A stretch of 61,901 bases of DNA, the filler included. It is 4 parts of 4 records of this genome, joined end to end, with 100 filler letters (N's around TTAATTAATTAA, not from the genome) between each part and the next. Parts side by side here need not be neighbours in the genome. Positions count along the whole stretch, not along the records: positions 29,908 to 38,821 come from SRR20825019_695; 3 more parts are not named here. One strand, written 5' to 3'. Shown here piece after piece: positions 1-61,901 of this stretch. Position 1 is the stretch's first letter; each line of letters begins with the position of its first letter. Under the pieces are notes generated by a model. It saw only the letters and a list, made by a program, of their open reading frames with translations. It did not search any database and was not told where the DNA came from. Position numbers and translations under genes: made by a program.

Positions 1-1356
1 CTCTTCGTCGGAGATGATGCGGCCTTCTTCGAGGTCGATCAGCAGCATGCGGCCCGGCTGCAGGCGCCAGCGCTCGACGATATCCTCATCGGGGATATCG
101 AGCACGCCCGATTCGGAGGCAAGGACCACATGGCCTTCCTTGGTGACGAGATAGCGCGCCGGACGCAGCCCGTTGCGGTCGAGCGTGGCCACGACAAAAC
201 GGCCGTCCGAGAGCGACATGGCGGCCGGACCGTCCCAGGGCTCCATCAGGGCCGCGTGATATTCGTAGAAGGCGCGGCGCTCTTCATCCATCAGCGAATT
301 GCCGGCCCAGGCTTCGGGGATCAGCATCATGGCTGCGTGCGGCAGCGAATAGCCGCCACGCACGAGGAATTCGAGCGCGTTGTCAAAGCAGGCCGTGTCG
401 GACTGGCCCTCATAGGAGATCGGCCAGATCTTGGTAATGTCATCGCCGAACTTGGGCGAGGAGACCGAAGCCTGGCGGGCCGCCATCCAGTTGACGTTGC
501 CGCGAATGGTGTTGATCTCACCATTGTGGGTGGTCATGCGATAAGGGTGGGCCAGCTTCCAGGACGGGAAAGTGTTGGTCGAAAAGCGCTGGTGCACGAG
601 CGCGATGGCGCTTTCGAAGGCCTCGTCATGCAGGTCGGTATAGAAGGCGCCCAGCTGGTCGGCCAGGAACATGCCCTTATAGACAATGGTGCGCGCCGAC
701 ATCGAGACGACATAAAAGCCGTTGTCGCTGTCGCTCTCGGGGATCTCCTTATAGACCACGTTGGAGATGACCTTGCGCACGATCAGCAGCTTGCGCTCGA
801 ACGCGTCGATCGTCAGGCCTTCGGGGCGCGCAATGACCATCTGCTCGATGATGGGCTGGGTGGCGATGACGCCTTCGGACAGCCGCGAATTGTCGGTGGG
901 CACAACGCGTTCGCCGAGCAGTTCGAGGCCTTCGGTCTCAAGGCAGCGGCGCACCGCGGCGGCGCACTTGTCGCGCAGGGCGACATCATTGGGATAGAAC
1001 ACCATCGCCACGGCGTAGTGGTGCTTTTCGGGCAGGGCGAAGGGCAGCACCTTGGCGAAGAAGGCATGGGGGGTCTGCACCAGAATGCCGGCGCCATCGC
1101 CCATCAGCGGGTCGGCGCCCACGGCGCCGCGATGCTCCAGGTTCTCGAGAATTTCGAGACCCTTCTGCACCACTTCATGGCTGGGCTTGTTCTTGATATT
1201 GGCGATCATGCCGATGCCGCAGGCATCATGCTCCTGGGCCGGATCATAAAGACCCTGGGCCTGGGGACGGCCGTCGACGCGCTTGCCGTCCAGAATCAGG
1301 GTTTTGCGATTGGCTGTTTCGGTCTGGGCGGTGATGCCGGTCCGTACGTTTGCCAT
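1..1356 (-). CDS. gltB: Glutamate synthase large subunit, 5' portion (runs off window start)
   Basis: My translation from ATG 1356: MANVRTG...QGLYDPAQEHDACGIGMIANIK...LENLEHRGAVGADPLMGDGAG..., ending ...WRLQPGRMLLIDLEEGRIISDEE at the window edge. This is the GltB propeptide plus Ntn amidotransferase. It is absent from the ORF track because there is no stop in the window. Confidence 0.97.
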   Translation of the reverse strand, partial: MANVRTGITAQTETANRKTLILDGKRVDGRPQAQGLYDPAQEHDACGIGMIANIKNKPSHEVVQKGLEILENLEHRGAVGADPLMGDGAGILVQTPHAFFAKVLPFALPEKHHYAVAMVFYPNDVALRDKCAAAVRRCLETEGLELLGERVVPTDNSRLSEGVIATQPIIEQMVIARPEGLTIDAFERKLLIVRKVISNVVYKEIPESDSDNGFYVVSMSARTIVYKGMFLADQLGAFYTDLHDEAFESAIALVHQRFSTNTFPSWKLAHPYRMTTHNGEINTIRGNVNWMAARQASVSSPKFGDDITKIWPISYEGQSDTACFDNALEFLVRGGYSLPHAAMMLIPEAWAGNSLMDEERRAFYEYHAALMEPWDGPAAMSLSDGRFVVATLDRNGLRPARYLVTKEGHVVLASESGVLDIPDEDIVERWRLQPGRMLLIDLEEGRIISDEE

Positions 1357-1869
1357 TGCTCAACCTCGTTCTGTTCGGGCCCTGAACTGGGGCCAATGTT
1401 TCGTCTTGCGCATCCTGCTGTTGCCGACGGGGCCGGCCGGGCGGATGCATGGTTTCCTCTGGGGCGCAGTGTTCAGCCGGGTCGTACTACACGAGTACGG
1501 CTCGAATGAGCAAATTGCGTTCCTGCATGGGGAGCGGCACTGCATCCAAATGGCCGCTCATATTCGGGCTCTATCTTAGCCCCGCCTGTCCGTTTCCGCT
1601 ATCGACTAGCGGTCCAGCCGGACCAGCGTGCGCGCTGGCCGCGGAGAGCGGGGCGACGCGTGAGATAGGACAGAGATACTGCCCTAACGCCGGCACATTT
1701 GCATAATTCCAAACTAGGGGCAAGCCATTTTGCCGCCAAGCCGACACAATAAATAGGACTTGGCGGGAAAAGTTATAGGAGACTGTAGGAGATTTGGCGC
1801 GATCCGATGCCGATACAACAAGGGCGCCCCCAAGGGAGCGCCCAAAAGCCGGTGAATGGCCATAAAGTC

Positions 1870-2343
1870 CTATTCGAGATGCGATTTGATGAACCACAGA
1901 TTCTTGTCGAGATCGCGCGAATAGGCGGTGAGAATATCGGCGGTGTCGGCATCGCCGGCCTCGTCGGTGGTGTCGATATCCTTGCGGACCTGGTTGGCCA
2001 GCTTGCCAAAGCGCTCGGCCAGGGCGGCGAGGTGATCGGGGACCTTCTTGATGTCGGTGGGATAGGCCTCAAGGCTAGTGGCCTTGGCAACGGTCTGGCT
2101 GGTGCCGTCCGGCGTGCCGTCGAGCTGGGCGATACGTTCGGCCATCACATCGACATGGCCATCAATGGCGGCGCGCATGGGGTCGAGCATTTCATGCACG
2201 GCGATGAAATTGGGGCCTTTCAAATTCCAGTGAGCCTGCTTGGTGATCAGGGCCAGATCAATGCTGTCGGCAAGGCGGGCATTGAGCACGTCGATCACCG
2301 CAGATTTGGCATTGGCCTTGAGGTCGATGCTGGGCGTTTTCAT
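1870..2343 (-). CDS. dps: DNA starvation/stationary phase protection protein Dps
   Basis: KQAHWNLKGPNFIAVHEMLD...DVMAERIAQLDG...DKNLWFIKSH ferroxidase motifs; start MKTPSIDL. Confidence 0.96.
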   Translation of the reverse strand: MKTPSIDLKANAKSAVIDVLNARLADSIDLALITKQAHWNLKGPNFIAVHEMLDPMRAAIDGHVDVMAERIAQLDGTPDGTSQTVAKATSLEAYPTDIKKVPDHLAALAERFGKLANQVRKDIDTTDEAGDADTADILTAYSRDLDKNLWFIKSHLE

Positions 2344-2399
2344 GGGGTCTTTATCCTGACGCTTGAGTTGATTGAAACGGCGCGGGGCCTTGCTCAATC

Positions 2400-2425
2400 A
2401 ACTGCGCAGCACGCGGACTCGTTCC
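2400..2425 (-). promoter_or_regulatory. EcfG/RpoE2 (general stress sigma) promoter of dps
   Basis: Minus strand GGAAC-N19-TT about 55 nt upstream of dps. This matches the alphaproteobacterial general stress response consensus, and dps is a typical target. Confidence 0.6.
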
Positions 2426-2445
2426 AAATGCTGGTGGCACGCGCG

Positions 2446-3678
2446 CTATTCGGCCGGTGCGGGCTTTGCGGCGCCCGTGGCAGATGCGGCGCGGCGCGTG
2501 ATGGGCAGGATCAGGATGAAGCAGGCCACTGGCAGGAGTGCCAGGGCGGTCCACGTCCAGAGTGTTGCCGAAGCGCCGATCTGGCCGATGGCGAGCGCCA
2601 TGGCAAAGGGGGCCGTTGCCGCTGCCATCTGGCGGGCCGCGGAGATCAGCCCCTGGAGGGCCCCGTAATTGTGCTGCCCGAACAAGTGCAGCGGCAGGGA
2701 GCCGGACACGATGCTGGTGAGCCCCGAAGCCAGTCCGAACAGCAGGGCGAAGGCCAGGGCGCCGGCAAGAGCGGGTGCCGAGATGGCGAGCAGCAGCAGG
2801 GCAACCGGCAGCGTCGCGGCGGCGATGATGGCCAGGGCCGTTGGGCGCAAGCGACCACCGAACACCATGTTGATCAGCCGCGCCAGAACCTGTGCCGGTC
2901 CAAAAATGCTCGAGATCAACAGGACATGTGTGCCAAGATCGAGCGCCTGGAGCAGCGGCAGCATTTGCAGGGTCACGGCAGCCAGTACCAGTCCTTGCAG
3001 GGCAAATCCGCCCAGCACCAGCGGAAAGAGCCATTTGCTTTTGGGATTATCGGACGGGGCCATTGCCGGCGTTGGGGGCGTGGCGGCGCCGGCCGGGCCG
3101 GGCGCGGGGCGGTTCGACAATCGGCCCAGCCAGAGATGCAGTGGCAGGCAAACCAGGACGTTCATTCCGGCGAAAACCACATAGCTGCCGCGCCAGCCGA
3201 TCTGGTCTTCGAGCAATGCGGTTACGGGCCAGAAAAGGGTCGAGGCAAAGCCAGCGATCAGGGTGAGATGCGTGATGCTGGCCTGCGCCTGCCGCCCGCC
3301 CAATTGCACCAGCACGGCGAAGGCGGCGGCGTAGAGCACCAGGGTGGACGCGATTTCCATGCCCGCCAGCGCCAGTGCAAAGAAGGTTCCGTTCGGCGCA
3401 ATGGCCATCAGGAGCAGAAAGAGACTGACCAATAATGAGCCCAGGCTCATGCTGCGGGCGGCGCCGAACCGGTCCAGCATGCGCCCCGTCCATGGGGCCG
3501 ACAGTCCGCCGATCAGCAGGGCGATGGTCAGGGCGCCGAAGATCCATTCGGCCGGCAGGCCAAAACTGTCCCCGATGGCCGGGGCCAACACGCTGAAGGA
3601 ATAATAGAGCGAGCCATAGCCCACGATCTGGGTGATGCCGAGCGCCCAGACGGCGGTCGCGGGGACTGGATTGGTCAT
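2446..3678 (-). CDS. arsK: MFS transporter, ArsK-like arsenite/organoarsenical efflux
   Basis: LGITQIVGYGSLYYSFSVLAP N-terminus, GRMLDRFG MFS motif, many hydrophobic helices, adjacent to arsR. Confidence 0.75.
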   Translation of the reverse strand: MTNPVPATAVWALGITQIVGYGSLYYSFSVLAPAIGDSFGLPAEWIFGALTIALLIGGLSAPWTGRMLDRFGAARSMSLGSLLVSLFLLLMAIAPNGTFFALALAGMEIASTLVLYAAAFAVLVQLGGRQAQASITHLTLIAGFASTLFWPVTALLEDQIGWRGSYVVFAGMNVLVCLPLHLWLGRLSNRPAPGPAGAATPPTPAMAPSDNPKSKWLFPLVLGGFALQGLVLAAVTLQMLPLLQALDLGTHVLLISSIFGPAQVLARLINMVFGGRLRPTALAIIAAATLPVALLLLAISAPALAGALAFALLFGLASGLTSIVSGSLPLHLFGQHNYGALQGLISAARQMAAATAPFAMALAIGQIGASATLWTWTALALLPVACFILILPITRRAASATGAAKPAPAE

Positions 3679-3705
3679 GGCGACAGGGTTCGCTTTACGT
3701 GGCGG

Positions 3706-4230
3706 TCAGGCGCAGCAGGCGGCGGATTGGGTCGTCGGGCCACAGCAGGCTGCCTCCGGCTGGCTGGCCCGATGACGGGGCTTGCAGATGGCGGGGCGCA
3801 TTTCCAACGCCAGCGTCATGCGGTCCTGCCCTTTCTCAATGCGCGCGATGTCGAAGATTTGCATGGCTTCGCCGGGGCGGCTGATCTCGATGGTGACCCG
3901 TGAGGACTGGTCCATGCTCAGGGTCTTTTCGACGCGGGCGAGAATGGCGAGGAATTTTCCTACGCTCATGGTGTCGTTTCCCTCCCGGGCCGGCAGGTCT
4001 TCAACTTGCAGTACTGTTTCGCTCCACTGGTCCGGGTTGCCGCCACAGTCGAGCGCGGCGAAATGCGCCGCCTTGATTTCGGTGACGTGGTAGCCGGGCT
4101 GAATGGTACGTCCGGCATAGTTCAGGACCAGCGGCAGGGCGGCGTGCGGTTCCAGGCGGGCGCATAACTGGCCGAGGGTGTGATCGGGCTGGATCATGGA
4201 GGTGACAGGGACGTTCATTGGCTCTACCAT
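3706..4230 (-). CDS. DUF6428-like Cys-rich protein (start could be 4218)
   Basis: GYHVTEIK...LDCGG...WSETVLQ motif; C-terminal ICK...ACC...ACCA. Confidence 0.7.
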   Translation of the reverse strand: MVEPMNVPVTSMIQPDHTLGQLCARLEPHAALPLVLNYAGRTIQPGYHVTEIKAAHFAALDCGGNPDQWSETVLQVEDLPAREGNDTMSVGKFLAILARVEKTLSMDQSSRVTIEISRPGEAMQIFDIARIEKGQDRMTLALEMRPAICKPRHRASQPEAACCGPTTQSAACCA

Positions 4231-4240
4231 TATCTCAATG

Positions 4241-4258
4241 TTTCAAGAGATATTGAAA
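4241..4258. promoter_or_regulatory. Putative ArsR operator
   Basis: Inverted repeat TTTCAA-N6-TTGAAA in the short gap between the divergent DUF6428 and arsR genes. Confidence 0.6.
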
Positions 4259-4614
4259 TGAGAATGAACGAAAAGCAAGCCCTCGATGCCTTTGGCGCGC
4301 TCTCGCAGGACACGCGGTTGCGCATTGTGCGGGTTTTGGTCATGGCGGGCGAGGCGGGTTTGGCCGCAGGGGCCATCAGCGAGGCGGTCGAGGCCTCATC
4401 CTCGCGCACCTCGTTTCACCTTGCGCATCTGGAGCGCTCCGGCCTGATTTCATCGCGCCGCGAAGCGCGCTCGATCCTCTATACGGCCAATTTCGTCGGC
4501 CTGTCCGGGCTGGTGGACTTTCTGATGCGCGATTGCTGCCAGGGGCACCCGGCCATGGTAGCCGGTGTCGCCCATGCGGCCGAGGCGTGCTGCGCGCCAA
4601 GGTCTGGCGCATGA
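4258..4614 (+). CDS. arsR: ArsR/SmtB family repressor with C-terminal vicinal cysteines (start 4258 or 4264)
   Basis: ALSQDTRLRIVRVL...SFHLAHLERSGLI HTH; RDCCQGHP...ACC metalloid-binding tail. Confidence 0.9.
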   Translation: MRMNEKQALDAFGALSQDTRLRIVRVLVMAGEAGLAAGAISEAVEASSSRTSFHLAHLERSGLISSRREARSILYTANFVGLSGLVDFLMRDCCQGHPAMVAGVAHAAEACCAPRSGA

Positions 4615-4645
4615 AAAAAGGCGCGGCCCTTGCGGACCGCGCCTT
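4614..4645 (-). terminator. Intrinsic terminator between convergent arsR and ibpA
   Basis: AAGGCGCGG...CCGCGCCTT stem with an A-run on its left (U-tract on the minus strand). Confidence 0.7.
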
Positions 4646-4671
4646 CATCATTCCGATGGACTCGGAAAGGC

Positions 4672-5127
4672 CTAGTTCACGGATTTGTCTTCGATGGTGG
4701 CGGTGCCGCCATTGATCTGGATGGTGCGCGCCTTCTTGCCCTCGGGCAGTTCGCGCTTCAGTTCCAGATGCAGCAATCCGTTTTCAAGATTTGCGCCCTG
4801 AACCTCGACATAATCGGCAAGCTGGAAGCGGAGCTCGAAGGCGCGCTCGGCAATGCCGCGATGGAGGAATTCGCGCTTGTCATCACCGCTTTCGGAGGGC
4901 TTGGCCCCCTTGACGACCAGACTGTTCTCCTTGGTCTCCACGGCGATGTCGCCATTGGAGAAGCCGGCTACGGCGATGGAGATGCGATATGTGTCGCTGC
5001 CGGTGCGCTCGATATTATAGGGCGGGTAGGTCTTGGCTTCCTGGGCGCCCAGGGTATCGAGGCGGTTGAACAGCCGGTCAAAGCCGACGGTGGAGCGGTA
5101 GAAGGGGGAAAAATCGATGGTCTGCAT
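4672..5127 (-). CDS. ibpA: Small heat shock protein Hsp20 (class A)
   Basis: DFSPFYRSTVGFDRLF, YPPYNIE, FLHRGIAERAFELRF, LENGLLH. Confidence 0.96.
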   Translation of the reverse strand: MQTIDFSPFYRSTVGFDRLFNRLDTLGAQEAKTYPPYNIERTGSDTYRISIAVAGFSNGDIAVETKENSLVVKGAKPSESGDDKREFLHRGIAERAFELRFQLADYVEVQGANLENGLLHLELKRELPEGKKARTIQINGGTATIEDKSVN

Positions 5128-5131
5128 TTGT

Positions 5132-5156
5132 CACATTCTCCTGATTGAGCAACGTG
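5132..5156 (-). promoter_or_regulatory. ROSE-type RNA thermometer (SD-sequestering hairpin)
   Basis: Minus strand CACGUU(G)CUC-AAUCAG-GAGAAUGUG: UUGCU motif with a bulged G opposite the AGGAG Shine-Dalgarno, just before the ibpA AUG. Confidence 0.8.
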
Positions 5157-5253
5157 GTTGAGTGTCGACCGGTGCCTGTGGCGGTGCTCCCTTGAATAGG
5201 CGAGACCGATTGGACAGGGCCGGTGTCCCCGGTATTCCCGGCGAACAGCATTG

Positions 5254-5281
5254 ATGTAGGTGCGGTCAAAGCCGGTTCAAG
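5254..5281 (-). promoter_or_regulatory. RpoH (sigma32) promoter of ibpA
   Basis: Minus strand CTTGAA-N15-CCTACAT. Confidence 0.75.
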
Positions 5282-5349
5282 AGCTCGGCGAGATGAACCG
5301 AAGATGAATGATCCACTCCGCTCCGGTTCAGGCGCATTGACCTAGAAAG

Positions 5350-5484
5350 GGGCATGTGAACGTAGCCGGACAGCTCCGGCAGAGGCGTTCGCAACCCTGA
5401 CGGTCCCGTCAACCCGCCCCCCGCATGGGACCGCGCAGACAAGGAAAGCCAGCAGCCAAACCCGGTTGCTGGCTTTTCTTTTTT
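5350..5484 (+). ncRNA. Candidate structured small RNA ending in an intrinsic terminator
   Basis: Three hairpins: GTGAACG/CGTTCGC enclosing GCCGGA/TCCGGC; CGGTCCC/GGGACCG with a C-rich loop; AAAGCCAGCAGCC/GGTTGCTGGCTTT plus U-tract. Confidence 0.5.
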
Positions 5485-5532
5485 AGCATTGCCCGATTAA
5501 GGTCGCCGCCACAGCGAAATCGAGGGCAGGCA

Positions 5533-6507
5533 TTGTCAGCGCAAGTCGAACCGAACGGACCCAGGCTGGTGTCCATCCCGACCAATCCGGTGCCCGAGGG
5601 CGCACGGGTGGGCTATTTCACCACCTCGGACAAGGTACGGTTGCGCTATGCGCTGTGGCCGAAGACCGAGGGGCCGCAACGCGGCACCGTGTGCCTGGTG
5701 CAGGGGCGGACTGAATATATCGAGAAATATTTCGAGACCATTGCCGACTTCCGCAAGCGCGGCTTTGCCGTGGCGACGTTCGACTGGCGCGGACAGGGTG
5801 GCTCGGACCGGCTGATCGGCAATCCGCATGTGGGCTATGTCGATCGCTTCGAGGATTACTGGACCGATCTGCGCTGTTTTCACGCCGAGATCCTGCTGCC
5901 CGATTGTCCGCCGCCCTTCTATCTGGTGGGCCATTCCATGGGCGGGCTGGCCAGCCTGATCGCGACGACGCGCGATAGGATGATGTTCGACCGGGTGTTT
6001 CTCAGCGCTCCCATGGTGAGCCTACACGGCCTGGATCACAGCCTGCACCGCTGGGCGGCCGTCGCCGAAACGGTGAGCTTTTTCGGGCTTGGGCATTTGC
6101 CGCTCAAGCGCAAGGGCGACCGGCGGCCGGATGAAAGCATGTATCCAGACAATCCCCTGACATCGGACATGCTGCGCTACAAGCGCATGGTCGAAACCAT
6201 CAGGGCCGATGACGGACTTTATGTCGGCTCGCCCAGCTTCCGCTGGCTGGGCGCCTCCATGCGCGCCATGCTCGAAACAAGGCAGGACAGGTTTCCCGGC
6301 GAAATCCGCATTCCCCTATTGATCCTGGCGGCGGCGCGGGAGCGGATCGTCTCCACCCCGGCCATTGAGCAATTGGGCCTGCGCCTGCGCACGGGGCGGC
6401 ACATGGTGATCGCCGGATCGCGCCACGAGATGTTCATGGAGGCCGATCCGGTGCGCGGTCAGGTGTTTGCGGCTTTCGATGCCTTCATCACTGACCAGAG
6501 CCGCTAG
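5533..6507 (+). CDS. Alpha/beta hydrolase, lysophospholipase (PldB-like); TTG start inferred
   Basis: QGRTEYIEKY, FDWRGQGGS, GHSMGG nucleophile elbow, SRHEMFME. Confidence 0.9.
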   Translation: MSAQVEPNGPRLVSIPTNPVPEGARVGYFTTSDKVRLRYALWPKTEGPQRGTVCLVQGRTEYIEKYFETIADFRKRGFAVATFDWRGQGGSDRLIGNPHVGYVDRFEDYWTDLRCFHAEILLPDCPPPFYLVGHSMGGLASLIATTRDRMMFDRVFLSAPMVSLHGLDHSLHRWAAVAETVSFFGLGHLPLKRKGDRRPDESMYPDNPLTSDMLRYKRMVETIRADDGLYVGSPSFRWLGASMRAMLETRQDRFPGEIRIPLLILAAARERIVSTPAIEQLGLRLRTGRHMVIAGSRHEMFMEADPVRGQVFAAFDAFITDQSR

Positions 6508-7298
6508 GCCTTGGCGATCAGATCCAGCGCCCTGTCGAGCAGTTCGGGGGTTGCAGCGGCCACCACATTGCCGCCTCCGCTGGGTTCGGAACCGTCCCAG
6601 CAGGCGATGGCGCCGCCGGCTTCGCGGATGATCGGCACCAAAGCGGCGATGTCATAGGTGTTGAGATAGGGCTCGATCACCAGATCGGCTTGCCCGGCCG
6701 CCAGCAGCGCATAGCCATAGCAATCCATGCCGAAGCGCTGCAGGCGCGTGGCCTGTTCTACCGCGAGCCATTTGCTCCAGTGTTCGCCCTGAAACAGGTT
6801 CGGCGTGGTGGTGAAGACGCGCGCGGCGGCCAGCTCCGTCTGGCCGCTGGTCTGGTTGGTGCGCAGAACCTCGCCGCGCCGATAGCTCGAGCGGCCCGGC
6901 ACGGCGATGAACTCCTCGCCGATAAAGGGCTGGCTCATCAGTCCTGCTACTGCCACCCCATCAATGGCAAAGCCGATCAGCGTTCCCCAGACCGGTGCGC
7001 CTGAAATGAAGGCTCTTGTGCCATCGACCGGGTCGATGATCCAGCTATGAGGTCCCTCGCCGGTCGTGCCCCACTCCTCGCCGATGATCTGATGATCGGG
7101 AAAGGCCTGGGCGATGATGTCGCGAATGACGGTTTCAGCCCCCTTGTCTGCCTCGGTGACGGGGTCGAATCCGGCGGCGAGCTTGTTATCGATGGCGAGC
7201 GAGGTGCGAAACAGGGGCAGGGTGTGCTGCGCGGCCGCCGCGCTGGCCTGGCGCAGGACTGCTTCAATCTGGGCAAAATCGATCGAGCTGGTGGGCAT
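6504..7298 (-). CDS. hisN: Inositol monophosphatase family, histidinol-phosphatase HisN-like
   Basis: FDPVTEAD, GEE, WIIDPVDGTRAFISG, DCYGYALLAAG, YDIAAL. Confidence 0.85.
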   Translation of the reverse strand: MPTSSIDFAQIEAVLRQASAAAAQHTLPLFRTSLAIDNKLAAGFDPVTEADKGAETVIRDIIAQAFPDHQIIGEEWGTTGEGPHSWIIDPVDGTRAFISGAPVWGTLIGFAIDGVAVAGLMSQPFIGEEFIAVPGRSSYRRGEVLRTNQTSGQTELAAARVFTTTPNLFQGEHWSKWLAVEQATRLQRFGMDCYGYALLAAGQADLVIEPYLNTYDIAALVPIIREAGGAIACWDGSEPSGGGNVVAAATPELLDRALDLIAKA

Positions 7299-7509
7299 AT
7301 CGGGTCTTTCGAGGCTATAGGTCAGACAAAAGGCAAATCTGACAAGGATTTACTTGCGAACACTTTTAGTTGAACGGCAGATGTGCCGCGATTTTGCGAG
7401 GATTTTCTGTGTCGTTGCTGATTCATTTTTGCAACAAGGCCGGCGGGAACTGCTGTGGATGAAGCGGGGAGGCTTGTCCAACGGCGCGAATGGGTTCATC
7501 GACAAGGGG

Positions 7510-7609
7510 CATGGTGCGTTGCCGAACGGCCCGGCATCTGGGTGCCGCGTTCGGTGAACATCGTTCCTCCCTTGACTGGGGCCGTCTTTGGGGGCGGCCC
7601 CTTTTGTTT
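7510..7609 (+). ncRNA. mmgR: MmgR / suhB / alpha-r8 family small RNA (5' end approximate)
   Basis: Hairpin, then GTTCCTCCCTTGACT anti-SD core, then GGGGCCG...CGGCCCC-TTTT terminator. It lies between the inositol monophosphatase and N-formylglutamate amidohydrolase genes, the known locus of this family in rhizobia. Confidence 0.75.
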
Positions 7610-7617
7610 GTCCGGAT

Positions 7618-8514
7618 TTATTCTGCCGCGGCCTGTTCGGGCAAGGTGGAGATGCCGGCCAGCGCCATCAGATCGATCCCCACCAGGGTCATGATCAGCC
7701 GCTCGATCAGCGCCTTGATGGTCTCAAAATCGGCATTCTTCTCCAGTGTCACCTCGTTCATATAGAGATGACGGCTGATTTCGATCTGCAGGGCATGCAC
7801 CCCATGTTGCGGGCGGCCATAGGCGCGGGTGCAGAAGCCCCCGGCATAGGGGCGGTTGCGGGCCACCCGCAGACCCGCCGAGGCAAATACGGTTTCGACC
7901 AGATCGACCAGCGGACCGGCGCAGGTGGTGCCATAGCGGTCGCCCAAAACGATATCGGGCGTGGCCCGCTCGCCATGGCGACCCAGCCGCGGCATGGAAT
8001 GGCAATCGATCAATACGCCCAGGCCGAACTTGGCCACGCTTTCGGACAGCAGCTTCTGCAGCGCCGCATGATAGGGGTGGTAGATGCCCTCAATGCGCAT
8101 GCGCGCGTCTTCCAGGGTAAGGCGTTCGCGGTAGATGGGTTTGTTCTCCGCTACCACGCGGGCCAGCGTGCCCAGCCCGGCCGCAACGCGGGGGGAGCTG
8201 GTGTTGAACCGGTCCGACAGTGGTTCGACGAACATTGTGGGGTCCAGTTCCCAGGGCTCGCGATTGACGTCGAGATAGGCTCTGGGGAAATGCGCCCTGA
8301 GCAGCGGCGCACCAAGATGGGGCGCGCGGCCGAACAATTCATCGACAAAGGCGTCCTCGGACTGGCGGATCGAGAGATGGTCCAGCCGCGCCATGGCCAG
8401 GAAGCGTTCGGGATAGACCCGGCCCGAATGGGGCGAGTTGAACACGACAGGCGCGACCAGCCGTCGTGGACGGATCGTCTCAAATGCCGGTTGATCCCAA
8501 TAGTCGGACCGCAC
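7618..8514 (-). CDS. N-formylglutamate amidohydrolase (GTG start inferred)
   Basis: FNSPHSG, RAYLDVNRE, YHPYH, DCHSMP, DIVLGDRYG, RNRPYAGG, HALQIEI. Confidence 0.92.
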   Translation of the reverse strand: MRSDYWDQPAFETIRPRRLVAPVVFNSPHSGRVYPERFLAMARLDHLSIRQSEDAFVDELFGRAPHLGAPLLRAHFPRAYLDVNREPWELDPTMFVEPLSDRFNTSSPRVAAGLGTLARVVAENKPIYRERLTLEDARMRIEGIYHPYHAALQKLLSESVAKFGLGVLIDCHSMPRLGRHGERATPDIVLGDRYGTTCAGPLVDLVETVFASAGLRVARNRPYAGGFCTRAYGRPQHGVHALQIEISRHLYMNEVTLEKNADFETIKALIERLIMTLVGIDLMALAGISTLPEQAAAE

Positions 8515-8733
8515 GCCGTCTCCCCCAATATGGCGGTATGGTCCGCCAGAAAGTGATTTGCTGGAGTTAAGTTTCGCGCGCGGCGGCGCGATTGTCCAGA
8601 ATTGTTGCATTTGTGCGAACAACGCGGAAAAGGCGGCGCTGGATGCAGTGAGAGGTTGCGAAAGCGGCGCGGTGGCATAAACATCGGCGCAAACACCGAC
8701 TCAGCCGCTGGCTCTGCCCCAAGAGGACCCTTG

Positions 8734-9093
8734 ATGAAGCGAATCCTGCTCGCCGAAGACGACAACGATATGCGCCAGTTCCTGACGCGGGCGCTCAAGA
8801 ACGCCGGCTATGAGGTTGTGTCCTTCGACAATGGGCTGTCGGCCTATGAGCGGCTGCGCGAAGAGCCGTTCTCCCTGCTGCTGAGCGATATCGTGATGCC
8901 GGAAATGGACGGAATCGAGCTGGCACGCCGCGCCACCGAGCTCGACCCCGACCTCAAGGTCATGTTCATCACCGGCTTTGCCGCCGTGGCGCTCAATCCC
9001 GACAGCGATGCGCCCAAGGATGCCTCGGTGCTCTCCAAGCCCTTTCACCTCAAGGACCTGGTCAACGAGGTCGAGCGCCTGCTGGCGGCCTAG
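8734..9093 (+). CDS. cpdR: Single-domain response regulator CpdR
   Basis: RILLAEDDNDMRQFL, DIVMPEMDGIELARRA, MFITGFAAVAL, LSKPFHLKDLV; conserved position before tRNA-Val. Confidence 0.93.
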   Translation: MKRILLAEDDNDMRQFLTRALKNAGYEVVSFDNGLSAYERLREEPFSLLLSDIVMPEMDGIELARRATELDPDLKVMFITGFAAVALNPDSDAPKDASVLSKPFHLKDLVNEVERLLAA

Positions 9094-9213
9094 GAAACTC
9101 TACTGCGGCGGCCATCTGACGCACATTTCTGCGCTTCCGGTGCTCACGTCCGTATGTACGCTCCGCTCCGGTCCTCGAAATACACGCCAGTTGACTCACC
9201 GCAGCGAGTTTCC
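9093..9213. repeat. Palindromic intergenic repeat element, copy 1
   Basis: Outer inverted repeat GGAAACTC...GAGTTTCC; core CGCTTCCGGTGCTCACGT-N-ACGCTCCGCTCCGGTCCTCG shared with copy 2. Confidence 0.7.
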
Positions 9214-9315
9214 ACAGAGTCTGAACTCTTCGGTTTTTGCCACTTGACCCCCGAATGGGTTTTATGGTCTATCCGCGCCACCGGAACGGCGCAGCCAGTC
9301 CGGACCCGGAGAGAT

Positions 9316-9390
9316 GGGCGTATAGCTCAGCGGGAGAGCACCTCGTTGACATCGAGGGGGTCACAAGTTCAATCCTTGTTACGCCCACCA
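9316..9390 (+). tRNA. tRNA-Val(GAC)
   Basis: 75-nt cloverleaf, anticodon arm CCTCG-TTGACAT-CGAGG, GTTCAAT T-loop, encoded CCA. Confidence 0.97.
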
Positions 9391-9436
9391 TCTCTTTCCG
9401 GTTCGCTTGGTCCTTCTGTTAGGACATGGGCGATGT

Positions 9437-9511
9437 GGGAGTATAGCTCAGCGGGAGAGCATTCGCTTCACACGCGAAGGGTCACAAGTTCAATCCTTGT
9501 TACTCCCACCA
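9437..9511 (+). tRNA. tRNA-Val(CAC)
   Basis: 75-nt cloverleaf, anticodon arm TTCGC-TTCACAC-GCGAA, encoded CCA. Confidence 0.97.
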
Positions 9512-9517
9512 TTTGCC

Positions 9518-9642
9518 TTCGCTTCCGGTGAAGGCGGTCTGCAAATCCCCATACCCTCCGCTTCCGGTGCTCACGTGCCGAACGCACGCTGCGCGCCGGT
9601 TCTCGGGAACGGGCATTTTCGCCTCACCTTGACCGGGCCGAA
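9518..9642. repeat. Palindromic intergenic repeat element, copy 2
   Basis: Core CGCTTCCGGTGCTCACGT-N-ACGCTGCGCGCCGGTTCTCG at 9559-9605 inside a long imperfect hairpin. Confidence 0.65.
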
Positions 9643-9677
9643 CGCAAATGGTGCCCAGAACGGGAACTGGTCCTTAA

Positions 9678-10292
9678 TCACCACATTGTCTGTTTCGCCC
9701 GTTCGGGCCAGGCCTTGTCATAGCTCTCGCCGCCCACTTCTTCTGCCGTCATCGCCGCCAGGATCTGGCCGGGGGTGGGCAGGCTCGTCGGGTCGACATG
9801 GCGTTCGGGGTTCCAGAGTTCGGATCGGATGATCGCGCGGGCGCACTGGAAATAGACCTCGTCTATATCAAGGACGATCACCGAGCGCGGCGCCTTGTCC
9901 TCGACCGCGAAGCTCTCGAGCAGGGCCGGATCGATAGAGAGATGCGCACGTCCATTGACGCGCAAGGTGGTGCCCGAGCCGGGAATGAGGAAGAGCAGGG
10001 CGCAGCGCGGGTCGCGCACGATGTTGCGCAAGCTGTCGATGCGGTTATTGCCACGCCGGTCGGGCAGCATCAGGGTCTTGTCATCATGGATGCGCACAAA
10101 GCCAGGCTTGTCGCCGCGCGGTGAGCAATCAACGCCCTCCGGGCCGATGGTGGCGAGCGCAGCAAAGGGGCTGACCGCGATCAGGCGCCGATAGTCGGGC
10201 GTCATGGCAGGCGCCACCTTGACGGTGGAAGCAGGCGCTGGGGCGGGTTGATAAAGCGCCTCGAGCTGGTCGAGGGAAACAATCTTGGTCAT
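9678..10292 (-). CDS. Pyridoxamine 5'-phosphate oxidase-like FMN-binding protein
   Basis: DCSPRGD, LPDRRGNNRIDSLRNI, TLRVNGRA, YFQCARAIIRSELW; start MTKIVSL (the longer ORF overlaps msrB). Confidence 0.9.
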   Translation of the reverse strand: MTKIVSLDQLEALYQPAPAPASTVKVAPAMTPDYRRLIAVSPFAALATIGPEGVDCSPRGDKPGFVRIHDDKTLMLPDRRGNNRIDSLRNIVRDPRCALLFLIPGSGTTLRVNGRAHLSIDPALLESFAVEDKAPRSVIVLDIDEVYFQCARAIIRSELWNPERHVDPTSLPTPGQILAAMTAEEVGGESYDKAWPERAKQTMW

Positions 10293-10332
10293 GACTAAGC
10301 GCCTGGGAACCGCGTCGTGATCGAACGCACGC

Positions 10333-10360
10333 TGGGAATGATGTGTAACCCAGCCTATAT
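10333..10360 (+). promoter_or_regulatory. Putative RpoH promoter of msrB
   Basis: TGGGAA-N15-CCTATAT upstream of the AAGGAG RBS. Confidence 0.45.
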
Positions 10361-10397
10361 GACAAACGAAACAAAGGTCGAGACAAGGAGTGTTGCC

Positions 10398-10802
10398 ATG
10401 GATGCGCAAAAATTCCCCGTGACCCGCACCGATGCCGAATGGCGTGCGCGGCTGAGCGAAGAGCAATATTACATCATGCGCGAGCACGGCACCGAGCGGC
10501 CCGGCTCCTGCGCCCTGCTGCATGAAAAGCGCCCCGGAACGTTTTCCTGCGCCGGCTGCGACAGCCCGCTCTTTGCCGCGACGCTGAAATTCGAAAGCGG
10601 CACGGGCTGGCCCAGCTTTAACGACCCGATCCCCGGCTCGGTCGAAACCACCACCGACCGCAGTCATGGCATGGTGCGCACCGAAGTGCATTGCGCCACC
10701 TGTGGCAGCCATCTGGGCCATGTCTTCCCCGATGGTCCGCCCCCGACGGGCCTGCGCTATTGCATCAATGGCGTGGCGCTCAATTTCACGCCCGAGGCAT
10801 GA
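10398..10802 (+). CDS. msrB: Peptide-methionine (R)-S-oxide reductase
   Basis: GTERP, CAGC, KFESGTGWPSF, RTEVHCATCGSHLGHVFPDGP, RYCING. Confidence 0.97.
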   Translation: MDAQKFPVTRTDAEWRARLSEEQYYIMREHGTERPGSCALLHEKRPGTFSCAGCDSPLFAATLKFESGTGWPSFNDPIPGSVETTTDRSHGMVRTEVHCATCGSHLGHVFPDGPPPTGLRYCINGVALNFTPEA

Positions 10803-11569
10803 AGTTTTCTGCCAATCTGAGCATGCTCTATACCGAGCATGACTTTCTTGATCGCTTCGCCGCCGCAGCCGCTGATGGCTTCGGCGGCGTTGAATTTGTG
10901 TCCCCCTATGATGACCCGCCACAGGTCGTGGCCGAGGCGGCCCGGATAGCCGGGGTCGCATTGGCGCTGTTCAATGCGCCGGCCGGCGATTGGGCGGCGG
11001 GGGAGCGGGGTTGCGCCTGCCAGCCTGGGCAGCAGGCCCGGTTTCGCGCCGAAATCGACCGGGCGATCGACTATGCCAAGGCGCTGGCTTGTCCGCGCCT
11101 CCATATCATGGCTGGCCTCGTGCCCGAGGGTGTCACCACGGTCGAGGCGGAGGCCGTGTTCATCGACAATCTGGGCTGGGCCGCCGAGCGGCTGGCGGGC
11201 GCTGGTGTCGTCGGGCTGATCGAGCCGATCAATCCGGTCGACATGCCCGGCTATGGACTATCCCGTCTCGACCAGGCCGAGCGTGTGCTGGCGGCGGTGG
11301 GGCATGACAATCTGCGCCTGCAATATGATGTCTATCACATGGCCATGATGGGCGAAGATGTGGTGACCCAATTCATGCGCCTGCTGCCGATCATCGACCA
11401 TATCCAGATCGCCGACAGGCCGGGCCGGCATGAGCCGGGCAGCGGCACCATCGATTTTCCGTCCGTGTTCACGGCCATCCGTTCGAGCGGTTACCCGGGT
11501 TGGGTGGGGGCGGAATACCTGCCGGCCGCCGGGACCAGCATGGGGCTTGGCTGGCGCGAGCGCGCCTGA
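10799..11569 (+). CDS. hyi: Hydroxypyruvate isomerase family TIM barrel
   Basis: MKFSANLSMLYTE, IEPINP, QYDVYH, HIQIADRPGRHEPGSG, VGAEY; ATGA overlap with the msrB stop. Confidence 0.9.
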   Translation: MKFSANLSMLYTEHDFLDRFAAAAADGFGGVEFVSPYDDPPQVVAEAARIAGVALALFNAPAGDWAAGERGCACQPGQQARFRAEIDRAIDYAKALACPRLHIMAGLVPEGVTTVEAEAVFIDNLGWAAERLAGAGVVGLIEPINPVDMPGYGLSRLDQAERVLAAVGHDNLRLQYDVYHMAMMGEDVVTQFMRLLPIIDHIQIADRPGRHEPGSGTIDFPSVFTAIRSSGYPGWVGAEYLPAAGTSMGLGWRERA

Positions 11570-11572
11570 CAT

Positions 11573-14023
11573 TCAGGTGCCGCGCGGCTTGGCACGATTG
11601 GTGGCGGACGCGGCAAGCGGATCGTCAGGCCAGGGGTGGCGCGGATAGCGGCCCTTGAGGTCGCGCGCCACATCCTTCCAGCTGCCGCGCCAGAAGCCGG
11701 GCAGGTCCCGCGTGGTCTGGATCGGCCGATGGGCCGGCGAAAGCAGCACCAGCAAGAGCGGTATGCGGCCATTGGCAATACTGGGGTGCCGGTCGAGCCC
11801 GAACAGTTCCTGCACCCGGATTTCCAGCGCCGGGCCATTTTCGGCGCCATAGTCGATGGGCAGGTGACTGCCCGAGGGCGCGTGGAAATGGCTGGGCAGC
11901 AGCTTTTCCATCTCCTGCTTTTTCGCCCAGGGCAGCATCGCCTCCAGCGCGGCGCCGAGATGCTCGGCGGTGATCGCGGCAAGCCGCGTCTCACCCAGAA
12001 TGTGCGGGGTCAGCCAGGCCGGGTCGGCAGACAGAGCCGTATCGGACAGGTCGGGCCAGTCAGCGCCCAGGCTCTGGTGGAGAAAACTGGCGCGGGCGCG
12101 CTGGGCTTTCTGATCCTTGCTCCAGGGCAGGGTGTCGACCCGTTTGATGGCGGCTTCGGCGAGGAGCTTTGCTGCGGCATCAAAATCGGTCACGGGGGCG
12201 GTTTCGTCGGCCAGCCGCAAGGCGTCGAGCCGGCGCTGCCGGCGGGCGCGCACGGCGCCGCTCGCCGGATCGAAGCTGAGGCTGGTTTCAGTGCGGATAT
12301 GGGTCGCAAACAGGGTTTCGAGTTCGCTCGCATCGAGCGCCGCGGCCGAACGGATGCGGCCCTGCGTGGCGCTGCCGGTCACATCGGCCACGACGATAAA
12401 GGGCGCGCCGGCCAGGGCGTGTGTCTCGTCAAGCTGGGCCTGCCGTCCATTGGCCAGGCGGAAGCGACCGCGGGCACCAGCCGACTGGGCCACCCGGTCG
12501 GGAAAGGCGCGGGCGAGGTGATGGCCGGGGGACAGGTCCTCACCGGAGGATCCACCGGTCAGCTTTGCCCAGCGTCGGGCCAGGCTGCGGGCGTCCTCGG
12601 CGCGGCGCGATCGATCGGTGCGAAAGCGCTCGAGGCGGCGACCGAGATCGGTATCGTCCCCGCCCAGCCCCCGTTCGCCGATCAGCACGGCCAGTTCGGC
12701 AGCGGTTTGCGCATCGCCATCTTCGGCGCCGGCGACCACCATATGGGCAAGGCGCGGATGCAGTGGCAATTTTGCCAGGGCCTTACCGGCTGGCGTGAGG
12801 TGTCCGGCTTGATCGATGGCGTCGAGGCGAGAAAGCAGCGCTTTGGCCTCGGCCCAGGCCGGGGCAGGCGGGGGATCGAGGAAGGCCAGCGCCTTCGGAT
12901 CGGTGACGCCCCAGCTGGCGAGATCAAGCAACAGGCCGGACAGATCGGCGGCCAGGATCTCCGGGGTTTCGAACCGTTCGAGCGCGGCACTCTGGCCCTG
13001 GTGCCAGAGCCGGATGCAGACGCCGGGGCTGGTGCGCCCCGCCCGGCCGCGGCGCTGGTCGGCGCCGGCGCGGGATACGCGGCGGGTGGCGAGGCTCGTC
13101 ATGCCGGTGGCGGGTTCATAGACCGGCACGCGGCGGAAGCCAGAATCGATGACGATGCGCACGCCCTCGATGGTCAGCGAGGTTTCGGCAATCGAGGTCG
13201 CCAGCACGATCTTGCGGCGCCCTTCGGGCGCGGGTTGAATGGCCCGGTCCTGTTCGGCGGGCGAGAGCTGGCCATAAAGCGGCGCCAGATCGGTATTGGC
13301 GGGCAGGCGGGTGGCCAGCCGTTCGGCGGTGCGGGTGATTTCGCCTTGCCCGGGCAGGAACACCAGCACCGATCCCTCATGCTCGCGCAAGGCAGCAAGC
13401 GTCGCGCCCGCCACCTGGTCCTCGAGGCGCTGCAGCGGGTCGGGCTCGACATGCAAAGTCTCGACCGGAAAAGTGCGGCCGGGGCTGTCGATGACCGGCG
13501 CATCATCGAGCAGGCGGGCCACACGCGCGCCATCGATGGTGGCGGACATGACGAGAAGTCTCAGATCCGGCCGCAGGGCGCGGGCGTCGAGCGCCAGAGC
13601 AAATCCCAGATCGCCATCCAGGCTCCGTTCGTGAAATTCGTCGAAGATGACGGCAGCGACGCCCGCGAGTTCCGGGTCATTGAGCAACATGCGAGTGAAG
13701 ACGCCCTCAGTGACCACTTCGATGCGGGTGCGGGCGGAGACTTTGGTCTCCATGCGCACCCGAAAACCAACAGTCTGACCGACCTCCTCGCCCAGCAGTC
13801 GGGCCATTTGCCGGGCAGCGGCGCGGGTGGCCAGCCGGCGCGGTTCGAGCATGAGGATGCGCCCTTCACCGCGCCAGGGGGCATTGAGCAGCGCCAGGGG
13901 CACGCGCGTGGTCTTGCCCGCGCCCGGCTGGGCCACCAGCACGGCGGACATCCCCTGCGTCAGGGCTTCGGCCAGGGCGGGCAGGGCGGCATCGATGGGC
14001 AGCGGCGGCATGGGGTTGGGCAT
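11573..14023 (-). CDS. hrpB: ATP-dependent helicase HrpB
   Basis: PGAGKTTRVP, DEFHERS, MSAT, LATSIAETSLTIEG, QRRGRAGR, C-terminal KGRYPRHPWPDDP. Confidence 0.96.
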   Translation of the reverse strand: MPNPMPPLPIDAALPALAEALTQGMSAVLVAQPGAGKTTRVPLALLNAPWRGEGRILMLEPRRLATRAAARQMARLLGEEVGQTVGFRVRMETKVSARTRIEVVTEGVFTRMLLNDPELAGVAAVIFDEFHERSLDGDLGFALALDARALRPDLRLLVMSATIDGARVARLLDDAPVIDSPGRTFPVETLHVEPDPLQRLEDQVAGATLAALREHEGSVLVFLPGQGEITRTAERLATRLPANTDLAPLYGQLSPAEQDRAIQPAPEGRRKIVLATSIAETSLTIEGVRIVIDSGFRRVPVYEPATGMTSLATRRVSRAGADQRRGRAGRTSPGVCIRLWHQGQSAALERFETPEILAADLSGLLLDLASWGVTDPKALAFLDPPPAPAWAEAKALLSRLDAIDQAGHLTPAGKALAKLPLHPRLAHMVVAGAEDGDAQTAAELAVLIGERGLGGDDTDLGRRLERFRTDRSRRAEDARSLARRWAKLTGGSSGEDLSPGHHLARAFPDRVAQSAGARGRFRLANGRQAQLDETHALAGAPFIVVADVTGSATQGRIRSAAALDASELETLFATHIRTETSLSFDPASGAVRARRQRRLDALRLADETAPVTDFDAAAKLLAEAAIKRVDTLPWSKDQKAQRARASFLHQSLGADWPDLSDTALSADPAWLTPHILGETRLAAITAEHLGAALEAMLPWAKKQEMEKLLPSHFHAPSGSHLPIDYGAENGPALEIRVQELFGLDRHPSIANGRIPLLLVLLSPAHRPIQTTRDLPGFWRGSWKDVARDLKGRYPRHPWPDDPLAASATNRAKPRGT

Positions 14024-14178
14024 AGAGAGCCGATAGCCTTTGCTGCGACCTGCACGCAAGGGGCGTTGCGCCCGGTGCCGGTTTAGGGGCTTGTTCATCG
14101 CAAGCGTACTTGCGGGTTCTCCTTTGCGCCAGAGCGGGTTAGGGTGCTTGCCGTTCCCGCAACGGCCCGGAGTGGCGC

Positions 14179-15045
14179 ATGCAACTGACCCGTATCGCCA
14201 ATGACCAGATCACGGTCGATATTGCGGCGCTAGGCGCTGAAATGCAGTCGATCCAGACGCGCGATGGCCGGCATTGGCTCTGGCATGGCGACGCCACCTA
14301 TTGGACTGGCCGGTCCCCCATTCTGTTCCCTATTGTCGGCAAGGCACCCAATGACACGGTGACCGTGGACGGCACGCCGTTCCAGATGAGCCAGCATGGC
14401 TTTGCCCGGCGCAGCAATTTTTCGCTCGTGCTTGAGGAGTCGGACCGTTGCGTCTATCGGCTGACCGCCTCCGAAGCGAGCCGGGCCATGTTTCCCTTCG
14501 ATTTCCAGCTCGATGTCGAGCATCGGGTGGAAGGGCGCGCTGTCGTGGTGAGCGCCATGGTCACCAATCGCGACCACAAGATCATGCCCTTCGGCATCGG
14601 CTTTCACCCGGCCTTTGCCTGGCCGCTGCCGGGCGCAGAGGGAGCGCCGCATGGTGTCGAACTGGACGAAGGCGGCACGCCGGCGCTGCATCGGCTTTCG
14701 GGCGGGCTGGTGGATCCCAAGGCGCTGCCCTCGCCCTTTGAAGCGGGGCGTTTGACGCTCGACCACAGCCTGTTTGCGGACGACGCCATGCTGTTTCCCG
14801 AAGGGGCGGGCGCCGGGCTGGTCTATGGCCCTGCCGAGGGGCCGAGCGTGCATTTCACCTGGGAGAACCTGCCCAATTTCGCGCTCTGGACCAAGCCGGG
14901 CGCCGGCTTTATCTGCCTCGAACCCTGGCACGGCACCGCTGCGGAAATCGGCAGGTCGGAAGAATTGAGCGAGCGGCCGTTCTCCGAATTGCTGGGGCCG
15001 GGCGCAACGGCGCGCTACAGCTTCCGGGCGGAACTCAGGGGTTAG
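14179..15045 (+). CDS. Aldose 1-epimerase family (LacX-like)
   Basis: YWTGRSPILFPIVG, HGFAR, GFHPAF, FICLEPWHG. Confidence 0.92.
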   Translation: MQLTRIANDQITVDIAALGAEMQSIQTRDGRHWLWHGDATYWTGRSPILFPIVGKAPNDTVTVDGTPFQMSQHGFARRSNFSLVLEESDRCVYRLTASEASRAMFPFDFQLDVEHRVEGRAVVVSAMVTNRDHKIMPFGIGFHPAFAWPLPGAEGAPHGVELDEGGTPALHRLSGGLVDPKALPSPFEAGRLTLDHSLFADDAMLFPEGAGAGLVYGPAEGPSVHFTWENLPNFALWTKPGAGFICLEPWHGTAAEIGRSEELSERPFSELLGPGATARYSFRAELRG

Positions 15046-15129
15046 TCGACCGCCATTCGAGCACAGCTCTCATGGCCTCCTTGTCTCGTTTCTCCCCACT
15101 GGGGCGAAACGCCAACGGACGACGCGGAG

Positions 15130-16656
15130 TTACTCCGCTGCGCCGCGTTCTTCGGCCAGTTCGTCCGGGCCGTTGGGATCGCCCGGCGCTGTCTCGGCGC
15201 CCAGATCGGGGAAGGCTGCGATGCGCTGATTGCGGAAGTCGGTGCGTAACACGATCAGCCCGCGTTCCTCGAACCAGGTCAGCAGGCGCCGGGCACGGCT
15301 CGATGAATGGGTGCCATAAAGCCGGGCCAGAGTGGCGTCGGACGGGCATGGCGCGCCGGTGAGCGCGGCCTGGGCAATGACCAGGAACACGCCCTGCACA
15401 TCGTCGGTCAGCGTTTCGGATAAGCTCAGCGCCTGCTGCCAGCCATCGGAGGATGCGGTCTGTTCGTCGGGCGCCACCCGGGCCACGGCGAGCAGCCGCT
15501 TGAAGGCCGGCAGGGCCGGCGGTTCGCCCGGCACACGGCGAATGCGGCAGCGCACCAGGAAATCCTGATAGAGCTGGGCCGTGGTACGAAAGCCTGCATC
15601 GGGGTCGCTCATCAATTCGACCATCACCGCCTGGATCATGACGTCGCGTTCGGCCTCGTCGAGTTCGGGGAACAGCGAGACCGGCTCCTCGGGCGCATCG
15701 GCGCGGGCCCTGGCGCGGGCTTCGGCGACCTGGGCGAGTAGTTCATTGGTCGAAGGCGGCGGGGGCGGCGCCGGGCGGCGCACGACCGGCCGGGCCAGTT
15801 CCTCGGGGTCCTGGGTGAAAATCAGGTCTGCCGCGTCTGCCGGCGCTTCGGGCAAGGGGGTCAGCTTGGGGCTGGTCGAGCGCGCCGAGGTTTCCACCGA
15901 ACCAATGACGATGGGCAGGGGTCGGCGGGAGATGGCCGGTCCGAGTGCCACGAAATGGCCGCGCGCGAGGTCACGGAATTGTTCGGCCTGGCGGCGATCC
16001 ATGCCCAGCAGGTCGGCAGCGCGGGCCATGTCGATATCGAGAAAGGTGCGGCCCATGAGGAAATTGGAGGCCTCTGCCGCCACGTTCTTGGCCAGCTTGG
16101 CCAGGCGCTGGGTGGCGATCACGCCAGCCAGGCCCCGCTTGCGGCCGCGGCACATCAGATTGGTCATGGCGCCCAGCGAGAGTTTGCGCGCTTCGTCGGA
16201 GACCTCGCCGCCCGCGGCGGGGGCGAAAAGCTGGGCCTCGTCAACCACCACCAGAACCGGATACCAGAAATCGCGGTCGGCATCGAACATGCCCCCGAGA
16301 AAGGCGGCGGCCGCGCGCATCTGCTGTTCGGCGTCGAGCCCTTCGAGATTGAGCACTACAGAGACACGGTGCTGGCGGACGCGGTTGGCGATGCGGGTCA
16401 ATTCGCTTTCGGTGCGCGTGGCATCGACCACCAGGTGCCCGTATTTTTCGGACAGGGTAACGAAATCACCCTCGGGATCGATGATGCATTGCTGCACCCA
16501 CTGGGCGGATTGCTCCAGCAGGCGGCGCAGCAGATGGGACTTGCCGGACCCCGAATTGCCCTGCACCAGAAGGCGCGTGGCGAGCAATTCCTCAAGATCC
16601 ATGTGGGCTGGGCCGGATCCCCGGCTCTCTCCCATGTCGATGGCGACCTGCATCAT
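15130..16656 (-). CDS. HerA/DUF87-like P-loop ATPase with putative C-terminal winged helix
   Basis: GNSGSGKS Walker A, IIDPEGD, VVVDEAQ Walker B, RGRKRG, ATQR. Confidence 0.85.
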   Translation of the reverse strand: MMQVAIDMGESRGSGPAHMDLEELLATRLLVQGNSGSGKSHLLRRLLEQSAQWVQQCIIDPEGDFVTLSEKYGHLVVDATRTESELTRIANRVRQHRVSVVLNLEGLDAEQQMRAAAAFLGGMFDADRDFWYPVLVVVDEAQLFAPAAGGEVSDEARKLSLGAMTNLMCRGRKRGLAGVIATQRLAKLAKNVAAEASNFLMGRTFLDIDMARAADLLGMDRRQAEQFRDLARGHFVALGPAISRRPLPIVIGSVETSARSTSPKLTPLPEAPADAADLIFTQDPEELARPVVRRPAPPPPPSTNELLAQVAEARARARADAPEEPVSLFPELDEAERDVMIQAVMVELMSDPDAGFRTTAQLYQDFLVRCRIRRVPGEPPALPAFKRLLAVARVAPDEQTASSDGWQQALSLSETLTDDVQGVFLVIAQAALTGAPCPSDATLARLYGTHSSSRARRLLTWFEERGLIVLRTDFRNQRIAAFPDLGAETAPGDPNGPDELAEERGAAE

Positions 16657-16782
16657 CTCTCCGGCTGGATGCGCCTCATCTCCAGCGGGAAGGCAGACGC
16701 ACGGCTAACTGACTATTTGCGAGTGATAGCACATAGCCTCACCGATTCGCCCAATCGGGGAAAGCCCGGTTCCACAGGCCAG

Positions 16783-17406
16783 TCAGTCCGGCTTGCGGGC
16801 GATCAGGAAGAGCGCGGCCTTGGGATTGGGGCGCCAGTCCTGCTCGATGACAAAGCCGGTCTGGACCATGTCGGCGCGCAACTGGTCGGGGGTCATCACA
16901 TTGAGGACCGGCAACAGGCCCAGGGCGCGGCCGAGCGGGGCCACATAGCCGAACCATTTCATGGAATCGCCCAGGCAGGCCGTGCTGGACACAAACCGCC
17001 CGCCGGGCTTGAGCATGTCATAGACCCGCGCAATGACCGCCTGCCGGTCCTTGAGCAGATGCAGGATGGAGAGCCCCAGCACCATGTCATAGCGGCCCGG
17101 TTCCACCGCAATGCTGGTGATGTCGCCCTGCTCGAAGGTGACATTGTCCACGCCGGCCTCGGCGACGCGCTGGCGGGCCATGTCGAGCATGCGGGTGGAA
17201 AAATCGATGGCGCGGACACTGCGCACATGCGGGGCATGGGCAATGGCCGTGCCCCCGGTGCCGCAGCCAAACTCGAAAATTTCCATCTCCGGGGTCAGAT
17301 GGGCCTGGGTGCGCGCCAGTTTGGTGCGGTAGGCGTCTTCATCTGCAATCGGCTGGGCAGCATATTTGTCGGCCAGCCTGTCCCAGAAAGCGCTCAACTC
17401 GGCCAT
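16783..17406 (-). CDS. Class I SAM-dependent methyltransferase
   Basis: FWDRLADKY, EFGCGTG, AIDFS, LKPGGRF. Confidence 0.9.
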   Translation of the reverse strand: MAELSAFWDRLADKYAAQPIADEDAYRTKLARTQAHLTPEMEIFEFGCGTGGTAIAHAPHVRSVRAIDFSTRMLDMARQRVAEAGVDNVTFEQGDITSIAVEPGRYDMVLGLSILHLLKDRQAVIARVYDMLKPGGRFVSSTACLGDSMKWFGYVAPLGRALGLLPVLNVMTPDQLRADMVQTGFVIEQDWRPNPKAALFLIARKPD

Positions 17407-17503
17407 GTTCGCGGGGTCCTGCCTCAATGAATTGACCGGAGTGTAATGGCCGCGCCGACAAAACAAAATTGCACAATTTGGCAGAAGACCTATACATCAG
17501 CGT

Positions 17504-18391
17504 ATGAATGGATTGCCCGGTAATCCCGACTGGAACCAGATGCGCGCCTTGCTGACCACGGTCGAGGCAGGGTCGCTGTCGGCCGCGGCCAAGCGCCTGG
17601 GCCTCACCCAGCCCACGCTGGGACGGCAGGTGGCGGCGCTGGAGGAAAGCCTGGGGCTGGCCATTTTCGAGCGGGTGGGGCGGAACCTGGTGCTCACCGA
17701 GGCGGGGCAGCGCCTGGTGGCCGATCTGCGTGATATGGGCGCGGCGGCCGAGCGGGTGGCCCTGTCGGCGGCGGCGCAATCTCAGTCCGTTGAAGGCGTG
17801 GTGCGAATTACCACGGCCGACATCTATGCCGGCCATGTGCTGCCATCTTTGCTTGAAGAGATCCGGCGCGAGGCCCCGGCGATCACCGTTCAGGTGCTGG
17901 CGGTGGGGCAGATCAGCGATCTGTTGCGCCGCGAGGCCGATATTGCCATTCGCCATGTGCGCCCGGACCAGGACGGGCTGATTGCCCGGCGCTGCAAGGA
18001 CACTGCGGCCTATGTCTATGGCACGCCGGCCCTGATCGAGAAGTTGGGTCGTCCGCAGACGGGCACAGAGCTGGCGCGGCACGATTTCGTCGGGGCGCTG
18101 GAAAACAATGATGATTTCATTGCCGAGATGCAGAAGCGCGGGGTGCCGCTGGGTGCGGACAATTTCCGGCTGGCAACGCAAAGTGGCATGACGGCGTGGG
18201 AATGGGTGCGCAAGGGCATGTGCCTGGGCGCCATGGTGGAAGCGGTGGCGCGCCAGACCCCTGAGGTCGAAATCGTGGTTCCGTCAATCGAGCCCATACC
18301 GGTGCCGGTCTGGCTGGTGACGCATCGGGAGTTGCACACCAGCCGGCGCATCCGGCTGGTGTTCGACATGCTGGTCGAGCATTTATCCTGA
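17504..18391 (+). CDS. LysR family transcriptional regulator
   Basis: GSLSAAAKRLGLTQPTLGRQVAALE HTH; EADIAIR; divergent from the methyltransferase. Confidence 0.95.
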   Translation: MNGLPGNPDWNQMRALLTTVEAGSLSAAAKRLGLTQPTLGRQVAALEESLGLAIFERVGRNLVLTEAGQRLVADLRDMGAAAERVALSAAAQSQSVEGVVRITTADIYAGHVLPSLLEEIRREAPAITVQVLAVGQISDLLRREADIAIRHVRPDQDGLIARRCKDTAAYVYGTPALIEKLGRPQTGTELARHDFVGALENNDDFIAEMQKRGVPLGADNFRLATQSGMTAWEWVRKGMCLGAMVEAVARQTPEVEIVVPSIEPIPVPVWLVTHRELHTSRRIRLVFDMLVEHLS

Positions 18392-18395
18392 GCGG

Positions 18396-20945
18396 CTAGA
18401 GATCCCGCAGCAGTCGCGCCGGTCTGGCCGAGGCCGCGCGCAGGATCGTCATGGCGCCCAGAATGGCGGTGATGGCAATGGCGACGGCCAGCACCACGAT
18501 GATAATGTCGAGCTTGAGGGTGAACTCGACCGCCAGCAGCAATCCGCTGACAAAGCGGCCCATGCCGATGCCCAGCACCAGGGCGGGAATCGCCGCCAGC
18601 ACCGCCAGCACCAGATATTGCAGGAAAGCCGAGCCGATCAGTTCGGACCGGGTGGCGCCCAGCACCTTGGTGATGATGGTGTCGGCCTCGCGCTGGCGGC
18701 GCCCGGTCGAGAGCGAACCGATCAGCACCAAGAGGCCATTGCCAACCGCCAGACCCCCGATCAGGCTGGCGGCAAAGGAGAGCTGGCCGAGTGCATCGGT
18801 CACTTGCTTGAGCGTGTCGCCCACCGAGATGAAGCGGATATCGGGCAATTCAGACGCCAAGAGCCGGGTGACGTCCTGTTCCGCGCCGGGCGCGGCGGTG
18901 ACGGCGGCAAACAGCGTTGTGGGATAGTTCTCGATCACGCCGGGCGAGAAGGTGGCGAGAAAATCGATGCCGCCCTGCCAGGAATAGTCGCGGAAGCTGG
19001 CGATGGTGACGGTGACAGCTTCGCCGAAGATCGAAAAGGTCAGCGTGTCGCCCAGATCGACACCCAGCCCATGCCTCAGGCTCTGGTGCAGGCTGACCAG
19101 AGCTGGGCCGGCGTAATCGTCGGGCCACCATTCGCCATCCGTCACGCGCGATGAAGCGGGCAGATGGGTGCGATAGGTCAACGGCACTTCACCGGCGAGC
19201 AGGAATGTGGCTTCCGGGCCGCGCGTCACCAGTTCATCGGCCGGGGTGCCGGCCACATCGACAAGTGCGCCGCGCAGCATGGGGGTGGAGACAAATCGGG
19301 TAATGCCATTGCCCTCAAGCGTCAGGGCCTCGAGGTCCTCCACCTCATCGGGAAACAGGTCGGAGCCGACCAGCGTCGGCGCATCGAAGGCGGAGGCGCC
19401 CAGGAATTCCTGCTGCAGATTGGTCTGCATGACCAGAACGATGATCAGCATGGTCAGCGCCATGCCGGCCGAAACCGCGACGGCGGCGGCGTTCTGCCCG
19501 GCGGCGGAGATATTGCGGAAGGTATGGCGCAGGACGCGCGGCCCGGTTTCGGGCACACGCTTGAGCCCAAGCTGGGCCAGGCGGATGAAGCCCTGGAACA
19601 GAAGGGCGCCGAGCGCGCTCGCCAGGCCAAACCCGAGCACCAGGGCGATATCACCGGTCATCAGCCAGGCCAGGATGAAGAAGGCCAGAATGGCGACCAG
19701 CAAGGGCAGTACCTGCCAGGAGAGCAGCAAGCTGCGCCAATCGACCGGCGGGGCGTCGAGCCCCTTGGAGCGGAACAACAGGACCGGCCGGATGGCCTGG
19801 GACTGCGTCAGCGGCAGATAGGCAAAGGCAAAGGCGGTGACCAGCCCGGTGCCCGCCGCAATGGCCAAAGGCTGGATGTGGACCGCCGGCGTCAGGGCGA
19901 TGCCCACGGCAGCGCCAATCGTGGGCAGGATGAACCAGGCCGCGCTGGCGCCGATGACCAGCCCGATGCCGACCCCGACCAGCGCCAGGGCGGCGACCTG
20001 GGCCAGGAAATGCACGAAGACACGGGCGCGATCGGCGCCGATGCTGCGCAGCACGGCAATGACGCCGGAGCGTTCGGCGATATAGGCGCGCATGCCGGTC
20101 CAGACGCTGACGCCGCCGATCAGCAGCGAGCCCAGCCCGACAATGAGCAGGAAGCGCATGAACAGATCATAATAGCGCACCATCTGCCCCAGCCCGTCGC
20201 GGGCCGAGCGCACGGTCCAGCCGGCACTGCCGAATTGCTCGACGGCGCGGGCAAGCCCCGCATCGATATCGCGGTCGCTGAGGTGGATCTTGTAGCGGTA
20301 CCAGGTGCCCAGGCCCGGCAAGGGCGACGTCCGGTCGCTGACGCCGGCAAAGCCGTCGCTTGAAATCAGTGTCGGCATGCCGAGGCGGAAGCCGCGCACC
20401 GGGCCGTCGGGCAGGCCGATCAGTGTGCCGCGCACCACGAACTCGGTGCCGCCCAGTCCGAAGCTGTCGCCGATAGTGAGGCCGAGCTGGTCGAGCATGA
20501 TGCCATCGATCAGCGCGCCATGCGCCCCATCGACCTCCGCCAGCAAGGCGGCAAGGTCCTGGCCTTGTGCCAATTGCGGGCTGCGCACCTGGCCGAGCAG
20601 GGGATAGGTTTCGCCAACTGCGCTCACATCGGCAAAGGCTTCTTCGTAAAACGTCTCGGCGCGCAGATTGGTGTCGATCACCTGGGCCACCCGGCCCATG
20701 GCTTCCATACCGGCGCGTTCATCCGGGGTGGCCAGGCGGTCGGCGCGGGAGAGTTCGATGTCCCCGCCCATGATCTCGGCGGCGCCGGTTTCGATGGCGC
20801 GGGTAATGCTGGTGCCGACCGAATTGACGCCGGCAATCAGGGCGGTGCCGACGGCCAGGCAGATCACCAGCAACAGGAAGCGCCGCAAGTCACCGCGCAT
20901 ATCGAGCAGGCCGATGCGGGTGGCGGCCCAGAAGCCGCGCATCAC
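18396..20945 (-). CDS. ABC transporter permease, YbbP/FtsX-like
   Basis: Two FtsX-type halves (IAVLRSIGA; TKVLGATR), GGDIEL, overlap with the ATPase gene. Confidence 0.9.
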   Translation of the reverse strand: MMRGFWAATRIGLLDMRGDLRRFLLLVICLAVGTALIAGVNSVGTSITRAIETGAAEIMGGDIELSRADRLATPDERAGMEAMGRVAQVIDTNLRAETFYEEAFADVSAVGETYPLLGQVRSPQLAQGQDLAALLAEVDGAHGALIDGIMLDQLGLTIGDSFGLGGTEFVVRGTLIGLPDGPVRGFRLGMPTLISSDGFAGVSDRTSPLPGLGTWYRYKIHLSDRDIDAGLARAVEQFGSAGWTVRSARDGLGQMVRYYDLFMRFLLIVGLGSLLIGGVSVWTGMRAYIAERSGVIAVLRSIGADRARVFVHFLAQVAALALVGVGIGLVIGASAAWFILPTIGAAVGIALTPAVHIQPLAIAAGTGLVTAFAFAYLPLTQSQAIRPVLLFRSKGLDAPPVDWRSLLLSWQVLPLLVAILAFFILAWLMTGDIALVLGFGLASALGALLFQGFIRLAQLGLKRVPETGPRVLRHTFRNISAAGQNAAAVAVSAGMALTMLIIVLVMQTNLQQEFLGASAFDAPTLVGSDLFPDEVEDLEALTLEGNGITRFVSTPMLRGALVDVAGTPADELVTRGPEATFLLAGEVPLTYRTHLPASSRVTDGEWWPDDYAGPALVSLHQSLRHGLGVDLGDTLTFSIFGEAVTVTIASFRDYSWQGGIDFLATFSPGVIENYPTTLFAAVTAAPGAEQDVTRLLASELPDIRFISVGDTLKQVTDALGQLSFAASLIGGLAVGNGLLVLIGSLSTGRRQREADTIITKVLGATRSELIGSAFLQYLVLAVLAAIPALVLGIGMGRFVSGLLLAVEFTLKLDIIIVVLAVAIAITAILGAMTILRAASARPARLLRDL

Positions 20946-21733
20946 TTGGTCACCGGTTTCTTGGTTGCTGGCTTCCTGGCTGCCGGCTTGCGGGCCGGTG
21001 CCTTTCGCGTGGCGGGTGCACTGGCTGTGGCCGGCTTGGGGGCGGTCGTTTCGGTCAGCTGGCCCTGGGTCATGGTGAACACCCGGTCGGCCTTGGCGGC
21101 GAGAGCCGGGTCATGGGTGATCAATACCACGGCGGTGTTGTTCTTGCGGGCCAGGTCGAACATCAGGTCAACGACGATGGCGCCGGTTTTCTGGTCCAGA
21201 TTGCCGGTTGGCTCGTCGGCCAGCAGCAAAGGCGGGTTGGCGACACTCGCGCGAGCCAGGCCCACGCGCTGCTGCTCCCCGCCCGAAAGGGCCGAGGGGC
21301 GGTGGTCGAGCCGGCCTTCAAGGCCCACGGCTGCCAGTGCCGCGGCCGCCTTTTCGCGCACCTGGGCCATGGACAGCTCGGGCTCGGCGATTTCGAGCGC
21401 CAGGCCCACATTGTCGAGGGCGCTGAGCGAGGGGATCAGGTGAAAGCTCTGGAACACGATGCCCAGGGTATGGCGGCGGAAGCGCGCCAGATCGTCCTCG
21501 TTCAGGCCCGAGAGGTCGCGGTCATTGACCATCACCTGGCCACCTGTGGCCTTTTCCAGCCCTGCCAGCAGCATGAGCAGGGAGGTCTTGCCACTGCCAG
21601 AAGGCCCGACAATGGCCACCACTTCGGCCGGGGCGACGGAAAGCGACACCTTGCGCAGGATGTGCAGCGGGCGCCCGGCGACGTCCAGCGTGTAGTCGAC
21701 GTCGCGCGCGTCGATGATCGATCCGGCACTCAT
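20942..21733 (-). CDS. ABC transporter ATP-binding protein, YbbA/LolD-like
   Basis: GPSGSGKT, VFQSFHL, LSGGEQQR, ADEPTGNLD, ITHD; K/A/P-rich tail. Confidence 0.95.
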   Translation of the reverse strand: MSAGSIIDARDVDYTLDVAGRPLHILRKVSLSVAPAEVVAIVGPSGSGKTSLLMLLAGLEKATGGQVMVNDRDLSGLNEDDLARFRRHTLGIVFQSFHLIPSLSALDNVGLALEIAEPELSMAQVREKAAAALAAVGLEGRLDHRPSALSGGEQQRVGLARASVANPPLLLADEPTGNLDQKTGAIVVDLMFDLARKNNTAVVLITHDPALAAKADRVFTMTQGQLTETTAPKPATASAPATRKAPARKPAARKPATKKPVTK

Positions 21734-21908
21734 ACCCGCAATTTTCCCCTCAATGGCCAAACTGGCATATTTTCATTCTGTTGGCCTCATTATCCAATAG
21801 TGGTTGGGTGATTCGTAACAATGCCGTCAATTGCTGGACTTTTTTTACAGGTTCTGGCCCTAGAGTACTGGCAGACATAAACCACAGGCGGACTTGAGGG
21901 GGTAGGAC

Positions 21909-22430
21909 GTGACTTATTGGCTGCGAACGATTTTGATGGCTTTTGTGCTGGCGGCAACGACGCTGAGCGCCGGCGTGGCCCAGGGTGGCGTGCGGGAATT
22001 GGACCTGCTGTCCTCCTATATCGGGGATTGGCGCGGCGAAGGGGCCCTTGTGGGGGGCGATCAGCCCGAACCCTTCCGCTGCCGGCTGAGCGTGGCGCAG
22101 GGCAATATGCTCAAGATCAACTATACCGGCCGCTGCAGCCTGGTTAATGCGACCCTCTCGATCAGCGGCACCATCGCCTACAATGACGATGCTGGGCGTT
22201 ACGAGGCGGCCATGAGCTCCAATGCCGGCTATACCGGCCTTGCCATCGGCCGGCAGTCCGGCGGCCGGATCAGCTTCGATTTGCGCGAGCAGCAGAAGGA
22301 CCGGGCCGGTGGCGACGTCCGGATCGGCGCACGCATCCTCCTGGTCGATGACCGCATCACCGTGGACTTCGAAGTCGAATTCAACAATTCAGGCGATGTG
22401 CTGACCGCCTCGGTACCGTTCGACCGCTAG
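21909..22430 (+). CDS. Secreted hypothetical protein, beta-rich
   Basis: GTG start after a G-rich RBS, signal peptide-like N-terminus, GDWRGEG, two cysteines. Confidence 0.75.
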   Translation: MTYWLRTILMAFVLAATTLSAGVAQGGVRELDLLSSYIGDWRGEGALVGGDQPEPFRCRLSVAQGNMLKINYTGRCSLVNATLSISGTIAYNDDAGRYEAAMSSNAGYTGLAIGRQSGGRISFDLREQQKDRAGGDVRIGARILLVDDRITVDFEVEFNNSGDVLTASVPFDR

Positions 22431-22448
22431 GGCGGAGGGGATTCCGCT

Positions 22449-22844
22449 ATGCACAAGGGATCCTGTCTTTGCGGTGCGGTCTCGTTCGAAGTGAGCGGGA
22501 GCCTGCCCAGGGCAACGGCATGCCACTGCAGCATGTGCCGCAAGATCACCGGCAATTACGAAGCAGGGGTCGACGTGAAGAAGTCGGCCGTGACGATTAG
22601 CGGGGAAGCTCGCATTACGTGGTTCCGCTCGTCCGAAAATGCGCGACGCGGCTTCTGCTCGACCTGCGGGTCGCAGTTGTTCTTCGAGTTCCTGGGGGCC
22701 GACCTGATCGGTCTGATGCTTGGGGCATTCGATGCGCCGACCGGCGTCAAAGTGTCCGAGCACATATATGTCCAGGACAAGGGTGACTATTACGACATTT
22801 GCGATGGCGCGCCGCAGTACCAGACGGTACCGGGCGCGCCATAG
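22449..22844 (+). CDS. GFA/CENP-V family Zn-binding protein
   Basis: GSCLCGAV, CHCSMCRK, RGFCSTCGS. Confidence 0.93.
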   Translation: MHKGSCLCGAVSFEVSGSLPRATACHCSMCRKITGNYEAGVDVKKSAVTISGEARITWFRSSENARRGFCSTCGSQLFFEFLGADLIGLMLGAFDAPTGVKVSEHIYVQDKGDYYDICDGAPQYQTVPGAP

Positions 22845-22847
22845 GCC

Positions 22848-24128
22848 TTAGAGCTTCACCAGCGTCTTCACATCCACCGGCAGGCCGGTGTCGAAGCTCT
22901 TGTTGGCTGCGATGCCGGTGAGGATCGAGAGTGCGCCATCGCGGTGGTTGGCGCCATAGCCGGGGCGCGGTGTGGCGTTGCCGAAGATTTCCTCGAGCAT
23001 GATCTTGTCGCCGCCGCCATGGCCGCCTTCGCCATGCTTGACCGGCACGATGCGCGGTTCGCCATGCAGGGGGAAGTGATAGAGCTTGACGCCCTTGGCG
23101 GCGCCTTCGGTGTCCGAGGTCGAGCCGGCATTGATATAGGAATTTTCGTGCACGGTGAGTTCCAGGCGCCCGCCGGTGCCGTTGATGGCAACGTTAAAGC
23201 CTTCCCAGGGCGCATAGGCATAGAGCGAATAGGTCATCACCGCCTTGTTGGCGTAGCGCACCATGACATTCATGGTGTCCTCGATCGATATGCCGTCGCC
23301 GAACACGTTCTGGTCGCGCTGGTAGCCGTCTTCCTTCTCGCCGTCCCAGTACAGACCCTTCTGCACCGGGTTCGCGGTCAAATCGATGGCGAAGGGGTCA
23401 TCCTTGGCCGCGTCGACACCCGTGGTGCGGGTATAGGGGGTGAAGACACCCCGTTCCTCGGCATTGGCGCGGCCGTAAAATTTGAGGTCACCCATGGCAA
23501 AGACGGTGTCGGGCTGACTGCCCAACCAGAAATTGACCAGGTCGAAATGATGGGTCGACTTATGCACCATCAGGCCACCCGAATTGCGCTTATCGCGGTG
23601 CCAGCGGCGGAAATAATCGGCGCCGTGGCGGGTGTCGAGCAGCCATTCGAAATGCACCGAGGTCACCTTGCCGATGGCGCCTTCGGCGATCAGTTCACGC
23701 AGCGCCGAATTATGCGGGGCATAGCGATAGTTGAAGGTGACGCGGACCTGCTTGCCGGTGCGCTCGACGGCGTCGAGAATGGCCTGGCACTTTTCCGGGT
23801 CGGTGGTCATCGGCTTTTCGGTGATGACATCGCAACCGGCCTCAAGCGCGGCAATAATGTAGTGGTGATGGGTGCGGTCGATCGAGGTGACGATGACGGT
23901 GTCGGGCTTTTGCTCGGCGATCATCTTGCCGAAGTCTGCGGCCTTATAGGTCGGGACCGCCTGGCCGGAGAGTTCCTCGACCAGCACCTTGTTGGTGAAA
24001 TCCATGCGGACCTGGTTGGTGTCGCACAGGGCCAGCAGCCGGGACTGTTCGCGGTGCGGCCCCAGAATGGCCTCGTAGAACATCCGTGCGCGGCCTCCGG
24101 TCCCCACCAGCGCGTAGGTCTTGGCCAT
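22848..24128 (-). CDS. Gfo/Idh/MocA family oxidoreductase
   Basis: LVGTGGR, TEKPM, HGADYFRRWHR, HKSTHHFD, GHGGGD; start MAKTYAL. Confidence 0.93.
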   Translation of the reverse strand: MAKTYALVGTGGRARMFYEAILGPHREQSRLLALCDTNQVRMDFTNKVLVEELSGQAVPTYKAADFGKMIAEQKPDTVIVTSIDRTHHHYIIAALEAGCDVITEKPMTTDPEKCQAILDAVERTGKQVRVTFNYRYAPHNSALRELIAEGAIGKVTSVHFEWLLDTRHGADYFRRWHRDKRNSGGLMVHKSTHHFDLVNFWLGSQPDTVFAMGDLKFYGRANAEERGVFTPYTRTTGVDAAKDDPFAIDLTANPVQKGLYWDGEKEDGYQRDQNVFGDGISIEDTMNVMVRYANKAVMTYSLYAYAPWEGFNVAINGTGGRLELTVHENSYINAGSTSDTEGAAKGVKLYHFPLHGEPRIVPVKHGEGGHGGGDKIMLEEIFGNATPRPGYGANHRDGALSILTGIAANKSFDTGLPVDVKTLVKL

Positions 24129-24192
24129 TCGATTTTCTCCAGTCTCGATACAAATCCGTGCGCCGTCTCCTCCCGGAGCCGGGCAAAAATGC

Positions 24193-24208
24193 ATCTACCA
24201 TACAAGAT
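24193..24208. promoter_or_regulatory. Possible GntR operator
   Basis: Imperfect palindrome ATCTACCATACAAGAT between the divergent oxidoreductase and GntR genes. Confidence 0.4.
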
Positions 24209-24376
24209 TGCGGAAATGTACTGTTTCTTTCTGCAATTGTGCGGCATGGCGCCGTGTTGGTAGTGCGTGTGGCGAAAAAGGGCCAGAATTCTGTGGAAGA
24301 CAGCAAACGAAGCGAGCCGCTCGCTGCCTATACGGCCCATGGTCCGGAAATGGAATCAGCCCGGGCTGGAGGCAAG

Positions 24377-25042
24377 GTGGGCGAAGCGCTCGAAGGAACC
24401 ATCGCATTTCGCGTCGTCGGCGCCCTGCGCGACGACATTGTCAGCATGGTGCTCAAGCCCGGCGACGTCATCTCGGAAAGCGATATCGCGGCCCGCTATG
24501 GCGTGTCTCGGCAGCCCGTGCGCGAGGCCTTCATACGCCTCGCCCAGCAGGGCCTGTTGCTGATCCGCCCCAAGCGCGCCACCGTGGTCAAGAAGATTTC
24601 CCCCGATGGGGTGCGGCAGAGCCGGTTCATCCGCGAGAGCATCGAAGTCGAAATCATCCGCCGGGTGGCAAGTGATCCGAAACCCGAGACCGGACAGATC
24701 CTGGACGATCTGATCGCCGATCAGGAAGCGGCCTCCTCGGCCAATGACAGCCGTCGCTTTCACAGACTGGATGAATTGTTTCACCGCACCCTGGCCCGGC
24801 TGGCGGGCGTGGAATATGCGTGGCAGTTGATCGACGACCACAAGATGCAGCTCGACCGGGTGCGGTATCTGACCCTGGGCGTGTCATCGAGCCAGCGCGC
24901 CATTGCCGAACACAAAGAGATTGCAAAGGCCGTCAGCAAGGGCGATGTGGTGGCGGCAGAAGCGGCCATGCGGGCGCATCTGGCCCGGGCCGAAGTGCTG
25001 CTCAGCCAGACCATCGAGGACTTTCCCGACTATTTCGAATAG
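24377..25042 (+). CDS. GntR family regulator with FCD domain (alternative start 24350)
   Basis: LKPGDVISE...YGVSRQPVREAF HTH; DELFHRTL, EH, MRAHL; GGAGG before the GTG. Confidence 0.92.
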   Translation: MGEALEGTIAFRVVGALRDDIVSMVLKPGDVISESDIAARYGVSRQPVREAFIRLAQQGLLLIRPKRATVVKKISPDGVRQSRFIRESIEVEIIRRVASDPKPETGQILDDLIADQEAASSANDSRRFHRLDELFHRTLARLAGVEYAWQLIDDHKMQLDRVRYLTLGVSSSQRAIAEHKEIAKAVSKGDVVAAEAAMRAHLARAEVLLSQTIEDFPDYFE

Positions 25043-25145
25043 CCCTGCATGCAGGTTTGTTGGAACCGGGGCGCTGCGGCGCCCTTGTTCTTGAACGGGT
25101 GCGCCAATAGGTTGCCCGGCAGATTGAAGATCGGGAGACAAGCGC

Positions 25146-26120
25146 ATGAAAACGCGGCGGCTGGGCAAGACGGGTTATGAGGTCAGCGAGATTGGCCTGG
25201 GATGCTGGCAGCTTGGCGGCGATTTCGGGCCGGTGGGTGATGAGACGGCCGATGCTATTCTCGGCCATGCCCTTAATGCCGGGATCAGCTTCTGGGATAC
25301 GGCCGACGTTTATGGCGGGGGGTTGAGCGAAAGCCGCATCGGTGCCCATGCCAAAGGGCCCAATGTCATCATCGCCACCAAACTGGGTCGCGGGGCCGGC
25401 CTTTATCCGGATGGCTATTCCAAGCAGGCCGTGCGCGAGAGCCTGGTGGCTTCGGCCAAGCGCCTGGGCGTCGACGCGCTCGATCTGGCACAACTGCATT
25501 GTGTGCCGACCGATGTGCTGCGCGATGGCGCGATCTTTGGCTGGATGGACGAGCTCAAGGCCGAAGGGCTGGTGCGCCACTGGGGTGCGAGCGTTGAAAC
25601 CATCGAGGAAGGCCTGATTTGCCTGGACCAGCCCGGCTGCGCCACGCTTCAGATCATATTCAACCTGTTCCGCCAGGACGCGGTTGAAGAGCTCTTGCCC
25701 AAGGCGGCCGAAAAAGATGTCGGCATCATCGTGCGCCTGCCTCTGGCCAGCGGGTTGCTGAGCGGCAAATATGACAAGAACACCCAATTCGATGCCAGCG
25801 ATCACCGCAGCTACAATCGCGACGGCGCGGCCTTTTCGGTGGGTGAGACTTTCTCCGGCATTCCTTTCGAGCGCGGCGTCGAGCTGGTGCAGACCCTCAA
25901 GGGCTTTGCCCCCGAAGGCGTGCCGCTCAGCCAGTTCGCCCTGCGCTGGATTCTCGATCACCCGCAGGTCTCGACAGTCATTGCCGGCGTCTCCAAGCCC
26001 GAGCAGATCGCCGACAATGTCGCCGCTTCCGAGCGCAAGAGCCTGTTCCCGGCGCTGATCAAGCAGCTCGGCGAATGGTATGACGACGAGGTCAAGCCGG
26101 AGATCCGCGGCGGGGTGTAG
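25146..26120 (+). CDS. Aldo/keto reductase
   Basis: SEIGLGCWQ, DTADVYG, ATK, LDLAQLH, PLASGLLSGK. Confidence 0.95.
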   Translation: MKTRRLGKTGYEVSEIGLGCWQLGGDFGPVGDETADAILGHALNAGISFWDTADVYGGGLSESRIGAHAKGPNVIIATKLGRGAGLYPDGYSKQAVRESLVASAKRLGVDALDLAQLHCVPTDVLRDGAIFGWMDELKAEGLVRHWGASVETIEEGLICLDQPGCATLQIIFNLFRQDAVEELLPKAAEKDVGIIVRLPLASGLLSGKYDKNTQFDASDHRSYNRDGAAFSVGETFSGIPFERGVELVQTLKGFAPEGVPLSQFALRWILDHPQVSTVIAGVSKPEQIADNVAASERKSLFPALIKQLGEWYDDEVKPEIRGGV

Positions 26121-26126
26121 GGTTTG

Positions 26127-26151
26127 TTCCTCTCCCCAAGGGGGAGAGGAA
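26127..26151. repeat. REP-like palindrome / bidirectional terminator
   Basis: TTCCTCTCCCC-AAG-GGGGAGAGGAA; related hairpins at 29779-29801 and about 15089-15109. Confidence 0.6.
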
Positions 26152-26159
26152 TAGAGGGT

Positions 26160-26435
26160 TCACCGCCCCTGGTGGGCTTTCACATAGGCCTTGAGCACAT
26201 CCTGCATGCGGGTGATGTGGCCCTTGCCCTGGCGCTTGAAGAAATCGAAGACTTCAGGATCGAGCTTGAGGTGAACTGAAGTGCTGCCACGCGGCGGTTC
26301 CCACACGGCATTCTTCCAGAACTCATCACCGAGCTCAGGACCTTCGGGTGCGTCGGGGTTGTGGTGGATTTCGCCCGCATCTTTCATGCGGCGGATTTCA
26401 TCGAGCGAGATGCGCTTCCAGTTCTCTTCGGTCAC
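26160..26435 (-). CDS. brnA: BrnA family antitoxin
   Basis: FWKNA...VHLKLDPEVFDFFKRQGKGHITRMQDVLKAYV ribbon-helix-helix-type C-terminus. Confidence 0.9.
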   Translation of the reverse strand: MTEENWKRISLDEIRRMKDAGEIHHNPDAPEGPELGDEFWKNAVWEPPRGSTSVHLKLDPEVFDFFKRQGKGHITRMQDVLKAYVKAHQGR

Positions 26436-26673
26436 GTCGACCTCCTTGCCAGGCGGAAATCAACCGGGTTGCGCCATTTCTTTCGGTATGGATGACCACG
26501 TAGCAGGTGTCATCGACCATGCCGATCGACTTGTAGCGAACCTCGCCATAGTCATGGCGACGGTCTTCCCTTTTAAGTGTTGGGCCGTCGAAAATCAGGG
26601 CCGCAACGAAAATGTCTACGCCATGCTTGGCTAGATTGTGTTGGCGCTTTGCTTCATTCCATTCGAAGTCCAA
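26398..26673 (-). CDS. brnT: BrnT family ribonuclease toxin (TTG start inferred)
   Basis: FEWNEAKRQHNLAKHG, DYGEVR, RLISA; overlaps the antitoxin. Confidence 0.9.
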   Translation of the reverse strand: MDFEWNEAKRQHNLAKHGVDIFVAALIFDGPTLKREDRRHDYGEVRYKSIGMVDDTCYVVIHTERNGATRLISAWQGGRRDRRELEAHLAR

Positions 26674-26759
26674 TTGCCCGCTCCGATTGTTTTGATTTTC
26701 TGCATCCCTATTTTCTCCGAAAACCAAAACCACGGAGTCGGCGCAATTGCCTAAGTGAC

Positions 26760-26782
26760 TGTGTACACAAAAAGTGTACACA
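26760..26782. promoter_or_regulatory. Putative BrnA autoregulatory operator
   Basis: Perfect inverted repeat TGTGTACAC-AAAAA-GTGTACACA upstream of brnT. Confidence 0.6.
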
Positions 26783-26866
26783 GGTCAAACTGCAGTTGAT
26801 CCTCTAGCGGATCACCCCCACCGCACCTAGGTTAGAGCCAAACAGAATTTCAAGAAGAGTAGCCTC

Positions 26867-29773
26867 ATGTCCCACCCTGCCTTCGAGCTTGTCCGCGACG
26901 AGACCATTGCCGAGATCAAATCCCAGGCAAAACTCTATCGGCACAGGAAGACCGGGGCGGAGGTGCTGAGCTTGGTCAATGAGGACGAGAACAAGGTTTT
27001 CGGCATCACCTTCAAGACGCCGCCCGAGGATTCCACCGGCATTGCGCATATTCTCGAGCATTCGGTGCTGTGTGGTTCGCGCAAATATCCGGTCAAGAAG
27101 CCGTTCGTGGAGCTGCTGAAGGGGTCGATGCACACCTTCCTCAACGCGATGACCTTTCCGGACAAGACCGCCTATCCGGTAGCCAGCCAGAACCTCAAGG
27201 ATTTCTACAACCTGGTCGATGTCTATCTGGATGCGGTGTTGTTCCCGCTGATTTCCGAGGACACCTTCAGCCAGGAAGGCTGGCACTACGAACTCGACGA
27301 TCTCGAAGCGCCGCTGGTCTATAAGGGCGTGGTCTTCAACGAGATGAAGGGGGTCTATTCCTCGCCCGACTCGGTGATGCACACCCAGACCCAAACCGCG
27401 CTCTATCCAGATACCACCTATGGCAAGAGCTCGGGCGGCGACCCCCGGGTCATTCCCGAATTGACCTATCAGCAGTTCAAGCGCTTCCACCAGACCTATT
27501 ATCACCCCTCCAATGCACGGGTGGTGTTTTCGGGCGATGATGCGCCGGACAGGCGGCTCGAGATTCTCGATGAGTATTTCAACCAGTTCGACAAGCTCGA
27601 CGTAAACGCCGAGGTCAAGCTGCAGCCGCGCTGGAATGCGCCGCGACAGGTGTCGGGCACCTATGCCGGATCGATCGATCCGGACAAGCGCCGCGATGGC
27701 ATGGTTTCGGTCAACTGGATGCTCGATCCGCCCGAAAGCCGGGAAGAAACGCTGAGCCACGGCATGCTGAGCTATCTGCTGGCGGGCAATTCGGCGGCGC
27801 CGCTGAGGAAGAAGCTCAATGAAAGCGGACTGGGCGAGGGCATGATCGGGGGCGGCATTTCCTCCTATCTGCGCCAGCCCATGGGCGGGTTCGGGCTCAA
27901 GGGGATCGATCCGGCGGACGCCGAAAAGGTCGAAAAACTCGTGCTCGAAACGCTGGCGGAGCTGGCCGAATCCGGCTTTTCGGCCGAGCAGCGCGAAGCG
28001 GCGATCAACACATTCGAGTTCAATCTGCGCGAGCAGAACACCGGCTCCTATCCGCGCGGCATGACCTATATGTTCACCGCCTTGGGCGGCTGGCTGCATG
28101 GCGGCGACCCGCTTTCACCACTGGTCTATGAGGATGCGTTGTCCACCCTCAAGGAGAAGGCGGCCAACGGGCATTTCGAGAAAGAAATCCGGCGGCTGTT
28201 CCTCGACAATCCGCATCGCGTGACCTCAAGGATAGAGGCCGATCCCGAGCAGGGTGCGCGCGAGGCCAGTGCCGAAGCCGACAGGTTGGCGGCCGTGCGG
28301 GCCGGCCTGAGCGAGAGCGAATTGGCCGAGGTCATGGAGCGCACCGAGCGCTTGCGGGCGCTGCAGGAAAGCGTCGACAAGCCGGAGGATCTGGCCAGGA
28401 TCCCGACACTGACGCTGGACGATCTGGACCGCGAAATCCGCACGGTACCGACTGCGGAAAGCGCGATAGCCGGCGTGCGCACGCTCTATCACGACCTGCC
28501 GACGCTGGGGATCTTGTATCTCGATCTGGGGTTTGACCTGCATGTTCTCGACAAGGCCGATCTGCCCTATCTTCCTCTGTTTGGGCGGGCCCTGCTGCAG
28601 ACCGGCACCAGCAAGCAAGATTTCGTCTCGCTGACCCAGCGGATCGGCCGCACCACGGGCGGTATCGCGCAGCACCGTGGTCTTGCCAGCATGCAGGACG
28701 GCTCGGGCACGGCCGCCTGGTTCTTCCTTTCGGGCAAGGCCGTGGCGGACAAGTTCGCGGGCATGCTCTCCATCATGGGCGATGTGCTGCTCGACGCCAA
28801 TCTCTCCAACAAGGCGCGCTTCAAGCAGATGGCGCTGGAAGAAAAGGCGGGCTTTGAGGCGCGGCTGGTGCCCAGCGGCAATGCCATTGTCGACACCCGC
28901 ATCAAGGCGGGCCTGACCGAGGCGGGCTGGATTGCCGAGCAGATGAGCGGGGTCAGCTATCTCGACTTCCTCAAGGGGCTGGTCAAGCGCATCGACAGCG
29001 ATTGGGAGAGCGTCGCGGCCCAGCTCTTTGCCATTCGCGACAAGCTGTTCAATCGCGGCCGCATGGTCATCAATCTGACGGCCGATGGCGAACTCTGGGA
29101 CGGCGCCAAGGACGCATTGGAGGGCTTTGTTGGCGGCCTGCCCGAGGCGGTGTTGGCCAATGCGGACTGGAACCATGCCTTCACGCCGAAGAATGAGGGC
29201 CTGGTGATCCCGGCCCAGGTCAATTATGTCGGCAAGGGCGCAAACCTAAAGGCGCTGGGCGTCGAGCTTTCAGCGGCCGCTTCGGTCGCGTTGCGCCTGC
29301 TCAACACCACCTATCTCTGGGATAAGGTGCGCGTGCAGGGCGGCGCCTATGGCGGGTCGAGCCGGTTCGACCTGTCTTCGGGCAATTTCGCCTTCCTCTC
29401 CTATCGGGACCCGAACCTCTTGAAGACGCTCGATGCCTATGACGGGGCGGCAAAGGCCTTGCGGGCCGAGATTGGCGAGACCGACCTGGTGCGCTCGGTG
29501 ATCGGTGTGGTCGGCGATCTCGATCGCCCCGAATTCCCCGATGCCAAGGGCTATTCGGCCATGTGGCGCCTGCTCAACGGCACCACGGACGACATTCGCC
29601 AGCAGCGGCGCGATGAAGTCCTTGGCACCAGCCGGGCCGATTTCCTGGCCCTGGCCGATGCCATCGACCTGGTGGCCGAGAAGGGCCATGTCGTGGTGCT
29701 GGGCGGCGAGACGGCGATCAATCTGGCTAACGAGAAAAAGCCCGGATTGCTCAAAGTCAGCAAGGTGGTGTGA
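26867..29773 (+). CDS. Insulinase family M16C metallopeptidase (presequence protease PreP/Cym1-like)
   Basis: STGIAHILEHSVLCGSRKYP (HXXEH), FLNAMT, QEGWH, KGVVFNEMKG, YLWDKVRVQGGAYG, SYRDP. Confidence 0.95.
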   Translation: MSHPAFELVRDETIAEIKSQAKLYRHRKTGAEVLSLVNEDENKVFGITFKTPPEDSTGIAHILEHSVLCGSRKYPVKKPFVELLKGSMHTFLNAMTFPDKTAYPVASQNLKDFYNLVDVYLDAVLFPLISEDTFSQEGWHYELDDLEAPLVYKGVVFNEMKGVYSSPDSVMHTQTQTALYPDTTYGKSSGGDPRVIPELTYQQFKRFHQTYYHPSNARVVFSGDDAPDRRLEILDEYFNQFDKLDVNAEVKLQPRWNAPRQVSGTYAGSIDPDKRRDGMVSVNWMLDPPESREETLSHGMLSYLLAGNSAAPLRKKLNESGLGEGMIGGGISSYLRQPMGGFGLKGIDPADAEKVEKLVLETLAELAESGFSAEQREAAINTFEFNLREQNTGSYPRGMTYMFTALGGWLHGGDPLSPLVYEDALSTLKEKAANGHFEKEIRRLFLDNPHRVTSRIEADPEQGAREASAEADRLAAVRAGLSESELAEVMERTERLRALQESVDKPEDLARIPTLTLDDLDREIRTVPTAESAIAGVRTLYHDLPTLGILYLDLGFDLHVLDKADLPYLPLFGRALLQTGTSKQDFVSLTQRIGRTTGGIAQHRGLASMQDGSGTAAWFFLSGKAVADKFAGMLSIMGDVLLDANLSNKARFKQMALEEKAGFEARLVPSGNAIVDTRIKAGLTEAGWIAEQMSGVSYLDFLKGLVKRIDSDWESVAAQLFAIRDKLFNRGRMVINLTADGELWDGAKDALEGFVGGLPEAVLANADWNHAFTPKNEGLVIPAQVNYVGKGANLKALGVELSAAASVALRLLNTTYLWDKVRVQGGAYGGSSRFDLSSGNFAFLSYRDPNLLKTLDAYDGAAKALRAEIGETDLVRSVIGVVGDLDRPEFPDAKGYSAMWRLLNGTTDDIRQQRRDEVLGTSRADFLALADAIDLVAEKGHVVVLGGETAINLANEKKPGLLKVSKVV

Positions 29774-29778
29774 GGTTT

Positions 29779-29801
29779 CCTTCTCCCCTTGTGGGAGAAG
29801 G
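29779..29801. repeat. REP-like palindrome at the contig end
   Basis: CCTTCTCCC-CTTGT-GGGAGAAGG; the contig breaks a few bases later. Confidence 0.6.
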
Positions 29802-29807
29802 TGCCCG

Positions 29808-29907
29808 NNNNNNNNNNNNNNNNNNNNNNNNNNNNNNNNNNNNNNNNNNNNTTAATTAATTAANNNNNNNNNNNNNNNNNNNNNNNNNNNNNNNNNNNNN
29901 NNNNNNN
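29808..29907. other. Artificial contig linker
   Basis: 44N-TTAATTAATTAA-44N (stops in all six frames). Confidence 0.99.
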
Positions 29908-30643
29908 CTGGCAGGACTCGCAGGAGTCGTTTCCGCCACACACCGACCAGGCGGAGGTGCCGTGGACGAGGACGGACGCGAACAGGAGGAGCGTGATTGC
30001 TGCCAGACGGGCCATATGTCACCTTGTCAATTATCTAGTCACCGTCACACTCTCAGGCCGCGATACTTCTAGGTGTGTGCTGGCGTTGTGAACTGGCAAC
30101 CGACCGCTCAGCGGTGACCTCTCACCATCCCAAGAGAGGAGGTGGGCCAGTTCGTGTGGGTGTCACGGCGGATGGGCGGCCCGCTAACCCTGCTGCTGTG
30201 TTAGGTGCTGGGGATCCCAACTTTCTATATAATGAATGAATTGAGGAGGGCCTCATATCGGTTACTCTCAATTCAAACTCGAGTCAGCTGGCGAGAAACC
30301 GCGGGGATCCTGGGCCTGGCGGTCTCGGATTTGGGCGAGCAGTACCGACCAAACGATCGGGCTCGTGGACCCGAACTCTTGTGGTCCCAGGAGGTCAGTG
30401 GGAAAGTTCTGTAAAGCCTGTGCAAAAGCCACCTCCCGACACTTTAGCGTTGACCTGATGGGTGGCCTGGGCCAAATCTTGAAGGCTTCTTCGGGATGTG
30501 CGGGAATCTATATTTAGCGCTATATCTTACTGTAACAAAGGAGGTGAACGTTGGGGGGTCGGTCACGTCCTACGATCGGTGGGCTGCTCGTTCCTCCGCC
30601 TGAGTCTGTTCGGCCACACCACGCTGGCGCCACCAGAGGCAAT

Positions 30644-33600
30644 ATGCCAGAGTTAGCCTGCGGTCCACAGGGTGACGAACCTCCTCCTGGCAGTCCTGCA
30701 CGGAAGAAATCTCGTGTTGGATCTTCATACTGCAAGAAAACCGAGCGACTCTTCCTGAAACCTCGGGCAAGAACTCTCCAAGTTGGCACACGCCATATTG
30801 AGTTGGCTTGGGCCCACAACGCCTTGGATAAAAATGAATGCCCTTTCTGGTTCCATTGTCCAGTATTTTCTTCTGATGAGACCTGGAATGAAATCCTTGG
30901 AAAGGAGGCGGCGAAAACCTTCCGTGGTAGAATCAAGAATGTTACCGAGGGATCTAGAGACAGGATAACGTTTGAATGGTCAGCTGACTCTGGTACTTCG
31001 AGTATCAGAGTTCCCTTTCTGAACAGGAACTGGTGGCTCAAAAATGTTTCTGGCTATCTTGGCTCCGAAAGGCCTCTTGCGCGGGAGTTTGCAGAGAAGT
31101 TCACGATGCTGTTGCTTAAGCTCACCATGACTGAAGTTTCTGGCCACGACGAAGAACATGAACAAGAACAAGGGCAGAAGTCTCGCACTCAAGGCAGGCC
31201 GCCGCCCCCAAGCCGCATGGGGCAACGGTCGCAAGAACAAGAACAAGATTTTGGTCGTCGCCAAGAACAGCACGAAGATTATGAAACATGCAGCGAAGGG
31301 AGTGATGATGATTTGTCCTGCGATGCCGACGATGAGGAGATGTACTGCTGTGACAGATTCATCCAAACTGGCAAATGCTTGTGCAAGCACAACGAAGGGA
31401 TCAGCAACCGAATTATGAATGTCGTGAAGTCGCGCGAAGACGCTCTTAGAGAGTTTGACTCACAACCCGAGGGAGCACCTAATATGCTTGAACGGTAATC
31501 AATATCCGAAATCTTGTATCGATAGTGAACTAAGTTTCAGTCTTTTTCCCTGCAGGCTCCTTGACTCTAGTGAGAAGGTCTTCATCGTTGACTTCCATGC
31601 CCTGAACAATCTGAGCGATAAAGTCGAGAAGAAGAGCACGAACGCGACCAGTGATCGTGCAGCTGCTAGAAACCTATTGAAGGGAAGAACGAAAGTCAAG
31701 ATTGGCTCCAAGCGTAGTGGCTTAGGATCTGATAAGACTGGCGTGTGGACATTTACGGGCATGTTTGGAACCAGGTCAGAGATCGAGGAGCTAAGGGGGC
31801 CGGCTGAAGCGAACAAGAAGACGCTCATCAAGAAAATGTTTGCTGCGGGAGTGTTCAAGGAGGCTGCATATGTTGTTGCATCGAGCATTGAGCACTTTAA
31901 GGGACGAAGGTTGATGCAGGCAGACGCAGCGGTGCAAGTTGACATCTGTGCTCCAACAAATCGCAAGGGCTCGAAGCGGAAATCGAAGAGGAAACTCCCT
32001 CCGTATGTGAAGACTGTGGAGACGGGCATTGTATCTCGTGGATCATGTCCCAGGTGCAGGAAGAAGTCGGCGAGGTACGGAGGGGTTATTCATGCACTAC
32101 CTGGAGCAGCGATTGGCTGTAGTCATGAAGTGAAGCCCGAGCGCAATGAAAGGAAACCTCTGAAAGAATTCCATGAACGCAAGGATGTCGTCGAGTTCAA
32201 GAAGATGCAGAACGATTTGCTCAGTGTTGCAGTTGAGGTGGGAACATCTCTGGATTTGGCCCTGAAGAACCTGGAAGGCAATCGCCAGATGGGCAGCATC
32301 GAAGAAGCCGCTGCTTTCGCTGCAGAAGTAGAAACTGCGGACGGATCTGATACGAGCCCGATCCAACTCGTGAATGCTGAGAAGGAAGCCTTTGTGAAAA
32401 GCGTCATCAGTAACGTTGACGCGAGCTTGGCAACTGCCGAGTATCTGGGAGAGAACAACTACGGAAGCATAGTGGCTTGTGGTGATGGTATTCCCCTTTG
32501 TAGCGATTCCAGTTTGGCTGAAGATGAAGCGATTGCGGATATGGCAAAAGCACTTGACGCTTTGAAACTTTACCCCGGTGTTGACACTGATGGAAGAGTG
32601 AAGAAGATGCTCGAGGACCGTGTGAAGAGCTTTCGGGACCTGAAGGCGACTCATATCAAGGCTTCTGCCGACAAGCTTTTTTCGATTCAGTGTTTAGACG
32701 AGTATGTGTCCGACGTTGAGGTGATGTTCCCAGATAGGGCAATGGATGAAGTGGTGGAAGGTCATAAGGACTACCTCCAAGAGCGAAGCAAGAAGTTGAA
32801 GGAGGATATAGCCGAGGTGCAGCAGATGCAAGAATATTTGGCCAAGGTCTTAAAGAGTGATCCCCAAGACCCGTTGGCCCCTCCACCTTTGGGAGACGCC
32901 GTTACGGAGAAGTTGGAGAACCTTAACATGCACGTCGAAACCTGCCTCCTTCACTCGAGCAAACTCATTATGGAGGAAGCTGCCTATGAGAACAGTGAAA
33001 GGAAGGCGCGATTAATCGGTCTGTATGAGGTTCATCGAGACGCTGGTGCGCTGATTCGGCGTGCTGCTTCACTGATCGACCATGAGCAAACGCCAGACGA
33101 ACAGCTACTGAAGTCTGCTGAGAGTATTCACAAGGAGTTCAATGCCGTGAAGAAGAAGCGGAGCAAGTTGCACGGTGCGCGGGTTCATCCTGAGCTGTTT
33201 ATATATTCGGCCTTAGACTATCGTATTGATGCAGTGAAGGAAGACATCGAGAACCTGTTCACTGACGTTCGCTCTCGCTATCATAAGAAGAAGGGTATAG
33301 ACCAGTCGCGGCTGAATATTCGCAGGCTGAAACGAATTTATTCCGAGATTTCTAGTGAGAAGACTCGTGAAAGTGGGAGTTCTACTACTGTCCTGCAGGC
33401 CAAGATTGAATCTGCAAGGCAAAGTGCACTACGTCGAATTCGCTTTGGTCTACTTGAGAAATCGGGACGGGCTACGGAAGACCTATCAAACCATATGATT
33501 ATGTGGAAGGATGCTGTCAAAGCATACATGGACTTCTGCAACTCTGGCCAGGCGAACAACTTAAAGCGGGATTTGATTTCCGCTAAGGTTGAATCGTATT

Positions 33601-36600
33601 CCATTTGGGCAACTAGGACTGCGCGATGGAAGAGTACTCGCTGCGATCTTCCCTTTGCTACTTTCGTTGAGGTGACCAAGTTTGACCCTTCTACCGACCT
33701 TTGTGGAGGCCCCCAAGAGCCCAACAGAATGTCTGCCTGGCAAGCGGGTAACTTAGTGGCAAGCGCAAACTTGTCACGGGAGGGATACGAGGTGCTTCGT
33801 GAAGGTGACGACTTGCTGGCCGAATACTTGCCGAAGTGGAGTGACGACTTTTGTACAACGAACGCGGCTGTGTATGAGGAGCTGTGGGAGAGTTTGGCGG
33901 CAGTTGCTGACCCTTTGAACAAGCAAACACTCTTTGCTCTGGGCAAGATGGTACGTGCGAAAATGGCGTTGTGGCTGAACAGCGGGCAAGCAAACCCGAA
34001 GGAGCTAGACACGGCCTGCCTGCGGTTGACTTTGGGGCAAGATGGTGTCATGGTGTCCTCTCAGATTAGCATGTTGAACATTGGCGGCTCCATTCAAGGA
34101 CTGGACCATGTTGATCCATTGGAAGTCAGGGATGCTCTCTTGATGGGAGCTCAGTATGGAAAGGAGAGCAACGACAACATTTCTCACTACTTCACCGGAT
34201 GTATGCAAGCTTTTCCCTATGACCCTGATGACATGCAAACCGTGTGCCCGGACATACATGTGAATATTGCCGGTCGACAGTTGAAGATCCGCATCGTCAT
34301 AGGCTGGGATAAGCATTTTGTACGTATATTTGGTTATGATAGCTTGCGGGAGATCTAATGCTGCTGTTTTGTTTTCAGGCACGCATCGCTATGAAGGTGG
34401 GCTCTTCCGGATGTATGCAGTGCTTCAGCAAGAGCCGTGAATACAGTTGTGAATGCACGCATGTGCTGCCCTTTGTGAAGCCCAATAACGTCTATCCCAT
34501 GCCAGTATGGAAGGAAGGCTTCAGCGAATCAGAGCAGATGAAGTATGATGAGGACCTCAAGAAGCATTGTGATGAGCACCGAAGGATGGAGAAGGCCTTT
34601 GAGGAAGCAAAAGTGTTCAAGAACGGTATTGACTCCGACACCATGAGAGCGGGTTGGGTCGCCGCGAAGAAGGCCATTTTAAGTGAAAAGAAAGAGCTAT
34701 GGGTTCATGATCCAACGTGGGAAGACGCTGTTCTTGAACGAGAGGTTGTTACCTACAACGCAGCCGGTGATCGCACTGCAGTGGCCTCCAAGGCGGTCTA
34801 TCTACACAAGCTTGTGAGGGCAGACGGTGTCCGAAATAATGTACCAGTATTTAGTGAGGCTAGTGCGTGCTATCTACCTTACCGTGTGAACGAAATCAAT
34901 GTCGACGCAGTGAACTTTGCAAGAGGCGAGGATGACAACAATGAAGAAACAGTGAAGAGGCTCAAGGAGGAATTGGCTCCTCCACTTCCCCTGAGGGTGC
35001 TGGTAGAGGATGGCGATCAAGGATGGCTTGAGCGCACTAGTGATAGTGAGGTTTTTGGCAACTACCCAATTGGTTGTGATACGAGGTGTCTTCGGTGCGG
35101 GGGGGAGTCCGAGACAACCACGGAAACATCAAATGACGAGAACTACACCGAGGCTGTAGTGATTTTGTCGGGGCTGAAGGTGCCAGTTTGTAGGCATTGT
35201 GTCTGTGCTCTCCACATGTGCCTTAATAACACCGCGATGGTGATTAGGGTATGTGTGACCATGTCCATGAATGCTGACGAGCACCTTTATAAGTCCGGCA
35301 CGGGTATGAAATCTTATCAGAAAAGGGTTACCGATAGAATAGCCAGGACAGGCGCCAAGGTGACGTACTCTCGTAGAATGAAGAAGAGGAAGGTAACTCC
35401 GGACGATGTGGATACCTCCGTGGACAATGCAGACGATGAGAATCCCCATGAACCGGTTGCTCTGAGGGTAAAAAATTGCCATGGGAACGAGATGGGAAAA
35501 CTGTTGGACAAGCATGGTCTTCGAGACTGTGCCGCTATTCTTCGGGAAGCTTTTGAAGCTGTGGACAAGTGTTCCGATGGAGACTCGTCCAAGAAGGGTC
35601 GCGCTGTGACAGAACTGGTGATGCTGCATACTCAAATCAAGCATGAATTGTACAGTCTGGATCCTTGGGGCATGCATCGCCTAGGTGTGATCAAAGGACG
35701 GGATTTATATGGTACGGGTCCGAATATTGACTGCGTTCACAAGCCGCCTGTGGAGCGCCACGAAGATAACGAACATCGGCGTGGCTGTGCAGCCGGGTGC
35801 AAGTGCGAGGAGTGGAAGGGTTACAAGGTTCCCCATGTGCCTAATTTTACTTCCAAGAATCCTGAACGTCTCCAACATCTTTGGAACACTGTCCGCTGCT
35901 ACGTGAAAGCCCTGTCTTTCCAAAAGAAGGTGGCTCGTATAATGGCAATCTTGCGCTTTCTGTGTCCCAAGGCAATGTCGGGATCAGCTGATGATCATTT
36001 CGACTTTTTTGGGTCTTATGTCCACGATCTTGGAAAACACATGGTCGATATCATCTGGATGTACGGGGATGCAGCGTCCTTGTCTCAATTGGTATTGGAG
36101 ACGTTGAACAAGGATCTTATTAAGGCAAATCGTCATCGGGCCCCTGCTGCCGCCGCTTACAAGCGAGATGACCGGGAAGATGAGGCACGGAAGGCACCAA
36201 CATCTTGTGCTGTCTTTGCTTACACTAGAAGTCAATTGTACAAGAAGAGTCTTGACGCCATTCTGGAAACGCCGACGCCCACTCGCATCGGAAAGCGGCT
36301 TCTGTCTAGTACAGCTTGTATGCCGACTACTGATGGAGTGCAGAAGTGTGTGAAGCGCCCCGCTCGCATTGTCCGGGGGAGGGTGATGCCTTCGAGTCAC
36401 ATCATGACTTACTCTCACCCCGTGACTAGAAATGTAAGTTGTTTCAGAATTGGACACTCCCCGCTGCTGACTAGCTTGCTCTATTGCAGTCTGAGCTTTC
36501 CTCAAAGTTCACAGCATCAGCAGAACATCCAGAGGGTGAAACGCCTCGAGGTTTCTCCTCGACCTTGAGAATAGATGTCCCGCCTCTACCAATGCATGCA

Positions 36601-38165
36601 GACTTCCTGGGGTCATCTCGGTCAATGCTTACTCGGGCCGGGTCTGGCCGGTACTCCCCTTTGAATGGCCACATGGTTTCTAATGACTCGGCGTTATATC
36701 TAGAATGCGCAGAGCTGAATCGTCCAGTTCACAAGAGACTGCGGCTGGACCGTGGCGATTTGGACGAGGCTGAACATGTCAACGGTTTGCAGACTCTGGA
36801 CCAGAAACGTCAATACTTTGGAGATACCCATCCGTTGACATATGCCCATGAAATGCGAAACAAGCTATTTTTTGCTTTGGAAGCCTACCATAAGAACAAG
36901 GAAGGTGCATCAAACCCACTCTCCTTATCTAATTCACAGAAGGGGCTAGTCAGCAACTTCAAGCATCCCAACCTTCCCAATGTCATGAAAGTCGTGAATC
37001 AAGTCTCTAGGCAACTATTGGGTAACATTGGACACGTTGCAGAACGGGTGAACTCTCAGGATATGCAAAAAGAGAAGACAAGAAGAAGGAACGAAGAGCA
37101 GCCTAAAGTGCCTGATTCCTGGAAGAATCCCGACTCAGAGGACTCTAAGGACCTTCAGCTGATGAGCAGATGTATTCAAAAGGCGCTTGACCCAAGTGAC
37201 GAGGACAAAGACCGAACACCACAAGTTATTTTCTCAAAGCACTACAAGGCCAATAGAGGCAAGGCCGTCGCTAAGTTTGTGACTCAGTTCAATGAGTACG
37301 TAGGCGACTTCTTCAAGACGAAGAATTCCAATGGAAAGGCTACGGGAAAGAAGGCTTGGTGCATTGAGCGTAAGCACAAGGAAAGTTCATACTCGGACTT
37401 GGAGCTTGCACAGACTCTGGTATCTACGTATACGAATGGCGAGAAGGTCAACCAGACTGTTCCTGCTACGGCTCATGCGGCTGGTAGTGAAGATACAGTG
37501 ACATACTTCTCGAATGGTTCTCCTACATGGTCTTATCGCGATGTCAACTCTGCCCCGATCACAAGACTGCGAGAAATGCTGCGCGATGTGTCCCCCGAAG
37601 TTGAGGCCAAGCTTGCGAATGAGTCGGCCGAGTTGCTCCGGTATTTGCTTGTGTGTGTAGGCACTACTTATGCGACGAAGGACAAGTCCTTCAATCAGAA
37701 GGTGTGGATGCTCTCGGAAAGTGAGGATGATGCTGCCTGCCTATGGTGTGTATCTTATTGCTAGAATTTCCTGCAAATGCTAATGTTGTTTGTATTATCA
37801 GGAAGAAGGGTATCCTTAACAAGGATAATCTACCAGACCCCAATGATCTGCCGGAGTTCTTGGAAAAGAAGTTCATTCAAGATCATGGTGTGGCGAGATA
37901 CGATCCCAGGTTGTGTCGCCTCATCCAGGGCAACCCATTGCTTGGAACTCTCAAGAATATCCTGTCTCCTCACTCTGCGTGCAGCAAGTGTGGTCGAAAC
38001 TATGGAAGGACGCGCGAGGATCAGTGTGACAAGAGCGAGCTTGGATGCCTACCCCTGAGAGCGAAATTGTATTTTGACAAGATTGATCTTCTTGCGGACG
38101 AGTCTCAGCCAGCCCCCATACCCTTCACGGAGGCCCCCGTACAGGCAGGGCCGGGGTGCGCATAG
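30644..38165 (+). CDS. Giant intron-containing RAG1/Transib/CMC-type DDE transposase-like protein (~2429 aa)
   Basis: Exons 30644-31494, 31556-34319, 34379-36433, 36490-37745, 37802-38165 (7290 nt). All four GT-AG introns restore the reading frame. Motifs LTLGQDG, IGWDKHF...CMQC, CALHMC, HGNEMGKLL, YVHDLGKH, LETLNK. Upstream exons cannot be excluded. Confidence 0.8.
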
Positions 38166-38504
38166 GATCGTGATGCGTCATAAGTGTATTGCCGAGTAAA
38201 AGCTTTCTTTATCACCTAAAAAAAACACCTAGCGCTGTTCTAACCCTGACGGATCCTTCTCCTTCTCCACTGCTTCACCATCCCTAGCTGGCTAAATCTT
38301 TTCTAGGGGCCTTCGCTCTAGCCCCGCTTATGTGCATCTCGTAGTCAGGCGCCGGACCAAGCCAGGACCATGACAAGCACATCCTAATGGTTGCATTAAC
38401 GTGATCGCAAGTGAAAACCTCATCCACGCTGTTCTTGAACAAATAAGCATAGGTCCGGTCGTGAACCCGATCTTCTGCTGATTGATTAGGTATCCTCTTC
38501 TTCA

Positions 38505-38821
38505 CACTGTAAAATTCCGGGGAACCTAAACATGTGTAAACATGACACCATGTTTGCAAACATGGGTAAACATGCTCCGACATATATGTCTGTCTAAAAA
38601 AAACATGTAAATCCATGTTCGTAAACAGGGATGCATGTTCAACACACATGAAATCATCGTATGAATCCAATCGTGTGTGTGTACATCTCTCGACATGTAC
38701 CGACATGTCATGTACAAAAATATTGTGAAGTAATGCATGTCTGACCGTGTACCTGCACATGCAAAACATAGTAAGTATGTTTTATATGGGCCGAACACGA
38801 TGACATGATCGTGTTTGACCA
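38505..38821. repeat. AT-rich block of CATG / AAACATG repeats starting CACTGTAAAA; possible DNA transposon terminus
   Basis: About 15 CATG sites in about 290 bp, abrupt composition change at 38505, contig ends inside it. Confidence 0.55.
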
Positions 38822-38921
38822 NNNNNNNNNNNNNNNNNNNNNNNNNNNNNNNNNNNNNNNNNNNNTTAATTAATTAANNNNNNNNNNNNNNNNNNNNNNN
38901 NNNNNNNNNNNNNNNNNNNNN
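38822..38921. other. Artificial contig linker
   Basis: 44N-TTAATTAATTAA-44N. Confidence 0.99.
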
Positions 38922-39598
38922 CCCCCCCCCCCCCCCCCCCCCCCCGGCACCATCACGTTGCGACGGCTGTCTCGGGTCCGACTGGCTCAGTTGAAGCCAC
39001 TCCGGCCTGGTGGTGCCGTACGGTGGTGGTTCGCGTCCTCCGCGGCCTGGCCCGACCGGACCATCGTCCGCTCGGCGTGTCACCACGACTGAGCGGTACA
39101 GTGGTGGTCGGGTCGTCGGGCTGCAGAACGGGCAGCGCAGTGCGGCATTTGGACTGTTGCCAAATAATAAATTTGAACAGAAAATTCAAAAGATACCAAC
39201 CGCTATTATAATATTTATAAGTAAAATTGCTTTGTTCCTGCAGTAAATGGGCTAACTCATAGCACTCGATTTCACATCCTGAACTGCCAGTCTGTGTCCA
39301 GCCTGCTGTCATGCCTCTGCTGGTGACCTTTGATCAGCCCGGGCGGGGGTGCGGCAGGAATCGTCGCGGACGCGACTCCGTCGTAGCTTGGCGACCAAGC
39401 GCGGCATGAGCGGCGCAGCCTAGCTGCTTGGCACGGCCAAACGCGCCCCGTGCTTTAAGTTGTAGGCAGGGCGTGCAGCGGTAGGTAAGTGCACCGCAGG
39501 GTTGACCTTGTGCGAGTTCAGCCTTCGTCGTGATTACTTCAAGCGTTATAAATGTTCATGCTGTTCGCTGTGTCGCAAGTGTGAGCAGCGCTGAAAAT

Positions 39599-42500
39599 AT
39601 GGATGGGGGAGAAAAGGCAGACCAGGAAGAGGTCGCCTCGCCGCCAGCTGCCGACCCGTCTGGGAGTTCTGAAAAGGCTACCAAGCCTGAAGTATCCCGG
39701 TAAGTCTTCGCTGTGTGCTTGGAGCCAGATTGGCCTTATATTTCATATAGGGCCCGTCGCGGATCCAGGCTTCGAAACCTCGAGGACATGGGAATGTTGA
39801 AGGTGAAAGACAAAGATTCAAAAGAGGACGTAAGTAGTGCAAAGTGCGCCCCTGAGGTGAAGCATAACACTTTGACTTTCCAGTCTGGTCCGAGCCCTCA
39901 GGAAATTAAGCGACTAGAAAAAGAGGAACGGAAAAAGGCGAAGAAAGCACTAAAAGCGCGAGATGCTATGGTTGAGGAGATGGTTGTTCCTGAGGATTTC
40001 ACCATGGCGGAAAGAATGGAATTCTCAAAGACAAAGTCTCCTGAAGAGGTGCAAGACCTAATGGAAAGGTATAACAAGCGGAAGGAAAGCAAGCCTGTTA
40101 CTAAGGAAGATAAGAGGAGGATGATCAAAAAGGTCTGTTAACCATGGTTATACTTTAAGTGTTCTTACACGGTATTCAGCGACTCGACGCAGTGCGTTTG
40201 CTCCAGAGGTGTTGGAGGGGGCATGTTGTACGCAAAGGTATTGTCCAGCCGCTGTTGGAAGCACGCCAGAGACATCGTGCCATCCTTAAGATCCAAAAGG
40301 TAGCGAGGGGTCTGCAGTCGAGGACCAAGATGAAGGGCCTTCGCATCATGTACAAGGAGAACAAACTTGCCCTGGACGCCATAGATGTTGAGTTGCAGCA
40401 GACCAAGTTCCGTAGGGAATGGAAGGCGGACTACGGTGGTAATACCCGTATTCATATCGCCGCCGAAGAAGATCTCTACAAGTGTGTGGAATTTTACATA
40501 ACTATTGGGGCCGACCCCAATAAGCGGTAGGGATAGTTTGTAGTGTTGAATATGCTGGCATCTGATTCTTTCTTTGCTAGTGATTGTTGTGGTCGCACCG
40601 TGCTCGACCATGCATTGAATCACGAGAGCTACCAAGTGGTTGCCTATCTGCTCTCGGTTCCCAATTGCAATGTGGAGTATGTGCCATTACGCACGTTTTC
40701 GTTCAAAACACATAACCTCGATTCCCAGTGCAATATGGTCTCGGACGACCAAGCCGGATTTCCAAAAGGTCATATACTATCTGAAGGAACACCAAGCACC
40801 GAGAAATGCCTTAGTTAGAAAGAACAGGTGCGGGATGCGACGATAGAGTACAATGGTCTCGCAGTTGACGCCGCTCTTCCCAGCTTTGGGCACACGTTGG
40901 CCCATGCTGCTGCACGTCGAGGCTCGGTGATTTCTTTGAATTTTTTGTACGACCGAAAGCTCGCCCAATTTACTTCGGAGGGGTGCAACAGGGGAGTGCA
41001 GCCGCTATCTGTTGCTCTGAACTTTGGCCATTTGGAGGTATGTGCCATATTGCTAAATCTGGTTTTCACTGATTTGGAGCCAGGCCGCGGCATTGATCTT
41101 GACGCGGACGTCAGAAATCAAGGAGACGGACTTGAAAATATTGTCAACAAACAACTTCCACCAGTTTCTCTTTGAACTCAAGGACCAAGTGAGCAGAGGC
41201 TTGGCTTCCGGGCTAGAATACTAACTCCATGCGCAGGTTTTCCCTTTTTCGAACATAAAGCAAAGATACGTGTGCTCTCTCTTGCTTTACCATGCCGTCA
41301 ACAATAAGCTTGAAGAAGACATTGTATTCTTATTGCGTAGGTACCCCACGATTTTAAAACATCATCGCGCCTGATTTTCTCCGTTGTGCCGCATAGAGGA
41401 AGGAGTTAAGGCTGCGTGTGTATTTCCGGATTTGAGAAGCCCGTTGTCCATATACGTGAAGACAGGTAGACCGTCCCTTGCCAAAAAGTTGATACGAGCT
41501 GGAACACCGATTGATGGTATGTTTCCCGGGAAATGAGTCTTGTGGAGATATAACGGTCGCGATATTTCAGGTGCCACCAAGGAGATTAAGGAGGAATGGT
41601 CCAACATCAATGGGTACTTGCTTCCACGTAAGTCCGTACCTGCCACAGGCTTTCAATGTTTGACGTTTCATTAGGGCTGGATATTGACGAAGAGCTTAAA
41701 TTGAAGTACGGGACTTTCAAAGACGACATTGTATCCACAGGGGAGAAGTCCCTCACTCCGCTTTATATCGCTTATGAGAATCTTCGCTCTGAGGTTGTAG
41801 CTGCCTTGATTGAAGAAGGAGCAGATCTTGAACCACTCATAATGTTTTCCGACGGTTTTGTTCTTGACGAAGCAGTTGACTACCTGGCAAAAACTGTAAG
41901 GGTTCATGTGATCCATTGCATTTTATCGAAGCGAGCTTATCCTTTACTCCTAGGGATACTTCTTGAGTTTGGAAGCGAAAGTGGAAGGAGAAGATGAACA
42001 CCTCAAGTGGCACTGTAAGAGCCCGGAGATGATCCATGTAGCCGCCCGGTTGGGGGCATTGAGAACTCTACAGTTCCTTACAAGTAGGGGATGCAGCTTG
42101 AATAAGTTGTGGAATGTGAGTTTATTGTCGGGAAAATTGAACGTAGAGCCCTGACTATTGTTAAGGATATGTCGCCAATGCACATTGCCTGCAAGTATCA
42201 GCAGGAGGCAGCAATATACCAGTTGCTTGACTACGGCGCCAATATTCTTATGAAGAATGGCGTTGGAAAAATTCCATTTGATCTGGCTAATCCCGGTGAG
42301 TCTCGAAATTGTTCAGGTTTCTTCATCGGCTGATCGCGCATCCTTTCAGGCATTCGCCTCTGCATTAAGCAGTACTACTCCTTGAAGAAGCAGATGCTAA
42401 TCGATCAGCTCAACGACGGGACTCAGTCCATTAGCGAAGAAGATGTTAATACTAGCCTTCAGAAGCTCTCTCAAGGGAAACGTGAGACATATGTATGTTA

Positions 42501-43737
42501 GCCTTCTTATATCTCTCTGATTATCGCACACAGACATCTCTGCTATCATCACCGAGTTGTTCGGAGAATCGTCCGGAATAGAAAATATCGAAAAAATTAG
42601 GGCACTCTCCAGGGCACCGTCTCCCATAATATCATATGAGCCGTCAGCCCAACCGGAAGAAGGTGAAGGTGGGCAGAAGAGTTTCTTTATAGATCCAGAA
42701 ATCCTTATGGAGGCGCAAAAAATGTTGCTCGGTGATGCCCCAGGCATGACACTGATTCGCTTCGGAATGGATGACCCAGTGGACGAGCCTGAGGGAGAAA
42801 AGCCCCAAATGAGGGCCAGGTCTTCCACTGACCAGTTGCCATCGCAACCGTCTCCAGAATCTATTGACGGAGGCGAGTCGGCGATGGGGTTCCTGAGCCG
42901 GGCAATACGAGAATGCAAACAGGAAGGTGACGAGGATCTTTCGGACCTAATGGAGAGTGACGAGGAGCAAGAGCAAGCAGAAGTTGGGGCGAAGCCCGAG
43001 GACGCCGGTGATTTGGAACCTGAGGGAGAACCTCAGTCCGACCATCAAGACCCTGACGAGACTGAAAAGGTGCAGGGCACCACTGAGGCCATGACTTCGG
43101 AGGAGGAAACGGACTCGGATGTGTCAGACAGTGACTTCACTGAAGAGGACGTCGAGGAAATTGAGAGTGACAGCGATCGAGAGCCCGACGTGACAGAATG
43201 GGGGAAATATGCTGAAATCAAGGACTTGGCCAAGCGAAAAGCAATGCAGCGGGCTGATCTAGAGAAACAGATGGTGACACTTGTGGCCTCGCTCGATCAA
43301 TCGACGAAGTTCACATTCCAAAATGTCGAGGAGGTACGTGCGCTTGAAGAAATTTATGATAGTCTTGTGCTTTTGTTGCTCACTTTATCACCGCAGCGAA
43401 TTGTTTACCGAAGGCCGAGCATATATGACACGCACACTCCTTCCATAGTCAAGCGTGCAATGCATAAGAACATGAGGCTTGCTGCTGGTCGAGAGATTAA
43501 GGTAAGCGCGGCTCATCAAGTTTTGGGATTTAATGCTGATAGAATGTATCCTCACAGCGCCGATACAAGGAGAAGATGGAGCCCAAGGAAAAACTGTACA
43601 GAATGCCGGTGAAATCCCAACGCCGGCGGCCGTATTGCTTGGATGGAATTGACCCAAACATATACACGGTTGTGCATGAGGAGGTGAAGAAGCTATCAGA
43701 CGCCGAAGCGAGTTCAAATTCCGATGCTAGTGACTGA
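39599..43737 (+). CDS. Eukaryotic multi-exon IQ-motif and ankyrin-repeat protein with an acidic region
   Basis: Introns include 39700-39750, 39830-39883, 40133-40179 and 43502-43557. IQ motifs LLQRCWRGHVVR and KIQKVARGLQSR. Ankyrin starts GNTRIHIAA, GHTLAHAAA, LTPLYIA, MSPMHIACK. Internal exon boundaries are not all resolved. Confidence 0.75.
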
Positions 43738-43756
43738 AGTGCAAGCGACAACAGAA

Positions 43757-46700
43757 TCATAGCACTGGTCTGGGTTCCAGATCGGTGGAGGCCGGGGGAC
43801 CAGGAGGCGGGTGACCCAGGCTCGGTCGAGACGCGAGAGGTAGATAGCAGTCCTCAATATCCTGCACAGCCATTACTGCGTGGTCTAGCTTTTTCCTTTC
43901 AAAGTAGTGTGGGCAGTCCACTGACACACATGGTGACGTCCGCACCGTATCTGGCCATCCTGTGCAGCGCGCGCAGAGCATGTGTGCTCGGTTCTGCTTG
44001 TCTTCCAGCATGCGGAGACGTTCGCTCAATACGTACACGCTGCCTTGCGGTTTCCTCAGGCATGGCTCGCACACGGGCTTGCGGGATTTGTTGTCGCAGA
44101 GGACACAATTCTCACAATAAACACCGACATCCTCGAGAGTTCTCTGTGCTTTCCGAGTGGATTCTATACACGGGTTAGAATTATGGAACAAACGGCAGAA
44201 ACCAACCCACTTGCTCCATGATCGATGTTCTTCAGCTGCCTCTTGGTGTAGTCATACTTCTGCTTTCTTGCGCTGGTGTGCCATGTTTTGACGTCGACTC
44301 CAAAGGTCCGGAATATCCTATCCAGGGGCGGCAAGACCATTTTGATGATATAGTATTTGGCGTCGATTTGGTCTCGACCGAGCGATTCCACCAACCGGCG
44401 CGGATTACAGGCCTATTCGAAATGCTCAGTCTGCCTGTAGAACAAGGCAGGCAACACCAAATTCACTCACATTGGAGGCAAGAGTCCCTTGATGCTTTGT
44501 ATTTACAATCACATACGGAATCCTTTCCTTCACCTCTGGTTCCAGCATGCGATCCTGGGCTAGACGTCAGAACCATCCACCGCAATGCAGCACATCCACC
44601 ACTCACCTCCGCCGCCATAGCCGAGGCAATGGCACGATTGGGTTGCACATTTGGTTTCGTGTACGAGCTCACGGGTTTAACTTCCCTTGCAAATATAAAG
44701 TCCTGAACTCCAACCCGTCCAGCATAAATCTTTTGGCACTGACGCTGTACGTAAGACTTGACAAGAGAAACATCTCTCGTCTCAAAAAGTAATCGCAAAC
44801 ATTTCTCCTGAATCTTAGCTACGGCGGGAACACCATCGCGTCTCACCGTCTCTATACCCTTCGCATCAAAGACTGGAACGGTTTGTTCGGGGGATGTGTA
44901 CGCATATCCGACATATCGCTTCTTCGTCAACATAACACTCGGATGGAACACCTTCTCGAACTGCAGCTTCATAGGCGCCGGCATCACATCAGTTACCATA
45001 GCCGCAATTTTGGCACCCTCTGTATGTGCCATCTCACGCGTAGCCCCGATCATTTCAACAAATATGGAGTCAGTGTCACCATATATCACGCGTACGCGGT
45101 CATTGGCCCGAATCTTGCGCTTCTCGCTCTCCGGCAATATCTTGAACCAGCGATCTTCATCGCTGTATCCATTATACTTCTGCTGAACCATGGTCTTTGC
45201 CTTGAGCAGCGCTCGCTTTCCTACCTCCACTATGCTGTCAGCGATATCTGCACAAGGCATACGCCCACTGAAGTTCGCGCTCGTGTATCCATATGTTACA
45301 TTCGCAATCAGTTTCAAACTCAACTGCCGTGCATTGAGCATTTTCTCTAACACCTCATCATTATTCCTCTTGGCTTTTCCCAGCGCTTGTTTGGTCATTA
45401 CTCTTGTTTGCAAAATCTCGCTCAACAGCCTTGGTAGAATTCCCTGGCGCTTCTCTGGCTTGACGTACGCGATGCTGTTTGGCGTTACAATGACATCGTG
45501 CTCATGCTTCATCCAGAAACCCGGATTCCTCTGTATGTGCGTCACTCCCAGTTTTTGCATTTCTTCGTCTGTAATCTTCCCTAGACATGTGGAATAGCAT
45601 ATGTTGTGACTTATCACAACAGAAGGGTACAGAGACTGGTAGTCGAGCACAAGAACAGGATTGACGTAGAAGTCGCTCTTAGGCTCCATGACGAGGGGAA
45701 TGCTCTCCGTTGCCGGCTGTTCTCTGACCTGTTCCCGGGTGGGAGAGATCATGACATAGTTCTGTGATTGCGCCAGCCTTGCCATCATGGACTCCACACG
45801 GTACTGTGAGCCCCTCGCCATTACTGACACAAAGTCTATCCCATACACACGGGCCATTTCTGAGGTTCTTTCGATGAATCCCATCTGATCCAACATGCGA
45901 AGATTCATGACGGCCCGGTCGAGGAAATACTCCAAGGGCCTCCATCGCAAATACGCCGGGCCAGTTGTAAACCAAGCCGTCAACACATCTGAGTCGACCT
46001 TGGGAGTTCGCACCTTGAATAGAGTCCACACCACATTCTCGTACGAATACATCCTCAGATTGTTCTCACGTCGTGCCACTCTCCACATATTTAGGATGAT
46101 GCGGCCGGTGATGTGAATGCCCGTGGAGTGCGCCATTCCGTACTCGTCATTCCTCCTGTCCTTTGGATCCAGGTGCCGGGCACTCATCACACGGCTCATC
46201 TCCACCGTCATATCAATCCCATGCCTCGCCCCGCGTGCCAAGATGAATGATAAAGAAGACTTCTGGATCTCATAACCCATCAATATTTCCGGATCACACT
46301 CTTGCACAATGGTGGCAAATGTTCGGAGTAGAACCTCTTCAGAGGGCACGCATTCCACGCGAGTACCCGGGTGAGCTGCGGATGGCCCCATGCTGTCAGC
46401 GTCAGTCTTAACAACGACGCCTTTCACAATATTATCCTTAAAACGACCTCCCATCCTTGCCGACCGCCGCTCATCATGGATGGCATACAGAATTGCGGTG
46501 ATCTCATCAAATTCCGGATCGGGTTCATTGCTCGAACGGGTTACACAGAAAGTTTCGATGCTCATCATAGTCAAGTTTTGCGATCGGGTGATTGACAACG
46601 ATTTGGCCTCAATATCCGAGGCAGCGACCGGGCTCTCTCTTGCTGCTGTGCCAACGTCAATCTGGGACACCGCAGTAGGCCCCGCAGGAGCAACCGAGGG

Positions 46701-49700
46701 GGGAACCGCTCTTTGACTCTCATGTTCCGCCTGGTCATTCAACCACTTCATCGCATCTGCGTATGAAGGCGGGCATTGGACTGGAGTCCAATGCGTGTGA
46801 CTCAGTATCCTCCTCCGGAAATCGACTCCAGTTGCGAACTCGCATCCATGAAATTCAGGAATAGAATCAAGCGCTGAAAACACGGGAAGTCAGCCAACAA
46901 TTACTCCAACAAGCACTAGGGGCATGGGGGATGGGGAGTGCCCACCCAACACACATGGAACACCACTGCAAAAGGATCAACACCTACTCGTCGGGCACTT
47001 AAGATCAATCTTGAGACCTGCGTACTCGATCGGTCCGGTCACATCGGCGGGATTGCTGTAATGAGGCTTTGTGTGTTCTTCGTATGGGAAAAGCTCCGCC
47101 TTCACATAGGTTAAGCTCGGTGGTGGGTGCGGGTTCCTCCACAGCCCCTGACGAATGGATGATCCACTAAATGGCCCTGAATGCGGGTGATCAGTAATAC
47201 GCACCATGTGCACAGGAAAGACATACCTGAAAAAGCGGGTGTATTATCCGAAGGCGGACGCGATGATATTCTACTTGGGCAGCCTTGGTCGCTGGACGCT
47301 AGATTGGCTTCTTCTCGGAGGTCCACCATGGGCCGTGGCTGCGACAGCTGTTCTGCATCACTCTCCACATTCATGAAACGAACAGAGGAGCCAACGGAGC
47401 CCTTAAATCCCCGCGACACCTCATTGCGCGCCCAATTGCCGTGAGATGGAACATACTCCTCATTGGAGGGTACTAAACCCTCGTGATCCCCGCTCGCTCC
47501 CTTCGGGCCGGGCTCAGTCTCCTTCCCTCTCAAGCGTTCACCATCTACATCCGGGTGTCCCAGGCCATCCTGTACAGCGGGCGCTACCCCCTGACTGGGC
47601 GGTGCCAGGATTTCATCAGGGCACTTCGCATCAAAGAGATTGTCTTGATTGGCAGTGCTGCTACTTGCGAGCTTTCCCGTCTCCACAGGGCTTCCCGCGG
47701 CCAAGGGCGTGTTGTCGACGACTCGATATTCTCCCTCCACGGAATCCCTGGCCTGCATAATGCTCGCCGGCTTCGCTGCCGTGTCAATATCCGCATCCTC
47801 GTCTAGGAACACCCTGCCTTGTGATATTGGTTTGCTTTTGTTGGTCCTTGATCTATCTACATCAGTATCCATTGACTGAGTAGTGTCCGGCTCAATCTCC
47901 AGCACGGTCTGCCGCCTTACTCGTTGCTTTCCATCTGACGTCTTGTGTCTCTTCATGATTACAGGAATGTCAGGCTTCCGGCTGGGTCGCTTCATGTCAG
48001 TTGAACCATCGCTGTCTCTTGGCCTGTGCGATCGAATCGCTGACGCCGCGGATGCGTCCCTGCTTCCTACGGCTTCCCTTCCTGACGAAGTTTTGAGATG
48101 GGGTCTACCATTCTTGCTATCAAGTGGCCGGATAACATCTACTCCAGCAGTTCCCGCCGCGCCTTCTCCCTCGGACCCGGTCTTCCGGGTTTGCAGTGGA
48201 ATGTACCGTGCCAACGCCGCCAACCCTTCGCTCGTACCACCGGCCTCCACATTGACCGGGGTCCCGGACACCTCGTTCGAGGCAGCAGGGGTTGAGTCAA
48301 CCCTTCGAACTTGAATACGAGCAGTTCGAACGGCACTAGGCGCCGAGGGTTTCGACTGTGGCGCGCCCATTGGCGCAGACGGCTTAGCTCTGGGGGCATG
48401 CGATGTACCAGCAGCATGAGGCCGATGACGACCGTGCGCCTCGTTCGCTTTTGACTTAGGTGGCGGATCCAATTCCATAGCATCATCATCGCCATCATCA
48501 TCGAGCTGCAGTGTGGTTCTCACGGTCTTCTTCTTCCGTTGTTTGTGTCGCCTGCGCCCGTCGTCATTCGCATCACCATCATACTGAGGTATCCAGTCAT
48601 CACCGGCACCGCCATCGTCAGAATCATCACCACACCCATCGCTCTGAGGGACCACTCTAGCATCCTTGCGAGAAGAGTTCCCATGCTCCTGCGACCCCGA
48701 AAGCACCGGCTGGATTTCCCAATCTTCAATATCTTCAAAGTCTCCCATCTTTTCGTCCGTCTTCGCCAGAGCATCCTTCCTACCTTCGTCGCTGTCATAT
48801 TGGATTACTATATTCTGAGTCTGCTCCACGTTTGGATGGTCATCGCCATCAAAGAATTCATGAGCTGGCCCTTCATTCTGTTCCGGTCTCTCATCATAAC
48901 CCCCCTCTCCATCCGAACCAGATGCATCCCCGCCACGCTCGGCCTCCCGGCCCGCTGCCAACAGCTCCAAGTCACGATCGAAATCGTCATCTTCCGTAAA
49001 CTGCGTGGCGGTACCCAGAAGTTCATCGGCCTGTTCTATAGGAATGCGTTCAGGTACCTGTGTAAAATCTATAACATCATCACCCTCCCCCCCACCCCCC
49101 CTCTCGGAATCACTCTTACGGTTCTCACTCACTGGTACGGGCAACCCCTGGCTCATAATCCCGTCGCTCGATTTGAGCGCCTCCAGGGGGTCAACTTCTG
49201 GAGCGTCTTTTTTCGATAAGCGTTCCTTATCCCAAGCCTGAACATACTTCAACTGTTCTAACACACGTACAACAACTCCCTCGGGCGGAGCCACATTACG
49301 AGCCTGACTACTTGATGGAGTCATATCCATCTCTGACAATCGCTCTCCTGCAGCCATCCGCCGCTTCCGCTCTTCTTCCCAAATAACCTTCAGTGATGGC
49401 ACAAACGATGTGCTCAGGGGTATCCCATGTTGAAGAGGATCCTTGATCTTGGCATCCACGTTGCCGATGTCCTCTTTCTCCACGTCTATCTCCAGTTCAC
49501 ACCTGGAAACCTTCCTCTCACTCCGCTTCAGCGCCTTACCCAGCGCCAATGGCAGCGGCAGAATGTTGTAATACGTCGTGGGTAGTGGTATCTCCTCCCG
49601 CGACCCTGCAGAAACACCAGTCTGTGTCTGCTTCCTCAGTGCCTCGCGTTCCATATGGACCTCATCCTTCAACCAATCCGGAACATCCGGAAGTGCTTCT

Positions 49701-50383
49701 CGAATCCGAAGCTTCCTGAATTTGACTAGGCCCATCCCAACAATGTTGTAGTCAATGAAGAAGTGCAAAAGGTAAGGAATATGCGCTTCGTACGGCTGGA
49801 TCCCATTGGCGGACAATAGCAATGCTGCCGGGGAGATGTAGTTTGGGTGAAAAAAGAATATTTGAATGAAAAACTGCTTCTGATCGTGGTAGCCGTAGTA
49901 TGGGATGCGCTGCGTCAACACCATCTTGAATACGTACTTCTTCTTTGGTGCCACATTGGACGGACGTGCAGCAGCAGTCGTGCCGGCACCACCTGCCCCG
50001 GCGGCACCTGCATGCTCTGCACTGGACCCCGGCGCTGCATTCCCGGCGTTCTCTGCCGTGCGCGCTGCCCGCATAGCCTCGTCCTTCTCCGCAAGACGTG
50101 CATCGAGAGAGGCGCTGAGCTGCTTCATGTACTCAGTACGATGGTCGAAGCTCTGGTCCGCCGGATAGGGCACGTACAGATAGGGGAGAACACCGTGCAC
50201 GTGTGAGCATATCTTCTGTCCCCCTTCGGTAGTTCCCCAGAGGCGGATGACGGGAACCTGCTGACCGGTGCTTGCTGAGGCTCGGCCGTAGGAAGTGGAC
50301 GACTCTTCCCGCGGGTAGGGCTCCATGTAGTAGTCCAGTGCCACCACCCGCATAGAGAGATTCAGCTCTCCATCCACATACAT
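43757..50383 (-). CDS. REV3: DNA polymerase zeta catalytic subunit (multi-exon)
   Basis: N-terminal DYYM...VPVIRLWG...HVHGVLPYLY and YEAHIPYLLHFFIDYN; long low-complexity insert; PolB motifs DYQSLYPS, KLIANVTYGY, YGDTDS, KKRY; C-terminal CysA/CysB; intron e.g. 47177-47226. Confidence 0.93.
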
Positions 50384-51547
50384 CCTCCTAAACCGCCAGT
50401 CCAGAAACACGTGTCGCCATACGAGACCTTTCGTCGGAAAGTTCTTGTCAATCCCAACCTGTTCGTGGGAAGTGGAAGTATTTTCAATAGTTCTAACCGA
50501 GCGGCCCACATACCGTGGCTCAGTGTTGGGACAGCGTTCAAAGCAGGCGTCCGTTGCTGGTTTAGTGGAGAGTCAACCTTCGGAGGTCAGTCACTCGTCA
50601 GTCCTGTCGGCCCAGACCGCTCTACGCCCCGCGGGGACCGCGGCGGGGCGGGCGCGTCCGAGACTGCACCAACACAGACTATCCGGAGGTGCGCGCCCGC
50701 GCCCGCGCCCGGTCAAAGCTCGCGCCGCAGCGCGCCGCAGGCGCTCGGGGCCGCGCTGTCGCGGCCCAGCCACATTGTGCCAGCTCAGCGATAGCCACTG
50801 GCATGACAGATTAGCAGTCCGACTGGGCGCGGGATCGGATCTTCCCGGCCGGCTTCCGCCCTTATACCAATAATGAAGTTAGCCCTCATGTGATTCTAGT
50901 ACATTAAGTATGGTTGACATTAGTATAAGCCCAAAATGAGTGGTTCAACAGCCTCCTTTGAAGGCGAGCAAGGAAACTTTCTCATGGCAACATTTCCACG
51001 TCTCCCCTGGTGTCACCACCCGATCTTGGCGTGGCCTCAGACTATGAAACACAGCCGCATGGAGTACTTTGGCCTTTTGGGGGAACGATGATTCCAGGGA
51101 ACGCACACAAACTTTCCCACACAAGGATAAGGGAAACTTGTAAGGCCTTGCTTGCAGTGGCGCTCGCCTCATCACTCAGTGACGGCGACAGGGTTAGGGC
51201 GCGGTGGCGCTTGTGCATCGTACCCAACAATCAGGTGGCAGTTCCCTCCTGGCTCACCGCGACACTTCATGCGGACTGGCCAAATGGCTTCAACCCTTCA
51301 GTGACTACGCTTGAGTTTGACCGGTTCTTGTCGAATTCTCCGTTTCGTTTCTAACTTGGTCACCCCAACCCTTCCCTGTCAAGCTGGCTCACCTGTCGAG
51401 CACCATGGACTGCGTGGCTTAGAATACCCCGCTCTCTTCTCAGCCCTCCTTCCCCTGGCACTCAGCCGCCACCTGCTATATAAGGCTGTTACCCATACAC
51501 GGAAATGTTGTTAAGAGCCTCTTCAGATCAGGCACAGAGACGATATT

Positions 51548-54408
51548 ATGGAGCGGGATTCAACGCCTTCCATGGATATACCAGCGCGGAGCGCTTCGAT
51601 ATACATACCCCTGAACCAAGCTGACGAGGCTTTCAGCGGCGACATGTCTTTCAGCCCCGGATGGGAATGTGGCTTCAACCTGGGGCGGTCTCCACCAAGA
51701 AAACTGCAGAGAATGCGGCACAGTGTATGTCTGTAGTGATCATGCTTGGAGACAGGTTCTAACCAACTGTTTAGCTGCCTGAAGACCCTGAAGCGAAGAA
51801 GGAGCTAATCACGAGTGCTCTCAGTGCGGCTGAAGCGAAGCGAGGTGCCATCCTTAGGGCGCAGCGAGAACGAACACTCTCAGCCTTTCAAAGGGCAAAG
51901 GAGGTTGCATCAAAAGTGAAGCAGGACACAAGGCGCGATGAAGCCAGATTGAAGGAGAACCTCCAAGCACACATGGAGCAGGCGGAGATGCGACGACAGC
52001 GGAATCTTGAGGCCAAGCGCTGCAGAGCTATTGAGCATCTGACTCATGTGAAGACTGTGCACACTAGAGTGAAGGCCACTCGCTCCCTGAAATCCCCTGA
52101 GCGGGAGCGCGCATTGGGTCAACAGGGCTGTCTGCAGACTTCACGGAGGTCCCGCCAAGCCTTCAAGATTCAGAGCTGGTGGCGCAGGACGCAAATGAAG
52201 AAGGCTGCGAATCGCGTCGCCGGGTTCCGTCGGCACGGGCTCAGTGCTGACACGGTGTCGACGATGTCATTCGAAGACCTTGTGCCTAAAATGAGGAGCA
52301 AGAATGTGCTCATGGACTGTTCTCTGCTGCTACGTCGCATCGAAGTCATTTTCAAGCGCAAGAAGAATCTGATGCACTACCTCGAAAGGACCGGATCCCT
52401 CCTGGGACGGCTGAAATGCCCTGTCTCTAAGCTGGGCCATTTCCCTCCTCGTATCTTTTTGTCTTCGCTAATGATGGTCGGAGATCCCGATTCCATATTT
52501 ACGGAAGGCGGGACTTCCCGTGCTGAGCGTGACCTCGCATCCGCTGCTGAAGATATGTTGCGCGCGTTCGATGCGTTCTGTGATGTTGTGAAGAGCAACC
52601 CCGACCCGCAAACAAGTACCCGGGGCGACATCTTTGCTGCGGCCTGGAAGAATTATCTCCACTTCTTCCTTGAATGGAAAGAGCCTGACGCCCAAGGACT
52701 TGCTCAAGAATTGGTTGGGTCTTATGTGGACATGCACCAGTTAAAATTGCGAGTGCTCTCCAACGAATCCCGCCGCAACTCTGGCGACAAAGGCACGCAG
52801 GAGGCTCTGGAACATGACAAGCGCATTTGGACACAAGAAATCGATCAATCATTGAAGACCTTACATTCCCACATTATGCGGCTGTGCCCCGGCAATGGAG
52901 ACGAACTCATTGAAGAGGCCATGCGCCGTCTAGACGATGGAAGGAGATCCACGGCGCAAGGACAGAGTCGGGAGGAAACGCAGGAAGAGCGTACCACACC
53001 ATTGGCGACTGATGTTGGTTCGTTTGACAATGCCGAAACTGGACATGCTCTCAGCGGAATAGATGAAACCCTGGCTCATGAGCTTATGTTCGACCCTGAA
53101 CTGACCGTGGATGGACCCGGTGCCAGATCAACATGGAGAGAATCTACCAGCAACAACAGGGCAACGGCTAAGCAGTTCAGTGATCGTGTCCAACAGATTG
53201 CAAAGCAAGCGTTTTGGGATGTGATGACCGAGGAACTCCAGAAGTCACCTCCCTTGTATGAGCGCGCCCTCTGCGCTCTGGCTGACATCAAGGATGTGAT
53301 TTGCAACCTCACCCCAAACAGGCCCGATAGAGCTGCGATGCTGAACGAGGTTCTTGATATTGATCTCTTCCGTCAACAAGCCGCAAATGGCGCGATTGAC
53401 GAAGCGGATGTGAAGCGCATTGCTTCTTTCCTTGTTGAAAAGGTCTTGGAACTTCAGGCCCCCGTTCGGAACGAGAAGACCTGCGCGTGGCTTGCAGCAT
53501 TCAGGGATATGAACGGTCCGATCAGTGTTCTCTTGCCCAAGGCTTTATCCTTCATCCTCGATTCACTGGAGGAGATCAAGAAGGACTTGGTCAATGCCGA
53601 ATTGCGTGTTCTCGCCGCACAGGTGAAGGAGCACGGTGTCGAATATGAGAGGAAGCGCTTCGCGGGCGCCTTGGAGGCTGGAAAGATAGGGCTGGAGGAG
53701 ACGAGCAAGTGGATCCAAGCCACGCTGCGTGACGACACTAGCCTCGCCCACCGCGTGCGACGTGGAAGTGCAGACGCGTTCATCGCGGCTCACAGGAATG
53801 CCATGGTGCGCCTTGTGACATCTTCGACATCTGTTGCGGCATCCTGTCCCGAGACTTTGAGGATGGATGTAGGAAGAATCCACTATTGCCAAAACGAGGT
53901 TCAGCGCATTGCTTTGCTCATGGTGTCCTTGACCATATTCCGGCAGGTCCTAGCGCAGCACAACGTGCGAGCCTCTGATGCAGAACTAGAGGGACTTCTG
54001 GCTGCAATGGAGTGCCTTTTGAAGGACGAGAAGTGCGGTGTCGCTGATATCCACGCGGTGACCCTGAAGCATGCACGCACTGTCTTTGAATCCCAGGAGG
54101 CATCTCCAAAGATGCCTGAGGAGGCCGAAGTGTTCCTTCAGTCGATGATGTTGAAAGCCCTCGCCGCGGACGATCCCATCTTTGTCGTCCTAGTGAAGAG
54201 GATAGCAACTGTGCTCAAGCAGTGCCTCGTGGCTGATGAGTGGAGTCCTCGGGTCTGTGGTCAGTCTGGACTGGAGAAGGTCTCTGGTCTTTTGCAAGAA
54301 CTCTTCCACAAGTTAAGGAATCTGGCCATCATTAACCACAAGGTTCATGTGGATGTATATAACAAAATTATGGTAGCCGCAGTCACCGCGCGCCGACCAT
54401 CCGAGTGA
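51548..54408 (+). CDS. T-complex protein 11 (TCP11/SOK1) family protein
   Basis: Intron 51725-51774 joins the frames; AKQAFWD, LDIDLFRQQ, APVRNE, DLVNAELR, VEYERKRF, PETLRMD. Confidence 0.85.
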
Positions 54409-54579
54409 AGAAGCGTGCCACGCTTGTTCAAAGTCAAGTGGACGATTTCAAGGCCATATGCGCGGAGGCCTGTTGTTAGTCGTGTTGATGGCAAGCCATT
54501 GTAGATATCGCAATCAGTGTTGGAGATACAACCCTTACATAAACCATAAGATTTTTTGTGTGGACTAACAGGAAACAGT

Positions 54580-55116
54580 TTACTTCATGTAGTTGCCGAT
54601 CTGGTACAAGGTCTCAATGCCGTGGAGCTCACGAATCTTCTCGAGGTTACCGGGCTCGCCAGCAAGACGGGCCATGGCGATAGCGGAGTTCTTCATACCC
54701 TCGCCTCCTCGCTTCTCCCTCAACACATGAAGCAACGGTTCAATGGCAGGACGCAGAGTCACCTTGTTGGCGTCAACATGTGCCAGGTTGGCAATGCAAA
54801 GAGCCGAGTTTGCGAGAAGGTGCTCATTTGTGAGAGAGAGAAGAGATGTGAACGACAGCATGCCCTCCTTAGACATTGCTGTTCTCGACTTTTCATCGCG
54901 GAGCAGGCACTGGGCAAGGGCGCGCACAGCCTGCTCCTTCGAAGCGTCAGTAGCGGACTTGCTGCGACATACTGCCTCCAAGGCCGGAATGTGCTTTCCC
55001 TCGCGGATACTGACTGCAAAAGGTGTGTGGCGCGCACACCGCGCAATCAGTGTTGATGCACGTGTGACGATAATACTGTCCTTATCCTCCTTCACCAACT
55101 TCACCAAATCATCCAG
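54580..55116 (-). CDS. Armadillo-repeat C-terminus, TTC12-like (5' truncated by the contig end)
   Basis: LLANSALCIANL...KNSAIAMARLA...IRELHGIETL resembles the TTC12 C-terminal ARM repeats as I recall them. Confidence 0.65.
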   Translation of the reverse strand: MDDLVKLVKEDKDSIIVTRASTLIARCARHTPFAVSIREGKHIPALEAVCRSKSATDASKEQAVRALAQCLLRDEKSRTAMSKEGMLSFTSLLSLTNEHLLANSALCIANLAHVDANKVTLRPAIEPLLHVLREKRGGEGMKNSAIAMARLAGEPGNLEKIRELHGIETLYQIGNYMK

Positions 55117-55216
55117 NNNNNNNNNNNNNNNNNNNNNNNNNNNNNNNNNNNNNNNNNNNNTTAATTAATTAANNNNNNNNNNNNNNNNNNNNNNNNNNNN
55201 NNNNNNNNNNNNNNNN
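55117..55216. other. Artificial contig linker
   Basis: 44N-TTAATTAATTAA-44N. Confidence 0.99.
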
Positions 55217-55585
55217 CCCCCCCCCCCCCCCCCCCCCCCCGCCGAAGCCGGCGGTGTCGCCGGAGTCCTGGTGGGCCAGGCTGGCGAGAAGCCAACCGGA
55301 CAGCGTGCAAAAAAAAATTGGGCCACCCCGCCGGTCAGGGCCACGCGGCTCGCGAGCCGTGTGAGCCATGTCTATGCAGACTGGTCCACAGCAAACCCCC
55401 TCCGCCCCTTCCCCTGGCCACGGCCCAAGAGCGGCCAGTTTCGTGACCGGTGTTGTTCCTCTCCAGAGACTCGCCGATACCGGCTACAACAAGGCCTCTC
55501 ACACTAGAACATGAGTCAATATAAGTCAGAAAGGTTAGCAATTTGTAGCCAAGAAGTTCGTTTTCTAACCCTAACGCCCAACAGA

Positions 55586-56557
55586 ATGGAACCCACGGCA
55601 ACGACGGCAACCCCTGCGACGTTGTGCAACCCCGGGCGCTTCATCGCGGAAAACTATGACGCGGTTCTGTTGGACCAGTACGGGGTGGTGCACGACGGGG
55701 ACAAGGCGTACCCCGGGGCGAACGAGTGCCTCCTGCGGCTGTGCGAGGCGACCAAGGTGTACATGCTGTCCAACAGCACCAAGCGGCAGGCCGGTGTGCT
55801 GAAGGGTCTGGAGTCAAGGGCGCTGGACGGGTCCCGCCTGGCGGGCATCGTGACGTCGGGCGACATCGTGCACGACGCGTTCTCGAACGAGACCGACTTT
55901 GTACGGGAAAAGTACGCGGGCAAGCGGTGCTACGCACTGGAGAACTCGGACGGGGAAATCCACGGCTGGTCGCCACCGCTGGCGGGGTTTTGCGAGGACG
56001 TGCGAGACGCCGATTTTATTCTTGCCATGGGAGTGACGCACCTGTGCCTCCCGGGCGGCGGCTCGAGGGAGCTCGAGGGCGAGTTCCCGTCGCCCGAACT
56101 GGCGGAGGCAATGGCGGAGGCCGGGAAGAGGGGCCTTCCGATGCTGTGCGGAAACCCGGACTTTGCGTCCCCGCCGCGGGCCGACGGCACGCCGGGCCCC
56201 GTGACGCCCGGGTCCCTGGCGCGGCTCTACGAGCAGGAGCACGGCGGCCGGGTGGACTATGTGGGCAAGCCCTACCCCATGGTGTACGACATTGCGCTGG
56301 AGCGGCTGCGCCGGGAGCACGGCATCACGGACCCCTCGAGGGTGTGCATGGTCGGGGACAGCCTGCACCACGACGCCCAGGGCGCCGCGCGGGCGGGGAT
56401 AGACTGCGTGTGGATCCTGGGGGGCATCAACGCCGCGGAGCTGGGCATCCCCGCAGGAGTCCACGGCACGTATCCCGACCCCGGCCGGGTCGACGCGTGC
56501 GTCGCGGCCAACGGTGGGTTCCGCCCGCGGTACATGTCCCCGGGCTTCGTGTGGTGA
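55586..56557 (+). CDS. HAD-superfamily subfamily IIA hydrolase
   Basis: LLDQYGVVHDG, LSNS, CGNPD, VGKP, MVGDSLHHD. Confidence 0.9.
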   Translation: MEPTATTATPATLCNPGRFIAENYDAVLLDQYGVVHDGDKAYPGANECLLRLCEATKVYMLSNSTKRQAGVLKGLESRALDGSRLAGIVTSGDIVHDAFSNETDFVREKYAGKRCYALENSDGEIHGWSPPLAGFCEDVRDADFILAMGVTHLCLPGGGSRELEGEFPSPELAEAMAEAGKRGLPMLCGNPDFASPPRADGTPGPVTPGSLARLYEQEHGGRVDYVGKPYPMVYDIALERLRREHGITDPSRVCMVGDSLHHDAQGAARAGIDCVWILGGINAAELGIPAGVHGTYPDPGRVDACVAANGGFRPRYMSPGFVW

Positions 56558-56574
56558 CCGCGCGGGCTGGCTCC

Positions 56575-59522
56575 TCAGGTTATCATGGGCCCGCACATAT
56601 CCCGGGTCCACTGGCGTAGTTTGGGCAGCATCAGGAGGCCCTCGATGGCGCGCTGCTGCTGGATTTGGCGGTTCTTCCAGACCTGCTTGAACGTCTTGCG
56701 CGTGGTGGACGTAAATATGTGGACGCCAACCTGGTGGTCGTCTTTCCATGGGCCCTCGGTGACGGACTTGTTGGGCCAGGAGAGGACGCCGTGACCCGAC
56801 CTCACGCCGCGCTCCCACTGGCCCTTGTAGACCTCCCCGCGCAGGTAACGCCGCACGCCGTACCCGTGGGGGCGATCGTCCTTCCACTCGCCCTCGTACG
56901 AGACACCATTGGGGAGGGTGAACTCGCCCGTCCCGCTGCGCTTGTCCTCTCGCCATTCGCCGACATACTCGCCGCCGCTTGAGTAGGTCCTCCGGCCCGA
57001 GCCGTGGGCCGCGCCCATGTCGAATTGGCCCGTGTATTTGGTGCCGTCGGCGTAGAACATGGTGCCGGGGCCGTGGGGCTGGCCGTCGAGGTGGTTGCCC
57101 ACGTACCGCGTCCCGGAGGTAAAGTGGTAGGTCCCCAGCCCCGTCCGGCGGCCCATCATGTAGCTTCCCTCGTAGACGTCGCCATTGGTGTACTGGTACT
57201 GTCCCTTGCCGTGCGGGAACCCGTTGACAAAAAAACCCGTATACATCCCGCCATCAGGCGTGGTGAACATGCCCTGTCCGTGAGGCTCCATCAGCCACGT
57301 GTCGCCAAAGTAAACGTACTCGCCCGGCACGGCAATGTCACGGGAGGGCGCCACGCCCTTGGACATCTCCTTGGCGATCTTGTTGGCGAGCGACCCGGAC
57401 CGCCCCGCCCGCGGCGCCCCGCCCGCGGCGAGACCTTCGCCGGCGCGCCCGCCCCCGTTCTCGGCGGCATCATGGCCCGCCCACCTCATGGCCGCCTCCA
57501 TGCTGACCTCCCGCCCCGCGGCCTTCCCGTGGGAGGAGACCCCGGCCGCGGCCCTGAGCGACCTCTGGCGGTCCATCTCTTCGAGCTCCCGCTTGCTTTT
57601 GAAGGAAAAATTCTTGTACCGGTGGGTCAGCCTGGGCAGGACCAGGACCACCCTCTCATTGCCCGTCGACATGGTCGAGATTTTCATCGCGACACCCTTT
57701 TCCCACTCGCCGACGTAGGCGTCCCCGCTCGCCGCCACGTACGTGCCCCGGCCGTGCATGAGGCCGTGGTTCCACAGGCCGTCGAACAGGTCGCCACAGG
57801 CAAAGAGGCAGGTGCCGATTCCCCACGGCCTGTCGTCCTGCCACTGGCCCTCGTACTCCGCCCCCGACGCGAACTTGGCGAAGCCGCGGCCCTGGGCCTT
57901 GCCGTCCTTGAAGTCCCCTTCGTACATCTTGCCGTCGGGGTACTGCGCGTAGCCCGAGCCGTTGATGATCCCATCCACGAAATCGCCCTCGTAGAGCGTT
58001 CCGTCGTCGAAAACCATGCTCCCTATGCCGTGCGGCTTGCCGAGGCGCGTTGGGCCCGTGTACTTGCCGTTGGCCACGTCCAGAGTCGGCGCAAACTCCT
58101 TGAGCCTGCGCCTCAGCGCGCCCAGGGAGAACAGCTCCCCGAATACATTGTAGATCTTCTCGAGCTCAAGCTCGTTCTCCTTGTTGACGTCCTCCACCGA
58201 CCACAGCACGCTCAGATCGTCGTCCGTGAACCACTGGGCCATCTCGTACCCCATCAGCTCCGAGAATGCCCGCACCTCCTCCTGGCGCAGGATCTCCCGG
58301 CCATCCTCCTGCGTGAACACCTTGAACATGGTGCGCACCATGTCCTTGAGGTCCGGCGCAAGCGACTTTTTTGGGATGTCGATCACAAGGTTCACCTCGC
58401 TCGAGTTGCGGGCCATGTGGTAGTCCCGGCGCTTGACCTTCATCTTGAGGTTGTGGACGTGCGTGCGGAAGCTGCTGGAGCTACGGAGGGACATAACCGT
58501 CACCTCCGTCTGGTTGCTGATCTGCGACGAGATCGAGTCCTGGCGGCGGACTTCCATGGGGTGGTCCCCCAGCCCCTCCTCGGGCCCGCCCAGCCGTCGA
58601 GAGTGCGTGGAGTCCACCGACTCCCGCCGCCGGCTTGACCTCCGGCCCGTCATCTGCGGGGGCGGGTGGTGCATCAAGTCGTACTCGGAGGGAGAGAGCA
58701 GGCTAGGGGCGTCGGAGGCCGCCACGCTCATCCCTGACGGGCGGCCTCCCGCCGCCATGTCCCGGATCCTGGCACCCATATCCGAGGGGTTTCCCACAGG
58801 CTCCTCCACCCGCGGCTGACCCACAGTGATGCTGTAACGGGATGGCTCCTTCGAACCGCTCATACGCCAGGCCTTGGGGGGCGCCGCGCCCTTGCGGGGG
58901 TTCCTGGGAGGCTGGGAAAACTCGTCAGCGGGCCGTCCATTCCTCCGCACGTGCACTCACCACAATGCGATGCTTCAGCGGGAGCCGAACGTCCCGGGAC
59001 TCGTCCTTTTCTGCGGGCCCAGCCTCTTCATCGGCGCGCCGCTCCTCTAAGACCTCCTTCCTCGGCATGGACGGGGACGAGGGTCGCTCCCACACCCTGG
59101 GCCGGGCCGCGGCCGCCGCTGTGTGTGGCTTGGGTGCGAGAAAGGGCGAAGGCCCCGGCGGCCCGCCAACCTGGGGGACCGCTCCCCCCGAGTCCTCCGA
59201 GAGCAGGCGCGGCGGAAACTCGGCAAGGAGCGCGTCCGCCACCAAGTCTTCCGGCGGGGCCGCCGTTTTCGCGTCCTCCGGCTCGTTCCATCTGCGCCGG
59301 GTCGGCCAGGTCAGCCGCCGTCGGACCCAAGCCTGATCACACACACAAACACACACGCACGTACCTGGGGGTCATATACGGCCAGGCGAGGTCGCGGTTA
59401 CGGAGCCGGAACCGGGCCTTGATTCCGCCCCCATCGCCGTCCTCCTCGTCCTCGGGCTTCTTAGGAGACGGCGTCGCCATGACGGTGGGAAGCCTTTGCG
59501 GCTTGCGCGGCGTTTGCGGCAT
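56575..59522 (-). CDS. MORN repeat protein (three exons)
   Basis: Introns 59292-59364 and 58912-58960 (GT-AG, GCTGAC branch sites) keep the frame; two arrays of YEGxW/FxxGxxxGxG repeats. Confidence 0.85.
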
Positions 59523-60520
59523 CTTGTCGGGGTCGCCCAAACCCCACAACCCTTTCGAAACCACTGGCAAGCCGGCTAGGAGAGTTATTTGTATCTGACG
59601 GGCGGGTCGTCCGGGTGCCAGCGTGGGCCCAGCCAGCACGGCGTGGTCGGCCGTAGCTTGAGCAGATCAGGAGCTTCACGCAGAAGGTACGGGCTGGCGG
59701 GACAGCTCGATGGCCGGGGTGCGGTCGGACCGGGCGGGACTGCGGCGCTGAGCCCCGACAGCCGGGCAGGCACGGCTGGGGCGCGTAGCGAGTCCGGCTG
59801 ATGATGGTGAACCACCGGACGGCGGGACGCGGGAGTGGCCCCGTGGCCGGCGCGGCGGGCCGGACACGGTCGCGAGCCGGCCCGGCCGGGAGCGGCGGCC
59901 GGTCGGGACGCATACTGATGATGAGTCAGTGCCCCCCGCCTGATAAGGCGGCTCCGCGGACGGGTGGGCGTGCAGGCGTTACGGCTGAAGTGAAGTGAGC
60001 CAGTGACGACGGTAAAAGGGAATTAAAGACTCCTAACAATGACTCTAGATGACCACTGTCAGCCGCCCGTCCACCACCGGCCGCTCCCGCCGGAGCGCCG
60101 AGAGTCTCAAGTCGGGCAGCCGGCTGACGCAGCGCGAGGCCCCCGCAGTCCGCGAGGCCGGCCGTCGGGCGCCCCGCCGCCGGCGCCGGGACGCCGCCCC
60201 CTGTGCTTCGAACGCAGACCGGCGCAGCAGGCGCCGCACCTCTTCGGCCCGTCAGCCATGGGCGGCCGGCCGCGCGGCTCGTGCCAGAGTTGACGCCTGC
60301 GCCGCGTCCATGGGACGCAGCGCGCCAACAAGACGGGTAAACCGCGCCAGCGACAACAGCCTGGTGCGCCGTCCAACTAGTCGGGACGCTCCAGACAACG
60401 CCATGCACCGCACGCCGCTAAGTCAACTACAGTAGTTAACCCCACACAAAATAAGTACCATTCTATCGACACTCATGCAGACTGACACTACCCGCCCGTG
60501 CTGCCGCGAGATCAACGCAT

Positions 60521-61797
60521 ATGGCCTCGAGGCATCCCGGCGTCCTCCGCCGTAGTTCCTCTGGATCTGACGTGACGCGGCGCACACCCGAACGCTATCT
60601 CAGGCGGAACAACTCCGACTCGGGCCTTTCCCCGGGCGACTTTGAGCACCGCGACCACCCACAAATGAGCAGGCACGTTCGCTTCACGAGCAGCGACGAC
60701 GAAGAAGCCGCGGCCGTCAACCTTCTCTCCGGCGGTGACCTGGAAATGCAAGAGCTGCGGGGCCGCTCAGACGAGGATGGAACCCCGGACGGTGACCCGC
60801 CCGCCCCCGAGATCAGGCACATGCTCACGTCGTAAGTTCAAGTGTTTCTTGGGTGGGCAAGCGTAACTCCGAACTAACCCTGCGTCGCAGTCCCGGCGCC
60901 GTTGTCTACGGCGCATGGTCGCGCCATCGCCTCGGGCTGCGGATCGCGAGCCCGCACTACTCCTGGGACCAGGAAAGGTGCTTCGCGGCCTCCCCACTCG
61001 GGATGCTCCCGCAGACCCTCCATGCCGTGATCTTCTGCCACCTCCAGGAATCCTTCATGGCGGATGGAGAGGACGTGGCGTGGCGCCGCACCCTTGTGAG
61101 CTTGTGCTGCGTGTGCTCACCCTGGCGCGATCTCCTCGGCACGCTGTCCGGGCTCCGGGGCCCTTACGCCCAGAGTTTCCCTGAAGACGTGCGGCGGTAC
61201 CTCCGGGATATGCCGACCGAGCGCCGGGAGTTTGTGCTTGACAACTTCTCGTCTGACACGGGCAGCCGGCACACACCCGCGCCCGATGTGTTTGATGACA
61301 TTGTCAGGTACCGGATGGCGGCGCAGCTCATGTCGCCTTCGGGCAAAGGCTACGTGGGCTTAGCCTTCTGGAAGCCAGATGGCTGGCGCGACCTTGTGTG
61401 CGCGCATGATTGCGACGACATCGAGGAGGAGGGGCATATCGGCCGCCATGGTGACGTCCAGATTCTGAGCGGCTTTGCGGAGCAGTATCGCGAGTGGGTG
61501 GCGTGCGCACTATTGTTGAGCGTGCCGGAGTTCCTTCCGATCCATAACCCTCGGAACCTTCGGGCCACGGTCAGGAAGGATGCCGACGACGAGAGGCGCC
61601 GTGAGGAGCGGCGGCAGAGGGAGTACCTTGCCAAGCGACAGGCACGGATCGAGGCGGAAGTGGCGGCCCGCGACTTCAACAGCCACGCTGGGAAGTGCAT
61701 GTCTTGCTTGATGTGTCTGATGGTGACGGGCTGTGCGCTGCTGGTGTGTTATGTCACTGTCGCCGCGGCGCTAATGATTTACTTCATTATGGGCTGA
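60521..61797 (+). CDS. F-box-like protein with C-terminal transmembrane helix (two exons, ~405 aa)
   Basis: Intron 60832-60890 (GTAAGT...ACTAAC...GCAG) keeps the frame; LGMLPQTLHAVIFCHL...SLCCVCSPWRDL; hydrophobic C-terminus. Confidence 0.6.
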
Positions 61798-61901
61798 GGC
61801 GCAGGGGCCGCCACGATTCGGTACGCGTGACGCGCGTGTCCTGATATTACCTCAGCCGCTCCTTCAGTTCGCGCAGCTGTGCAGACTGGGCCTTGATCGC
61901 G

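Follow-up and report, generated by a model that had tools for sequence, protein, structure and literature searches.

The window analyzed here, a stretch of 61,901 nucleotides with filler included, comprises four contigs joined by 100-nt N44-TTAATTAATTAA-N44 linkers and is not a single 62-kb stretch of one chromosome. These contigs fall into two compositional classes. The candidate gene is located on an 8.9-kb contig (29908-38821), which otherwise contains only 36 codons of a gene whose product has a signal-peptide-like N-terminus. This neighbour gene starts divergently on the minus strand (29908-30015) and continues past the contig end; the intergenic gap between it and the ATG of the candidate gene at 30644 is 628 nt. 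At the other end of the contig, a CATG-rich 3' flank was found (38500-38821), which holds 15 of the 57 CATG of the contig in 322 nt. It reaches the contig end and contains four copies of TAAACATG, spaced 10 or 20 nt apart. This flank may represent a cluster of regulatory or subterminal repeats, whose tie to the gene is putative.

Five stop-to-stop open reading frames (ORFs) were found on the plus strand: 30548-31498, 31428-34358, 34343-36568, 36475-37764, and 37731-38165. Removal of four predicted introns joins them into one frame of 7,290 nt, with 2,429 codons and a single terminal stop. All four predicted introns are of the GT..AG type, each carries a CTAAG, CTAAT, or CTGAC branch-like site, and their GC content (0.32-0.48) is lower than that of the exons (0.49-0.53). 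Exon 1 (30644-31494, aa 1-283 plus 2 nt), taken from the first ATG of ORF 30548-31498, encodes an acidic, Gln-rich, low-complexity N-terminus and is followed by predicted intron 1 (31495-31555; 61 nt, GTAATC..CAG, CTAAG, GC 0.36). Exon 2 (31556-34319, aa 284-1205) encodes a long charged, mostly helical region followed by the candidate pre-RNase H / RNase H part with D1113 and D1202. Predicted intron 2 (34320-34378; 59 nt, GTACGT..TTTTCAG, CTAAT, GC 0.39) interrupts the candidate core downstream of D1202 and upstream of the CxxC motif. In exon 3 (34379-36433, aa 1206-1890), the candidate ZnC2/ZnH2-like part is found together with two long inserts and the predicted E-bearing helix. After predicted intron 3 (36434-36489; 56 nt, GTAAGT..TTGCAG, CTGAC), exon 4 (36490-37745, aa 1891-2308) is without a recognisable domain. 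Predicted intron 4 (37746-37801; 56 nt, GTGTGT..ATCAG, CTAAT, GC 0.32) separates it from exon 5 (37802-38165, aa 2309-2429 plus stop), which encodes a C-terminal Cys cluster (CSKC at aa 2369). All these exons and introns, as well as the motifs described below, are on the plus strand.

The chain of same-strand ORFs, each of 144-976 codons in DNA of about 50% GC, is far longer than expected by chance, and the five-exon gene for a 2,429-aa protein is confirmed as real, with predicted intron borders. The original prediction had proposed the same five ORFs, four canonical introns with branch sites, and one frame; all of these were recovered by the recomputed splice, the junction peptide across intron 2 was reproduced in the spliced translation, and every motif and residue coordinate proved correct on recheck. 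Alternative longer in-frame GT..AG pairs are plentiful at each junction (56, 45, 73, and 62, the pair used in the model being counted). With so many alternatives, the exact borders are predictions. The best explanation for the locus is a genuine intron-bearing nuclear gene from a microbial eukaryote with about 50% GC. Stop-codon reassignment merging the ORFs was ruled out, since consecutive ORFs are in different frames; none of the four introns (61, 59, 56, and 56 nt) has a length divisible by three. A viral origin was ruled out by the spliceosomal-type introns and by the codon usage common with the REV3 and Tcp11 genes.

The spliced translation contains D1113, D1202, C1217/C1220, ALH with H1484, H1754/H1759, and E1779-x2-NK, in this order, which at the motif level is the published order for the CMCT clade. 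The signature of this clade consists of D, D, and E with two Cys and three His residues (Yuan and Wessler, 2011, as cited by Kojima, 2025). The candidate first catalytic Asp, D1113 (34041-34043), is found in LTLGQDG and is purely a motif reading. The candidate second one, D1202 (34308-34310), is found in IRIVIGWDK and follows a strand (aa 1198-1200) in a low-confidence AF2 model. Located 12-18 aa past D1202, SSGCMQC (34403-34423, aa 1214-1220) represents an S-x2-C-x2-C motif that occurs once in the whole 2,429-aa protein. Alternatively, the two Cys of its CMQC part (aa 1217-1220) could form one local cluster with their neighbours (C1217, C1220, C1229, and C1231). The candidate third conserved His of the CMCT clade is H1484 (35213-35215) in CALHMCLN (aa 1481-1488), and HGNEMGKLL is found at aa 1573. 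The H-x4-H motif HDLGKH (36023-36040, aa 1754-1759) ends 20 aa ahead of E1779 (36098-36100), the candidate third catalytic residue, which is found in ETLNK. In the low-confidence AF2 models, HxxxxH is located in a helix and E1779 in the next one (aa 1771-1790). The distance between D1202 and E1779 is 577 aa. The likeness of these motifs to RAG1 had been proposed from a comparison with RAG1 strings and residue numbers.

When the protein was shuffled 5,000 times with its composition preserved, a loose form of the signature was found in 182 of the shuffles (3.6%) and a strict form, with the pattern set post hoc, in none of the 5,000. In a scan of the whole protein, no GRP[RK] motif was found near the candidate core, the sole GRP being at aa 184, about 930 aa upstream of D1113; no CC.HC tail was found either. 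Of the DDE triad and the C2/H2 zinc ligands that had been described as looking intact, the residues are present and in order, and the support for their roles is at the level of motifs.

For similarity searches and folding, unspliced translations were used as queries, with the parts of the candidate core on either side of intron 2 as separate chains. No relevant Pfam match, including the RAG1 family and PF02992, was found for the five exons at E <= 1 or for seven sub-pieces at E <= 10. Noise matches were to CobT, GeBP, Med16_C, PDZ_assoc, PknG_rubred, DUF5848, and HIRAN; the one to Med16_C (aa 1388-1481, E 0.001) was below the threshold, with 19.8 bits against a cut-off of 21. The PDB includes chains of RAG1, RAG1L, and HzTransib. 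In a phmmer search against 177,635 distinct PDB sequences at E <= 10, no relevant match was found for exon 2, exon 3, the 116-aa D..D piece, or the 56-aa H..H..E piece, and the sole match was the zinc-binding domain of cellulose synthase (E 0.75). Exon 3 had no match at E <= 0.001 among 1.84 billion representatives. Word-indexed protein searches gave no matches for exon 2 among proteins of near length, for residues 640-921 of exon 2 among longer proteins, or for the 206-aa D..D piece at E <= 10. No related loci were found among the metagenome, genome, and viral contigs searched, and the window contains no second copy or paralog and no internal repeats. Eight ORF translations were also looked up by exact identity, with no match in the collection searched. 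For a real transposase family, relatives are usually to be expected. AF2 was run without an alignment because no homologs had been found, and the resulting single-sequence models were unusable (pLDDT 39.1 and 37.7); the best Foldseek matches for these models had E 0.64 and 0.75, with no transposase among the matches. The missing Pfam match is weak counter-evidence, because Nozomi, a bona fide Transib transposase, also has no InterProScan domain match (bioRxiv 2026.08.26.747230).

Matches of another kind were found by a feature search in the ESM Atlas, covering 7.7 million clusters, with two non-overlapping pieces, exon 3 and the D..D piece, as queries. Exon 3 drew Transposase_21/DUF4218 clusters with scores of 0.91 and 0.89 and, at 0.89, three clusters of RAG1 (RNase_H, ZnC2, and ZnH2), and 9 of the 10 best named matches belong to a common family or clan. 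The top match of the D..D piece scored 0.95 with 176 shared features. RAG1, RAG1_pre-RNase_H, and RAG1_RNase_H clusters were found for this piece at ranks 4, 7, 10, and 15 (0.91-0.89), and a Transposase_21 cluster at rank 23. Overall, the Transposase_21 neighbours scored 0.88-0.91. The RAG1 sub-domains assigned to the two pieces agree with their order along the protein. The recognition values, 2012 and 2231, are under the 2300 mark. By the calibration of the ESM Atlas, the RAG1 matches, with scores of at most 0.91 and 134-157 shared features (below 170), fit either a distant relative or chance.

With somewhat better than even confidence, we consider the gene to be derived from a very divergent CMCT-type DDE transposase, with a core at approximately aa 1100-1790. 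The original prediction of a RAG1/Transib-like transposase agrees with the gene model, the order of the motifs, and the RAG1 and Transposase_21 neighbours, but no HMM or alignment match was found for it. That name is too specific, and the evidence allows the assignment as a candidate member of the CMCT clade. Shown here are the gene model, the motifs in their order, and the neighbours in the language model; how the protein folds, cuts DNA, and binds zinc is what we infer. The middle third of the protein (approximately aa 1100-1790) would form an extremely divergent RNase H-like DDE transposase/recombinase core, with two divalent metal ions coordinated by D1113, D1202, and E1779. As in Transib/RAG, the cutting of DNA at the ends of an element or a target would proceed through nicking followed by transesterification. 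C1217 and C1220 would bind a structural zinc with H1754 and H1759, and this zinc would position the E-bearing helix. Additions to this putative core are two inserts of about 260-270 aa each, about 1,100 N-terminal residues, and about 640 C-terminal residues. A bolder version, which we put forward only tentatively, is a previously unrecognised deep CMCT lineage in which nothing but residue hallmarks and language-model features is left. The protein would have reached 2,429 aa via two inserts of about 265 aa in the zinc region and via long terminal extensions. An unsampled microbial eukaryote would have retained the gene, introns included, as a recombinase gene that is host-like and may have been domesticated.

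A competing explanation, which is quite conceivable although we rather doubt it, is that of a lineage-specific orphan protein without transposase ancestry, with motifs that arose by chance and were picked by eye and with language-model neighbours that are noise. The failure of every alignment method used to find a homolog, the sub-2300 recognition values, the named matches at no more than 0.91 and under 170 shared features, the loose signature in shuffled sequences, the uninformative structure predictions, and a D2-E spacing more than twice that of any cited member are all in line with it. On the other hand, both non-overlapping pieces drew RAG1 and Transposase_21 from 7.7 million clusters, with the sub-domains in order. 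Moreover, the sole SxxCxxC is found directly past the candidate second Asp, HxxxxH ends 20 aa ahead of E-x2-NK, and the strict signature, post hoc as it is, is absent from all 5,000 shuffles. It is highly improbable that the protein is a transposase from a different superfamily, such as KDZ/Zisupton, hAT, or Academ, or a zinc-finger nuclease that is not a transposase. No Pfam model of KDZ/Zisupton, hAT, or Academ was matched at E <= 1 to 10, and all named matches in the ESM Atlas were instead to RAG1, Transposase_21, DUF4218, DUF1280, and SAP; the large size of the protein, its several Cys/His clusters, and the sub-threshold Med16_C match are the points in favour of this explanation.

Two further explanations concern the state of the gene. 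It is unlikely to encode the transposase of an active or recently active autonomous CMCT-type transposon whose termini would lie at or beyond the ends of the 8.9-kb contig. No terminal inverted repeats (TIRs) were found between the 5' flank of 736 nt and the 3' flank of 656 nt (the best local score was 18, and shuffled sequences had a mean of 20.3 +/- 2.2), a neighbour gene in divergent orientation begins 628 nt upstream, and no second copy is present in the window or in the metagenome, genome, and viral contigs searched. Additionally, the codon usage matches that of the housekeeping genes REV3 and Tcp11 on the other contig of about 50% GC (r = 0.85; GC3 0.50-0.59 against 0.56-0.60). Nevertheless, the frame is intact with every candidate catalytic residue present, the GC content of the downstream flank falls to 0.44, and the short contig stops within the CATG-rich cluster 335-656 nt past the stop codon. 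Assemblies often break at repeats, and the termini of CMCT elements are mostly 5'-CA..TG-3', with target site duplications (TSDs) of 2-5 bp. Domestication is possible but short of probable: a CMCT transposase would have given rise to a single-copy gene for a recombinase or a DNA-binding protein, with large regions specific to the host joined to it. The host-like codon usage, the four predicted spliceosomal introns, the nearby neighbour gene in divergent orientation, about 1,700 extra residues around the core, the failure to find TIRs in the contig flanks, and the lack of a paralog within the window are consistent with it. Against it, CACTA-type transposase genes also have introns (PMC4158355). 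The context leans slightly toward a resident host-like gene.

RAG1 and Transib are central to the history leading from transposase to V(D)J recombinase. If the candidate CMCT assignment is true, surveys based on BLAST or HMMs would underestimate the age and diversity of the clade, and microbial eukaryotes may carry independently domesticated RAG-like recombinases. The gene would also be a test case for the reliability of residue-pattern and language-model signals beyond the reach of profile methods. Should the protein not be a transposase after all, the locus would simply be a small contig with a large orphan gene and would be of limited interest.

The CMCT clade includes RAG1/Transib as well as CACTA/EnSpm, Mirage, Chapaev, Plavaka, ESTA, and Lanisha. 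The candidate protein, with 2,429 aa, is more than twice as long as RAG1. It resembles RAG1/RAG1L in having an Asp after a hydrophobic stretch, a second Asp (in GWDK here), SxxCxxC, ALH, H-x4-H, and a Glu 20 aa on, followed by x2-NK; in RAG1, E962 is located on a helix (PMC10462144). RAG1 sub-domain clusters are neighbours of both halves of the candidate core in the language model. In contrast to RAG1/RAG1L, no sequence similarity was detected by Pfam or PDB phmmer searches at E <= 10, and no GRP[RK]-type motif of the nonamer-binding domain near the core and no CC.HC tail were found here (the GRP(R/K) motif and the CCGHC-type CTT are named as in PMC10462144 and PMC9435367). A RAG2-like (kelch) gene, as linked in RAGL transposons, was not found on the contig, but with a contig of just 8.9 kb one may lie beyond its ends. 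The pelagophyte AanRAG1L is encoded by a single exon, whereas four introns are predicted here (Tao et al., 2022, PMC9435367). RAG-like and Transib elements of microbial eukaryotes have already been published, and it was not until 2022 that RAG1/Transib were reported to extend to bacteria and unicellular eukaryotes (Tao et al., 2022, PMC9435367).

Transib transposases differ from the candidate protein in size, with about 650-700 aa and 648 aa for Nozomi (bioRxiv 2026.08.26.747230), and in D2-E distance, which is 206-214 aa in Transib and 253 aa in RAG1 (PMC1131882) against 577 aa here. Transib elements are bounded by TIRs and 5-bp TSDs, whereas TIRs were not found in the flanks here. No sequence similarity to Transib was detected; the mean identity between the RAG1 core and Transib transposases is itself about 26% (Tao et al., 2022, PMC9435367). 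Shared with Transib are the SxxCxxC motif past the second Asp, which is conserved in RAG1 and Transib (Kapitonov and Jurka, 2005, PMC1131882), and, with Nozomi, the lack of a Pfam/InterPro domain match. In contrast to CACTA/EnSpm, the protein had no match to Transposase_21 (PF02992) even at E <= 10. Like CACTA/EnSpm and other CMCT members, it has the signature of D, D, and E with two Cys and three His at the motif level, and, as for CACTA, Transposase_21/DUF4218 clusters are among its language-model neighbours and its gene is intron-bearing.

The gene under study (30644-38165, plus strand) consists of five open reading frames (ORFs), which are joined into a single coding sequence of 7,290 nt (2,429 codons), with its only stop at the end, when four introns are spliced out. 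All four predicted introns have GT..AG borders and lengths of 56-61 nt, and in each of them a CTAAG, CTAAT, or CTGAC site is located 15-25 nt ahead of a pyrimidine-rich 3' end. Their donor and acceptor consensus is recognisable, and their GC content is 0.32-0.48 vs. 0.49-0.53 in the exons. In-frame GT..AG pairs are numerous at every junction (56, 45, 73, and 62, those of the model included). Many of these pairs are longer than the predicted introns; at three junctions out of four, every in-frame pair shorter than the predicted intron is devoid of a pyrimidine tract. The second intron, at 34320-34378, interrupts the candidate core. The spliced gene model is confirmed, with its borders predicted from the sequence, and all the motif and residue coordinates of the original prediction proved to be correct on recheck.

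Three 100-nt blocks of the form N44-TTAATTAATTAA-N44 were found at 29808-29907, 38822-38921, and 55117-55216. We take these blocks to be all-frame-stop linkers of the type used for stringing contigs together; therefore, the window is composed of four contigs (1-29807, 29908-38821, 38922-55116, and 55217-61901), and adjacency across the linkers has no meaning. Contigs 1 and 4 have a GC content of 58-70% in 2-kb bins and a gene GC3 of 0.81-0.88, and for contigs 2 and 3 the values are about 47-57% and 0.50-0.60, respectively; the codon-frequency correlation between these classes is 0.37-0.51. Probably, two organisms, or a host and its associate, are mixed in the assembly. The high-GC contig 1 encodes FtsX/MacB-type and PreP-type proteins as well as two tRNAs located 50 nt apart on the plus strand (9316-9387 and 9437-9508; Rfam tRNA, 67 and 67.6 bits), and the high-GC contig 4 encodes a 793-aa MORN-repeat protein (56575-58956, minus strand). 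Contigs 3 and 4 each open with 24 consecutive C, apparently an artefact of sequencing or assembly.

The gene under study is located on contig 2, of 8.9 kb. Contig 3 encodes DNA polymerase zeta (REV3) in at least two ORFs with REV3_N/POL3_N and DNA_pol_B domains (44463-50572, minus strand) and a Tcp11 protein (51775-54408, plus strand) and is therefore eukaryotic. The CTGAC...TTTTCAG signals are common to the gene under study and to the intron between the REV3 ORFs. The codon frequencies of the gene correlate with those of the contig-3 housekeeping genes at r = 0.85 vs. r = 0.37 for the high-GC contigs. This gene is native to a eukaryote with a GC content of about 50%.

By the standard of alignment-based searches, the predicted protein is an orphan. 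Pfam searches with the five exons (E <= 1) and with seven sub-pieces (E <= 10) yielded no relevant match. Searches by phmmer against all PDB chain sequences (E <= 10) with exon 2, exon 3, a 116-aa D..D piece spanning the first two candidate catalytic residues, and a 56-aa H..H..E piece returned nothing relevant. Exon 3 had no matches at E <= 0.001 among 1.84 billion representative proteins, word-indexed protein searches with pieces of the gene product found no relatives, a collection of 15 billion proteins contained none of eight ORF translations, so that the source organism is not represented in it, and no related loci were found in the scanned metagenome, prokaryote-genome, and viral contigs. 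Accordingly, no sequence similarity that would place the 2,429-aa protein in Transib or RAG1L was detected. The identity between these two groups is itself about 26% (Tao et al., 2022), and InterProScan is reported to give no match for a bona fide Drosophila Transib transposase (bioRxiv 2026.08.26.747230), a case that softens the absence of a domain match as counter-evidence. A Med16_C Pfam match was found below the cut-off at 34925-35206 (aa 1388-1481; E 0.001, 19.8 bits vs. 21). This stretch is Cys-rich, containing CLRC and CRHC, and the match probably reflects the Cys pattern, not homology.

The hallmark residues follow each other along the protein in the order D1113, D1202, SSGCMQC, ALH, HDLGKH, and E1779, with D1113, D1202, and E1779 as the candidate catalytic triad. 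D1113 is preceded by a hydrophobic stretch, and IRIVIGW ends at D1202. SSGCMQC (aa 1214-1220) is the sole SxxCxxC in 2,429 residues; this motif is described as conserved in RAG1 and Transib (Kapitonov and Jurka, 2005, PMC1131882). Further Cys residues, C1229 and C1231, follow CMQC, which could be part of a local zinc knuckle. The His of the ALH motif is H1484, HDLGKH occupies aa 1754-1759, and E1779 is followed by x2-NK. The spacing of 20 aa between H and E is presumably identical to that in RAG1 (H942 to E962). The protein also departs from the RAG1/Transib pattern in that neither a GRP(R/K) motif near the candidate core nor a CC.HC tail was found in a motif search. When the protein was shuffled 5,000 times with its composition preserved, a loose regular expression for the signature matched 182 of the shuffles and a strict one none, the strict one having been written post hoc, with the data already seen; therefore, the motifs alone are not decisive, and the set is suggestive of a core of the CMCT type (the clade of RAG1/Transib and CACTA/Mirage/Chapaev/Plavaka/ESTA/Lanisha transposases).

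AlphaFold2 models built without an alignment had pLDDT of 39.1 (aa 900-1205) and 37.7 (exon 3). Foldseek found nothing at E <= 0.001 and no transposase with these models, which are too poor for this result to have meaning. In the same low-confidence models, a predicted strand precedes D1202, HxxxxH lies within a helix at aa 1742-1766 (pLDDT 51-71), and the next helix, aa 1771-1790, contains E1779.

Neighbours in the language-model space were searched using ESM Atlas features with two non-overlapping queries, exon 3 (685 aa) and a 206-aa D..D piece. For exon 3, the top clusters are unnamed (0.92 and 0.91), followed by Transposase_21/DUF4218 clusters at 0.91 and 0.89 and three RAG1 clusters (RNase_H, ZnC2, ZnH2, and pre-RNase_H) at 0.89; a family or clan is common to nine of the ten best named matches. 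For the D..D piece, the first match is an unnamed eukaryotic cluster (0.95, 176 shared features), rank 4 is RAG1/RAG1_DNA-bd/pre-RNase_H (0.91), ranks 7, 10, and 15 are RAG1_RNase_H clusters (0.90-0.89), and rank 23 is Transposase_21 (0.88). The sub-domains named agree with their order along the protein. Judged by the calibration of the tool itself, these neighbours rank as leads: recognition (2012 and 2231) stays under the 2300 mark for both pieces, and fewer than 170 features are shared in the RAG1 rows.

The original prediction of a RAG1/Transib-like transposase is supported in part: it retains its ordered motifs and gains RAG1 and Transposase_21 neighbours, and it is weakened by the lack of any alignment match and by the distance between the second Asp and the Glu. 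The main rival, an unrelated orphan protein, agrees with the absence of relatives in Pfam, PDB, the 1.84 billion representatives, and the scanned contigs, but leaves unexplained why two non-overlapping pieces both lie near RAG1 and Transposase_21 clusters. It is difficult to ascribe to chance that two separate pieces lead to both families named from the motifs, and because they drew the same two families, the transposase reading is ranked above the orphan one, which we consider rather unlikely. The best reading, held with modest confidence, is a gene derived from a very divergent DDE transposase of the CMCT clade.

The surroundings of the gene bear on whether it is mobile or domesticated. The 5' flank (736 nt) and the 3' flank (656 nt) share no inverted repeats: the highest local score in inverted orientation is 18 vs. 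20.3 +/- 2.2 for shuffles, and a separate inverted-repeat search yielded short chance pairs only. A divergent neighbour gene begins 628 nt upstream; its start (29908-30015, minus strand), cut by the contig end, encodes a signal-peptide-like N-terminus of 36 aa, and its Cys-rich product looks secreted. The codon usage of the gene under study is host-like, and no paralogs or internal repeats of it were found within the window. Pointing towards a mobile element, contig 2 is short and ends in a CATG-rich cluster (38500-38821; 15 CATG in 322 nt), where four occurrences of TAAACATG are spaced 10 or 20 nt apart and inverted copies are present as well. This cluster could represent subterminal repeats of an element with CA..TG ends; alternatively, it may be a regulatory or low-complexity stretch, or a set of binding sites.

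RAG-like transposons and Transib are reported from a pelagophyte alga, a chytrid, rusts, plants, and bacteria (Tao et al., 2022; Martin et al., 2023), so an enzyme of the RAG1 type is nothing new in kind for a microbial eukaryote. In the open-access papers searched, no member of this size was found described. If the reading is true, the novelty would lie in a divergence so deep that HMMs miss it, in the intron-bearing, host-like gene context, and in a length of 2,429 aa that includes, in the zinc-binding region, two inserts of about 265 aa each. The distance between the second Asp and the Glu is 577 aa here, in contrast to the 206-214 aa given for Transib and 253 aa for RAG1 (Kapitonov and Jurka, 2005).
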